Source: a virus
Reading direction: 5' to 3' (one strand)
DNA length: 28,620 nucleotides
Virus record (IMG/VR): IMGVR_UViG_3300050158_000039
Location: 1 to 28,620 of that record
Positions within the stretch are counted from its first letter, which is position 1, and each line of letters starts with the position of its first letter. Under the pieces are notes generated by a model. It worked only from the letters and a program-made list of their open reading frames with translations. It made no database searches and was not told the origin of the DNA. Shown one piece after another: positions 1-28,620 of this stretch. The position numbers were made by a program, and so were the translations under genes.

Positions 1-72
1 CGAATACGTATCATCGTAGTCGTTGTATCCAAAACACAATTCACGACCCTTTATAATTGCTACCTTACGCAC
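1..72 (-). CDS. 5' part of a hypothetical protein (runs off the window)
   Basis: AAGGAG RBS, then GTG at 72; open frame MRKVAIIKGRELCFGYNDYDDTYS. Confidence 0.5.
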   Translation of the reverse strand, partial: MRKVAIIKGRELCFGYNDYDDTYS

Positions 73-92
73 GGCAGTCTCCTTATTGTTAT

Positions 93-157
93 TGGCTGAA
101 TTACCACCCAGCTGAAGCTAGCAAGCTAGCAAGCTGTTTGTACATTAGTGGTAATTC
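93..157 (-). ncRNA. putative small stem-loop RNA ending in CCA
   Basis: 10-bp stem GAATTACCAC/GTGGTAATTC, inner CAGCT/AGCTG stem, 3' AG-CCA; begins 3 nt after the tRNA-Thr CCA. Confidence 0.35.
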
Positions 158-160
158 GAT

Positions 161-235
161 TGGTGCTCCGTGACGGACTCGAACCGCCTTAAACCTGACT
201 ACAAAACAGGACATCACCATCAATGCTTACGGAGC
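161..235 (-). tRNA. tRNA-Thr(UGU)
   Basis: Acceptor GCTCCGT/ACGGAGC-ACCA, anticodon loop TT-TGT-AG, T-loop TTCGAGT. Confidence 0.85.
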
Positions 236-266
236 ATGAATAAATATATGACCAAAGGATTTGATC

Positions 267-701
267 ATGAAATTGCTAGAACTATTTGATACCGACGTTG
301 CTTGGAAAGAGGTTGTACACAACCCAAAGTTAATCGAGTATCTGGTGACCATTGGTTATGGTCACTTTACCATTACCTTCGAGCAAGTCTCCCAACGAGC
401 AGTAGAGAAGCACGGGCTTGATCCAAATACATGGTTAGTTGAATTCTCTCGTGCCACTGGCCCTGGCGGAAAAGATCCGTACGGAATTACCAACACGGGA
501 AATGCACCCCAAGTACTTGCAGTTGTGACAAAAGCCATGCAAGACTTTGCTGCAAAACACCGTGTGCAATACATGATGTTTAGCGCTCACGAAGAGTCTC
601 GTAAGTCACTATACCGACGCATGATTTCTCGGCTAGGAACATTGGTAAAGGTGTACAACGTCCCAGAAGGGGAGAAGTACATCATCAAAGTGGGAAACTG
701 A
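267..701 (+). CDS. hypothetical protein, probably late/virion-associated
   Basis: ATAAATA at 240-246, AAGGA RBS, N-terminus MKLLELFD resembling processed head proteins. Confidence 0.7.
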   Translation: MKLLELFDTDVAWKEVVHNPKLIEYLVTIGYGHFTITFEQVSQRAVEKHGLDPNTWLVEFSRATGPGGKDPYGITNTGNAPQVLAVVTKAMQDFAAKHRVQYMMFSAHEESRKSLYRRMISRLGTLVKVYNVPEGEKYIIKVGN

Positions 702-766
702 GATAAAGTCGCAACGAGGGTGGATTTCATTAACAGTGAAGTACCTCTGTTAGCTACGCAACAGTT
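696..766 (-). ncRNA. Y-RNA-like structured RNA, copy 1 (tRNA-Asn-type loop CUGUUAA)
   Basis: Terminal stem AACTG/CAGTT; motifs GCGTAGC, TACTTCA and GCGACTTTATCTCAG shared with copy 2; middle stem covaries. Confidence 0.7.
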
Positions 767-767
767 C

Positions 768-920
768 GGGGAAGCGTGGAGGACTCAAACCTCCGAGCGG
801 CCATGCGCGCTTAGCCTTTTCTACAACCATTACACGATCAACCATTCGTGCGGCAGGAATCGAACCTGCGTAGTACCATACCGAGTGGGACTCGAACCCA
901 ATACTCTCCTTTACGCTTCC
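768..920 (-). ncRNA. tRNA-like RNA with three T-arm hairpins
   Basis: 8-bp closing stem GGAAGCGT/ACGCTTCC; T-arms at 886-900, 853-869 and 778-794. Confidence 0.65.
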
Positions 921-923
921 AGT

Positions 924-998
924 TGGTTGCCAGTGGGAATTCCGAGATCCCGACCTTCGCCTTATCAAGACGCTGCTCTGCCTCTGAGCTAACCGGCA
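924..998 (-). tRNA. tRNA-Ile(GAU), atypical T-loop
   Basis: Loop TT-GAT-AA, D-arm GCTCAGAGGCAGAGC, T-loop CTCGGAA, 3' ACCA. Confidence 0.8.
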
Positions 999-1004
999 AT
1001 AAAT

Positions 1005-1078
1005 TGGTCCCTTCGTCGGGAATCGGACCCGCGTCTATCGGTTATCAGCCGATTGCTCTCCCACTGAGCTACGAAGGG
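1005..1078 (-). tRNA. tRNA-Ile(GAU)
   Basis: ATCGG-CTGATAA-CCGAT; acceptor CCCTTCG/CGAAGGG-ACCA; T-loop TCCGATT. Confidence 0.85.
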
Positions 1079-1082
1079 AAGT

Positions 1083-1156
1083 AAACTGAGATAAAGTCGC
1101 CGTGACGGATTTGGTTTCATTAAAAGTGAAGTAGCCGTCGTGCTACGCAGCAGTTT
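1083..1156 (-). ncRNA. Y-RNA-like structured RNA, copy 2 (tRNA-Lys-type loop CUUUUAA)
   Basis: Terminal stem AAACTG/CAGTTT; same conserved motifs as 696-766; middle stem GACGG/CCGTC. Confidence 0.7.
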
Positions 1157-1231
1157 AGTACCCACAGTAGGACTCGAACCTACAACCGGTCGCTAATCGG
1201 GCAACAGCTCTACCAATTGAGCTATGCGGGT
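1156..1231 (-). tRNA. tRNA-Ile(GAU)-like with non-canonical anticodon loop (possible pseudo-tRNA or decoy)
   Basis: Canonical D and T arms; loop CC-GAT-TA (C33, U37); 3' end ACTA rather than ACCA. Confidence 0.65.
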
Positions 1232-1237
1232 ATAATT

Positions 1238-1313
1238 TGGTGGACCTAGAGGGAATCGAACCCTACTTACAACGTACTTGCAAGGCACGTCAGTAACCCC
1301 ATTACTTAAGCCC
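1238..1313 (-). tRNA. tRNA-Ala(UGC)
   Basis: Loop CT-TGC-AA; G3:U70 Ala identity pair; 3' ACCA. Confidence 0.88.
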
Positions 1314-1323
1314 ATGAGATTTT

Positions 1324-1399
1324 TGGTAGACCGCCGGAGGATCGAACTCCGATAAAGCCTGGGTAAGAGCCAGGTGCATAACCATTCTGCCAACGGTCC
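1324..1399 (-). tRNA. tRNA-Lys(CUU)
   Basis: CCTGG-CTCTTAC-CCAGG; T-loop TTCGATC; 3' ACCA. Confidence 0.85.
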
Positions 1400-1407
1400 A
1401 TTTAATT

Positions 1408-1482
1408 TGGTAGGGCGCCCCAGATTCGAACTGGGTTCTCTCTGCTTAAGAGGCAGGACTTCACCATCAAAGTTTGCACCCC
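1408..1482 (-). tRNA. tRNA-Lys(CUU)
   Basis: CTGC-CTCTTAA-GCAG; T-loop TTCGAAT; 3' ACCA. Confidence 0.85.
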
Positions 1483-1490
1483 AAATTTTG

Positions 1491-1814
1491 CTAAATTTCT
1501 ATTAGCCCAGCGTGGTGTTTTCTGTGACAATTTGCACACAATACAACACACTTGGCAATCTCCGCTCGAACTCTATCATCGTTCATTGCTAACATAGAAG
1601 AAACGGTTTGGTCTTTTCCTCCTAAATGGTGGAAATCTAGGCACACCACATTCATTTCTGAACACTTAACACATCCGTTACGTTTAGCTTCAGCAATGAT
1701 CGAACGCGTTCGATCACGTCTCGCTTTTTGGTTAGCTTGGTACGTTTCTTTGTTGTTTGCGTAATGTTCTTGCGCTTTGGTTCGATGGTATTCTTTGGTC
1801 TGATATTCTTTCAT
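1491..1814 (-). CDS. HNH endonuclease (free-standing homing type)
   Basis: CVKC...LDFHH...KCVVLCANCHRKHH zinc-HNH signature; GGAGA RBS. Confidence 0.85.
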   Translation of the reverse strand: MKEYQTKEYHRTKAQEHYANNKETYQANQKARRDRTRSIIAEAKRNGCVKCSEMNVVCLDFHHLGGKDQTVSSMLAMNDDRVRAEIAKCVVLCANCHRKHHAGLIEI

Positions 1815-1818
1815 AATT

Positions 1819-1857
1819 TCTCCTGGTTCGAATATATTTAGTAATCGAACCAGGAGA
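1819..1857 (-). promoter_or_regulatory. RBS-occluding hairpin with a late-promoter-like TAAATA in its loop
   Basis: 13-bp inverted repeat TCTCCTGGTTCGA/TCGAACCAGGAGA covering the HNH RBS. Confidence 0.7.
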
Positions 1858-1867
1858 GGCTTTTTTG

Positions 1868-1943
1868 CTCCGCATCTGGGTAACGATCCCAGCTAATCAT
1901 TGATTAACAGTCAAGTCCGTGCACCAAGCTCGAATTCTGCGGA
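1868..1943 (-). tRNA. tRNA-Asn(GUU), divergent, no encoded CCA
   Basis: TTGA-CTGTTAA-TCAA; G discriminator; T-arm CTGGG-ATCGTTA-CCCAG. Confidence 0.75.
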
Positions 1944-1959
1944 ATAGAAATGTATTTTG

Positions 1960-2034
1960 CTCCGCGACCAGGAGTTGAACCCGGCTAATCTGCATTAACA
2001 GTGCAGCGGTTGTCACCACGACGCCTCTCGCGGA
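1960..2034 (-). tRNA. tRNA-Asn(GUU), no encoded CCA
   Basis: CTGCA-CTGTTAA-TGCAG; acceptor TCCGCGA/TCGCGGA-G. Confidence 0.82.
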
Positions 2035-2051
2035 GCAAAATACACATTCTT

Positions 2052-2137
2052 TGGTCCTCCGGGTGGGACTCGAACCCACTGTGTCATTACGACGGCTGAT
2101 TAAAAGTCAGCTACCCGACCAGTTAGGTGTCCGGAAG
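2052..2137 (-). tRNA. tRNA-Lys(UUU) with a long variable arm
   Basis: GCTGA-CTTTTAA-TCAGC; variable region CGTCGTAATGACACA; 3' ACCA; 86 nt. Confidence 0.82.
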
Positions 2138-2151
2138 AAAAGAAACACATC

Positions 2152-2167
2152 AAATTGTAAAAGAGCA
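2152..2167 (-). promoter_or_regulatory. rrn-type boxA antitermination element
   Basis: TGCTCTTTTACAATTT versus E. coli rrn TGCTCTTTAACAATTT; upstream TCGCC/GGCGA hairpin could act as boxB. Confidence 0.7.
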
Positions 2168-2263
2168 AGCGTTTTACCACAACTCTCGCCGGTGCTCACA
2201 TTTTGGCGACGCGGAATCGGAGAATGTTTGTGATAACTTAGCTAACAAAAAAGCCCTTGAGCT

Positions 2264-2295
2264 TCTTTTGAAAAGGGTTAACCCTTTTCAAAAGA
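2264..2295. repeat. perfect 32-bp palindrome overlapping the HNH stop codon and a terminator-like hairpin
   Basis: TCTTTTGAAAAGGGTT|AACCCTTTTCAAAAGA. Confidence 0.9.
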
Positions 2296-2752
2296 TCACT
2301 TGAATACCAGCGTGATGCTCACGGTGGCAATTACTGCACAACACCACACACTTTTTAATCTCTTGTTCTATCATTTCTATAGTTATATGTTGGTCTAATA
2401 CGGCTTGTGAAATGCTGAATGATTTGGTGTTACCATCAATGTGATGCAAGTCCATCGCCTGTTTGCACTTATCATATCCACAAGCAGCGCATCGTACTTT
2501 TACACCATCAATAATTTCACGTTTAGGTTGGACCAAACGTTCGTGCCTGCGTCTATGACTTCGCACAGCCCCAGGCAACTTCATCGCGTGCTTGTTATAG
2601 CAACCGCTGCACCTAGAATGATATGCCACATATCCCGACTTTGTGGTTCCGTGTGTGGGGAACTCACTGGGCGGTTTATCCGTGTTGCAGTCTCGACAGT
2701 GCAACGTGGGCCTGTGTTGTTTTGGTATCCATCCTTCTTTCGTTTTAGGCAT
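2288..2752 (-). CDS. HNH endonuclease with N-terminal zinc finger
   Basis: CRDC...CSGC; CAAC...DLHH...KCVVLCSNCHREHH; TATAAATA at 2774-2781; GGAG RBS. Confidence 0.85.
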   Translation of the reverse strand: MPKTKEGWIPKQHRPTLHCRDCNTDKPPSEFPTHGTTKSGYVAYHSRCSGCYNKHAMKLPGAVRSHRRRHERLVQPKREIIDGVKVRCAACGYDKCKQAMDLHHIDGNTKSFSISQAVLDQHITIEMIEQEIKKCVVLCSNCHREHHAGIQVIF

Positions 2753-2830
2753 CTTAATTTACTCCGGTTTGAGTATTTATAAGAGCCCTGGTTTTCGTTT
2801 TACTTTTTCTGGGCTTTTGTTGAGCCCAAC

Positions 2831-2860
2831 AAAAAACCCACCGTGACTTCTCAGGGTGGG
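2831..2860 (-). terminator. attenuator terminator
   Basis: CCCACC-CTGA-GAAG-TCAC-GGTGGG followed by TTTTTT; the 5' arm overlaps AGAGCCC, which is complementary to GGGCTCT at 2899-2905. Confidence 0.85.
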
Positions 2861-2888
2861 CTCTTGTGTTAACTTGCGTTATGCTTCG

Positions 2889-2972
2889 TTAAGCGCGGAG
2901 AGCCCCCTGCGATGTTTTAATCGCATTATTTGTCACTGCCTTGGCGGTAATAACGGTGTTGAAGTTCATCAT
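2889..2972 (-). CDS. attenuator leader peptide MMNFNTVITAKAVTNNAIKTSQGALRA
   Basis: 27 codons plus TAA, translated by hand; weak GAAAG SD; stop codon lies inside the antiterminator region. Confidence 0.75.
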   Translation of the reverse strand: MMNFNTVITAKAVTNNAIKTSQGALRA

Positions 2973-3050
2973 TTGCTTTCGAAGTCATTGCCTCTCAGTG
3001 AGGCGTACAAGTATTTATGTCAGTTGCCTGAAAAGTTTTCAATTGCGTTT

Positions 3051-3079
3051 ATTATAACTGAGGGTCAAGTAAACGTCAA
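3051..3079 (-). promoter_or_regulatory. sigma70 promoter of the tRNA operon
   Basis: TTGACG-17 nt-TATAAT; an additional ATAAATA at 3012-3018. Confidence 0.85.
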
Positions 3080-3172
3080 CAGGTGAATTTTACTTGCCGT
3101 CAAACACAAACGCGTTCGTCTAGTTGTTACTATCTGCTATTGATAAATAGAAGTCAACAGGAGATTTTGGGT

Positions 3173-4714
3173 ATGTTGTTCATTCATCTTACAGAAATGG
3201 CTGCAGCTAAGCTGTGTCCCACTTGCGGCAAGACCATGGCTGCAAATCACTACTGGTATAAGGGCGCTTGGAAATGTAAAGGTGCAAGTAAACAACAAGC
3301 ACAAAACCCAACCATCGCAGCCGCTAAGGCGGAGCCCGAAGACGCCACCGAACAACCAACCGATGCGTCGAACTTTACGCAACCAGAAGATCAAAGTCAA
3401 CAGATTACCCCCGTACCCGCAGAACCAGACACAGCAACCGGACCAATTCACGTCTTTGCGTTATCGTTTGTTGTTGACGTTATCGAAGACGCAATGCCAG
3501 TGCTTGAGAAGGAGCTCACGAAGATCAACAAGATTGCTGCACGAGTTGGCGCTGACCCTGTGGAGCTCAAACAACTGGGCGTCGTCTTCAAGGACGCTGA
3601 ATCTCCGGGGAAGACGACAAAGTTCAAACAAAAGTTCATTACTGTTGAGCTTATCGGAGCAGCGCCACGTATTCAATCGGCTGACGGTAAGTTTTGGGAG
3701 TTCATTGGTGTAATCTCTCCGTCAGCCTCAGGCAAAGCTGTGCTCAATCTAGTCCCCGGCACTGAAGACACCGACGGTGTCCGCAAGCTCGCTTCGTCCA
3801 ATCCTTATTACTGCGATTACTGCCGGAAGGTTCGTCAGCGCAATGAGACCTTCATTGTTACTGACGGTACTGCATATCGACAGGTTGGTCGTAATTGTCT
3901 GAAGGACTTCATTGGTAGTGCTGACCCTGCTGCTCTGCTTAGTTTCTTCGGGTTCTTTCAAAATGCGGCTGACTTCAAGAGCCACATGTTGAATATGGCG
4001 ATGCGTGGCGCAAACAAGGGTGCTGGTTATGAAAAGATGTACCTGAAGCCGCGTGACATTTTAGCAACAACTATGGCCGCCATTGATGTTGTTGGCCATT
4101 ATGTGCCGGCCAAAACAGAGACTGGCGTTAGTACTGCTCAGCGAGTTCGGGAAGCGATGTGGGGGTCGGTATACCACGACGGCATTGCTGAAAAGATTTC
4201 CGACAAGATGGACGATCAGCAGTACAAGACAGAAGCTGATGACATCATCAACTGGTTCAATAGCCTACCACAAGCGGAAATTGACGCCAATACATATTAC
4301 CAAAACGTCAAGACTATGATTGACGACGATGCTGTTGAGACAAGATTCTTAGCGTACGTTGTTGGTCTGTATGCCGCGTGGAAGCGCGCTCAGCCCAAGC
4401 CAGCCGCTACTGCAACACCCCAGTTAACAAAGGATTGGCCACAAGCGTGGGGCAACGGACCTCAACCTGTAACCAAGGAGCATGCTGTTGTCAAGTTTGT
4501 GAAAGACGTTAATGGTCAGTACGGCACTTCGCAGCTGATTTTGCTGATGCTCGACAATGGTCAGGGAGTGTCGTGGTTCTACAGCGGGCGCAATACTGTG
4601 GAAAAGGACGATGAGTTTGAGCTGACCGGTGAGTTCCACAAAGACTCGTACCACAATCCACCAACGGTCAAGTTTGTGCCAGATCGCAAATGGCTACGAA
4701 GCGCGTTCCAATAA
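3173..4714 (+). CDS. phage protein with zinc-binding motifs, function unknown
   Basis: CAGGAG RBS, ATAAATA at 3143-3149; CPTC, CDYC...QVGRNCLKDFIG; possible C-terminal OB-like domain. Confidence 0.75.
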   Translation: MLFIHLTEMAAAKLCPTCGKTMAANHYWYKGAWKCKGASKQQAQNPTIAAAKAEPEDATEQPTDASNFTQPEDQSQQITPVPAEPDTATGPIHVFALSFVVDVIEDAMPVLEKELTKINKIAARVGADPVELKQLGVVFKDAESPGKTTKFKQKFITVELIGAAPRIQSADGKFWEFIGVISPSASGKAVLNLVPGTEDTDGVRKLASSNPYYCDYCRKVRQRNETFIVTDGTAYRQVGRNCLKDFIGSADPAALLSFFGFFQNAADFKSHMLNMAMRGANKGAGYEKMYLKPRDILATTMAAIDVVGHYVPAKTETGVSTAQRVREAMWGSVYHDGIAEKISDKMDDQQYKTEADDIINWFNSLPQAEIDANTYYQNVKTMIDDDAVETRFLAYVVGLYAAWKRAQPKPAATATPQLTKDWPQAWGNGPQPVTKEHAVVKFVKDVNGQYGTSQLILLMLDNGQGVSWFYSGRNTVEKDDEFELTGEFHKDSYHNPPTVKFVPDRKWLRSAFQ

Positions 4715-4740
4715 AAAAAGCCCCTTCTGGGGCTTTTTTT
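4713..4740. terminator. bidirectional intrinsic terminator
   Basis: A-tract, AGCCCC-TTCT-GGGGCT, T-tract between convergent genes. Confidence 0.9.
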
Positions 4741-4769
4741 ATAGTGGCTGAAGATATGTTATCTACGCA

Positions 4770-5840
4770 CTAACTAGCGTAGATTTGATTCTTCACGGCT
4801 TGAACGCGGTGGTTGATGATCGTCTGACGAATCTGTGATTTATCAGCCACAGACGCAGCCACAGCAGCGGCATCTACTGACTTTGCTCGAGTCAGCACAC
4901 CGTCCAAGCTCGTAGCAACCTTGGGGCCAAACACGAATCGCAAGTATTCGACAGTTTGGTGAACCAATGTGGGGTCGGAGAAAGCACGCATCTGATCCAA
5001 CACCGTCACCTGTTCTTCAGCACACGACCGGTCGAACAGGCGCAATTGAACGCTGTGCTTGCTCGCAGCCAACGGAACACGTTGCATGTCAGACGGGATT
5101 TTACAATCCGCCATTTCTTGCTTGGACATGCCGGCTGCGACCAATGCTACTCGCACATACATCGGCGTACCTGATTCGACAACGGCCAAAAGCGGAAGAA
5201 CTTGGCTGTGTGCGAACGGACGCATGCAATCAACGTCCAATGCACCACATTGTTCGAGTACCCTGAACATTCGATACGGGAGTGCTTCCGTCAGTCCCTT
5301 TTCAATCTCAGCCCAAATCCGTTCACGAGGAACGTACGCCAGCTCAGGTGCAACCTGTCGCATCAACTCCAGTGTGTCATTCGCGACGGTGAAACCATAT
5401 CGAGCAGCGAACCGAGCAGTGCGCAGCACTCGAACAGGGTCTTCTGCAAACGCCACGCTTGTGTGGCGCAGCACACGCTGCGCAATGTCGTGCTGGCCGC
5501 CGTGCGGATCGATCAGTTTGTACGTATCGTCAGTGATGTCAACAGCCATCGCATTGATCGTCAAGTCACGCCGGTACAGGTCATCTTCCAGTGTGATCGT
5601 AGGATCAAACCGAGTCTCAAACCCGTTGTATCCAACACCCGTCTTGCGTTCTTGCCGAGCCAACGCATATTCATCACCGGTTTCGGGATGCAGGAACACA
5701 GGGAATCCTGCACCAACTTGCTGAAAGCCTTGGGCCAGCATGTCTTCTGCAGTGGCACCGACAACCACATAGTCACGGTCCTTCGGCACGATGCCCATCA
5801 CCATGTCGCGTACAGCACCGCCCGTGAGATAAATCTTCAT
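4770..5840 (-). CDS. cca: class II tRNA nucleotidyltransferase (CCA-adding enzyme), apparently without an HD domain
   Basis: [34 protein letters not shown]; start at MKIYLTGG. Confidence 0.93.
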
Positions 5841-5895
5841 AGTAGCTCCTTCTAATGCTCCTCCGACTATAAATAAGATCAGGAGGATTGACAAC

Positions 5896-6681
5896 ATGGG
5901 GCGGAAGCGCATCACACAACAAGAATATATCAATCGCGCAAACAGTATACACCAATCTAAGTATGATTACAGCATGACTAATTACACAACCATGGCTGAC
6001 AAAATTACCGTCAGTTGCCCAACACATGGATTGTTTGAGGTGTTAGCTTCCAATCATGTTAAACAATTAAAAACACCGTCAACCCAACACTTAGCTGCAA
6101 ACGGATGTCCCAAGTGTGGGGTTCTCAGTGTCATACAACGCAATAAGCAGGGGCGGCGCCCCTTTGCTGATTTTGTTAGAGAGGCTGAAGAGACTCACAA
6201 CGGCCAATACCAATATAGTGAGGAGGGTTACCGTGGTGTGGATAACAAAGTAAACATTACGTGTCCACACCACGGGGTCTTTCAGCAGCAGGGGAGTAAT
6301 CACTTGCGAGGTACCGGATGTCCTAAATGCAAGAACTCAAGGGGTGAGACTCAAATTGCTCGCAGCCTGACTACACACGGAATCCCGTACATGCAACAAC
6401 ATAGCTTTGAGGGATGTATTGGCGATGCTGGTAAACCATTAAAGTATGATTTTTGGTTACCATCTATTAACACAGCAATTGAATACGATGGCGAGCAGCA
6501 TTTTCATCCTGTTCGGTTTCATCAAGGTATGACAAATGAGCAGGCCGTCCAAATGTTTGAACGCACTGTTCGCTATGACAAATACAAAGATGCCTTTGCA
6601 GAGACTGTTGGCATCAAACTAATTCGTATTCCATACTTTAACCGTTGCTGGATTGGGGACATTATTGCGGGATTGGTGTGA
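5896..6681 (+). CDS. putative homing endonuclease (zinc-ribbon repeats plus PD-(D/E)xK/Vsr-like domain)
   Basis: Repeated CPxHG..F and GCPKC; YDFWLP...IEYDGEQHF; TATAAATA at 5868-5875. Confidence 0.8.
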
Positions 6682-6708
6682 TTGCGCCACCAACCAAATA
6701 AACTTTCA

Positions 6709-7026
6709 TCATTGTCTCCCAATGTGCTTCAGAAATCCATCCATCAGGCCACTGATGTTACGAACACCAACGGAATTTTGAGAATGGATGCTATAGGCGA
6801 ATGTGTCAGGAATCGGCAGCTTGCCGTCCAAGTGTTGATCGATGATCCAATGGATCACACGCATTGAGGTGTCATCGCCGCCGAGGTCGTGATCGAAAGT
6901 GATCTCAACAGGCATTCCGTGCTTAGTGATCAGGTTGATCGCTTCTTCGGAAGTGCGAGCAATCCACCACCGATTCGGATTCGTTGGATGCCGTTCGTCA
7001 TCAATAAACAGATGCCAGTTGAACAT
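6709..7026 (-). CDS. cyclic-phosphate-processing receiver-domain protein
   Basis: LFIDDER, FDHDLG and IHSQNSVG motifs. Confidence 0.8.
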   Translation of the reverse strand: MFNWHLFIDDERHPTNPNRWWIARTSEEAINLITKHGMPVEITFDHDLGGDDTSMRVIHWIIDQHLDGKLPIPDTFAYSIHSQNSVGVRNISGLMDGFLKHIGRQ

Positions 7027-7031
7027 AAAGA

Positions 7032-7088
7032 AAACTCCTGATAACTTTCGTTAAGCAGGAGTTTACTATGCGTAGGGTAAAACGTCAA
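7032..7088 (-). promoter_or_regulatory. sigma70 promoter overlapping an RBS-covering/terminator hairpin
   Basis: TTGACG-17-TAAACT (7088-7060); inverted repeat AAACTCCTG/CAGGAGTTT. Confidence 0.6.
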
Positions 7089-7091
7089 CGC

Positions 7092-7859
7092 TTACGGTTT
7101 CATACCAGCCTTCAGGGCATTTTTCATGATTACATTCATGATTTGCTGCGATTGCTGACCAGCATACTTTGCAACAGCTGCCTGCAGAGCCTTCGGACCG
7201 TTTTGGCCTAGGACACGGAAAGCTGCCAACACTTGCTGCAGAGCCTGTTGAGCCTGTTGTTTTGACGCAGTTAGTTGAGCCGTGGTCTTTTCACTGGCGC
7301 GACGGGCGTCGGCTTGCTGTGATGCTTGAGCACCCGCTTGTTTGATATCTGACACGGCACGACCAACGCCTGATTGAGAAATCTTTTGGCCGGTTGCTTG
7401 CGCAGCGCCCTTCAAGAAGTCCCACGGTCCTTCGTTCAGCAGCCCAGCTTCGGCCTGATCGCGCATGAACTGTTCAAACTTGTATTCGTATCCGTACTTG
7501 CCGGGCGTCATGCGCGGCTTGTACTTCGGTTCCTGGGGAGTTGCAGGGGCAGCTTGTTGGGTTGGTTGTCGACCCATCGTTGGCTCAACTCGGTCCGTCA
7601 ACGTAGGAGCGTTCTGTTGAACGGCTTTCAACACCTTAGCATACGTGCTGTATGCCTGGACAAATGCGCGGACTGCCTTGTCAAGGTTACCAGCTTGTGA
7701 TGCAGCTTGGCCAGCCTGAACGATGTCTTGCATTGGTTGCGCGTATTGCTTGATCCGCTGGGCTGCGCTGTTAGCGATTTTGTTGCCAGCAGCACCGGCA
7801 GCACCCTTCAAGAAGTCCCACGGAGCTTCGTCGAGGCGGTTTACTTTCTTCAAACTCAT
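7092..7859 (-). CDS. Ala/Gln-rich hypothetical, probable virion-internal protein with internal duplication
   Basis: LDEAPWDFLKGAA and LNEGPWDFLKGAA; 20-bp direct repeat at 7408-7427 and 7804-7823. Confidence 0.75.
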   Translation of the reverse strand: MSLKKVNRLDEAPWDFLKGAAGAAGNKIANSAAQRIKQYAQPMQDIVQAGQAASQAGNLDKAVRAFVQAYSTYAKVLKAVQQNAPTLTDRVEPTMGRQPTQQAAPATPQEPKYKPRMTPGKYGYEYKFEQFMRDQAEAGLLNEGPWDFLKGAAQATGQKISQSGVGRAVSDIKQAGAQASQQADARRASEKTTAQLTASKQQAQQALQQVLAAFRVLGQNGPKALQAAVAKYAGQQSQQIMNVIMKNALKAGMKP

Positions 7860-7861
7860 GA

Positions 7862-8044
7862 TTAGTCCTTGTGCTGGTATTCGTCCGGATCGTACTTGCG
7901 ATACGGCTTGTTCTTAGTCTTCACGTAGTCACGGTGATACACAGCCTTAGCAGCTTTCTTTAGCGGCTTCTTTTTCTTGGCACCTTCATCAAGTTGCATC
8001 AATTCGCGCAGCAGTGACATTTCAGGTTGCTGTTCTGTTGACAT
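7862..8044 (-). CDS. small basic hypothetical protein
   Basis: MSTEQQPEMSLLRELMQLDEGAKKKK; tightly spaced with its neighbours. Confidence 0.65.
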   Translation of the reverse strand: MSTEQQPEMSLLRELMQLDEGAKKKKPLKKAAKAVYHRDYVKTKNKPYRKYDPDEYQHKD

Positions 8045-8045
8045 G

Positions 8046-8486
8046 TTAGTTACCTTTCTTAGAGGCACGGAGGAACCACGCCCATTTATTGTGTTGTTCA
8101 ATACGTCCAGCAAGGAAATTCATCAATCCTTGCAGGTTTTGTCCTTGGGCCGCTTTGAGTGCAGCTGTCAACGAAGTTATGACTGTTTGGTTATCAGTAT
8201 ACAGCGCATCCAACATTTCTTGCGCCGACAACGGTTTGTTGGCATCCTCGATTGAAGACAGCTCTTGGAAGCGTGAGAAACTTGCGGGGGTGTACGTTCC
8301 CAGCGTGCGAATCTGTTCAGCCATCGGATCGATCGAATCATACACGTCAGTGTAGATCGTCTCGAACAGCTTGTGCATTTGGTAGAAGTCGAAACCTTCA
8401 ACGTTCCAGTGGAAGTTGGCAGTCTTCAGGTAGAGTGAAAAAACATCTGCGAATGCAGTTTTCATTTGTGTCCGGACTTCTTCCAT
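8046..8486 (-). CDS. dps: Dps-family ferritin-like protein
   Basis: HWNVEG.DF...HKLFE..Y...D..AEQIR.LG signature; GAGG RBS. Confidence 0.9.
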   Translation of the reverse strand: MEEVRTQMKTAFADVFSLYLKTANFHWNVEGFDFYQMHKLFETIYTDVYDSIDPMAEQIRTLGTYTPASFSRFQELSSIEDANKPLSAQEMLDALYTDNQTVITSLTAALKAAQGQNLQGLMNFLAGRIEQHNKWAWFLRASKKGN

Positions 8487-8493
8487 AGTAACC

Positions 8494-8694
8494 TCACGTT
8501 GCATCGGCATTGTTGTAATGCCAGATGGTGTTAATTAGGCTGTTCTCAGCCTTGTCTGAAGTCGGAGCACCCTTCTTCTTTTTCTTCTTTTTAGAATCTG
8601 TGGGCAGCTGCACGTACGTCTCACCGCCATTGGTGATATCATCAACGCTCTCTTGAACAGGTGCTTTGGAAAGCAGCTCACGCAACAAATTCAT
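8494..8694 (-). CDS. small hypothetical protein with poly-Lys tract
   Basis: GGAG RBS, ATAAATA at 8714-8720, N-terminus MNLLRELL. Confidence 0.7.
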   Translation of the reverse strand: MNLLRELLSKAPVQESVDDITNGGETYVQLPTDSKKKKKKKGAPTSDKAENSLINTIWHYNNADAT

Positions 8695-8719
8695 GGTGAT
8701 TCTCCGTAGTGAGTATTTA

Positions 8720-8869
8720 TTACTCGTCTCCGGATAACACCTGTAGAAGCTCTTCGCGCAGTTGATGCGCAAGATCGATCGCAACGTAAAATTGATTCTC
8801 ATCCTCATTAAGTGTGAGGATTAAAGAGTCGATTGCGTCGACTATTTCATCAGTAGTTAATAGGTCCAT
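8720..8869 (-). CDS. small acidic hypothetical protein (49 aa)
   Basis: Hand translation MDLLTTDEIVDAID...LSGDE; below the ORF-track cutoff. Confidence 0.55.
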   Translation of the reverse strand: MDLLTTDEIVDAIDSLILTLNEDENQFYVAIDLAHQLREELLQVLSGDE

Positions 8870-8917
8870 GTCGCCTTGGGGGTGGTTAATTGAACCTATT
8901 TACAACCAGGGGAAAGT

Positions 8918-9097
8918 TTAGCCAAATAATACCTGTTTACCGTCGTTAGTAACGGGCACAATCTCCGCCAACATGCGCTGTTCGGGCGGTAGTTGTAGCA
9001 GTGTTGCCTCTGCTAGTTGGCGCGATGGCAGGTTGATTGCCACAACACGTCCCTGGATGATCACATTGAAGAATGTTTGACTGATTTCTGTAAGCAT
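8918..9097 (-). CDS. small hypothetical protein (59 aa)
   Basis: Hand translation MLTEISQTFF...KQVLFG; GGGAG RBS inside the 9103-9142 hairpin. Confidence 0.6.
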   Translation of the reverse strand: MLTEISQTFFNVIIQGRVVAINLPSRQLAEATLLQLPPEQRMLAEIVPVTNDGKQVLFG

Positions 9098-9153
9098 AGG
9101 TGCTCCCTCAAAACAAGTATCTACTCAGGTATTTTGAGGGAGTTACCTATCTC

Positions 9154-9432
9154 TCAGTACACGTCCCCATTATCGGTGATCTTTTGGTTCTCATACGGAG
9201 CTGCGTACCGCCGGTACAGTTCCAACTTAGTACACTCCAGAACGCCAATCGCTTCATTGAGCTCAGCGTACTTTTGGATGTATGACCGTTGCAGTAGTTG
9301 AGTGAATACGTAGTTGAGGTTGCCACAGTGTGTGTTTGTTGGGTCATCACTTTCCAGACCACGCAGCTCATTGAGTAGCTGGTCAATCACCGGGTCGAGG
9401 ACAGCACGCTTGTTTTGTGTAATGTATGGCAT
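9154..9432 (-). CDS. conserved phage protein (DUF6899-like)
   Basis: MPYI...GNLNY...LECTKLELYRR.AAPYE..KI..NGDVY pattern, recognised from memory. Confidence 0.7.
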   Translation of the reverse strand: MPYITQNKRAVLDPVIDQLLNELRGLESDDPTNTHCGNLNYVFTQLLQRSYIQKYAELNEAIGVLECTKLELYRRYAAPYENQKITDNGDVY

Positions 9433-9442
9433 ATCGTTTCCT

Positions 9443-10186
9443 TTATCGAGCGTCTCCGCTCCGTACAGTTATTTGTTGTTCCATTCCGGCTGTTTCCAGA
9501 TAATCCAGGAAGAATTGATACCGGTCGGCATGAGATTCAAATGTGGTCTTCACCAGTTCAACGCACGTCTTGCAGTATAGAGGTGACACTCGAGACACAA
9601 AGTGTGCTTTGTGCTTTTCTTCTGCCTCACCGCATAGCGAGCACAAGTAGTGAGAGCCTGACCGGCGGTTGCCGTATGCGTCACGCTTCAGGATGCCTTT
9701 GGGAAGGTTCTGGAGGTAGTCGTACAACGCACCAAAGTCATTGAAGATTTTGGTTGTTTCTGCTTGCATCCACCCCGGCACCTGTTTCAGCTCTCCGTAG
9801 GTGTTAACCAGGAACACAGGGATGTCAAGCATGAACGCTTCGTGCACCTCACTCGTAGTACCTGCGCCGCGTCGAACCGATTCATCATACAGGATAATCA
9901 CAGCATCAGTGTCGTTGCGAATAAGTGCAATGTCAGTATCGATGAAGTGCTTTCGGATGTTTGACTTGCGTTGAAGGATTTCCGAATCATCCATGAACCG
10001 ATACAAGTGACCGTGGGTATCGGAATACGCTAGATCGAGTTCTGCGATGTCTAGAGGGAAGAATCCCATCTCTTTCAAGTGCTTGCTGCATTCGCGCCGC
10101 CAGTCTGCTCCCAGTCCATCCGGAGCAAATTGCATGCCTCCAGACAGGTAGATATTGCCCAGCGGAAATTGTGGATGTTTTAGCAT
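9443..10186 (-). CDS. nucleoside 2-deoxyribosyltransferase-like protein with C-terminal zinc finger
   Basis: IYLSGGM...WR...D..LI...DAVI...GTTSE; CSLC...CKTC. Confidence 0.7.
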   Translation of the reverse strand: MLKHPQFPLGNIYLSGGMQFAPDGLGADWRRECSKHLKEMGFFPLDIAELDLAYSDTHGHLYRFMDDSEILQRKSNIRKHFIDTDIALIRNDTDAVIILYDESVRRGAGTTSEVHEAFMLDIPVFLVNTYGELKQVPGWMQAETTKIFNDFGALYDYLQNLPKGILKRDAYGNRRSGSHYLCSLCGEAEEKHKAHFVSRVSPLYCKTCVELVKTTFESHADRYQFFLDYLETAGMEQQITVRSGDAR

Positions 10187-10204
10187 TATCGTTCTCGCAA
10201 ATGG

Positions 10205-10234
10205 AAAAGCCCCGGAGCCTAATACTCCGGGGCT
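10205..10234 (-). terminator. intrinsic terminator
   Basis: AGCCCCGGAG/CTCCGGGGCT followed by a T-run on the minus strand. Confidence 0.75.
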
Positions 10235-10257
10235 CGAACCTAATTATCAATTAGGTA

Positions 10258-10974
10258 TTACATGCCCTCAACGGCACCACCAACCAGGGCGCGTGCAGCA
10301 CGGTTGAACACAGCGTCGAACAGGCGAGCCAGATGCTTGCCAATCTTCAGCAGCAGGTCTTCCAGTACGGTAGACAGCACTACGATCGGCCACTGCAGGA
10401 CCCAGAACGAGATCCGTTCCACGTTGTTGCGAGCCTTCGGGGTCAGAATGTCAATCAGGCCTTCTTCGGAGCTCAGCACATTCTCCACAGTGGCGGAATC
10501 GCTAGGCACAGCCACTTGCGTACGGCGCAGCGCATCCGGACGATTGGAGGTCACAAAGCGAATAAATGCCTTTCGCTTGTGCATCCGCAGTTGAGCTTCC
10601 GTCAGTGGTACGGGTCGACCAACGTCAACGCCAGGGATACTCTGCTCGCTGGTGACGGCAGTTGCACTGGTGGGGGCCTTGTACGATTGTTCAAACTCGA
10701 CGCGCAGATCGGAGATCGTATGACGAACGTGATACAGTTGTTGGAACCACTTCAGAGTGGCGACCGCAACACCACCACCCAGGTAGTAGAGACCGTACGT
10801 CGATACCAGGGTCCACCAACCAACATCAGTGACGTATTGTGAGACGCCGTCAATCAGGAAGAAGGCAGCGGCAAACGAGCCGATCAGAAGGAAGAAAGAA
10901 GTAATGTAGCGGTCCAGACTGAACAGCACAACTTCGCACACGAGCAGGGCGATGATTGCCAGGATTAGCAGCAT
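10258..10974 (-). CDS. membrane protein
   Basis: About three N-terminal hydrophobic segments and one C-terminal segment. Confidence 0.75.
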   Translation of the reverse strand: MLLILAIIALLVCEVVLFSLDRYITSFFLLIGSFAAAFFLIDGVSQYVTDVGWWTLVSTYGLYYLGGGVAVATLKWFQQLYHVRHTISDLRVEFEQSYKAPTSATAVTSEQSIPGVDVGRPVPLTEAQLRMHKRKAFIRFVTSNRPDALRRTQVAVPSDSATVENVLSSEEGLIDILTPKARNNVERISFWVLQWPIVVLSTVLEDLLLKIGKHLARLFDAVFNRAARALVGGAVEGM

Positions 10975-10986
10975 ATTGAGGCCTTT

Positions 10987-11556
10987 TCAAAAAGTTATCA
11001 GACTCTTGGCATCAGGAACAAGTCCGTCACCAAGCATGAACTCAACCGCATCCAAGTAACGATCGGTGTTGTTCAGGTTAAACACTGGGATCCCCCGCTT
11101 GGAAGCGAGGGCAATTGCAGAACCTGTACCACCGGTGTTACGAGAGTACGACTTGAAATCTTCACACCCGTCCGGTGTCCAGCATACCACACACCGGACG
11201 GGTTCGTTCAGATCAACGCCTAGTATCTGTTGCATGTTGCGAGCGATCAACAGCCTCGGAATAGGGGATAACTGACGCCACACAGGATGTATTTCTGCAG
11301 CTAGCTTCTGTGCATCATCTGTTGGGTGGCAGAGAGATGATGAGTGGTTGAAGAAGTTTGGTGACGGCAGGAAGATTTCCTTGCTGCCGACCGCGCTATC
11401 ACACCCACGCTCAAACGCTGAATCCGCGCCAGGTGCAGCTCCCGACCGTAGTGTCCAACCACGGTGGGCTGCAACAGAGGCAAACAGTTCCATTTGTCCG
11501 ATCACTTCATTTGGCGTTGACCGACTGCCGATTCCAGCGTACAGCTTCACAGCCAT
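10987..11556 (-). CDS. SLOG/DprA-like Rossmann-fold protein
   Basis: YAGIGSR.TP, LRSGAAPGAD.AFE, GGTGSAI.LA...IPVFNL. Confidence 0.8.
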   Translation of the reverse strand: MAVKLYAGIGSRSTPNEVIGQMELFASVAAHRGWTLRSGAAPGADSAFERGCDSAVGSKEIFLPSPNFFNHSSSLCHPTDDAQKLAAEIHPVWRQLSPIPRLLIARNMQQILGVDLNEPVRCVVCWTPDGCEDFKSYSRNTGGTGSAIALASKRGIPVFNLNNTDRYLDAVEFMLGDGLVPDAKSLITF

Positions 11557-11972
11557 TCGTCTCGTAGTTCCATCAGGATCTTGCCGAGCATGTTCTTTCC
11601 GTTGCTGGAACCAGCCGGACAAACGCCCCAGAACTTGTCGTTCCACCAATTGCCTTCTTCGAGATGTTGACCAGCGGTTGCGATCAGTCGCTGTTTGAGG
11701 TCTGGGTTTTGTTCAAACTTTGCGCGAACAATCTCCTTCATCAAGTCAACCTTGACTGATTCCCAATCTGGACGCAGCAAAACGTGCTTACCAGCACGTT
11801 TTGCAACGCCTGGTGACTTCATCCGTGAGAACGTTAGCCGCACATCCCGATCGAGGGACTTGGCGGCTTGATACGCATGTTCGCTGGTCGGCCAGACGAT
11901 ATTATCCCACACCATTTCCGCATGTGCGAAATTGGACAGGAATGCATTTTCTCCGTCGAACGTCTTAATCAT
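11547..11972 (-). CDS. NADAR (YbiA-like) family protein
   Basis: FLSNF, TSEHAYQAAK, KFEQNPDL, EGNWWNDKFWG, GKNMLGKILMELR. Confidence 0.92.
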   Translation of the reverse strand: MIKTFDGENAFLSNFAHAEMVWDNIVWPTSEHAYQAAKSLDRDVRLTFSRMKSPGVAKRAGKHVLLRPDWESVKVDLMKEIVRAKFEQNPDLKQRLIATAGQHLEEGNWWNDKFWGVCPAGSSNGKNMLGKILMELRDEWL

Positions 11973-12805
11973 TTCTTGATCCACCCAAGTTTTTGTGACA
12001 GCACATCGAAGAAGTTCCAAGAAGCGAGGTGCAGAATCTTGGCTGTGGTGATGTGGGGTCGAATTTGAATTTCATACGGCTTCTCTTCCGTATACACCTG
12101 ACGGCCTCGCGACACCGTCTGCCCATCATGGCGCACTGCAATCGTACCACCCCACACCGACAGACGAATCGTGTCACGTGCATCTGTGATGATCGGGCGA
12201 GACGTCATGGTCAGGGGGGCAACCGGCACGATCTGGATAACCGACAAGTTCGGCATGATCAGGGCACCGCCAGCAGACAACGAATACGCAGTACTGCCCG
12301 TAGCTGTTGAAATCAGGATGCTGTTTGCTTTGTGCACTCCGGCAAACGCATGGCCGACCAGCAGCTTGTAAGAAATCATCGAGTCGCTTTGAGCGCGTGA
12401 GACCGAGACTTCATTGCCTGCAAACATGTCAGAGGCGCTAGACCACAACACAATGCGGCGGTCAATCATTGTTGGTTCTGTGTCATTGATTACGCTAGCG
12501 ATTTGTTTCTTGATCTGAGCCAGGTGATCTTGGTCATTGCCGTGCTCAAAGTCAGTCAGGAAACCAACCTTCCCCATGTTGATACCAATTGCTGTTGCAT
12601 CGAACTGCGCTGCGAGTCGAAGTGCTTGCAACATAGTTCCGTCACCGCCAATCGCCACAATCAGCGTATCGGGCAAGACTTGATCGAGATCGACCATCCG
12701 CGCCCCCTCCTTGACAGCAACTTGACACACCGCCTCAACGACCCGACGAACCTTCGGATCTTGCTCACTGTTCAGTTTTGCAACAATGTGTACGGTACGA
12801 AACAT
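11969..12805 (-). CDS. nadK: NAD kinase
   Basis: GGDGT, GIN.GKVGFL, NE motif, TATGSTAYSLSAGG. Confidence 0.93.
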   Translation of the reverse strand: MFRTVHIVAKLNSEQDPKVRRVVEAVCQVAVKEGARMVDLDQVLPDTLIVAIGGDGTMLQALRLAAQFDATAIGINMGKVGFLTDFEHGNDQDHLAQIKKQIASVINDTEPTMIDRRIVLWSSASDMFAGNEVSVSRAQSDSMISYKLLVGHAFAGVHKANSILISTATGSTAYSLSAGGALIMPNLSVIQIVPVAPLTMTSRPIITDARDTIRLSVWGGTIAVRHDGQTVSRGRQVYTEEKPYEIQIRPHITTAKILHLASWNFFDVLSQKLGWIKK

Positions 12806-12925
12806 TATTCTGGCCTTGTGTATGGAGATAACGCGACTATATCCAATCGAATTAGCTTTGACAACAGCCAAGCTTTCACATCACCGTACGATAAATATCG
12901 CGTACTGACGTGAAAGTAACATCCC

Positions 12926-15900
12926 ATGAAACTCGACTTCATCCAGGGCATCGTATCGTATCCCTCTTCAAACAATCTGCAAGACTTCATGACGAAGTCA
13001 GGCCAGTATGTCTCTCTGTCCGTAGCGAACGGCCCCACCACCCTGGCTGTTGCTCACGGCGATGCAAACTATTTGTACACGGAGACGGCTAACATTGCTA
13101 ATGCTTGGGGGCCTATTCCTGCAAACACGGAATGTTGGCTGTATTGGGATTTCAACCCAGTAACAGCCGTTCGCACGTTTGGTTTCACTATCGTAGCTCC
13201 TACATACGGACCCACCGCTCCAACATTCCCAGCGTCTGATCTGCACTGGTTCAACACAACCACGAACCGGATGTATGTGTACGATCACGGCGCTTTCCGT
13301 GAATGTATTCGTGTGTTCGCGGCCAAGTTAATTGATTCCACATTCTCGGGTCTTGGAACGGGGATGACCAACGCGCCGTACGCTGGGTCACAGGTACGTG
13401 TGTATAAAGATGCGGCTGCTGGCCGCATCGTATGGGACGACCAAGGCACTCCAATCCGCCGCAGCACTGGTGAATTCTTCACTACAGAAGACCAATGGTT
13501 TGTTGACGGTACAGCGATCACCGCTGTGCGTCTAGAATCTGCCGTCCTTGACGGTATCGCACAGGAAAACATTGCCAAGTTCCAAGTCGTCAAGTATTCT
13601 GATTTTGGTAAGATCAACATTGCTTCATATAACGACACGCAAACAACTGCGATCGCAGTTTTGATGGAGGACTTGCTTTGGAACGAAGCAGGTGCCATCA
13701 CCGTTCAGGGCGTTATTACCAATCCTGCGTGGAACTGGAGTATTGTTGGGGCGCCGCTCTGGATCTCCAGCACACAACCGGGTGTGCTGACTGAGGTTGA
13801 TGCACACGTTGCAGATCCACTAACGTACCCAGCCAGCAAGCCACCCGTCGCTCGTGTACTATCAAAGACGCAAGTATTTTTCGACCAGGGGTTGGGCGGT
13901 AAAGGTGACAAGGGCGAGCCTGGTGACGCAAGCAGCGGATATGCGTCTGCCACCGTAGCAGGCGTCACTCGTCTTTCCGTAAACCCGGTTGATGCTGCTA
14001 TTCCGATTGCGGTTGGCAACAACGATCCACGTATCACTCAGGCGCTGCTGCGGTCAGGCGGCACAATGTACGGACCGCTGCAGCTGGTAGGCGACCCTGT
14101 GTCCAATTTGCAGCCAACAACCAAACAGTACGTTGATACAGCGATTGCTAACGCCGCGGATAGTGCAACACTAACCGCACACGTTAACAACACAAACATT
14201 CACGTGACGGGTGCGCTGAAGACTTGGCTAGACACTGCTGTACAGACACCAGTTGCTAAGATTGGATATCTAAACAACACCACCTCAGATATTCAGCACC
14301 AACTCGATGTGTTATCAGCTGCTATTGCTAACCCCGACCAGGGCGCCACGTCTATTACACTACAAGGCGATGCTACTGGATATTGGCAGACAACGCCGCT
14401 GAATCCAACATCAGCTGTGATTACTCTAAACTTGAGCGACAGTGGCATTAATGTTGGTTCTTACAACTCCGTCACCGTTAATTCAAAAGGTTTGGTAATA
14501 GCTGGGCAGAATTTGCCTTATTTGAATACCTCACAAGATAACACAATCACGTCACGGCTGTCGCTGAACTACACTCCGTCGTCGGCGTTGCACGCTGTTA
14601 ACAAACAATATGTGGATACCGCAGTAACAGGAGCATTGCCCAATACTGGCATTCCGGGCACATATCTCGTTGTAACGACTGATGTATCAGGTCGGGTTAC
14701 GTCTGGTCTAACTGAACTGACCGTGTCTGGCGACGTGTCAGGTGTGGTGAGTTCAACCGTTGCAACAAATCTGACGCTTGCGAACGTAGGCGTGTCGGGA
14801 ACATATACGAAGGTTACTACAGATGCAAAGGGTCGTGTTACTTCCGGTAGCAACCCCACCACTTTGACTGGCTACGGTATTACGGATGCTTTGCGCCTCT
14901 CCGGTGGGACAATGACCGGCTTGTTGACTCTCAGCGGTGCTCCTACACAAGACCTACATGCAGCAACCAAGAAATACGTAGATGACTACGTTGCAAACGC
15001 AACGCAGGGCGGTAACGTACACAACGGATTACTTGGATTGCAGGGCGGCTTCGTTGACGGGACAGACCTTCAGTACTATCACTTGTCCACTACTGAGCAT
15101 GCAACCACTCAAGCAATGGTTACCGCGTACACCAACAACAGTAACTCATTCCTACCAACAGTCCAAAGTAATATACTAACTACTTTAGCAACAGGATCGG
15201 GACTGCCGTTTGTTCGTAGTGGCGTAGTTACGATTGGGATGACGCAGAACGTCCCATCAACAAATACGTTGTCGCTCGGATTTGGCGATGTTACACGAGT
15301 TGACGGTTCTGGCACCAACCCCACATTGCATTTTCCAAAACTGAAGTTGGAATTAGTTGGAACAGCTGGATCTGAAGCGGTTGTCATTCGCGGGACTGCC
15401 GTGACAGACCCGTACGGCAGTGGCACTACGGTGGTAACAGACCCGAAACTGCTTTTGGCATCTTATGGTGGTGGAGCATTGGGTATCACCTATAACGGAT
15501 CGGATGCAATCTTCTCTGGTGCTATTGCGTATACATTTAATTCATCCGTGAACGTACCGTCCAACACCGTGTATGCCAACAGCATCCAAGTTACAAGCGG
15601 TATCATCAGCAACACTCCATCCAATGATGGCCACATCGCCAACAAGAAATATGTAGATGATTCAATTCTCACCGCCCTTACCGGCAACGCCAACCACAAT
15701 TCATTGACTGGCTTGCAAGGCGGTTCGTCGAGTGAATACTATCACATTACCTCAGCGCAGGCAATTGCGTTGGAAGCGATTCGTCCGTTCGTTGGGGTAT
15801 TGGCGCGGCGTGACGTGAATAACGCGTTCTCCGCGTCACAGAGCTTTAGTAACTTTCGTATTCAGGCGGTTGGCACTCCGTCCGTAGGTACGGATGCAGC

Positions 15901-16267
15901 AACCAAGCAGTATGTTGATGATGCAAAGGTTGAGCTACGTACAGCCCGCGTGCTTAGAATACCAAATGCAGCGGGTACAGTTACCATTGATTGGGCTCAA
16001 TACGATGAGGCACGGTTGGTTATCACAGCTAACGTAACTCTAGCGTTTACTGGAGCATTGGACGGGCAGCGTTGCATGATCAAAATTCAACAAGGTGGTG
16101 GAGGAGGAGGATTCACGGTAACACTACCAGGAACGGTTCGTTTCAGCACTGATGCTCCTAGTTATACAGCGTCCAGCACGTCGGGCGTATTTGATCGGCT
16201 GGGATTCATATACGATGGCGATGACGTTCGATATGACTTCATTGCTGTTGCGCGAGGGTATGTCTAA
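12926..16267 (+). CDS. long tail-fibre-like structural protein
   Basis: Repeated (A/T)xKxYVD motifs, GTYTKVTTDAKGRVT repeats, short collagen-like stretch; ATAAATA at 12891-12897. Confidence 0.8.
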   Translation: MKLDFIQGIVSYPSSNNLQDFMTKSGQYVSLSVANGPTTLAVAHGDANYLYTETANIANAWGPIPANTECWLYWDFNPVTAVRTFGFTIVAPTYGPTAPTFPASDLHWFNTTTNRMYVYDHGAFRECIRVFAAKLIDSTFSGLGTGMTNAPYAGSQVRVYKDAAAGRIVWDDQGTPIRRSTGEFFTTEDQWFVDGTAITAVRLESAVLDGIAQENIAKFQVVKYSDFGKINIASYNDTQTTAIAVLMEDLLWNEAGAITVQGVITNPAWNWSIVGAPLWISSTQPGVLTEVDAHVADPLTYPASKPPVARVLSKTQVFFDQGLGGKGDKGEPGDASSGYASATVAGVTRLSVNPVDAAIPIAVGNNDPRITQALLRSGGTMYGPLQLVGDPVSNLQPTTKQYVDTAIANAADSATLTAHVNNTNIHVTGALKTWLDTAVQTPVAKIGYLNNTTSDIQHQLDVLSAAIANPDQGATSITLQGDATGYWQTTPLNPTSAVITLNLSDSGINVGSYNSVTVNSKGLVIAGQNLPYLNTSQDNTITSRLSLNYTPSSALHAVNKQYVDTAVTGALPNTGIPGTYLVVTTDVSGRVTSGLTELTVSGDVSGVVSSTVATNLTLANVGVSGTYTKVTTDAKGRVTSGSNPTTLTGYGITDALRLSGGTMTGLLTLSGAPTQDLHAATKKYVDDYVANATQGGNVHNGLLGLQGGFVDGTDLQYYHLSTTEHATTQAMVTAYTNNSNSFLPTVQSNILTTLATGSGLPFVRSGVVTIGMTQNVPSTNTLSLGFGDVTRVDGSGTNPTLHFPKLKLELVGTAGSEAVVIRGTAVTDPYGSGTTVVTDPKLLLASYGGGALGITYNGSDAIFSGAIAYTFNSSVNVPSNTVYANSIQVTSGIISNTPSNDGHIANKKYVDDSILTALTGNANHNSLTGLQGGSSSEYYHITSAQAIALEAIRPFVGVLARRDVNNAFSASQSFSNFRIQAVGTPSVGTDAATKQYVDDAKVELRTARVLRIPNAAGTVTIDWAQYDEARLVITANVTLAFTGALDGQRCMIKIQQGGGGGGFTVTLPGTVRFSTDAPSYTASSTSGVFDRLGFIYDGDDVRYDFIAVARGYV

Positions 16268-16305
16268 CAATCAATAAATAGCTGACCCTACATAGGAATT
16301 TGTTT

Positions 16306-17439
16306 ATGACTATTACAGTTTATCGCTCAACAGACGTAGGTGCACCTACGTTTGCACCCAACGTCCAAGGCTCCCTAATCTCTGTGCTTGATGCATGCCT
16401 CGTTAACGGATATGGATCAAAGCCCAGCGCTGGATGGACTAAGGCATTCTCCGGAACACGTCCTGGATCTGTGGATCCGTGGGAAGGTGGAGAGTTCGCT
16501 GCTGCAGTGTATAAAATGCCAGCTGGTACCTCGGAAATGTATATGTACATTTCCGAAGCGAGGCACTCTTGGTACATTTGTGGATACGAAAACATCAGCA
16601 GTCTTGACCATACAACCGCCACAGGTCAGTTCCCTCGCTATAGCATGTTGTGGGATACCACCGGAGGTCACTATGGATGGTACGGATACAAAACTGAACA
16701 ACCGTGGCAGAGCGCTCCTCTAGTGTGGGAATTAGTGACTAATGGAAAGTTCTTCTTCTTTTTCTACCGTCCTCGTAGTCCAAACTACTGGGATAATGCA
16801 CACGGAGGACGACAGCGGGCACAAATGTGGTTTGGTGATTACCTTTCATACAAACCCGGAGACGCTTACAACTGCCTGTGTGCTGGCATGGGGCGTTCGT
16901 ATCCTACAGGTCAGCATTGCTTGGTTGAGTACTGGCTGAACGATGCATCCTACGGTGGCATTAATCAACCAATCTACCCGTCTGCAGGATTAGGACTGTA
17001 CGGTGGCAATGGGATTTACCCACTTAGCGCTGCACGCGGCGCTGACATGGCGATCAATGGTGTTCGTATGTACCCTATGTATAATTACCACATGCTGAGC
17101 GGCGAAGCGCAGAGTTACGGCGTTGGTTGGTCGGGATCGCTTTCTCTCCCAAATCCTGTGGACGGTGGTGTGTTTATGGAACCAATTCAGTTACGCGAAT
17201 ACATCTCTTCAACCGGACAACACGGCGTTCGCGGTAAAATTCCGGGCATCTACATGCTTCAGCACGGGCACTCATTGTTTGAACCCGGTGTTCCGTTCCA
17301 AGGAACGGGATCATATGCCGGTAAGCAATTTGAAGTGTTTGGGTCGTCTGGTTACTACTCTATGGGCGTGCCAACTTCGCGTGGTGGCATGTTCCCTGGG
17401 TTTGTCATTGAAACAACACCAACAGGCGACTGGACATGA
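16306..17439 (+). CDS. tail-fibre-associated structural protein
   Basis: YRSTDVGAP...LDACLVNGYG N-terminus and RGKIPGIY C-terminus, as in phage tail-associated proteins. Confidence 0.7.
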   Translation: MTITVYRSTDVGAPTFAPNVQGSLISVLDACLVNGYGSKPSAGWTKAFSGTRPGSVDPWEGGEFAAAVYKMPAGTSEMYMYISEARHSWYICGYENISSLDHTTATGQFPRYSMLWDTTGGHYGWYGYKTEQPWQSAPLVWELVTNGKFFFFFYRPRSPNYWDNAHGGRQRAQMWFGDYLSYKPGDAYNCLCAGMGRSYPTGQHCLVEYWLNDASYGGINQPIYPSAGLGLYGGNGIYPLSAARGADMAINGVRMYPMYNYHMLSGEAQSYGVGWSGSLSLPNPVDGGVFMEPIQLREYISSTGQHGVRGKIPGIYMLQHGHSLFEPGVPFQGTGSYAGKQFEVFGSSGYYSMGVPTSRGGMFPGFVIETTPTGDWT

Positions 17440-19286
17440 CAACATATCTACTCCCCAAACGGGGTGTTGGTAACTCTGTGACGTTTACTAACAACTTCAC
17501 AGTTACCAAAGACGCTCCGGTGGGTGACCAGTTTTCTCCACCACCAAACGCCTGGACAGACGGTGGGGGAGATACGTTTGACGAATCTGGGCCGATGGTT
17601 ATGCGGTTCCCAAGCTACGGTACAGGCACGTCAAATCTGTACATTCGAGCAGCGTTTAACACCGCAGATACAGTTATGACATTTGGGATGCAAGGAATTC
17701 CCAGTGACCCCGACCGGGCATCCATGGCATATGTGTCAGGATGGGCGACGGATGGAATCTGGTGTCTCGAGAATCACTGGGGGGGAAGTCAACCCGGAAC
17801 GTACTCATTCTATGCACCCACGGGCTACGACGGACCAGTGATAATGTCGGTACTCAAGACGCCGTACGTCATCGATGGTACGACGTATGAGTTAACGTCT
17901 GGTCTTTGGACTACATCCATCATAACGGGTCCGAGTACGGAATTTAATGTAACCCATACAGGAACTGGCTACGGTTGGTCGCTATCTAACAATAATACTA
18001 CTCTTAGTTTGGCACCTAACAATACGCTATCCAATGGTATTCATTTGACCAATCGTCCGGTGTCTTCTGGAAAGTGGTATTGGGAAATTGCCGTTCCGCA
18101 ATTAAGAGAAGATATTCTGTCTGTTAGTATTGGTCTCGTCAACGGTTTTGCTATATCGAACTACAACATGGCGACGTCTTCGTACGTTGGGGTGTTGACG
18201 GGGACACACAGCTATTCAAACGACGGAGTGCACCGAATGTACTACGGCGTTATTGCCTACCGAGCACCATTCGTTTCCGGGGACGTAATTTCGATTGCAC
18301 TTGATGCAGATACGCAACAGATTTGGTATGGGAAAAACGGCGTGTGGCTGTACGGAGATCCAAGTACAGCCACCGGCGGTGTTTCTACTGGCCCAGATTT
18401 TGGCGGCGGGGCTAAAGCTTACCCCGCTGTCAGCCTATTGAGTTCTACCACACTACCAACGTCAGTGACATTCAACAGTACGACTGCCTCATTCGCGTAC
18501 ACAGCGCCAACTGGATTCTCACCAATCAGCGATGCGCCCGAACTATTGACGCCTCTAAACAATGAAACGTACCTATCGTATACGTTTGTCCCTTACCGAG
18601 CTTCGGATAATTTGGCTGGCCAAAACCCAGTTCAATACTCCATCTTTGGCAGTGACGGAGCGTACGTCACTGCTACGGTTAATGAGGGATTTACTGTGTA
18701 TGTTAGCTGGGGTAAATCAAACCCACACGACTTACACACCTGGATTATCAATGATCTGGTAAAATCTGTGGATTTTGCTAATCCTCCAAATCCTGCGCTA
18801 GCGGCAACTAATTGGTTGACTCTCCCCGGCAACGTAAAGACGTATTCCAGCGCGGAGAATAGCATCCAAAAAGTAACCGATTATACGGTCAATCCTGTGA
18901 TGCCACGCCCGACGTATCTTTGGTCCGTGCCATACACCGGCAGGTTAGTTCCAGTGCCCATCAATACCACCGTCACTCATCGCCCTCGCGACGTACAGTG
19001 GAATCGCGACCAGTTGACAGCTCCAACGCTATGGACGGGGCGAGTGTCGGGGACTGTGATGGAGAATTCGGTCGCAGTTGGTGGAGCGATCGTTCGCTTG
19101 TACCGGCGCGAGACGGGGACACTCATCGATGCGGTCAGAACTGACACTGACGGACATTTTACGTTCTACCTGCTTGATCCGTCAATTAGCAACTATTATG
19201 TTGTTGCTCTTGATCCCGATTCAGGTGTGCAGTACAACGCAAAAATCTTTGACCGTCTGACGCCGTACGTAGGAGCACCAATCTAA
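17436..19286 (+). CDS. virion protein with SPRY-like and C-terminal prealbumin/carboxypeptidase-regulatory-like domains
   Basis: SGKWYWEI...GDVISIALD...IWYGKNG; VSGTV...VRLYRRETG...TDTDGHFTF. Confidence 0.75.
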   Translation: MTTYLLPKRGVGNSVTFTNNFTVTKDAPVGDQFSPPPNAWTDGGGDTFDESGPMVMRFPSYGTGTSNLYIRAAFNTADTVMTFGMQGIPSDPDRASMAYVSGWATDGIWCLENHWGGSQPGTYSFYAPTGYDGPVIMSVLKTPYVIDGTTYELTSGLWTTSIITGPSTEFNVTHTGTGYGWSLSNNNTTLSLAPNNTLSNGIHLTNRPVSSGKWYWEIAVPQLREDILSVSIGLVNGFAISNYNMATSSYVGVLTGTHSYSNDGVHRMYYGVIAYRAPFVSGDVISIALDADTQQIWYGKNGVWLYGDPSTATGGVSTGPDFGGGAKAYPAVSLLSSTTLPTSVTFNSTTASFAYTAPTGFSPISDAPELLTPLNNETYLSYTFVPYRASDNLAGQNPVQYSIFGSDGAYVTATVNEGFTVYVSWGKSNPHDLHTWIINDLVKSVDFANPPNPALAATNWLTLPGNVKTYSSAENSIQKVTDYTVNPVMPRPTYLWSVPYTGRLVPVPINTTVTHRPRDVQWNRDQLTAPTLWTGRVSGTVMENSVAVGGAIVRLYRRETGTLIDAVRTDTDGHFTFYLLDPSISNYYVVALDPDSGVQYNAKIFDRLTPYVGAPI

Positions 19287-19471
19287 TGTCATATACGCCA
19301 CCACCCTCAACCAGTGTACCTGTCGAGTTGATTGAAAGTGTGTCAGCTCCTGCATACACACCTCCTGCATCAACCAGCGTAGTAATGGACTTTGTTGTAG
19401 ATACATCATCGGGTGGTAGCGGAGGTGTATCAAACACATTCAGGAAGGTGAACTTCTTGTTCTTTGCATAA
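19286..19471 (+). CDS. small protein with duplicated YTPPxSTSV motif
   Basis: TAATG coupling to the upstream gene. Confidence 0.65.
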   Translation: MSYTPPPSTSVPVELIESVSAPAYTPPASTSVVMDFVVDTSSGGSGGVSNTFRKVNFLFFA

Positions 19472-19496
19472 AAAAAGGGGCCTAGGCCCCTTTTTT
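19470..19496. terminator. bidirectional terminator
   Basis: A-tract, GGGGCCTAGGCCCC, T-tract between convergent genes. Confidence 0.88.
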
Positions 19497-19710
19497 ATCC
19501 CTTCTTTGATTCAGGGCTGATCTTCACCTTCGCGCCCTTTAGTGCCCACACTTGGTGCTCACCTTGGCCGTATCCGCGCCACTCCGACGAAAGTTCGAAC
19601 TCGACAGAGTCAACTGTGAGAGGAGCGAATTGCCGTTCTACCGCCTCCTTTACGAGCTTTTCCAGCTCCGCTGGCGAAACGTCAACTGTGGTGTTGTGCA
19701 GCAGATCCAT
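19495..19710 (-). CDS. hypothetical protein
   Basis: Starts 3 nt after the NAMPT stop codon. Confidence 0.65.
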   Translation of the reverse strand: MDLLHNTTVDVSPAELEKLVKEAVERQFAPLTVDSVEFELSSEWRGYGQGEHQVWALKGAKVKISPESKKG

Positions 19711-19713
19711 GAT

Positions 19714-21150
19714 TTACGCCCTTTCGCTGTTGGCACGAACCTCTTCGAACGTGTATTCCTTGAGGATCTTGCCGTTACGGAACACCTCAACAAGCACGTT
19801 TTCAGTCGGAGTCTTGATGAAATCATCCTCCGGCAGCGTGTAGTACTTGCCATCCGACAACGTGCGGACGAGCTTCAGGCGTCCTCGCTTGGAGCGCTTG
19901 CCGCTGTCAGTGATCGGATCCTTGTACACGTCGTACCAGCGAGTCGTCTTGTTGCCCCAAGACGCATCATCGTCTTGTTCGTGGAAGCCGTTAATGGCAA
20001 TCGCAGAGCACTTCATCGCGAACTTTTGCGTGTCGCGGTTGATACCTTGCAGCAGAGCACCGCCCATACCGAACGCCACGTTGTCGGCACTGTAACCAGC
20101 ATCGATCAGAGCCTTCAGGATTTCACGGATCGATTCCTCGTTGATGCCGTCGCCTTGGATCACACGGACGTGGTTCAGCACCTTGTAGCCCTTAGCATTC
20201 ACCACCGAACCGAACTGCTTGTCGAGAATCTGGACGACCTTCAGCACCACGGTTGCGGGATGACCCGAGTCAGGACGCACGACCAGCATGCCACCACCTG
20301 CGATCACTTCTGCCTTCAGCTCCTTGCCCCAGATGTTTTCGCACGCGTTGTAGATGTCGTATGAGTCAGACACCACTGCGTAGATTGATCCAGGCTTGCT
20401 GAACTGCTTGATCATGTTGCGGTACGCTTCCGCTTCACCCTTACGGCCGAACGGAGTGATCGTGCTGTGCTCAGCAGCAGGAATCGAGAAGCCGACCATT
20501 GCCTTGGTGTTGTAGTACTTGCGCGCGAACAGGATGCCAGTGATCGTGTCCGAGCCCATGAAGTTGACCAAGTGAGCCGCACCGCCAAGACCAGCGGATT
20601 CATACGAGCTGACGCCGCGAGCACCGAAGTCGTGCAGCTTGAACGGCAGACCAGCAACATCGCCAGTCAGTTCGAGCGCTTCCTTGATCACTTGCTTGAT
20701 CGACCAGCTTTGGGTGGCAACAGTGGTCATATACCACACAGCACGCAGGATCATCGTTTCGCAGTACGAAACCAGCCAAGCGCACTTGTCGTCAGTGGAT
20801 TCCACCGTGACGAGGACGTTGTGGGTCGGGATGATGAGGCCTTCGGGAACAGCCTTGATCGACAGTGGCAGATAGCCGTCATACTTTTCCAGGATGTATT
20901 CCCAACCTTCGCGGTTGAAAGGCTCACCGTGTGCTGCGAGAAACTCAGCAGCTTCTTCGATATCTTCGCGAGTGATCGGCTTACACAGCGTTTCCTTCAA
21001 CAGTGGCTGAAGACCGACAAACTCTGTCTTGTCATACACACCACCACGACTCTCGATGTACGAGAACTGGTTCACAGTGCCAGGAGGGGTTTGTAGGAAG
21101 TGACTCGGCTTGTACGAGTCAGTGTTGAGAATCAGATTGATTAGAGACAT
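19714..21150 (-). CDS. nadV: nicotinamide phosphoribosyltransferase (NAMPT)
   Basis: TDSYKPSH, LHDFGARG, SIPAAEHS, VSDSYD, VRPDSG, IQGDG, FGMGGALLQ; AAGGAG RBS. Confidence 0.95.
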   Translation of the reverse strand: MSLINLILNTDSYKPSHFLQTPPGTVNQFSYIESRGGVYDKTEFVGLQPLLKETLCKPITREDIEEAAEFLAAHGEPFNREGWEYILEKYDGYLPLSIKAVPEGLIIPTHNVLVTVESTDDKCAWLVSYCETMILRAVWYMTTVATQSWSIKQVIKEALELTGDVAGLPFKLHDFGARGVSSYESAGLGGAAHLVNFMGSDTITGILFARKYYNTKAMVGFSIPAAEHSTITPFGRKGEAEAYRNMIKQFSKPGSIYAVVSDSYDIYNACENIWGKELKAEVIAGGGMLVVRPDSGHPATVVLKVVQILDKQFGSVVNAKGYKVLNHVRVIQGDGINEESIREILKALIDAGYSADNVAFGMGGALLQGINRDTQKFAMKCSAIAINGFHEQDDDASWGNKTTRWYDVYKDPITDSGKRSKRGRLKLVRTLSDGKYYTLPEDDFIKTPTENVLVEVFRNGKILKEYTFEEVRANSERA

Positions 21151-21251
21151 GGCAAAACTCCTTTGCATGATGGTGATGCATCACCAGTCTATCCGGTGAG
21201 CGATTTTTGTCGGTGTTTGAGGTTCCGACCTCCTATCTCTTCATGCTGAAG

Positions 21252-21280
21252 ATGATATAGCACTCCGCCATCATCGTCAA
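21252..21280 (-). promoter_or_regulatory. sigma70 promoter for NAMPT
   Basis: TTGACG-17-TATCAT. Confidence 0.7.
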
Positions 21281-21325
21281 CTGCCCTTATATATGACTCG
21301 ATTAAGGGGTAATCGAAAAGAAAAG

Positions 21326-21681
21326 TGATAAGCTATCTGTAGCCGGGGTTCTGTGCGCACGAATGCGTGTCTATCATTTATCTACGCGCTTGCTGATCCG
21401 TACAGCGTACTGGACGGTGGCTGCTTACGTCCTCCCTGGGTTTCAATCCAGATCAATGGTGCATCAACCCGTTCCCTCGGCGAGTAGCGTCAACGAGAAC
21501 TGTTTGACTTGCTGCGGTGATCGTTGTGGTATGAGCGAAGATGTCGCAAGTATGGAGTTGCCTCCTGCCTTCTCTGCGCCTCACGGTTAGCAGCATCTTC
21601 TCCCACAGAGCGATCGCTCCTACTCTGTGCAGCCCCGAACTTCCTCAAGCATTTCTGCCTGCGATAGACCGATGCTTATCA
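21326..21681 (-). ncRNA. rnpB: RNase P RNA (divergent bacterial type)
   Basis: P1 TGATAAGC/GCTTATCA; CR-I GAGGAAGTTCGGGGC; CR-IV TAGATAAATGA; CR-V ACAGAACCCCGGCTAC; about 356 nt. Confidence 0.88.
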
Positions 21682-22158
21682 GTACTTACGAGTCGGTGGA
21701 ATCCACCGATACCAATCTTTGACCTCTTGAACGATCGGTTCAAAATTGTCGTGAACTGTGACAGTAGGATACTCCATCTCTAACTGCTTTTCAACGTCAA
21801 ACTTACGGGGGTAAGCTGGGTGGCAGCCAACAAACATTGTTCGCCGAGCAACTGACGCCTGTCCAAGTTCAAACAGCGTGATTGGACACAGTGTGTTGTA
21901 CGGGAACCAAAAGATCATGGCGTCGCACATACGAATGTGACGATACTCCCAATCAATCTGAAACTCAGACTGCGTGGGATCAGAAATGTCAAACGATGAG
22001 CGGCGTGGGTTGACCAGAACGAAGTCGTCAGGCATGTATTTGAACCGGTCAATCATTTCCTTTTGCCAATCTGGGCACCCCGAAATGCCGCCGCCGAGGA
22101 AGACGCGCACAGAGCCATCATTCTTCGTCAATTCAGTAGGACACTCAATTACTTTCAT
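21679..22158 (-). CDS. nucleoside 2-deoxyribosyltransferase-like protein
   Basis: VFLGGGI.GCPDWQ, NPRR, QIDWEY, FWFP..TLCPITLFELG. Confidence 0.85.
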   Translation of the reverse strand: MKVIECPTELTKNDGSVRVFLGGGISGCPDWQKEMIDRFKYMPDDFVLVNPRRSSFDISDPTQSEFQIDWEYRHIRMCDAMIFWFPYNTLCPITLFELGQASVARRTMFVGCHPAYPRKFDVEKQLEMEYPTVTVHDNFEPIVQEVKDWYRWIPPTRKY

Positions 22159-22768
22159 CATCGTTCTCCGCTTGTTTCAACACGGGGTATAACTGTTCAG
22201 CTAACGTTCCCATTTTGGAGTGATCACCAGGATCTCTTCCAGCCGTACGCATGATTTCACTGCATTTGTGCCAGTTGATCAATCCTGCTATTGTGTGTCC
22301 AGCTTCGCTCATACCAATCTCGAGATACATCCGGCACTCTAGGTAGTTGCGCCATGAGAATCCTTCATATGTGTCACACTTGACGGCGTTACGTACGAAT
22401 TCAGGGGGGAGGTATTCATCTTCAATCGCAACGTAGTGCGACACTTCTGGGTGGTTATCCAACCACCACCGGATTTCATGACACCGGTAACTGGACAACT
22501 TACGGGGTGTGATCCAATCTTCGTGCAGAAACGTCTCATCAATTCCGTTTGCTGCTAGGACTTGGACAACAGCATCGCGGCCTTTTACGCCCCACGTACT
22601 AGAAATCACCAACTTGGCATTAGCGTCTTCCAATAGTCGCAACAACAGGGAAACAGCGCATGGATCAAATACCGTCACCAGCGGCTTAGTTTGGTTAAGC
22701 ATGTAGTATGCTCGAACCGGAATCATTGGACCATCAATGTCCAAGAAAATAATTTTGGGGTTAGTCAT
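22145..22768 (-). CDS. HAD-family phosphatase (Swiss-army-knife RNA-repair type)
   Basis: IIFLDIDG, LVISSTW, EIRWWL...YVAIED. Confidence 0.8.
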   Translation of the reverse strand: MTNPKIIFLDIDGPMIPVRAYYMLNQTKPLVTVFDPCAVSLLLRLLEDANAKLVISSTWGVKGRDAVVQVLAANGIDETFLHEDWITPRKLSSYRCHEIRWWLDNHPEVSHYVAIEDEYLPPEFVRNAVKCDTYEGFSWRNYLECRMYLEIGMSEAGHTIAGLINWHKCSEIMRTAGRDPGDHSKMGTLAEQLYPVLKQAENDDESN

Positions 22769-22796
22769 TATGACTATTATACGAGGCGGCGCTGGA

Positions 22797-23027
22797 TTAT
22801 TCAACAGACCACGTAAACCGCTCATATGTGCCCGATTGCGCATTGACAAATCGACTGAAATAAGACAATGCGACTGACTCACTCGGAAACAGCCTCATCA
22901 GCGATTCCGCACCGATTGCGCCAGAACCCGTCCAAGCAAACCGATGAGATACTGGAACGAACGGCCCACCATATCCCATGGTAGCGCCTTCAGCGTCAAT
23001 TACTGTGATGTACTTGACTGGTTTCAT
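22797..23027 (-). CDS. hypothetical protein
   Basis: ORF filling the gap, in the same orientation as its neighbours. Confidence 0.45.
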   Translation of the reverse strand: MKPVKYITVIDAEGATMGYGGPFVPVSHRFAWTGSGAIGAESLMRLFPSESVALSYFSRFVNAQSGTYERFTWSVE

Positions 23028-23032
23028 TTATG

Positions 23033-23066
23033 TGCCCCCGACAGGAATCGAACCTGTATCTGAACA
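23033..23066 (-). pseudogene. 3' half of a split tRNA (Arg-like body)
   Basis: TGTTC-AGAT-ACAGGTTCGATTCCTGT-CGGGGGC-A; pairs with 23620-23651. Confidence 0.8.
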
Positions 23067-23088
23067 TGACCGATACATAAATACCTCT

Positions 23089-23586
23089 ATGAAAAACTGC
23101 CTTAATTGCGCTACAGAACTGACATCACCCCACGCCCGAAAGTTTTGCTCTCGATCATGTTCGTGCACATTTAATCGTAACCGGTTGAGCACCGGACGAT
23201 ACGCCCCCAAATCCTGCTCCTGGTGTGGTGCGCTTACAACAAATCCGAAGTTTTGTTCTAAACAGTGCATGGGTTTAGCCAAGGTCAAATATCATACTGA
23301 CGAATCACGTTTAACCGCACAACGCGCGCTTGGACGAGAGGCGGTCGCTAGATACCACGCTAAAAAGAAGTACCAAACACCAGTGGATGCAGATTTAACA
23401 GCCATTAAGTTGTTTTACGCAAATTGTCCTGATGGATTCGAGATCGATCACATCATTCCAATATCAAAAGGTGGATTACACACGCTTAGCAATTTGCAGT
23501 ATCTTACCAAAGCGGACAATCGATCAAAGTCGGCAAAACTTGATTGGTGCCACCAGAGGGATTTGAACCCTCAAACATCACCTTAG
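23089..23586 (+). CDS. HNH endonuclease with zinc-finger repeats
   Basis: FCSRSC and FCSKQC; EIDHIIPISKGGLHTLSNLQYL...NRSK; ATAAATA at 23077-23083. Confidence 0.88.
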   Translation: MKNCLNCATELTSPHARKFCSRSCSCTFNRNRLSTGRYAPKSCSWCGALTTNPKFCSKQCMGLAKVKYHTDESRLTAQRALGREAVARYHAKKKYQTPVDADLTAIKLFYANCPDGFEIDHIIPISKGGLHTLSNLQYLTKADNRSKSAKLDWCHQRDLNPQTSP

Positions 23587-23619
23587 GAGGGTGAGACCTA
23601 TCCAGTAGGAGTTGGTGGC
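23545..23619 (-). tRNA. tRNA-Arg(CCU), nested inside the split tRNA
   Basis: TCACC-CTCCTAA-GGTGA; acceptor GCCACCA/TGGTGGC-ACCA. Confidence 0.85.
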
Positions 23620-23651
23620 GTGTCCCGTTCTGTCCATTGAACTACAGGGAC
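23620..23651 (-). pseudogene. 5' half of the split tRNA (Arg-like body)
   Basis: GTCCCTG-TA-GTTCAATGGACAGAAC-G-GGACA-C. Confidence 0.8.
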
Positions 23652-23703
23652 ATTATGACTGACACGACATTTCGGCTTTACTTGCCTGGTGTGGGACGTC
23701 AGT

Positions 23704-23793
23704 TGGAGGAAGATAATGGAATCGAACCATCCCCGATTCATCACCGAGGGCCGAGCTTTCGAGACTCGTTATGCACCATGCATGCTATCTTCC
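23704..23793 (-). tRNA. tRNA-Ser(CGA)
   Basis: CGAGT-CTCGAAA-GCTCG; long variable arm; CCA. Confidence 0.85.
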
Positions 23794-23828
23794 GTTTAGT
23801 GGGGTATTTACTACCCCACTCTTGTTCC

Positions 23829-24383
23829 TTAGAACTTGTACGACACAGCAGTCGTCAGGCCGTTACCGACGAGAGACGAACCAGTGACGTTTGTGCGAGC
23901 AACGCCAGCGCGAATCGACACAGCCTTCGACACAGCGAAGTCAGCACCGACGGTGAAGCGGTTGGCAACAGCAGTATTGTCTTCACGGAAGTGCTCAACA
24001 CCAGCGAAAGCCGTGACGGTCTGGGTGACCGGCAGAGTGCCTTCAGCAGCAACACGGAACGCGTCAGTCTTCGTCTCAATCAGATGAGCAAAGGCAACAC
24101 GACCGTTCAGGCCGACGGCGCCCAGCTTGACACCGTTGCTGTAGCCGATTTCGTAGCCAGCTTGGGTCTGACGACCAGGGGTGTACGAACGGTCGCCAAG
24201 AACGGCGACGTCAACAGCGCCTGCAGCGCCATAAGCGGCCTTGACACCAACAGCACCGAGATGGTTGCTGAGGGCGACACTTTCAGCCTTGTCGTAGTCA
24301 TACTTGACAAAACCAGTCAGGTCAGCAGCGGAGGCTGCAACAGCAGCGAGTGCCAGAACAGCACCAAAAACAGTCTTCTTCAT
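23829..24383 (-). CDS. small outer-membrane beta-barrel protein
   Basis: Signal peptide ending ASA/A, alternating beta-strand pattern, C-terminal VSYKF. Confidence 0.8.
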   Translation of the reverse strand: MKKTVFGAVLALAAVAASAADLTGFVKYDYDKAESVALSNHLGAVGVKAAYGAAGAVDVAVLGDRSYTPGRQTQAGYEIGYSNGVKLGAVGLNGRVAFAHLIETKTDAFRVAAEGTLPVTQTVTAFAGVEHFREDNTAVANRFTVGADFAVSKAVSIRAGVARTNVTGSSLVGNGLTTAVSYKF

Positions 24384-24471
24384 ATCGATTCCTTTTCAAA
24401 AATTTCAGTATGCGAACATACCGAAGTAAGCAGTGTAATGTAGGGTGACGGGAATGTCAACGATTACACTA

Positions 24472-24789
24472 TTACAGATGAGATTCCACCATGGAATTCA
24501 GCTTTGGTTGGGTGATGTTGCCCACGTTTGTCTGAACAGGCTGACCATCTTTGAATAGGATCAGGGTTGGGATGCCACGAACACCATACTTGGCACCGAT
24601 CGCCGAATCGTCAACGTTCACCTTGACGACCTTGATCTGGTCAGCATATTGTTCTGCAACTTTTTCTAGAGTAGGAGCTAGAGCCTTACACGGAGCACAC
24701 CAGGGCGCCCAAAAGTCAACCAGCACTGGCTGCTTGCTTTGAAGTACTTCTGTTTCAAAAGCGTCAGCGGTTGCTACATCAATCATCAA
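24472..24789 (-). CDS. trxA: thioredoxin
   Basis: VDFWAPWCAPCK, GIPTLILFKDG. Confidence 0.93.
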   Translation of the reverse strand: MMIDVATADAFETEVLQSKQPVLVDFWAPWCAPCKALAPTLEKVAEQYADQIKVVKVNVDDSAIGAKYGVRGIPTLILFKDGQPVQTNVGNITQPKLNSMVESHL

Positions 24790-24800
24790 TTATCCTTATG

Positions 24801-25100
24801 TTAGTCGTAATTTTCACCCTCTGATAGGGCTGTCTTGATTTCACGTATAGTATCGTACGACCAAACGTATGAAGAGTCAAGCTCATACACGACAATACAG
24901 GGAACGTATTCCAACTCGTCGTGGAAGTCTTCCCCGTAATCTCGCAATAGCACTTCAATATCGTGAGCGGTTAGTCCTTCTGCGGCGACAGATTGGAATT
25001 CTGATGCTGCAGCTTTTAGTGTGGAGAATACGCCGCACAGATGACCTTCGTGATCTTGGACAACGTATACGTATTTCGGTTTACTTTGACGCTGCGGCAT
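24801..25100 (-). CDS. hypothetical protein
   Basis: ORF in an operon-like arrangement. Confidence 0.6.
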   Translation of the reverse strand: MPQRQSKPKYVYVVQDHEGHLCGVFSTLKAAASEFQSVAAEGLTAHDIEVLLRDYGEDFHDELEYVPCIVVYELDSSYVWSYDTIREIKTALSEGENYD

Positions 25101-25102
25101 AA

Positions 25103-25342
25103 TCACATGAACTTGATTCTTGCATCTGCTGGAATGCGGTCTTTGCGATTTTGTTTGAATGAGACGGCAGCGTCATCGTCTTTGAACGGACCAGCGAGCT
25201 TCTTCCCAGTAGCTCGGTCAATGATCCAATGACCTTTTGTGCGAGTCATTCTGTCGAGTCCAGCACCCCGTTCTCGGGCTTGTGCTTGGTGAGCCAAATA
25301 TAGATCACCTGCATCTATTTCCATAACATCTTGCCACTTCAT
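25103..25342 (-). CDS. hypothetical late protein
   Basis: GGAG RBS, ATAAATA at 25366-25372. Confidence 0.65.
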   Translation of the reverse strand: MKWQDVMEIDAGDLYLAHQAQARERGAGLDRMTRTKGHWIIDRATGKKLAGPFKDDDAAVSFKQNRKDRIPADARIKFM

Positions 25343-25398
25343 AGCATCTCCAGTGAGTGATGCTATATTTATGGAATTCTGGGAATCTCAACCTTAAT

Positions 25399-25594
25399 TG
25401 GCGCCGACAGTAGGACTTGAACCTACGACCTTCCGGTTAATTACCGGTTGCTCTACATTATTTGTTCGTGACGTAGAACCTCAGGGGAGCGACCCCATCC
25501 ACAATACGTCCGTGTACAATAACGGCACTACATTCTGTATGTGTTTACGTACGCCACATACAGCTCGTCGTTGCTCCCACTGAGCTACATCGGC
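25399..25594 (-). ncRNA. 196-nt tRNA-like RNA with a ~120-nt structured insertion at the D-arm and a non-canonical anticodon loop
   Basis: Acceptor GCCGATG/TGTCGGC-GCCA, intact T-arm, arm CCGG-TAATTAA-CCGG. Confidence 0.72.
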
Positions 25595-25596
25595 TT

Positions 25597-25671
25597 TGGA
25601 CCCGCGTACAGGAGTCGAACCTGTATCACAACCTTCGGAGGGTCGTATTCTGTCCGTTGAAATAACGCGAG
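25597..25671 (-). tRNA. tRNA-Arg(CCG)
   Basis: CGACC-CTCCGAA-GGTTG; CCA. Confidence 0.87.
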
Positions 25672-25675
25672 AACA

Positions 25676-25769
25676 TGGAGGATGGCAACGGAGTCGAACC
25701 GTCACCGGCTCTTCACCAGCGGCACGAGTTTTCAAGGCTCGTTGGGCATCCAGCAGCCCGCTACCATCC
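25676..25769 (-). tRNA. tRNA-Ser(UGA)
   Basis: Loop CT-TGA-AA; long variable arm; CCA. Confidence 0.85.
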
Positions 25770-25780
25770 ATAACTATTAT

Positions 25781-25869
25781 TGGTGGGAGATGCGAGACTC
25801 GAACTCGCACGCTACTTTATTCGCTTCGGTACCTAAAACCGACGTGGCTACCAATTACACCAATCTCCC
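25781..25869 (-). tRNA. tRNA-Leu(UAG)
   Basis: TCGGT-TTTAGGT-ACCGA; long variable arm; ACCA. Confidence 0.88.
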
Positions 25870-25942
25870 TCTGCTCAGAGTTTCCTGCGAGTGACATGTT
25901 GGGCATATGAACTGCAGATTCTCTTTGCGATTATTCCAGTAT

Positions 25943-26146
25943 TTACCGTCTACCAACCTTCTTCACAGACATTCCAGGCTTATCCCACCCGTATCCCATC
26001 AAGCAATGGCCGGTGTTTGTCGACAATTGCTTTTCTTGGTGGACACTACCGCAGACTTTGCACGCGGGAACAGGATCGCTTAGCTTGACGAGGTAATCCT
26101 CAGCAGGAGCATCACAGTCGGAACATTTGTATGTATAGATTGGCAT
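25943..26146 (-). CDS. FmdB-family zinc-ribbon protein
   Basis: MPIYTYKCSDC...CKVCG...L.G.GW. Confidence 0.8.
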   Translation of the reverse strand: MPIYTYKCSDCDAPAEDYLVKLSDPVPACKVCGSVHQEKQLSTNTGHCLMGYGWDKPGMSVKKVGRR

Positions 26147-26154
26147 GGTTATTT

Positions 26155-26349
26155 TTATTTTGCTGGTTGTGGAGTTGTCCAAAGGACGTCCCCTTCGTGG
26201 AAGACCCATTCATAGTCTCCACTGGTGGTTACTTCAACTTCCCACTTCCCGTCAACCAGCTTTGGATTGCTGTAGACCCGGTAAAAGTCATTGGGATCGT
26301 CATCGTATACGACTTGTCCAGCCTTCAACTCATGAATTTGAATCTTCAT
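26155..26349 (-). CDS. hypothetical protein
   Basis: Start at MKIQIHELK; the upstream part of the track ORF overlaps tRNAs. Confidence 0.6.
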   Translation of the reverse strand: MKIQIHELKAGQVVYDDDPNDFYRVYSNPKLVDGKWEVEVTTSGDYEWVFHEGDVLWTTPQPAK

Positions 26350-26370
26350 ACTTTGAACTGTTGTGTTATT

Positions 26371-26460
26371 TGGAGGAAGGCGTGGGATTCGAACCCACGG
26401 GCCCAATAAAGGGCCGTCTGATTTCAAGTCAGGTGCCTTAAACCGCTCGGCCAGCCTTCC
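26371..26460 (-). tRNA. tRNA-Ser(UGA)
   Basis: CTGA-CTTGAAA-TCAG; variable arm GGCCC/GGGCC; CCA. Confidence 0.9.
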
Positions 26461-26466
26461 ATTTTG

Positions 26467-26567
26467 TGGGTAGTGAGGGTTTCGAACCCCCGACCCTCTC
26501 CTTGTTCCTTTGCCGCACAATCTTGGCTGGCCGGAAGGGAGACGCTCTACCACTGAGCTAACCACCC
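26467..26567 (-). tRNA. tRNA-Val(UAC) interrupted by a 29-nt anticodon insertion
   Basis: Canonical Val body; TCTCC-CTT[29 nt]ACAA-GGAGA; no encoded CCA. Confidence 0.75.
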
Positions 26568-26596
26568 ATTAGAGCACTTATTTAGTTCTCTTATCT

Positions 26597-26851
26597 TCAG
26601 AAGATACTATCCCAGATACCCCGAACGGTGTCAACGCCAACATCAACTACCGATCCGGCCGCACTGACAATACCCGTATGCTCATCGAGCACATCGATTG
26701 CGGCGTCTGTGACCAACCCCGCAACACCGCCTGCGGCGAGCGCTGCAACAGCAGCGAATACACTGTCGCCGTACTGGCGCTTGATATAGGCTGCGGTAAC
26801 AGAACCAGCTGAAAAATCAGCCGCCAGTTTGATTAGTTCTTTGCCTTGCAT
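26597..26851 (-). CDS. small Ala/Gly-rich hydrophobic protein
   Basis: TAATG-coupled to the upstream ORF. Confidence 0.65.
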   Translation of the reverse strand: MQGKELIKLAADFSAGSVTAAYIKRQYGDSVFAAVAALAAGGVAGLVTDAAIDVLDEHTGIVSAAGSVVDVGVDTVRGIWDSIF

Positions 26852-27054
26852 TACAGGGCCTCAAACACAGCACCAACGACACCACCGACAAGCTCAAGAG
26901 CGCCGGCTCCAACTTCGCCGACTGCTTCGCAGGCAGACCCCGCGCAGTCAACGGCCATAGAGCCAGCGGACGTTGCGATGTCGATTGCAAGATCAGCAGC
27001 TTCGCCAAGCATTTCAGCAGCGCTGGTTTGCTCTTTGCGATTCGGGTTCGTCAT
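26851..27054 (-). CDS. small Ala/Gly-rich protein
   Basis: AAAGG RBS. Confidence 0.65.
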   Translation of the reverse strand: MTNPNRKEQTSAAEMLGEAADLAIDIATSAGSMAVDCAGSACEAVGEVGAGALELVGGVVGAVFEAL

Positions 27055-27064
27055 GTTAAACCTT

Positions 27065-27316
27065 TCAGTTTAGAGTGGGGGGAGTAGTATTCTCCATCGC
27101 CTCGAGTCGTTCCGTCAACGACTTATAGAGTTCGGGGTCAGACTGCTCGAGCTCGTCCAGATCAACCTCGTTGCTGTCCGAAAACAGAGTGCCGTTTTCG
27201 AGAGCGGCCTGCATATCGTTCATCAGTTGTTGGAGCTCTTCATGAGACATCTCTTGTTCTAGCTGCTCCAGGCAACCGGGGGCAAAAACGATTTTATGCG
27301 GCTTCTTGTCAGTCAT
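27065..27316 (-). CDS. acidic hypothetical protein
   Basis: Start at MTDKK; GAAAGG RBS. Confidence 0.65.
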   Translation of the reverse strand: MTDKKPHKIVFAPGCLEQLEQEMSHEELQQLMNDMQAALENGTLFSDSNEVDLDELEQSDPELYKSLTERLEAMENTTPPTLN

Positions 27317-27333
27317 GTAGACCCTTTCTTGTT

Positions 27334-27756
27334 TTAATAATGAGTTCGGCCAATTGTCAGATGATGATACTTCCAACTCGCAAACAACCCCAACTCTTCG
27401 CGGATTTCATCAACTTCGGGACAGTTAACACGGATCCAATGAAAGTATCCGGGTTGATCCTTATCCTTTGAGATTTGGATGTCACCGTGTTCATATTGAA
27501 AAGTTACGCGCTGGCCGTGACGCTTCTTCCACATTTTAGCCATACGCTGAGCTTGACGTTCACCACGAACGACGGAGATGTGCGCATCCCACGACGGTTG
27601 TTGCAGAATGATGTGTTTTTCTTTGCGCAGCCACCAGCGATAATACCGGGTGATTTCTTTGTCCACGTCAATAACACACCACCAAGCAGTGTTAGCCTTC
27701 ATATCGCCGCGATGGGGGTCGTATTGGATACGACCCGTACCTTCAAGCCATTCCAT
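27334..27756 (-). CDS. 2H-phosphoesterase-like protein
   Basis: Two Hx(S/T) motifs, AHISV and HHLTI. Confidence 0.65.
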   Translation of the reverse strand: MEWLEGTGRIQYDPHRGDMKANTAWWCVIDVDKEITRYYRWWLRKEKHIILQQPSWDAHISVVRGERQAQRMAKMWKKRHGQRVTFQYEHGDIQISKDKDQPGYFHWIRVNCPEVDEIREELGLFASWKYHHLTIGRTHY

Positions 27757-27819
27757 GATGATTGACGTAGCAGTTGCAAAACGTCAATCATCACGCTAAT
27801 TTATCATCGAGTCAACATT

Positions 27820-28620
27820 TCACATATGTGAAATGTTGGGTGTTGCTACGCCAGTGGTTTGTCGCCACGACACGTAATCGTTTCGAGAGTTGAACAAGAT
27901 GAACATATTGCGACTGTACGCTTTGATCAGTGACATGGTATTCTTCTGGTTATTGCCACCAACAATGTCACTGTCAGTCACCATCAAAACGTTGTACCCT
28001 TGCTTCAACAATTCAGCCATGTCGGACGTTAACGCGGGTGAAACAACAGTACCACCCATCTCTGCGCCAGCAAATACATCCTTTGGAGTTGATTTAGCTC
28101 CTTTGTTGGGAGCTACTTGAATCGCCATATTTGATGCAAAGTTACATTGCCAGATCACATGCGACCCAGAAAACTGAACAACAATCACTGTTGATTTTTT
28201 GTACATTGGCATCTTTAGTAGAGCATTGACGTTGGCAAATACCTTCGCAATACTGGGACTCATTGACCCAGACGTGTCCAGCACCAATGCTAGCTTGAGG
28301 TCAACGTGGTCTAGTGGACGGTCTCCAGGTTTCATTGCACCGGCGCCCGTCTGGCGAGCAACTTCAATTCCTGTAATACCTCGCCGGCTTGGCCGTGCGT
28401 ATGTCTCTTCAGCTTTGGGCATCTTTGACGTGATAAACTTCTTCAGCAGGGCTGTCCAATTGTATTGAGGACGTATGTTATCCCAATTGATACCTTGCCG
28501 ACTTCCTTTTCCGGTTCCGGGGCCGCTTTTTGAATCACCGTCACCGTCGCCGGTACGTTCGCTCTCAGGCTTGGATGGACCTTCCGTGCCGGCCTCAGCA
28601 CGCTCACTGCCCTTTTCGAC
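27820..28620 (-). CDS. C-terminal part of a VWA-domain protein (DUF2201 metallopeptidase-VWA-like); start lies outside the window
   Basis: Frame open to the window end; NWTALLKKF...TYARPSRR, MIDAS DTSGSM, GGT, VTDSD. Confidence 0.8.
   Translation of the reverse strand, partial: VEKGSERAEAGTEGPSKPESERTGDGDGDSKSGPGTGKGSRQGINWDNIRPQYNWTALLKKFITSKMPKAEETYARPSRRGITGIEVARQTGAGAMKPGDRPLDHVDLKLALVLDTSGSMSPSIAKVFANVNALLKMPMYKKSTVIVVQFSGSHVIWQCNFASNMAIQVAPNKGAKSTPKDVFAGAEMGGTVVSPALTSDMAELLKQGYNVLMVTDSDIVGGNNQKNTMSLIKAYSRNMFILFNSRNDYVSWRQTTGVATPNISHM

Follow-up and report, generated by a model that had tools for sequence, protein, structure and literature searches.

The two main blocks of tRNA genes in a giant phage each lie behind a tiny leader ORF, written in codons for the amino acids that the block's tRNAs carry, and a predicted switchable transcription stop, and modelling of leader folding suggests that a block is probably made only when ribosomes decode the matching leader codons slowly. 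The DNA followed up here by computational analysis is the whole 28,620-nt stretch of IMGVR_UViG_3300050158_000039 (the window), in which the leader of the first block (array A) is very likely a ribosome-coupled transcription attenuator that senses slow decoding. A preliminary description of this DNA had proposed an attenuator geometry of the thr/ilv/his type, and this is now strongly supported by conservation, covariation and the match between leader and array, all observed directly along with the anatomy, and by ribosome-walk folding, which models the switch point; that the leader is translated, that it regulates in vivo, and what triggers it, we infer.

Organization of array A and its leader

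The promoter, leader, antiterminator and terminator were recomputed from the sequence, and all four lie where the preliminary description had placed them (Table 1). Rfam models match the window only at the tRNAs, and a T-box riboswitch or other Rfam leader was rejected. Array A reaches within 160 nt of the contig end; in longer relatives it goes on with tRNAs for Ala, Val(GAC), Val(UAC), Thr(GGU) and Thr(CGU). The earlier statement that the array serves Lys, Asn, Ala, Ile and Thr only is therefore accurate for the window, but as a full set it probably reflects truncation of the contig, since the relatives add Val and extra Thr. Both HNH genes are additions to the parts named earlier. The one between terminator and tRNAs is absent in relatives, and just behind it the terminator 3' arm known from the relatives persists as a copy that forms a weak hairpin (-7.4 kcal/mol, six U). 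A search of viral contigs with a degenerate-tRNA pattern returned 10 short matches of 17-19 nt.

Table 1. Features of the array A locus, in order of transcription (window coordinates)
Feature	Position	Strand	Remarks
Sigma70-type host promoter	3051..3079	-	11/12 consensus; best match in 1-6000
Phage late-type promoter motif CATAAATA, upstream of leader	3012..3019	-	Invariant in 8/8 aligned leaders
Leader ORF, 27 codons	2889..2972	-	Start, frame and composition preserved in 11 relatives
Sensing zone of leader, codons 3-19	2966-2916	-	Array-matched codons
Pause-like element	2896..2925	-	Hairpin 2925-2908, 11-nt spacer, consensus pause bases
Antiterminator segment 2	2898..2907	-	Pairs with 2865-2858
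Intrinsic terminator, segments 3 + 4, six U	2831..2864	-	About -18 kcal/mol
Second late-type promoter motif, 3' of terminator	2774..2781	-	Ahead of inserted HNH gene; relatives lack the insertion
HNH endonuclease gene between terminator and tRNAs	2288..2752	-	PHROG 2255, E 7e-32
rrn-type boxA, directly ahead of first tRNA	2151..2167	-	First 8 bases match UGCUCUUUA
tRNA-Lys(UUU), long variable arm	2052..2137	-	
tRNA-Asn(GUU) x2	1867..2034	-	
Second HNH endonuclease gene, within array	1491..1814	-	PHROG 3106, E 1e-21
tRNA-Lys(CUU) x2	1324..1482	-	
tRNA-Ala(UGC)	1238..1313	-	
tRNA-Ile(GAU) x3	1231-1158, 1078-1005, 998-927	-	First copy with odd C33/U37 loop
Degenerate Lys-like RNA	1153-1080	-	Among Ile tRNAs of 927..1231
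tRNA-like shell, three T-arm hairpins	918-770	-	
Degenerate Asn-like RNA	766-690	-	Within 690..918
tRNA-Thr(UGU)	161..235	-	Last tRNA ahead of contig end

Conservation of the locus

The leader, antiterminator and terminator occupy the same place in 11 uncultured relatives, seven of them found through a neighbouring protein (39-53% identical) and four through the motif, and a short conserved ORF thus stands, as in known attenuators, between the promoter and the regulated genes. The leader frame is intact in the relatives and the other two frames of the region are interrupted by stops. In one relative (L045/L046) the neighbouring gene is present and both the array and the leader are missing. A 20-codon ORF at 2988, in another frame, was considered as the leader and set aside; no counterpart start was seen in relatives. 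In metatranscriptome X23, two 151-nt contigs run across 2719-2994; they carry no information on level or strand, could derive from DNA carry-over, and were not counted as evidence.

BLAST with the region and tblastn with the leader against cultured phages returned tRNA bodies only, or no match, and neither exact leader-pattern nor single-protein locus searches of viral contigs gave a match. A simple ORF-plus-terminator scan found no leader in XacN1, Xoo-sp13, RAS14 or Serratia BF, which would mean that large tRNA sets can manage without one; the same scan also missed leader B of phage RsoM2USA (see below), so that absence of a leader from those four phages is not proven.

The antiterminator-terminator switch

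The core of the antiterminator is complementary between 2905-2899 and 2864-2858, and its pairs are preserved in 7-8 of 8 sequences, with one compensatory change from C-G to U-A. Nine stacked pairs of the terminator are preserved in 8/8 sequences, two of them occurring as three or four pair types; the terminator 3' arm of the window phage differs from that of the relatives, but the pairing is intact. The two helices are mutually exclusive, as expected of an attenuator, and both show compensatory changes, with one base covarying with its partners in antiterminator and terminator alike. The leader RNA folds with a z score of -5.2 against shuffles.

The consequences of ribosome position were explored by an equilibrium folding model in which the ribosome footprint reaches 13 nt from the A site. 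With the A site inside the matched zone the modelled antiterminator probability is 0.75-1.0, and with the ribosome at the leader stop it is 0.37 or less in 17/18 leaders, leader A of RsoM2USA giving 0.57. The modelled antiterminator remains free up to codon 19, the last of the array-matched zone, so that the boundary obtained from folding alone coincides with the end of those codons. In the model, then, a ribosome on the control codons exposes segment 2, and one that has moved past them hides it. In the full-length RNA the terminator is favoured over the alternative fold by 2-9 kcal/mol, and the switch would therefore have to be kinetic. With no ribosome on the leader the antiterminator probability is 0.56-1.0. 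No protector (1:2) helix for trp-style super-attenuation is predicted in the leader folds, and read-through rather than super-attenuation would be expected when the leader is not translated.

Leader composition and array content

The preliminary description had noted that 12 of the 13 codons at leader positions 8-20 encode Lys, Asn, Ala, Ile or Thr, and a recount agrees. Over the whole sensing zone, 14/17 codons match the phage's own array without Val (P 4e-5), rising to 16/17 (P 6e-6) when the Val tRNAs of the relatives are included; only one of 1,440 short ATG ORFs genome-wide attains 16/17 for Lys, Asn, Ile, Thr, Ala and Val, which is leader A's own score. Pairwise amino-acid changes among leader A relatives stay inside the array's amino-acid set in 29/36 cases. 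A Phe codon near the start of leader A is conserved, though array A of this clade has no Phe tRNA, and a leader codon cognate to the Thr(CGU) and Pro(CGG) tRNAs is usually absent. The further claim that every anticodon type has a cognate leader codon holds as a count (6/6) but shows no excess over synonymous shuffling (null 4.7, P 0.18). No single leader exceeds such shuffling at the isoacceptor level; pooled A leaders, from lineages related to each other, reach 75 against 68.4 (P 0.016), and pooled B leaders give no significant result. The leader-array match thus holds for amino acids and is not demonstrated for anticodons.

Leader B, in the region 45720-45320 of sequence G000, precedes array B in the same genome, with 31/32 codons matched (P 1e-6) and 14/14 amino acids represented, and is conserved in three more phages. 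Leaders A and B lie on the same strand and are complementary in composition, together covering all 20 amino acids. The cultured Ralstonia phage RsoM2USA (MG752970.1) also has two leaders, in the regions 87450-87180 and 112250-111960, which split the amino acids differently and match their own arrays at 28/28 (P 8e-6) and 21/22 codons (P 3e-8). In the window phage Phe, Arg, Gln, Asp and Met are served by array B, in RsoM2USA by array A, and leader composition shifts accordingly. When leaders and arrays are swapped within a genome, the matches collapse to 1/17 and 1/32 in the window phage and to 1/28 and 4/22 in RsoM2USA. Across two distant phages, control codons therefore match the amino acids served downstream in four leader-array pairs (P 8e-6 or lower), the outcome of a check that the preliminary description had put forward. 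A link with ANN codons, read by t6A37 tRNAs, to which it had pointed, is not supported, in view of tRNAs for Ser(GCU) and Met(CAU) in array B and for Ala and Val in array A, as well as of the different split of the code in RsoM2USA.

Promoters, pause-like element and boxA

Most relatives have a similar -35/-10 spacing at the place equivalent to the sigma70-type promoter. The late-type motif, which we take to resemble the T4 late promoter, stands upstream of both leaders and also ahead of tail genes at 12891 and 16274 and of the gene preceding the capsid gene; the copy at 2780 may allow the switch to be bypassed in the window phage. The pause-like element has G at -10, C at -1 (2897) and G at +1, and presumably functions at 2897. 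It is found in 5/7 relatives identified through the neighbouring gene, against a background of 3% per 12-nt window; a consensus-like pause site occurs in most A leaders and is absent at the equivalent place in B and RsoM2USA leaders. The boxA, whose rrn consensus is UGCUCUUUA (PMC6614797), is conserved in 6/7 relatives and in RsoM2USA, and the sole other match on the same strand of the genome precedes GOLLD RNA. Late-type motif, pause-like hairpin and boxA are parts beyond those recognized earlier.

A model for induction of the tRNA genes

In the proposed mechanism, RNA polymerase would initiate at the sigma70 promoter or the late-type motif and probably pause at 2897, waiting there for a ribosome to engage the leader. 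With plentiful charged Lys, Asn, Ile, Thr, Ala and Val tRNAs, the ribosome would pass codon 19 and mask segment 2, allowing the terminator to form and ending transcription at about 2831. Slow decoding of the matched codons would let segment 2 pair with segment 3 before segment 4 emerges, and the polymerase reading through would acquire Nus factors at boxA and then transcribe tRNAs for the sensed amino acids. Leader B would apply the same scheme to the remaining 14 amino acids. By ending the stall, the tRNAs so produced would complete a feedback loop. In the window phage, the late-type motif at 2780 weakens the expectation of self-limiting behaviour put forward in the preliminary description.

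It is very improbable that the ORF is no sensor and that a constitutive or factor-controlled terminator stands behind a codon bias produced by base composition or RNA structure. The weak Shine-Dalgarno sequence of leader A and the conserved hairpin that constrains part of it would suit such a reading, but two same-strand leaders are complementary, five amino acids move together between arrays and leaders, the match ends sharply at the occlusion boundary, and the leader frame is kept where other frames break. A separate possibility, which we consider unlikely, is that the attenuator is real but partly vestigial in the window phage, the inserted HNH gene having brought a late promoter past the terminator. 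The motif at 2780 and the weak leftover terminator behind the HNH gene point that way; nevertheless, the parts of the switch are all intact, the diverged 3' arm still pairs, and early sigma70 transcription still has to cross the switch.

If leader A is an attenuator, it may serve as a general supply-demand homeostat that tops up tRNAs when phage protein synthesis needs more than the host pool provides, or when host tRNA is lost in the course of a long infection, a reading to which we give nearly an even chance. All amino acids are sampled, the late-type motif upstream of both leaders permits switching during virion protein synthesis, and RsoM2USA has a latent period of 270 minutes and 41% GC against 67% GC in its host (PMC8504454). 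However, a homeostat leaves the odd anticodon loops and the RNA-repair genes unexplained, and a constitutive promoter would be simpler. We consider it less likely than not that selection shaped the switch specifically as an inducible response to tRNA-cleaving defences (PARIS AriB, PrrC, retron PtuAB). In favour, T5 infection is rescued from PARIS by a phage tRNA-Lys (PMC11464382). Extra tRNA would remedy tRNA loss, not amino-acid starvation. A T4-type RNA ligase gene adjoins array B, the genome encodes RNA-repair HAD and 2H domains, a CCA-adding enzyme and tmRNA, and the array has multiple divergent tRNA bodies for each anticodon, the long-armed Lys(UUU) among them. Yet the leaders span the full set of 20 amino acids instead of singling out known nuclease targets, and an isoacceptor-level match is absent in every single leader, a pattern that fits any charged-tRNA shortage. 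It is conceivable, if somewhat doubtful, that the two leaders split the code and read the host tRNA pool, with a tRNA-cleaving defence or a full translation halt calling up matching nuclease-resistant tRNAs; this would be an inducible counter-defence whose sensor requires no recognition of the defence protein.

It has long been asked why large phages carry dozens of tRNAs. Demand sensing ahead of the arrays would imply that these tRNAs are a conditional rescue and not a fixed remedy for codon bias; the condition that raises read-through would be the one for which the tRNAs evolved, and the question becomes testable. Both switches are present in RsoM2USA, a phage available in culture, whose published description refers to no attenuator or leader (PMC8504454). 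Literature on how tRNA genes of phages or bacteria are attenuated or induced, searched mostly outside subscription journals, yielded no such control. The leaders could double as compact reporters for tRNA-targeting defences.

Comparison with known systems

Multivalent leader attenuators are familiar from enterobacteria, where the thrL, ilvGMEDA and ilvBN leaders are examples, along with trpL, hisL and pheL. The phage leader resembles them in its control-codon ORF, its antiterminator at the ORF end, its terminator about 25 nt past the stop and its candidate pause hairpin. It differs in being phage-encoded and in regulating tRNA genes instead of genes for amino-acid biosynthesis, transport or synthetases, and its leaders draw on 6 or 14 amino acids, each represented by one or a few codons, whereas enterobacterial leaders have runs of one to three. 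It also has no predicted protector helix and is followed by boxA. In the pheM leader attenuator of the pheST operon, leader translation controls the synthetase that supplies the sensed aminoacyl-tRNA; the phage leader would likewise control translation machinery supplying what it senses, but through tRNA genes rather than a one-amino-acid synthetase.

The Anabaena trn operon (L-array) is a long tRNA array with an HNH gene that stays silent until translational stress (PMC8421152, PMC10272220). Its control differs, with a protein repressor, TrcR, at the promoter and no amino-acid-matched sensor, and the word "attenuat" is absent from PMC8421152. Rescue of T5 from PARIS by tRNA-Lys offers the window phage an analogy, in that a phage tRNA substitutes for a depleted host tRNA; demand-sensing control of the T5 tRNA genes is not described in the passages of that paper that were consulted (PMC11464382). 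Finally, as in rrn boxA antitermination, a boxA-like site lies ahead of a long untranslated RNA (PMC6614797), but unlike the rrn case the phage boxA sits after an attenuator and ahead of phage tRNAs.

Two leaders and their tRNA arrays

The promoter, leader, antiterminator, terminator and tRNA calls of the preliminary description were all found as written; its account of the array held for the tRNA calls, while two HNH genes and the ending of the array at the contig edge had been left out. Every intact Lys, Asn, Ile, Thr and Ala tRNA of the contig lies within this array (array A), behind leader A. Ribosome-coupled attenuation by slow decoding is the best reading of the switch, and a highly probable one. 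The same phage provides an internal replicate in leader B, which has its own antiterminator and terminator. Its sensing codons belong to array B in 31 of 32 cases and represent all 14 array amino acids, and none of the 32 encodes Lys, Asn, Ile, Thr or Ala. No leader was detected for the third tRNA group (Ser, Leu, Arg).

Relatives were located through homologues of an adjoining 543-residue protein, giving eight phage lineages, and in seven of these the same position is taken by a leader with its two helices and an array for Lys/Asn/Ile/Thr/Ala. The terminator lies directly 5' of the tRNAs in these seven, arguing that the HNH genes are insertions in the window phage. The leaders of relatives retain their start and frame and have stops in the other frames, and 29 of 36 pairwise amino-acid changes (the pairs not being independent) stay within the array's set. 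The two Val codons of leader A predicted Val tRNAs, which are present in the longer relative loci. A motif search added four A leaders, and their genomes, together with a second neighbouring protein, gave three further B leaders; one of the genomes is complete at 350 kb.

A natural experiment is offered by the cultured Ralstonia phage RsoM2USA (MG752970.1), whose two leaders look unlike those of the window phage in sequence. Its array A carries Met, Ile, Asn, Gln, Lys, Arg, Phe, Ala, Val, Pro, Asp and Thr (leader match 28/28), and its array B carries Pro, Cys, Glu, Tyr, Leu, Trp, Ser, His and Val (leader match 21/22, with 9/9 amino acids covered). Five amino acids of the window phage's array B sit in array A of RsoM2USA, and the leaders shift alike. 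Leader composition thus tracks the downstream array, so that the attenuator passes the check by which the preliminary description had said it could be refuted, on the basis of two distant lineages rather than a whole tree. The suggestion of a link to t6A is contradicted by the Ser(GCU) and Met tRNAs of array B and by the RsoM2USA division of amino acids. At the codon level no leader exceeds synonymous shuffling, and the leader codon is usually absent for the Thr(CGU) and Pro(CGG) tRNAs. A Phe codon near the start of leader A is conserved, yet array A has no Phe tRNA in this clade.

RNA structure and transcription signals

Nine stacked terminator pairs are kept in 8/8 sequences, and at two of these pairs three or four pair types occur. 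The antiterminator core, kept in 7-8 of 8, includes a C-G to U-A change; one base of segment 3 is altered together with both its partners in the two most distant leaders. A ribosome footprint was stepped along nascent RNA ending before segment 4, and the antiterminator probability calculated at each position was 0.75-1.0 up to a boundary codon and then fell. From folding alone, the modelled boundary is codon 19 in the window leader, and in the other leaders it is predicted to coincide with the end of the matched codons. The terminator is favoured by 2-9 kcal/mol in full-length RNA, so the switch must be kinetic. The antiterminator is predicted to form even on ribosome-free RNA, and an untranslated leader would therefore read through, the opposite of the trp attenuator.

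The motif ATAAATA, which we take to be the late promoter by its likeness to that of T4, occurs 49 times, and 43 of these copies lie no more than 160 nt from a gene start (raw counts, tail genes included). It precedes both leaders in every relative, which suggests that early and late transcription alike pass the switch. The copy at 2780 arrived with an HNH gene. It lies past the terminator, is followed by no more than a weak terminator remnant, and is a possible late bypass in the window phage. A hairpin, 11 nt and bases matching the pause consensus end at 2897; the concept of such a pause is given in 10.1101/422220. A boxA-like site before the first tRNA, compared with the consensus in PMC6614797, is conserved in relatives.

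Features of the phage (G000, whole contig; L numbers, fetched loci of this phage or relatives; strand in brackets)
Feature	Position	Remarks
Leader B	G000 45530 (start)	43 codons; upstream of array B
Array B (main array)	G000 45153-35607	His, Ser, Pro, Phe, Arg, Gln, Asp, Tyr, Glu, Cys, Met, Trp, Leu, Gly
Third tRNA group	window 23545-26567	
RsoM2USA leaders	87361; 112124	
CCA-adding enzyme	window 4770-5933	
NAD kinase	window 11969-12871	
Nicotinamide phosphoribosyltransferase	window 19714-21168	
RNA-repair HAD	window 22145-22882	
Weak 2H domains	window 27334-27756	
T4-type RNA ligase	L061 2176-3312	
tmRNA	L003 1016-1343	permuted, betaproteobacterial type
GOLLD RNA	L002 2597-3031 (-); G000 about 56530-56096	Rfam, 219 bits; boxA-like site upstream at 56995
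tRNA(CUA)	G000 54239	amber-suppressor type
Structured segment, ~65 nt	window 2232-2168 (-)	after the terminator, before boxA; conservation in relatives loose
tRNA-Lys(UUU)	window 2137-2052 (-)	long variable arm, conserved in L037/L038
Ile-like tRNA	window 1231-1158 (-)	C33 and U37
tRNA-like RNAs, related	window 1153-1080; 766-690 (-)	anticodon arms UUU and GUU; no recognisable T loop
tRNA-like shell	window 918-770 (-)	paired ends; three T-arm-like hairpins inside
DUF6934 gene	window 261-701 (+)	opposite strand within array; also in L037/L038
Val-like tRNA	window 26567-26467 (-)	29-nt insertion in anticodon loop; outside array A
Ile/Asn-like; Arg(CCU) tRNA-like genes	window 25594-25399; 23651-23545 (-)	large insertions in or before D arm

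Unusual RNAs

A boxB-like role, or one in processing, is possible for the structured segment before boxA. The two related tRNA-like RNAs have homologues in L037/L038, L045/L046 and L055 and are possibly decoys or non-canonical tRNAs; the shell between them has no full-length homologue among the fetched loci. Lys tRNAs normally have a short variable arm. Contigs of two other runs lack exactly the 82-nt unit of the Ile-like tRNA, which therefore comes and goes in the population. Removing the insertion of the Val-like tRNA gives Val(UAC) in one register and Gly or Arg in others, and the equivalent cluster of relatives has an intact Val(UAC); judged from sequence, the insertion is a possible intron.

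Phage, purpose and known systems

The 183-kb contig, whose first 28.6 kb form the window, has no terminal repeats and carries 52 tRNAs called by ARAGORN plus the tmRNA, whose type hints at the host. The capsid protein shares 62% identity with its counterpart in Xanthomonas phage XacN1 and 51.5% with the one in RsoM2USA. Leaf-litter metagenomes hold near-identical DNA. The CCA-adding enzyme, NAD kinase, nicotinamide phosphoribosyltransferase, HAD/2H proteins and RNA ligase are, by their annotation, a gene set for tRNA repair and NAD restoring.

Two purposes, not exclusive of each other, can be considered for attenuation by slow decoding. The leaders sample all 20 amino acids, consistent with a response to general tRNA shortage, which has not quite an even chance of being the purpose. 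The RNA ligase, RNA-repair domains, CCA enzyme and tmRNA fit a response to tRNA-cleaving defences, a reading that we put forward tentatively and consider somewhat less likely.

What is new is that both switches are present in a cultured phage, that structural and compositional boundaries coincide in the leaders, and that an untranslated leader is predicted to be ON. No description of a phage that attenuates its tRNA genes and splits the code over two leaders was found in the literature on tRNA-gene attenuation and induction, most subscription journals being outside the coverage. The type of switch is already known, being that of the textbook leader-peptide attenuator, and the nearest published case is the tRNA operon of Anabaena, which is controlled by a repressor rather than by a leader peptide.

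What the first reader, a model, noticed from the sequence alone, without database searches (positions are those of the whole stretch)
696..1156. Two paralogous Y-RNA-like RNAs displaying tRNA-Asn and tRNA-Lys anticodon loops (possible nuclease decoys)
Seen: 696-766 and 1083-1156 share AACTG..GCGTAGC..TACTTCA-CT(G/T)TTAA-TGAAA..GCGACTTTATCTCAGTT. Their middle stems differ in sequence but both pair (AAC-GAGG/CCTC-GTT versus GACGG/CCGTC), which is covariation. The apical TTCA/TGAA hairpin carries CUGUUAA (the tRNA-Asn GUU loop) in one copy and CUUUUAA (the tRNA-Lys UUU loop) in the other. Neither has an acceptor/T arm or CCA. Established: tRNA-Lys(UUU) is the PrrC and PARIS target, and tRNA-Asn is a colicin E5 target. 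Inference: the scaffold recalls bacterial Ro60-binding Yrl RNAs (from memory, not searched), and these RNAs could be decoys or sensors for anticodon nucleases co-induced with the tRNAs.
Basis: partly seen in the sequence, partly recalled or inferred. Interest (0 to 1): 0.85.

Follow-up and report, generated by a model that had tools for sequence, protein, structure and literature searches.

The report
Phage Y RNAs with anticodon tips
Two 73-base RNA genes in a jumbo phage's tRNA cluster are minimal partner RNAs ("Y RNAs") of the phage's own Ro60 protein, each tipped with a copy of a tRNA anticodon loop; that they act as decoys for tRNA-cutting defences is plausible but untested.

Summary
Observation confirmed. 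Window 695-767 and 1083-1156 (minus strand) are paralogous ~73-nt hairpin RNAs in a jumbo-phage tRNA array, identical in independent assemblies. A covariance model built only from other phages' Ro60-linked RNAs finds exactly these two in 183 kb. The scaffold covaries strongly and carries variants of the published YrlA motifs. Ro60 is absent from the contig, but overlapping contigs place a TROVE+vWA Ro60 gene 12.3 kb downstream on the same strand. So they are minimal YrlB-like Y RNAs, though below every Rfam threshold. The tips match tRNA-Asn(GUU) and tRNA-Lys(UUU) loops. In loci picked by Ro60 alone, 18 of 54 minimal members have a canonical anticodon loop (null 0.6): enriched, not universal. 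The closest complete relative keeps a Lys loop on a different stem. Triplets favour Ser, Asn and Thr; Lys(UUU) is not enriched. The decoy role is inference: no expression, binding or cleavage data. I found no paper on anticodon-tipped Y RNAs, but this scan noted the same design before in at least four other genomes.

The parts
695..767 (-). Minimal Y RNA e1: terminal stem, Ro60-type internal loop, bulged middle stem, NUAC junction, 4-bp tip with tRNA-Asn(GUU)-type loop
   Evidence: Model R1, 27.2 bits, E 3.6e-5; sequence
1083..1156 (-). Minimal Y RNA e2: same scaffold, tip with tRNA-Lys(UUU)-type loop; lies between two tRNA-Ile genes that are adjacent in a relative
   Evidence: Model R1, 31.8 bits, E 2.1e-6; alignment with L399
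728..734 (-). 7-nt anticodon-like loop of e1 (Asn GUU)
   Evidence: sequence; identical to loops of the tRNA-Asn genes at 1867-2034
1118..1124 (-). 7-nt anticodon-like loop of e2 (Lys UUU)
   Evidence: sequence; identical to loop of tRNA-Lys 2052-2137
753..761 (-). 5' strand of putative Ro60-binding loop of e1 (variant of the YrlA GNCGAAG motif)
   Evidence: for the motif; for the family range; binding inferred
1142..1150 (-). 5' strand of putative Ro60-binding loop of e2
   Evidence: as for e1
925..2137 (-). Host tRNA array (Lys, Asn, Asn, Lys, Lys, Ala, Ile, Ile, Ile-like) from which the two RNAs would be released by tRNA processing
   Evidence: processing is inferred
3051..3079 (-). Sigma70-type promoter (11 of 12 matches, 17-nt spacer) upstream of the array; candidate promoter of the precursor
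   Evidence: consensus match only
4770..5933 (-). CCA-adding enzyme; used as the anchor to find relatives and other assemblies
   Evidence: Pfam PF01743/PF12627
1..72 (-). Start of a 126-aa gene that runs off the contig end; bridges the window to the contigs carrying Ro60 (gene start 11.6 kb beyond position 1)

Best explanation
The two elements are minimal Y RNAs of the phage's own Ro60. They are co-transcribed with the tRNA array and cut out by tRNA processing (inferred). The terminal stem and internal loop dock Ro60, which stabilises them (inferred from family linkage and from published Ro60-Yrl binding). The middle stem acts as a spacer that presents a 4-bp hairpin with a 7-nt tRNA anticodon-type loop. 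The tip derives from the anticodon arm of longer, permuted tRNA-like family members (layout shown, derivation inferred). It is kept because a host protein that reads anticodon loops recognises it, most likely a tRNA-cutting or tRNA-modifying defence enzyme that the RNP binds as a competing substrate (inferred). My odds: Ro60 partner 0.9; tip read as an anticodon loop by some protein 0.55; that protein a defence nuclease with a decoy effect 0.3.
For: Ro60 link: 20 of 22 viral records chosen from the motif scans encode TROVE; in 97 loci picked by Ro60 protein alone, 112 scaffolds on the Ro60 strand, 5 opposite, 3 in shuffles; among 18 near-complete phages picked by CCA enzyme, 3 of 3 with a model hit have canonical Ro60 against 0 of 15 without (Fisher p 0.0012; kin not corrected). 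Own Ro60: P0128, TROVE+vWA, similar to solved phiLo Ro60, joined to the window by a 1,828-nt 100% overlap, with two more scaffold RNAs just upstream of it. Structure: 95.6% of cells paired, covariation 0.78 against 0.19 shuffled; the two bulged-helix pairs, which my scan did not select for, are paired in 32 of 32 with changes on both sides. Tip: 18 of 54 minimal members have a closed 7-nt Y32-U33-R37 loop, null mean 0.57, maximum 5 in 1000 shuffles. The complete relative G023 has a copy in the same array with a different tip stem and still a Lys (CUU) loop. Triplets are non-random after collapsing by Ro60 lineage: Ser 18 of 80, Asn GUU 12 of 80, Met CAU 0. PrrC cleaves isolated modified anticodon stem-loops (PMC1950546). 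A Ro60-like protein of phage Bas63 counters the Ppl defence (PMC11482910).
Against: Two thirds of minimal members lack a canonical loop, including the two beside this phage's Ro60. Lys(UUU) is not enriched, and in minimal members the AriB target set is not enriched (8 of 41, p 0.24). About 10% of loops carry triplets with no normal tRNA. AriB needs contacts outside the loop and barely cuts the G40 variant that both tips have; PrrC needs ct6A37 (PMC12409363), which a bare hairpin may not receive. Known phage escape uses cleavage-resistant tRNAs rather than bait. Syntenic relatives L397-L399 lack a minimal copy in this part of the array. The CGAA-to-CGUA change seen here weakened binding about 4-fold for phiLo Ro60 (PMC12135203).
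Confidence: 0.5

Rival explanations
1. They are ordinary Ro60 tethers or gates. The work is done by the scaffold, which stabilises Ro60 or brings it to host PNPase as shown for phage phiLo. The anticodon loop is a leftover of the tRNA head from which the T, acceptor and D arms were deleted, kept as a passive cap.
For: Long members carry the same hairpin followed by variable loop, T arm, closed acceptor and D arm, so deletion explains the minimal form. Many minimal tips are not anticodon loops. phiLo Ro60 with Yrl1/Yrl2 binds PNPase and lowers its activity (PMC12135203). Odd triplets occur.
Against: A passive cap need not keep U33, R37 and 7-nt length across 36 Ro60 lineages, nor keep a Lys loop while the stem sequence turns over. 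The A/U-rich tip adds little stability (pair probabilities 0.5-0.8). Triplet bias to Ser and Asn, although shared ancestry could produce it.
Confidence: 0.35
2. The tip is read by housekeeping tRNA machinery (synthetases, t6A, i6A or Q modification enzymes, or the ribosomal decoding site), so the RNP titrates host translation factors or senses tRNA damage instead of baiting a nuclease.
For: Most loops end in A37-A38 after U36 or A36, the contexts for t6A and i6A (contexts from my own knowledge). Asn and Lys synthetases use the anticodon as a main identity element (own knowledge). Bacterial Ro60/Yrl lies in an operon switched on by damaged tRNA (PMC7790460, abstract only).
Against: Ser, the most enriched class, is not recognised by its synthetase through the anticodon (own knowledge). 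No RtcB on the contig; RtcR was not searched. Titrating host factors would also hinder the phage's own tRNAs with the same loops.
Confidence: 0.1
3. They are decaying, non-functional copies.
For: Lowest-range model scores (27-32 bits against 40-60 for many homologues), interrupted middle stem, weak folding, absence from some relatives.
Against: The same interruption is present in the G023 copy and in a third copy on this contig; all invariant motifs are intact in both; the phage keeps a full-length Ro60.
Confidence: 0.05

Closest known systems
YrlB / Yrn2-type short bacterial Y RNAs (S. Typhimurium and M. smegmatis YrlB, D. radiodurans Yrn2; PMC4201824)
   Same: Long hairpin formed by pairing of the two ends, Ro-type motif near the 5' end, encoded with Ro60, processed from tRNA-containing precursors.
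   Different: Described as ending in a small pyrimidine-rich loop, with no anticodon loop reported. Motif here reads UGCGUAG, not GNCGAAG. No Rfam model for them matched.
YrlA (Rfam RF02553; PMC4201824; structure 10.1101/312249)
   Same: Same 5' motif position and YUAY junction; long members of this family score 35-44 bits on RF02553; the tip sits where YrlA has its 'V' hairpin.
   Different: e1 and e2 lack the T, acceptor and D arms that define YrlA and do not match RF02553. YrlA is reported to lack an anticodon loop; these RNAs consist of little else.
Thermus phage phiLo Yrl1/Yrl2 with phiRo60 (PMC12135203; PDB 9L5Y, 9KOP)
   Same: Phage-encoded Ro60 with short stem-bulge-stem RNAs; P0128 matches phiRo60 (E 2e-13).
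   Different: CGAA motif; function proposed through PNPase; the paper never mentions anticodons. I could not place the published Yrl1/Yrl2 in the record; my model hit a different spot there.
Cleavage-resistant phage tRNAs against PARIS, OLD and retrons (10.1101/2024.01.02.573894; PMC12409363)
   Same: Phage RNA in a tRNA array, same isoacceptors (Lys UUU, Asn GUU) as AriB targets.
   Different: Those are full tRNAs that restore translation; these cannot be charged and could only compete or trap.

Membership tests
Bacterial/phage Y RNAs (Yrl class) | Encoded with a Ro60/TROVE gene on the same strand | tested here: met
   Ro60 P0128 12.3 kb downstream, same strand, by overlapping contigs; further than the 4 kb typical in PMC4201824, but two more scaffold RNAs lie directly upstream of it
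Bacterial/phage Y RNAs (Yrl class) | Stem joining 5' and 3' ends, with a bulged helix or internal loop, then a second stem | tested here: met
   Family covariation; e1 and e2 align end to end to the model; middle stem interrupted
Bacterial/phage Y RNAs (Yrl class) | 5' motif GNCGAA(N)G | tested here: inconclusive
   e1 and e2 differ at two positions. The family shows a continuum that includes the GGCGAA form (16 of 106) and CGUA forms beside Ro60
Bacterial/phage Y RNAs (Yrl class) | YUAY junction after the second stem | tested here: inconclusive
   e2 has CUAC (met); e1 has GUAC (first position not a pyrimidine); family NUAC in 106 of 106, required by the scan
Bacterial/phage Y RNAs (Yrl class) | Expressed as a discrete RNA and bound by Ro60 | not testable with these tools
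YrlA (RF02553) | Permuted tRNA domain with T arm, closed acceptor and D arm; Rfam score at least 69 bits | tested here: not met
   No such domain; no RF02553 match over either element at E up to 10
Metazoan Y RNA (RF00019) | Match to the Rfam model | tested here: not met
   No match at E up to 10 in 600-2400
tRNA / split tRNA | Acceptor stem, D and T arms, CCA end | tested here: not met
   Not called by ARAGORN or RF00005
Anticodon-nuclease decoy (functional class) | Loops in homologues are canonical anticodon loops | tested here: inconclusive
   18 of 54, null 0.57: strongly enriched, not universal
Anticodon-nuclease decoy (functional class) | Triplets concentrate on known nuclease targets | tested here: inconclusive
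   Asn GUU and the AriB set enriched over all members (p 0.0007, 0.006, uncorrected), AriB set not in minimal members; Lys UUU not enriched; Ser strongest
Anticodon-nuclease decoy (functional class) | Binds or is cut by a nuclease and protects tRNA | not testable with these tools
   Needs bench work

The most novel reading that the evidence does not exclude
Phages use Ro60-stabilised RNAs as a modular display of anticodon loops that soak up or trap tRNA-targeting defence enzymes: an RNA-based counter-defence, distinct from cleavage-resistant tRNAs, whose specificity is reset by changing three bases.
Probability: 0.3. Interest if true: 0.85.

Novelty: new variant of a known kind. Interest (0 to 1): 0.55.

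Why it matters
What bacterial and phage Y RNAs do beyond tethering PNPase is open, and published YrlA is said to lack an anticodon loop. This family shows the reverse: a Ro60 handle with only an anticodon loop. It is unannotated and missed by Rfam, yet present in cultured phages (Caulobacter CcrColossus, Xanthomonas 10KY502B). It gives a 73-nt construct in which the decoy idea can be tested with single-base changes. If true, it would explain why phages keep Ro60 in tRNA arrays and add a class of RNA counter-defence. If false, it still extends the Y RNA class and supplies a search model.

Tried and rejected
Rfam at gathering and E up to 10: nothing over the elements; the YrlA hits in the genome come from T-arm/D-arm pairs of adjacent tRNAs or long copies. 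Single-sequence folding: no better than shuffles; the plus strand folds slightly better, but tRNA orientation, the promoter and family strand bias fix the minus strand. TROVE, phage-Ro60 profile, DUF2828 and RtcB on the contig: none (the DUF2828 control rang nowhere, so that blank is weak); I first read this as possible loss of Ro60 and rejected it. The vWA protein at C1 27820-29718 is not Ro60 (E 0.11); the 513-aa protein at 3173-4714 had no named look-alike. blastn against named phages gave only tRNA matches; an exact 3' motif scan gave nothing. The first pattern scans fixed parts of the loop, so loop statistics use the Ro60-anchored set; triplet counts use all sets because the triplet was free in every pattern, but positions 32-33 and 37-38 there are selected. 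The last subtype scan was mostly chance matches. Different triplets among copies of one genome are expected by chance and are not used as evidence. P1 and P2 pairing in my scan is partly circular; only the shuffle and strand controls and the unselected bulged-helix pairs are independent. Two Ro60 reviews were not held, so the literature check is incomplete.

Full report
Setting. The window is the first 28.6 kb of a 183-kb phage contig judged 52% complete, with 56 ARAGORN calls (55 tRNA-like genes and one tmRNA). All tRNAs near the finding are on the minus strand, downstream of a sigma70-type promoter at 3079-3051.

Observation. Both elements are as described: 695-767 (e1) and 1083-1156 (e2), 61 of 77 positions identical. 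Other assemblies match this region at 99.98-100%. Neither element is called by ARAGORN or Rfam. Folding alone does not favour the proposed structure; the family fold lies 0.9 and 1.5 kcal/mol above the minimum. The tip loops are identical to those of the phage's tRNA-Asn and tRNA-Lys(UUU) genes in the same array, while the stems differ.

The family. Motif scans gave many homologues, often in runs of 2-5. The shared scaffold is: terminal stem, 5' motif, 8-bp middle stem, NUAC junction, variable insert, middle stem 3' strand, pyrimidine-rich loop, terminal stem. Inserts are a lone anticodon-like hairpin, or that hairpin followed by variable loop, T arm, closed acceptor and D arm (YrlA order), or other hairpins. 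Six further copies with larger heads lie on this contig at 37-44 kb. On 32 minimal members from other phages, 95.6% of cells pair and covariation is 0.78 against 0.19 in shuffles and at most 0.15 when slid; two pairs of a bulged helix that my scan did not require are intact in all 32 with changes on both sides. A model built from these, without the window or its subtype, returns e2 (31.8 bits) and e1 (27.2 bits) as the only hits in the contig.

Link to Ro60. Twenty of 22 viral records taken from the motif scans encode a TROVE protein. In 97 loci chosen by Ro60 protein alone there are 112 scaffolds on the Ro60 strand, 5 on the other and 3 in shuffled sequence. Their 5' motifs run from GGCGAA, matching the published YrlA motif GNCGAA(N)G (PMC4201824), through GGUGAA and GGCGUA to the UGCGUA seen here. 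Long members score 35-44 bits on RF02553, under its cut-off of 69. CcrColossus, a phage reported to have Y RNA-like genes, has several copies upstream of its TROVE gene. Among 18 near-complete phages chosen by their CCA enzyme, the three with a model hit all have canonical Ro60 and none of the other 15 does; four of those 15 have a distant Ro-like match.

The phage's own Ro60. None is on the contig. The complete 350-kb relative G023 is collinear (101 matched proteins, median 56% identity) and its Ro60 lies in the half missing here. A 566-aa TROVE+vWA protein, P0128, 65% identical to it, occurs in the same samples as the window's genes. Locus L568 matches window 1-10072 at 100% and overlaps the Ro60 locus L512 by 1,828 nt at 100%. 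That places the Ro60 start 11.6 kb beyond position 1, on the same strand as e1 and e2. GC (49.4%) and tetranucleotide use agree. Two more scaffold RNAs, without anticodon tips, lie just upstream of it. Its only solved relatives by sequence are the phiLo Ro60 structures.

Are the tips real anticodon mimics? In the Ro60-anchored set, 36 of 54 minimal members have a closed 7-nt loop (null 10.3) and 18 have Y32, U33 and R37 (null 0.57, maximum 5 in 1000). The signal is strong but covers one third. G023 has a minimal copy in the same array with the same interrupted middle stem, a different 5-bp tip stem and a Lys(CUU) loop. Relatives L397-L399 have no minimal copy in the stretch held, and in L399 the two tRNA-Ile genes that flank e2 are adjacent, so e2 is a lineage-specific gain or a clean loss. 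One hundred dereplicated loops show 34 triplets. Collapsed by Ro60 lineage and compared with 916 tRNA genes from the same loci: Ser 18 of 80 (p 2e-6), Asn GUU 12 of 80 (p 7e-4), AriB targets 20 of 80 (p 0.006; not significant in minimal members), Met CAU 0, Lys UUU 1. These tests are uncorrected and kinship is only partly removed.

Mechanism. Shown: sequence, family structure, Ro60 linkage, loop signature. From papers: phage Ro60 binds such RNAs and PNPase (PMC12135203); YrlA lacks an anticodon loop (10.1101/312249); AriB cuts Lys(UUU), Thr(UGU) and more weakly Asn(GUU), needs distal contacts and barely cuts a G40 variant; PrrC needs ct6A37 (PMC12409363); PrrC cuts isolated modified stem-loops (PMC1950546); a Ro60-like protein of Bas63 counters Ppl (PMC11482910). 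Inferred: release by tRNA processing, Ro60 docking, recognition of the tip by an anticodon-reading host protein, and a decoy effect. I put 0.5 on Ro60-bound RNAs with a functionally read tip, of which the nuclease-decoy version is 0.3; 0.35 on a passive leftover tip; 0.1 on housekeeping readers; 0.05 on decay.

Novelty. The scaffold is a known kind (Yrl RNAs, including phage ones). The bare anticodon tip was not found in nine searches of the held literature; two reviews were unavailable. This scan has noted the same design in at least four other genomes and the longer copies in this genome; those notes are not independent evidence, and my reading was recorded before seeing them. Verdict: real, new variant of a known kind, decoy role open; interest 0.55.

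Noticed in passing
window 768-920 (-): tRNA-like RNA with three T-arm-like hairpins inside an acceptor-like stem, directly upstream of e1; not called by ARAGORN.
   Followed up: no
window 925-998 (-): tRNA-Ile(GAU)-like gene with an atypical T arm; Rfam tRNA 39.7 bits, missed by ARAGORN.
   Followed up: no
window 26466-26567 (-): tRNA with about 30 extra bases in the anticodon loop.
   Followed up: no
window 925-2137 (-): This array and its orthologues in relatives hold mostly tRNAs for codons starting with A (Lys, Asn, Ile, Thr), the t6A class, which matches the two tips.
   Followed up: partly
window 1157-1159 (-): The tRNA-Ile just upstream of e2 has no encoded CCA (reads CUA into e2), whereas its orthologue in L399 has one; the phage encodes a CCA-adding enzyme.
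   Followed up: partly
window 11969-12871, 19714-21168, 22145-22882, 27334-27756 (-): NAD kinase, nicotinamide phosphoribosyltransferase, HAD_SAK_2 and weak 2H-SAK RNA-repair-type genes: a counter-defence-like neighbourhood.
   Followed up: no
window 1491-1814 and 2288-2752 (-): Two related small ORFs with Cys/His motifs resembling HNH nucleases inside the tRNA array; no Pfam match.
   Followed up: no
G000:C1 37088, 37524, 37892, 38121, 38823, 44434 (-): Six more scaffold copies with larger heads: anticodon arm plus T arm, permuted tRNA, or a whole tRNA-like body.
   Followed up: partly
G000:C1 54164-54239 and 82523-82865: tRNA with CUA (amber) anticodon and a permuted tmRNA.
   Followed up: no
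L512 3999-4559, 7645-8980, 12240-13337, 15282-16358: Around the phage's Ro60: release-factor-like, ADP-ribosylglycohydrolase, PTH2, a second Gp23-like capsid paralogue and an RNA ligase; similar order in relative L517.
   Followed up: no
L383 3984-4047 (Thermus phage phiLo): A model hit (25 bits) just downstream of the Ro60 gene, whereas the published Yrl1/Yrl2 are described as upstream: possibly an unreported phiLo Y RNA.
   Followed up: no
L385 2100-2930 (Caulobacter phage CcrColossus): Five long scaffold copies upstream of TROVE, one annotated as tRNA-Gln and one with an Asn(GUU) loop, plus two shorter model hits at 1720-1900.
   Followed up: partly

Follow-up and report, generated by a model that had tools for sequence, protein, structure and literature searches.

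A tRNA-derived RNA element with three T-arm motifs and histidine-type ends in the tRNA array of a giant phage

Large phages carry dozens of tRNA genes, and these include tRNA look-alikes that are unable to decode. The locus reported here raises the question of what is encoded by 153 nt that lie between a tRNA-Ile gene and a Y-like repeat in such an array, and that display three T-arm motifs within a tRNA-like acceptor stem. The window analyzed (28,620 nucleotides) covers the initial 28.6 kb of an IMG/VR contig of 183 kb, labeled G000, with an estimated completeness of 52%; its source is a giant phage, distant kin of the Rak2/GAP32/RsoM2USA group. The element occupies window positions 768 to 920 on the minus strand, and element position n corresponds to window position 921-n.

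ARAGORN identifies 52 tRNA genes in the contig, all of them (52/52) on the minus strand. The local order, entirely on this strand, is a tRNA-Ile (1231-1158), a Y-like repeat (copy 2; 1156-1085), a second tRNA-Ile (1078-1005), a tRNA-Ile(GAU) with an atypical T-loop (998-927, Rfam 39.7 bits; encoded CCA at 926-924), the element (920-768), and copy 1 of the Y-like repeat (767-691), which abuts the element and is separate from it. The two repeat copies share 82% column identity (copy 2 taken as 1085-1156) and display a compensatory exchange of GAGG/CCUC for GACGG/CCGUC. The element starts 3 nt past the CCA (924-926) of the tRNA-Ile at 927-998 and ends 2 nt short of the Y-like repeat, margins which confirm an earlier remark that it fills this gap almost exactly. 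In the 3.2 kb scanned, the sole strong promoter-like site on the minus strand lies upstream of the array (3079-3051, 11/12), and the sole minus-strand terminator-like match is weak and falls within Y-like copy 2 (1146-1131). The phage encodes a CCA-adding enzyme at 4770-5933, about 4 kb from the element, and HNH endonuclease genes are found in or near the array.

The surroundings hold a number of further unusual genes. The leader of the element and its first nucleotides (AACUG-GAA-GCGUA, 913-930) resemble the start of a Y-like repeat (AACUG-UU-GCGUA, 753-770) on the minus strand, a similarity that may have arisen by chance. The tRNA-Ile(GAU) type with the D-arm UAGCUCAGAGGCAGAGCA is present in 20 viral contigs of varied phages (loci L018-L037), in most of which its T-loop is atypical (e.g. 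GACAUUUCGAAAUUGUC); in L018 the next feature is a hairpin with CUUUCACUGUAAAUGAAA, similar to the Y-like repeats of the window. Just downstream of the tRNA-Asn at 1959-2034, a degenerate second tRNA-Asn(GUU) with the T-loop AUCGUUA occupies 1860-1950 (minus) and is called by neither tool. At 25403-25594 (minus) there is a tRNA-like gene of ~192 nt, with an acceptor GCCGAUG/UGUCGGC, a normal T-arm and a GCCA end, in which ~120 nt are inserted within the D-arm region and for which ARAGORN makes no call. Beyond the window, ARAGORN reports an amber-reading tRNA with a CUA anticodon (G000 54164-54239, minus) and a permuted tmRNA-like gene with the tag ANDAFYGEMRLAA (G000 82523-82865, plus).

Every stem, T-arm and hairpin named in a preliminary description of the locus was recovered on the minus strand, and the structural half of that account, a tRNA-like acceptor/T-arm shell with extra T-loop hairpins, is upheld. 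The shell is closed by the 5' strand GGAAGCGU (913-920) and the 3' strand ACGCUUCC (770-777), which form eight Watson-Crick pairs with no mismatch at pair probabilities of 0.92-1.0; G920 would be G-1 in a 7-bp reading, and C770 is the equivalent of C73, followed by CC (769-768) and then G. Stacked directly on this stem is T-arm 3 (GGAGG-UUUGAGU-CCUCC, 778-794; probability 0.75), with U instead of C at loop position 56, and the proposed 8-bp terminal stem on a 5-bp T-arm is thus borne out. The two enclosed T-arms are both there in sequence, but fold very differently. T-arm 2 (GCAGG-UUCGAUU-CCUGC, 853-869) has a probability of 0.95 and is aligned as a T-arm both by the Rfam tRNA model and by the covariance model R1 introduced below, while T-arm 1 (UGGG-UUCGAGU-CCCA, 886-900), with 4 bp and an extension to an A-U pair past a U.C mismatch, folds at just 0.03; it is thermodynamically disfavored against a better competing hairpin of 13 bp, and forcing it costs 2.5 kcal/mol. 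A mini-hairpin, GGUA-UGG-UACU (872-882), sits immediately 5' of T-arm 2 in the position of a variable arm or mini-D. The enclosed hairpins fared similarly: (G)CACGA-AUGGUUGA-UCGUG(U) (832-851) forms at 0.87, its 5' arm occupying the place expected for the acceptor 3' strand of T-arm 2, while GGCUA-AGCGCGCA-UGGCC (799-816), 4 nt 5' of T-arm 3, is present with a probability of just 0.18 and holds the anticodon-arm position, but with an 8-nt loop lacking U33.

The minimum free energy of the whole element is -54.6 kcal/mol (z = -2.05), and 6 of 200 shuffled sequences are equally stable. With the background rate taken from the tRNA-free 60-183 kb part of the contig, the probability of three or more T-arm-like motifs in 153 nt is ~1e-6, and nowhere else in the 183 kb do three such motifs fall within 135 nt; the chance of a perfect 8-bp partner at most 270 nt from a given T-arm is ~0.004. 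The shell is perfect at each of its 13 pairs (13/13), beside adjoining D-like and anticodon-like parts that are degenerate, and the 5' strand pairs with the 3'-terminal strand after T-arm 3 and not with the strand after T-arm 2. The overlapping open reading frames (72, 90, 53 and 78 aa) have no Pfam match. The element is real, non-random and tRNA-derived, and probably an RNA gene.

It should be unable to decode codons. ARAGORN finds no tRNA in the element, also when its thresholds are lowered or introns permitted, and the Rfam tRNA model (RF00005) spans nt 2-69 only and scores 19.5 bits, short of its cut-off of 29; together with the fold, these results define the 153 nt as a tRNA-like element, which no other Rfam family matches. 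The earlier statement that no anticodon arm is recognizable holds insofar as there is no usable anticodon loop, but is too strong, as the Rfam model sets T-arm 1 in that place. A tRNA with one removable insert was considered and rejected, since merely 4 of 5980 internal-deletion variants gave marginal ARAGORN calls. ARAGORN -i proposed a tRNA-Ile whose 42-nt intron extends to T-arm 1; this was also discarded, as the intron-less gene at 927-998 scores 39.7 bits and has its own acceptor stem, and a split tRNA was discounted given that the contig holds no D-arm 5' halves matching the inner 3' strands.

Two non-canonical tRNA-type molecules invite comparison. tRNA-Sec is defined by an 8/5 acceptor/T geometry combined with a UCA anticodon and with a D stem and a variable arm that are both long, and tmRNA by a tRNA-like domain with G3:U70, a tag reading frame and pseudoknots. 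The suggested likeness to tRNA-Sec does not hold: there is no Rfam tRNA-Sec match on the element, the UCA anticodon arm is absent though the 8+5 stack is present, there is no 6-bp D stem, and the tail would not read CCA under the 8-pair reading because the next three bases are CCG. For tmRNA, ARAGORN makes no call on the element, position 3 is an A-U pair under either numbering of the stem, and the sole tmRNA-type Rfam signal on the element (tmRNA_permuted, E = 9) is noise.

The 8+5 geometry itself is present, and is equally readable as 7+5 with a paired G-1:C73, as in tRNA-His. When a 7-nt acceptor strand is assumed, the ends of the element are G-1:C73 (920:770) and then CC. Among the 52 ARAGORN tRNAs a discriminator C with G-1 occurs solely in two tRNA-His genes, both of the form G-1...C73-CCA, and because C73 is confined to tRNA-His here, histidine-type end is the better term for what had been likened to tRNA-Sec. 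The third tail base of the element is G, and a mature CCA end in place of the encoded CCG would therefore require trimming and the action of the CCA-adding enzyme, a need shared by several genuine tRNAs of the phage. The body of the element has a weak similarity to tRNA-His (P ~0.0015 before correction for 53 comparisons). Its 3' half may derive from tRNA-His, which ranks top of 53 tRNAs, but with a corrected P of ~0.08, and tRNA-Pro(GGG) scores nearly as well.

The interior is a mosaic of tRNA-derived pieces. T-arm 2 is identical at 19/19 positions to the T-arm of the tRNA-Pro(GGG) of the phage, and T-arm 1 with its flanks resembles the 3' half of its tRNA-Lys(UUU). In 14 unrelated viral contigs the 17-mer of T-arm 3 forms the T-arm of what appear to be tRNA genes of ordinary length, and T-arm 3 is identical at 17/19 positions to the inner hairpin of a further RNA of the contig (G000 40228-40349); the exact 25-mer of the 3' end has no match in viral contigs. 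Element nt 78-153 comprise a capped stem, loops that contain AUGG, T-arm 3 and the weak hairpin. The sequence after T-arm 2 is CGC-ACGA, and that of the last strand is CGC-UUCC; deletion of nt 69-144, as read from the sequence, would restore a 7-bp stem directly 3' of T-arm 2, and this suggests that the element carries an internal insertion or duplication of ~76 nt.

Neighboring proteins lead to no close phage relatives besides near-identical strains: a 144-aa neighbor protein is confined to near-identical contigs, and the nine near-identical contigs have no variant within the element. A spacing-tolerant pattern for closely spaced T-arms identified a metagenomic contig, L063, in which positions 1352-1403 align with window positions 901-852 at 92.3% identity over 52 columns (blastn, E 4e-13), with two 1-base gaps, both on the window side. 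This is the one true sequence homologue found for the element (n = 1); it covers 52 of the 153 nt and comprises T-arm 1, the mini-hairpin and T-arm 2 (kept block, 852-901). The only other nucleotide match between L063 and the phage is a single 49-nt stretch of 80% identity. In L063 the block is part of a tRNA-like RNA whose closing stem, of 8 bp, comes directly 3' of T-arm 2; ARAGORN calls this RNA tRNA-Ser(cga), reading T-arm 1 as an anticodon arm (CGA). The mini-hairpin is kept as GUAUGGUAC, and two changes preserve pairing: the outer pair of T-arm 1 is A-U in the element and G-C in L063, and that of the mini-hairpin is G.U in the element and C-G in L063.

A second pattern from the element, made of the mini-hairpin and the start of the T-arm, retrieved six RNAs of ~120 nt, five in viral contigs and one in a genome assembly, which were aligned as A3 (L067:2960-3084, plus; L073:3980-4104, minus; L074:12524-12650, minus; L080:6235-6359, minus; L076:2651-2774, plus; L077:2109-2228, minus). 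All share the order acceptor, D-arm, hairpin, inner 4-bp T-loop hairpin, hairpin, AGUAUGGUACU, T-arm and acceptor; the mini-hairpin is invariant across the six, none of which has a canonical anticodon loop. In the acceptor, five of the seven pairs are changed on both sides, and loop position 59/37 of the inner hairpin is A, U or G, which suits a T-loop more than an anticodon loop. Under its curated thresholds Rfam catches one of the six, as a tRNA (37 bits). The preliminary description had held that a lack of both a stable transcript and homologues with covariation would point to debris of decayed tRNA genes; the 52-nt homologue with its two pair-preserving changes answers the second point in part, and the acceptor stem of the similarly built two-T-loop group covaries strongly.

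The covariance model R1, built from these six two-T-loop RNAs, finds its best match in L063 (38.6 bits, E 1.4e-8, full length), and within G000 its best match is 40222-40350 (31.6 bits). On the element it aligns nt 4-77 at 26.6 bits with the D domain deleted; T-arm 1 takes the place of the inner T-loop hairpin and T-arm 2 that of the terminal T-arm. This score falls inside the range of 20-32 bits that R1 gives to ordinary class II tRNAs. The group thus resembles class II tRNAs, R1 alone is no proof of membership, and the placement of the element in the group rests mainly on its link to L063. The element shows the group order of inner T-loop hairpin, GUAUGGUAC mini-hairpin and terminal T-arm, and lacks a group-type acceptor right after the terminal T-arm, where T-arm 2 permits just three acceptor pairs. 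On sequence grounds, we read nt 1-77 as a truncated copy of this two-T-loop, class II tRNA-like design. A circular permutation of the design was not supported, its basis being one 8-mer, AAUGGUUG, and R1 finding no D domain in nt 78-126.

Other RNAs came to light in these searches. Outside the window, the 122-nt RNA at G000 40228-40349 (minus) has, by eye, the same order of parts, with an acceptor GUGAGUG/CACUCAC, a Leu-like D-arm, an inner GGAGG-UUGGAUU-CCUCC hairpin, GUAUGG, a T-arm and an encoded ACCA, and sits among tRNA-Leu genes. Around the GTATGGTAC match in L072, L075, L079 and L078, viral contigs hold minihelix RNAs of ~47 nt that consist of a 6-7-bp acceptor, UAUGGUACUGG and a T-arm only, and that resemble bare tRNA top halves.

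Relatives at 40-53% protein identity have syntenic tRNA arrays, and the slot between tRNA-Ile and tRNA-Thr(UGU) is occupied in three of them by an unclassified RNA with a 7-bp acceptor on a T-arm, starting 2 nt past the CCA and ending in GCCA: L012 7739-8002 (264 nt), L016 8549-8634 (86 nt, two T-arms) and the weakest case, L014 at about 8870-8946 (~77 nt), all on the minus strand. Sequence homology between the element and these slot RNAs was rejected, as the similarity is at the level of T-arms alone, and a double-T-arm pattern from L016 has no match in metagenomes. The slot is empty or otherwise filled in the four other relatives that cover the tRNA-Ile region (L039, L040, L041 and L043). 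A 'three T-arm' RNA flagged by the scan at L040 916-1033 was set aside, its inner motifs being AU-rich chance matches, and the cultured relative RsoM2USA was set aside as a model, having no annotated tRNA genes near its CCA-enzyme gene. The relatives have peculiarities of their own: L039 881-984 (minus) is a tRNA-Asn(GUU) with a hairpin of ~33 nt inserted in the anticodon loop, and L040 1891-2022 and L042 8050-8179 are tRNA-like RNAs of ~130 nt with extra hairpins, the former with CUUUUAA- and CUGUUAA-like sequences.

From this analysis we lean, with modest confidence, towards the view that the element is probably a co-transcribed, anticodon-less, tRNA-derived RNA gene, excised by tRNA-processing enzymes and composed as a mosaic of modules. 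It lies on the same strand as the tRNAs and at tRNA-like spacing, and would be co-transcribed in the array transcript. An acceptor/T-arm helix is nearly sufficient for RNase P cleavage, 3' trimming and CCA addition in established tRNA enzymology, and from this we infer that RNase P, 3'-trimming nucleases and the phage CCA-adding enzyme may cut out one stable RNA of ~150 nt, a proposal for which T4 RNAC sets a precedent. Excision would also free the 5' end of the adjoining Y-like RNA. The likely activity of the product would be to offer tRNA top-half and T-loop modules to proteins that recognize tRNA shape.

The mosaic character of the element keeps the debris alternative alive, and this is the less probable but still serious possibility that the element is a neutral scar of recombination or insertion of tRNA and tRNA-like fragments, transcribed merely through its location in the array, with the closing stem a relic of one ancestral acceptor stem split by the ~76-nt insertion. 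The interior pieces that match other tRNAs of the same phage would be expected here, as would a length of 2 x 76 nt, equal to two tandem tRNA-sized units, and the 7-bp stem that would be regained after T-arm 2 on removal of nt 69-144. Interrupted tRNA genes are moreover common in the clade (window 25403-25594 and L039 881-984), HNH endonuclease genes lie in the array, and the content of the slot varies among relatives. A scar, however, does not readily account for a shell with 13/13 perfect pairs beside degenerate D-like and anticodon-like parts, nor for boundaries flush with the adjoining genes; the 52-nt block is 92% identical in L063, a contig otherwise nearly unmatched to the phage, and similarly built RNAs elsewhere have been kept with covariation.

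A more specific proposal, which we regard as speculative and on balance unlikely, is that the element may mature into a CCA-tailed, and perhaps aminoacylated, imitation of the top half of a tRNA, with a histidine-type end and two to three 'AUGG loop plus T-loop' units, that occupies a host reader of tRNA shape during infection, and that it forms with the two-T-loop RNAs a new functional class of phage tRNA decoys. The repeated units are compatible with such a decoy or titration role, and candidate targets would be a synthetase, an enzyme of processing or modification, or a defense nuclease or transferase directed at tRNA.

It is improbable that the element belongs to a Y-RNA/Ro60 system, in which its T-arm, capped acceptor-like hairpin and D-like loop would form a YrlA-type head on an unusual stalk. 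[quoted passage not shown] The succession of T-arm 2, the CACGA hairpin and the AAUGGUUG loop is similar to this arrangement (PMC4201824), Y-like repeats flank the element, and the relative L042 encodes a TROVE/Ro60 protein. Against this, a 176-nt search yields no Rfam YrlA (RF02553) match on the element at E <= 10, the Y-like stalk motifs UUGCGUAG and GCGACUUUAUCUCA are absent, the GNCGAA motif is not seen by eye, and the 183-kb contig, itself 52% complete, has no TROVE (PF05731) match. The L042 protein (684-2366, minus) is 560 aa long and combines a TROVE (Ro60-like) with a VWA domain.

Least credible is a pair of separate genes, an unusual tRNA-Ser(CGA)-like RNA (nt 1-76) followed by another tRNA-like RNA (nt 77-153), each processed independently: both units are tRNA-sized, Rfam and R1 align nt 2-77 as a single tRNA-like unit and ARAGORN calls the L063 homologue tRNA-Ser(cga), but the reading fails because neither unit closes its own acceptor stem (3/7 pairs in unit 1, no pairing by eye in unit 2) and the strands pair across units instead, while the 5980 internal deletions gave just four marginal ARAGORN calls and a normal tRNA-Ser(CGA) is already available to the phage from 23704-23793.

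Returning to the excised-gene reading, what is new here are the histidine-type ends, the partial homologue L063 and the similarity to an uncataloged two-T-loop group. The design of a tRNA top half around a foreign interior recurs in a giant phage unrelated to T4, and the element is tied to covarying two-T-loop RNAs that Rfam's curated thresholds miss as a family of their own. Together these provide sequence-defined candidates, with precise predicted ends and a histidine-type acceptor, for the study of binding partners. Should such RNAs prove to act as decoys, whether for host tRNA enzymes or for defenses that target tRNA, this would account for part of what phage tRNA arrays carry that does not decode.

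The closest described analogue of the element is T4 RNAC. To our knowledge, T4 RNAC was the first tRNA look-alike unable to decode, and it has had no assigned function for fifty years. RNAC (species 1 RNA, rnaC; 139 nt) is a stable RNA whose function is not known (PMC3014915, PMC9697503), encoded at L038 2909-3047 (minus). Its shell covaries across three Tevenvirinae; the gene is at least 95% identical in most of 748 matching phage records and 97.8% identical in RB69, and in phage EcS1 it lies between tRNA-Phe and tRNA-Trp. It has no Rfam family, its best match being tRNA-Sec at 17.5 bits. Like the element, RNAC is of similar size, sits in a phage tRNA cluster on the tRNA strand, and has ends that form an acceptor-like stem adjoining a canonical T-arm and enclosing non-tRNA hairpins. 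Unlike the element, with which it shares no sequence beyond a 13-nt T-loop stretch, RNAC has an interior of two long hairpins without further T-arms and an acceptor with two conserved U.U mismatches, where that of the element is perfect and histidine-type. By this analogy, we would place the element as a new member, in altered form, of an RNAC-like class of phage tRNA look-alikes.

Comparison with other systems places the element among several tRNA-derived designs. It shares with tRNA-Sec and tmRNA the 13-bp acceptor/T coaxial stack, and with tmRNA a tRNA top half formed by the ends around a foreign interior, but it has no G3:U70 and no tag reading frame, and no pseudoknots were found in it. 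It would resemble YrlA-type Y RNAs (RF02553), which are non-coding, contain T and D modules of tRNA origin and serve as substrates of tRNA enzymes, and it differs in having no Ro60-binding stem or motif and no Rfam match, with no Ro60 gene in the available contig. The eighth pair G-1:C73 followed by CC is that of the tRNA-His acceptor and histidine minihelices, as in the two tRNA-His genes of the phage; the element, however, lacks the GUG anticodon arm and the D-arm, and its third tail base is G, not A. With the two-T-loop group (A3, L063 and G000 40228-40349), all of whose members lie, as it does, in phage tRNA arrays, it has in common a 7-8-bp acceptor on a T-arm, a GUAUGG(UAC) mini-hairpin before a T-arm, and an inner 4-bp hairpin with a T-loop sequence in place of a canonical anticodon loop. 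It departs from this group in lacking the D-arm domain, in the partner of its 5' strand, which does not follow T-arm 2, and in the further ~76 nt with a third T-arm interposed. The link between the element and A3 runs indirectly, via L063, the A3 sequences having been fetched with a pattern from the element itself.

What the first reader, a model, noticed from the sequence alone, without database searches (positions are those of the whole stretch)
23033..23651. Nested tRNA: an outer tRNA split at the anticodon by a cassette carrying an intact tRNA-Arg(CCU) and an HNH gene
Seen: the 5' half (23651-23620) and 3' half (23066-23033) still form an acceptor stem (GTCCCTG/CGGGGGC), D-arm, T-arm and a 5-bp anticodon stem (GGACA/TGTTC). 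The anticodon loop is replaced by about 550 nt, starting right after C32 with a complete, divergent tRNA-Arg(CCU), followed by an antisense HNH gene whose TAG stop lies in the inner tRNA's anticodon loop. The outer body resembles bacterial tRNA-Arg (from memory). Inference: either a homing cassette that destroys its tRNA target while supplying a cleavage-resistant replacement, or a precursor whose processing releases the inner tRNA and leaves a two-piece anticodon-less tRNA.
Basis: partly seen in the sequence, partly recalled or inferred. Interest (0 to 1): 0.8.

Follow-up and report, generated by a model that had tools for sequence, protein, structure and literature searches.

The report
Nuclease cassette splits phage arginine tRNA
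A selfish DNA cassette carrying an HNH nuclease gene and its own arginine tRNA has landed in the anticodon loop of this large phage's resident arginine tRNA gene, so the two "halves" are most likely the scar of a cut-and-replace invasion and not a working split gene.

Summary
On the minus strand, 32 nt of a tRNA 5' half (23651-23620) and 34 nt of a 3' half (23066-23033) flank a 553-nt insert. The insert holds a complete tRNA-Arg(CCU) and an opposite-strand HNH endonuclease gene whose stop codon lies in that tRNA's anticodon loop.

- **Intact allele found.** Four related phage contigs with the same neighbouring genes have no HNH. Each carries one intact tRNA-Arg(CCU) at this spot, 70-74% identical to the joined halves. 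The only gap is the six bases U33-A38.
- **The layout recurs.** The HNH belongs to a large uncharacterised family of uncultured phages whose 3' end is welded to a tRNA gene. Matched outer halves flank the cassette in 8 of 23 loci, against 3 of 502 cross-locus controls. Outer and inner tRNA nearly always share an isotype.
- **Not an intron or artefact.** No intron signature was found, and an independent contig from another sample is identical across the whole locus.

Best reading: a free-standing homing endonuclease that breaks its tRNA target and supplies a spare. Cleavage and resistance are inferred, not shown.

This scan has noted the same design on other phage genomes. I found no paper describing it. 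It is a new variant of a known kind.

The parts
23620..23651 (-). Outer tRNA 5' half: positions 1-32 of a former tRNA-Arg(CCU), with acceptor 5' strand, U8 A9, D arm, G26, anticodon-stem 5' strand and C32
   Evidence: Read. ARAGORN intron mode. Aligns to the 5' part of the intact syntenic tRNA-Arg(CCU) genes of L173, L202, L204 and L179.
23545..23619 (-). Inner, complete tRNA-Arg(CCU) with encoded CCA. This is the cargo of the cassette. It is divergent (A8, a U10-U25 mismatch) but conserved in the sister locus L004.
   Evidence: ARAGORN. Rfam RF00005 at 46.9 bits. L004 carries the same tRNA with a compensatory change at acceptor pair 7-66.
23089..23586 (+). HNH (His-Me finger) endonuclease gene of 165 codons, with N-terminal Cys-rich zinc-ribbon-like repeats. 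Its last 42 nt, including the TAG stop, are antisense to the 3' part of the inner tRNA.
   Evidence: ORF. Pfam PF01844 E=1.5e-7. PHROG 1271. 211 homologues with all invariant columns kept.
23077..23083 (+). ATAAATA heptamer 5 nt upstream of the HNH ATG. It is a conserved right-end element of the cassette and a possible promoter.
   Evidence: An ATAAATA-like motif lies within 20 nt upstream of the ATG in 48 of 87 family loci. TATAAATA is rare in this genome.
23067..23076 (-). 10-nt filler between the cassette's right end and the outer 3' half. It does not form an anticodon loop.
   Evidence: The intact orthologues have a 7-nt CUCCUAA or UUCCUAA loop here.
23033..23066 (-). Outer tRNA 3' half: positions 39-73, with anticodon-stem 3' strand, variable region, T arm, acceptor 3' strand and A73. 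No CCA is encoded.
   Evidence: Partial Rfam tRNA hit at 23041-23061. 19 of 20 identical to the T arm of the phage's own tRNA-Arg(CCG). Aligns to the intact syntenic alleles.
23704..23793 (-). tRNA-Ser(CGA), the upstream neighbour on the same strand. It is a synteny marker shared with the HNH-less relatives.
   Evidence: L173, L202 and L169 have tRNA-Ser(CGA) upstream of their tRNA-Arg.
22797..23027 (-). 76-aa ORF immediately downstream of the outer 3' half. It is a synteny marker.
   Evidence: 40% identical to the ORF that follows the intact tRNA-Arg(CCU) in L173. A homologous ORF follows the remnant in L004.
22145..22759 (-). HAD_SAK_2 (RNA-repair-type HAD) gene. It was the synteny anchor used to find HNH-less relatives.
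   Evidence: Pfam PF18143 E=8.6e-20. Homologues. 54% identical to the L173 protein.

Best explanation
The locus is a resident phage tRNA-Arg(CCU) gene broken by a free-standing HNH homing-endonuclease cassette.

The cassette is about 553 bp. It holds a complete foreign tRNA-Arg(CCU), the HNH gene on the other strand with its 3' end overlapping that tRNA's 3' half, and a short conserved ATAAATA element before the HNH start.

Shown here:
- The insert sits after C32 of the resident gene and replaces U33-A38.
- Related phages without the HNH have the unbroken gene at the same place.
- The same three-part design recurs through this HNH family, always with a cargo tRNA of the same isotype as the broken gene.

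Inferred:
- The HNH cuts HNH-less tRNA-Arg(CCU) alleles during co-infection.
- The break is repaired from the cassette-bearing genome.
- The cargo tRNA keeps the phage supplied with tRNA-Arg(CCU), so the invasion costs little.
- The cargo tRNA escapes cutting because its stems differ from the target's.

On this reading the outer halves are a young pseudogene scar. They may persist partly because they serve the element as homology arms. The design works like a natural 'home-and-rescue' drive aimed at a tRNA gene.
For: 1. Empty site. L173/L174, L202, L204 and L179 share the neighbouring genes (thioredoxin, tRNA-Ser(CGA), the 76-aa ORF homologue, HAD_SAK_2, nucleoside deoxyribosyltransferase, NAMPT; 40-63% aa identity). 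They have no HNH and one intact tRNA-Arg(CCU) at this position.
2. Native versus foreign. The joined outer halves align to those genes at 46-49 of 66 columns (70-74%). In the printed alignment to L173 the only internal gap is 6 nt in the anticodon loop. The inner tRNA matches them at 56-64%.
3. The outer T arm is 19/20 identical to the phage's own tRNA-Arg(CCG). That fits a native gene.
4. HNH family. There are 211 protein homologues, 495 IMG/VR loci and at least 472 metagenome loci. Of 139 distinct loci, 112 have a tRNA within 500 nt. In 61 an antisense tRNA abuts or overlaps the HNH 3' end.
5. Matched outer halves (7/7 acceptor pairing followed by U8 R9) flank the cassette in 8 of 23 loci, against 3 of 502 cross-locus pairings.
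6. In 11 of 13 loci the outer 5' fragment best matches a tRNA of the same isotype as the inner one.
7. On the HNH tree the welded tRNA's isotype needs 7 changes, against 32.8 in shuffles. The window falls in a well-supported 8-row Arg(CCU) clade.
8. Remnants elsewhere in the family range from perfect to heavily decayed, and 5' fragments run from 9 to about 37 nt. That pattern fits scars.
9. The HNH keeps every invariant residue of its family.
10. An independent contig from another sample is identical across the whole locus, and the same protein is on 13 contigs.
Against: - No cleavage, homing or expression data exist for any member of this HNH family. Cultured phages in the collection match only its catalytic domain.
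- The cut site is unknown. Target and cargo have the same anticodon loop, so resistance must rest on the stems and is untested.
- All four stems of the outer tRNA are still perfect. The acceptor stem also closes the predicted minimum-energy fold of the 626-nt transcript. This fits a very recent event, but also selection on the halves.
- The sister locus L004 has different junctions (5' fragment of 9 nt) and an outer acceptor stem that differs from the window's at several pairs yet still pairs perfectly. That needs either independent invasions or selection.
- How the non-homologous left junction, right at the first base of the cargo tRNA, was formed is unexplained.
Confidence: 0.85

Rival explanations
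1. The outer halves are a working RNA. The long transcript is cut by RNase P and other tRNA-trimming enzymes, which release the inner tRNA. The two outer pieces stay paired as an anticodon-less tRNA-like molecule, perhaps a decoy for tRNA-targeting defences or a processing scaffold for the cassette transcript.
For: All four outer stems are intact. The outer acceptor stem and T arm form in the minimum-energy and centroid folds of the 626-nt RNA. In the Arg(CCU) clade every 5' fragment keeps at least the acceptor strand plus U8 A9, and 5 of 6 lineages keep perfectly matched halves. Earlier notes of this scan on the same genome describe several other tRNA-derived RNAs.
Against: The overall fold is no better than shuffles (z = -0.88). 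HNH-less relatives have an ordinary intact tRNA there. Remnants in other family members decay freely. No CCA is encoded on the outer 3' end, and about 460 nt of antisense HNH RNA would have to be removed by an unknown cut. No expression data exist.
Confidence: 0.08
2. The 553-nt insert is an intron, self-splicing or protein-assisted, and splicing restores a functional outer tRNA.
For: The insert lies in the anticodon loop, where bacterial and phage group I introns in tRNA genes sit. ARAGORN can formally model it as an intron.
Against: There is no Rfam group I or II intron match at E up to 10 in 22900-23800. None was found at gathering score in 20 other loci of the family. No choice of splice points yields a loop with U33 and a purine at position 37. 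Six bases, including the anticodon, are absent relative to the intact orthologues. The ORF is antisense to the tRNA strand, and the insert contains a complete tRNA of the same anticodon, which makes splicing unnecessary.
Confidence: 0.02
3. The resemblance is a coincidence, or a rearrangement or assembly artefact. The two halves would then be unrelated fragments of different tRNA genes brought near each other.
For: In L090-L092 the 5' fragment and the 3' remnant do not pair with each other, so mixed flanks do occur in the family.
Against: In the window, 12 inter-half pairs form in register. Both halves align to one intact syntenic tRNA. Shuffled genomes give about 0.2 intron-mode calls per genome. 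An independent contig is identical across the whole locus.
Confidence: 0.02

Closest known systems
Phage T4/T6 SegB, a free-standing GIY-YIG homing endonuclease in the tRNA gene cluster (PMC2330249; PMC13096335)
   Same: It is a free-standing nuclease gene living inside a phage tRNA array. It cuts within tRNA genes of relatives that lack it, is inherited preferentially, and drags neighbouring tRNA genes along. Its association with tRNA genes is widespread.
   Different: SegB is GIY-YIG, not HNH. It sits between tRNA genes and recognises the conserved T-loop motif of many tRNAs. Here the gene is welded antisense to one tRNA, sits inside a broken tRNA gene of the same isotype, and each lineage stays with one isotype. 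Activity here is only inferred.
Fungal mitochondrial mobile ORFs (mORFs) that carry a foreign copy of the 3' end of the invaded gene, for example Allomyces atp6 and Glomus atp6, atp9, cox2 and nad3 (PMC3630166)
   Same: An endonuclease gene arrives together with a replacement for the part of the target gene it displaces. The native part is left downstream as a remnant. The native remnant is closer to relatives than the inserted copy. In this HNH family, loci such as L005 and L126 have only a 3' remnant and so match this layout directly.
   Different: Those are protein-coding genes with in-frame fusion, and only the C-terminus is replaced. Here the target is a tRNA gene in a phage, the nuclease gene is on the opposite strand, and in the window's clade a whole spare tRNA is supplied, so remnants lie on both sides.
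Synthetic home-and-rescue (HomeR) and cleave-and-rescue gene drives (PMC7968924)
   Same: The design logic is the same: a nuclease targets a needed gene, the drive sits in that gene, and it carries a re-coded rescue copy that the nuclease should not cut.
   Different: Those are engineered Cas9 systems in insects. This is a natural protein-guided nuclease in phages, and both its cleavage and the rescue copy's resistance are untested.
Group I introns with homing endonucleases in tRNA anticodon loops
   Same: The insert is at the anticodon loop of a tRNA gene and carries a homing-type nuclease gene.
   Different: There is no intron RNA signature and no way to restore an anticodon loop. The ORF is antisense, and function is kept by replacement instead of splicing.
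Genes split by homing-endonuclease genes: 'fractured genes' with split inteins (PMC2677866)
   Same: A free-standing nuclease gene lies between two halves of a broken gene.
   Different: In those cases the two protein halves are rejoined by trans-splicing inteins and still function. Here the anticodon is gone and a spare gene does the work.

Membership tests
Free-standing homing endonuclease gene, HNH / His-Me finger type | HNH catalytic domain present and intact | tested here: met
   Pfam PF01844 at 31.9 bits against a cut-off of 21.4. PHROG 1271. All 30 invariant columns of 31 homologues are kept, including the D-H, N and N motif residues.
Free-standing homing endonuclease gene, HNH / His-Me finger type | Present in some and absent from other related genomes at the same site, with the empty site holding an intact target | tested here: met
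   The window and L004 carry it. L173/L174, L202, L204 and L179 lack it and have an intact tRNA-Arg(CCU) there.
Free-standing homing endonuclease gene, HNH / His-Me finger type | Not housed in a self-splicing intron or an intein | tested here: met
   No group I or II intron match at E up to 10. None at gathering score in 20 other family loci.
Free-standing homing endonuclease gene, HNH / His-Me finger type | Site-specific cleavage of the allele that lacks it, and preferential inheritance in mixed infection | not testable with these tools
   This needs the enzyme and phage crosses. No characterised relative was found in the PDB or in cultured phages.
Functional canonical tRNA (the outer gene) | Cloverleaf with acceptor, D, anticodon and T stems | tested here: met
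   All 21 stem pairs form when the halves are joined.
Functional canonical tRNA (the outer gene) | Continuous 7-nt anticodon loop with U33, an anticodon and a purine at position 37 | tested here: not met
   U33-A38 are replaced by 553 nt. No splice choice gives a canonical loop.
Functional canonical tRNA (the inner tRNA-Arg(CCU)) | Score above the Rfam tRNA threshold and conservation with compensatory change | tested here: met
   46.9 bits against 29. The L004 copy differs at acceptor pair 7-66 on both sides and still pairs. A8 and the U10-U25 mismatch are unusual but shared by both copies.
Group I intron in a tRNA anticodon loop | Intron RNA core (Rfam RF00028), with the 5' exon ending in U | tested here: not met
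   No match. The base before the insert is C32, and no U lies nearby.
mORF-type gene hybrid (endonuclease plus a duplicated replacement of the target) | Inserted copy is foreign, and the displaced native part is closer to relatives | tested here: met
   Outer 70-74% against inner 56-64% identity to four syntenic intact alleles.
mORF-type gene hybrid (endonuclease plus a duplicated replacement of the target) | Endonuclease ORF and replacement fused in frame to a protein-coding host gene | tested here: not met
   The target is an RNA gene, and the HNH is on the opposite strand.
SegB-like (GIY-YIG) tRNA-cluster endonucleases | GIY-YIG catalytic domain | tested here: not met
   Only HNH families match.

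The most novel reading that the evidence does not exclude
The split outer tRNA is kept, not merely left over, in one of two ways.
- The two halves may be the cassette's portable homology arms. They would let it home into any phage that has a tRNA-Arg(CCU), whatever the surrounding genes.
- The halves may pair in the transcript into an anticodon-less tRNA-like handle. Host tRNA-trimming enzymes would use it to release the spare tRNA, and the handle could persist as a decoy for tRNA-cutting defences.

Either way the scar would be a functional part of a natural tRNA-targeting gene drive.
Probability: 0.12. Interest if true: 0.85.

Novelty: new variant of a known kind. Interest (0 to 1): 0.6.

Why it matters
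Phage tRNA arrays are now seen as counter-defence gear, and how they gain, lose and swap tRNA genes is poorly understood. This locus, with the family survey behind it, points to one concrete engine: HNH nuclease genes physically welded to a tRNA gene, which break the resident gene of the same isotype and install their own.

- It would explain divergent 'foreign' tRNAs and orphan tRNA fragments in phage arrays.
- It flags an annotation trap. Database proteins of this family carry false N- and C-terminal extensions that are antisense tRNA.
- It offers a natural counterpart of engineered home-and-rescue gene drives.
- It offers a family of presumably tRNA-gene-specific nucleases to characterise.

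Tried and rejected
- DNA searches for close relatives found nothing useful. blastn and megablast against 50,697 phage records returned only generic tRNA-Ser or tRNA matches. An exact 25-nt pattern from the 5' half had no hit in IMG/VR.
- Single-protein locus searches with the HAD and HNH proteins gave only distant hits. Alignment-based searches and exact-protein look-ups were needed.
- Intron readings were rejected: no Rfam intron hit and no canonical loop obtainable.
I found no group I intron in 20 other loci of this family at gathering score. This sample is limited.
- There is no second copy of the HNH or of either half elsewhere in the 183-kb genome.
- Absence of an encoded CCA on the outer 3' end is not informative. 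11 of the phage's 52 tRNAs also lack it.
- The ATAAATA element is not a general T4-type late promoter of this phage. TATAAATA occurs only 5 times in the genome.
- The PDB profile search gave only generic HNH domains of Cas8f fusions and Cas9.
- HAD relatives L170-L172, L175, L176, L200, L201 and L205 are not syntenic on the tRNA side and were uninformative.
- Structure and complex prediction were not used, because they would not bear on the question.

Full report
**Setting.** The window is the first 28.6 kb of a single 183,069-bp contig. It looks like a large phage genome with about 52 tRNA genes, nearly all on the minus strand. The finding lies between a tRNA-Ser(CGA) (23704-23793) and a 76-aa ORF followed by a HAD_SAK_2 gene, all on the minus strand.

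**The observation.**
- 23651-23620 is a tRNA 5' half ending at C32.
- 23619-23545 is a complete tRNA-Arg(CCU) with encoded CCA. ARAGORN calls it, and Rfam tRNA scores it 46.9 bits against a threshold of 29.
- 23066-23033 is a tRNA 3' half starting at position 39.
- The two halves pair in a 7-bp acceptor stem and a 5-bp anticodon stem. Each half carries its own D arm or T arm.
- The + strand ORF between them has a real start at 23089 and a stop at 23584-23586. It is an HNH endonuclease (Pfam PF01844; PHROG 1271).
- Its TAG stop is the complement of positions 35-37 of the inner tRNA, so the last 42 nt of the gene are antisense tRNA.

ARAGORN in intron mode calls the outer tRNA with a 547-nt 'intron', but only by building a loop without U33 and without a purine at position 37. 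Locally shuffled genomes gave one intron-mode call in five genome equivalents. The other four calls in the real genome are joins of two complete neighbouring tRNAs.

The exact HNH protein is on 13 contigs. One contig from a different sample is 100% identical over 3609 nt, including the whole locus. An assembly artefact is therefore very unlikely.

**What the outer gene was.** Among 778 tRNAs from this genome and all fetched loci, the best matches to the halves are arginine tRNAs. These include the phage's own tRNA-Arg(CCG), whose T arm is 19/20 identical.

The decisive result came from relatives found through the neighbouring HAD_SAK_2 protein.
- Contigs L173/L174, L202, L204 and L179 share the gene neighbourhood: thioredoxin, tRNA-Ser(CGA), the homologue of the 76-aa ORF, HAD, nucleoside deoxyribosyltransferase and NAMPT. 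The proteins compared with L173 are 40-63% identical.
- These contigs contain no HNH.
- Each has a single intact tRNA-Arg(CCU) just where the window has the nested structure.
- The joined halves align to these genes at 70-74% identity (46-49 of 66 columns). In the printed alignment to L173 the one internal gap is six bases in the anticodon loop, U33 to A38.
- The inner tRNA is only 56-64% identical to them.

So the outer gene is the native tRNA-Arg(CCU) of this phage lineage, and the inner one is a foreign gene of the same anticodon.

**The cassette is one of many.** The HNH has 211 homologues in the protein collection. It has 495 confirmed loci in IMG/VR and at least 472 in metagenomes. In cultured phages only the catalytic domain finds matches, and no close relative has a solved structure.

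I surveyed 139 distinct loci.
- 112 have a tRNA within 500 nt.
- In 61, a tRNA on the opposite strand abuts or overlaps the HNH 3' end.
- That tRNA is always Trp, Met, Arg, Pro or Cys.
- The odd C-terminal tails and N-terminal 'extensions' of database proteins in this family are antisense translations of tRNA T arms.

Downstream of the HNH start there is often an orphan T arm plus acceptor 3' strand.
- In 8 of 23 such loci this strand pairs 7/7 with a 7-mer followed by U8 R9, lying just upstream of the inner tRNA. The loci are the window, L004, L007, L010, L012, L023, L051 and L089.
- Cross-locus controls gave 3 matches in 502 pairings.
- A tRNA 5'-fragment motif lies within 45 nt upstream of the inner tRNA in 16 of 61 loci, where about 5 are expected.
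- In 11 of 13 loci the outer fragment best matches a tRNA of the same isotype as the inner tRNA.
- Other loci (L005, L126) have only a 3' remnant, which pairs with the inner tRNA's own 5' strand. There the cassette replaced just the 3' part.
- Remnants range from perfect to badly decayed (L009, L013, L015, L093).

On a maximum-likelihood tree of 61 HNH proteins, the isotype of the welded tRNA needs 7 changes, against a shuffled mean of 32.8. The window sits in a well-supported 8-row clade, all welded to tRNA-Arg(CCU), in which 5 of 6 lineages have matched outer halves. Related rows share labels, so this shows stable linkage of nuclease and tRNA, not co-evolution.

**How it most likely works.**

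Shown:
- the insertion, with loss of six bases;
- the empty sites in relatives;
- the foreign spare tRNA of the same anticodon;
- the recurrence of the design;
- an HNH gene that keeps every residue invariant among the 31 aligned family members.

Inferred:
- The HNH cuts HNH-less tRNA-Arg(CCU) genes in co-infecting phages.
- Repair copies the cassette into the break.
- The spare tRNA makes the loss of the resident gene harmless.
- The spare escapes cutting because its stems differ from the target's. The loops are identical, so resistance cannot lie there.

Because the HNH 3' end overlaps the tRNA 3' half, the nuclease gene cannot be copied whole without the tRNA part.

The ATAAATA heptamer 5 nt before the ATG (23077-23083) recurs in 48 of 87 family loci and is rare in this genome. 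It looks like the cassette's own expression signal.

A sigma-70-like promoter at 24460-24432 could drive the minus-strand transcript through the whole locus. No terminator-like site separates the inner tRNA from the outer 3' half.

**Open points.**
- The sister locus L004 has an HNH 72% identical, the same inner tRNA and the same downstream genes. Its outer tRNA keeps only 9 nt on the 5' side.
- L004's outer acceptor stem differs from the window's at several pairs, all by transitions, yet is perfectly paired. Independent invasions of diverged resident genes explain this. So would selection on the stem.
- The outer acceptor stem closes the predicted fold of the 626-nt transcript, although the fold as a whole is no better than shuffles.
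- I therefore keep a small probability that the halves are retained, as homology arms for the element or as an RNA handle.
- The intron reading is rejected. There is no intron RNA signature here or in 20 other family loci, no restorable loop, and the ORF is antisense.

**Comparison with what is known.**
- Free-standing homing endonucleases in phage tRNA clusters are known from T4/T6 SegB, a GIY-YIG enzyme that cuts tRNA genes at the T-loop motif and carries neighbouring tRNA genes with it (PMC2330249, PMC13096335).
- Endonuclease genes that bring a foreign replacement for the displaced part of their target, leaving the native part as a remnant, are known from fungal mitochondrial mORFs (PMC3630166).
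- The logic equals that of engineered home-and-rescue drives (PMC7968924).
- Full-text searches found no paper describing HNH genes welded to a spare tRNA and nested in the tRNA gene they broke. Subscription journals are not covered.
- Earlier notes of this scan report the same design on other phage genomes for Thr, Leu, Pro, Gln and Arg. These are unchecked AI notes that agree with my reading. I reached it before consulting them.

**Verdict.** The locus is a new variant of a known kind of selfish element, of moderate to good interest. It is most likely a scar plus a working spare, not a functional split tRNA.

Noticed in passing
window 26467-26567 (-): A strong Rfam tRNA match (56.3 bits) with a 32-nt insert inside the anticodon loop. 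ARAGORN does not call it. It may belong with the stalk-bearing tRNA-like RNAs noted earlier in this genome.
   Followed up: partly
window 23077-23083 (+), and L005, L010, L012, L013, L019, L034 and others: An ATAAATA-like heptamer lies within 20 nt upstream of the HNH ATG in 48 of 87 family loci. In some loci (L018, L116, L119, L126) it sits about 65 nt upstream, before a leader that appears conserved among them. TATAAATA is rare in this genome, so the element seems to travel with the cassette.
   Followed up: partly
window 23067-23071 (minus-strand GGTCA): The five bases just 5' of the outer 3' half equal positions 39-43 of the intact tRNA-Arg(CCU) of relative L202. They may be a scrap of an earlier target carried along with the cassette, or chance.
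   Followed up: no
G000:C1:54164-54239, 37335-37407 and 41935-42012 (outside the window): ARAGORN calls a tRNA with a CUA anticodon (amber-reading, labelled 'Pyl') and two tRNA-like genes with 2-nt or 4-nt anticodons.
   Followed up: no
Proteins P0001, P0021, P0022 and P0027, and C-terminal tails of many others (alignment A1): Gene callers extend these HNH ORFs into flanking tRNA genes. Motifs such as GIEP or GFEP at the N-terminus and W..RDSN at the C-terminus are antisense T arms, not protein.
   Followed up: yes
L169:1393-1468: At the syntenic site this relative has a tRNA-like sequence with a CCU anticodon loop but an aberrant D arm. ARAGORN does not call it.
   Followed up: no
L090-L092, flanks of the inner tRNA-Arg(CCU): The 5' fragment and the 3' remnant do not pair with each other. 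These flanks may come from different invasion events, or the 5' scrap may have travelled with the cassette.
   Followed up: partly
L036:3670-3987 and L037:3319-3629: Rfam finds tmRNA genes (beta-proteobacterial or permuted type) about 0.4-0.7 kb past the HNH stop in two phage contigs.
   Followed up: no
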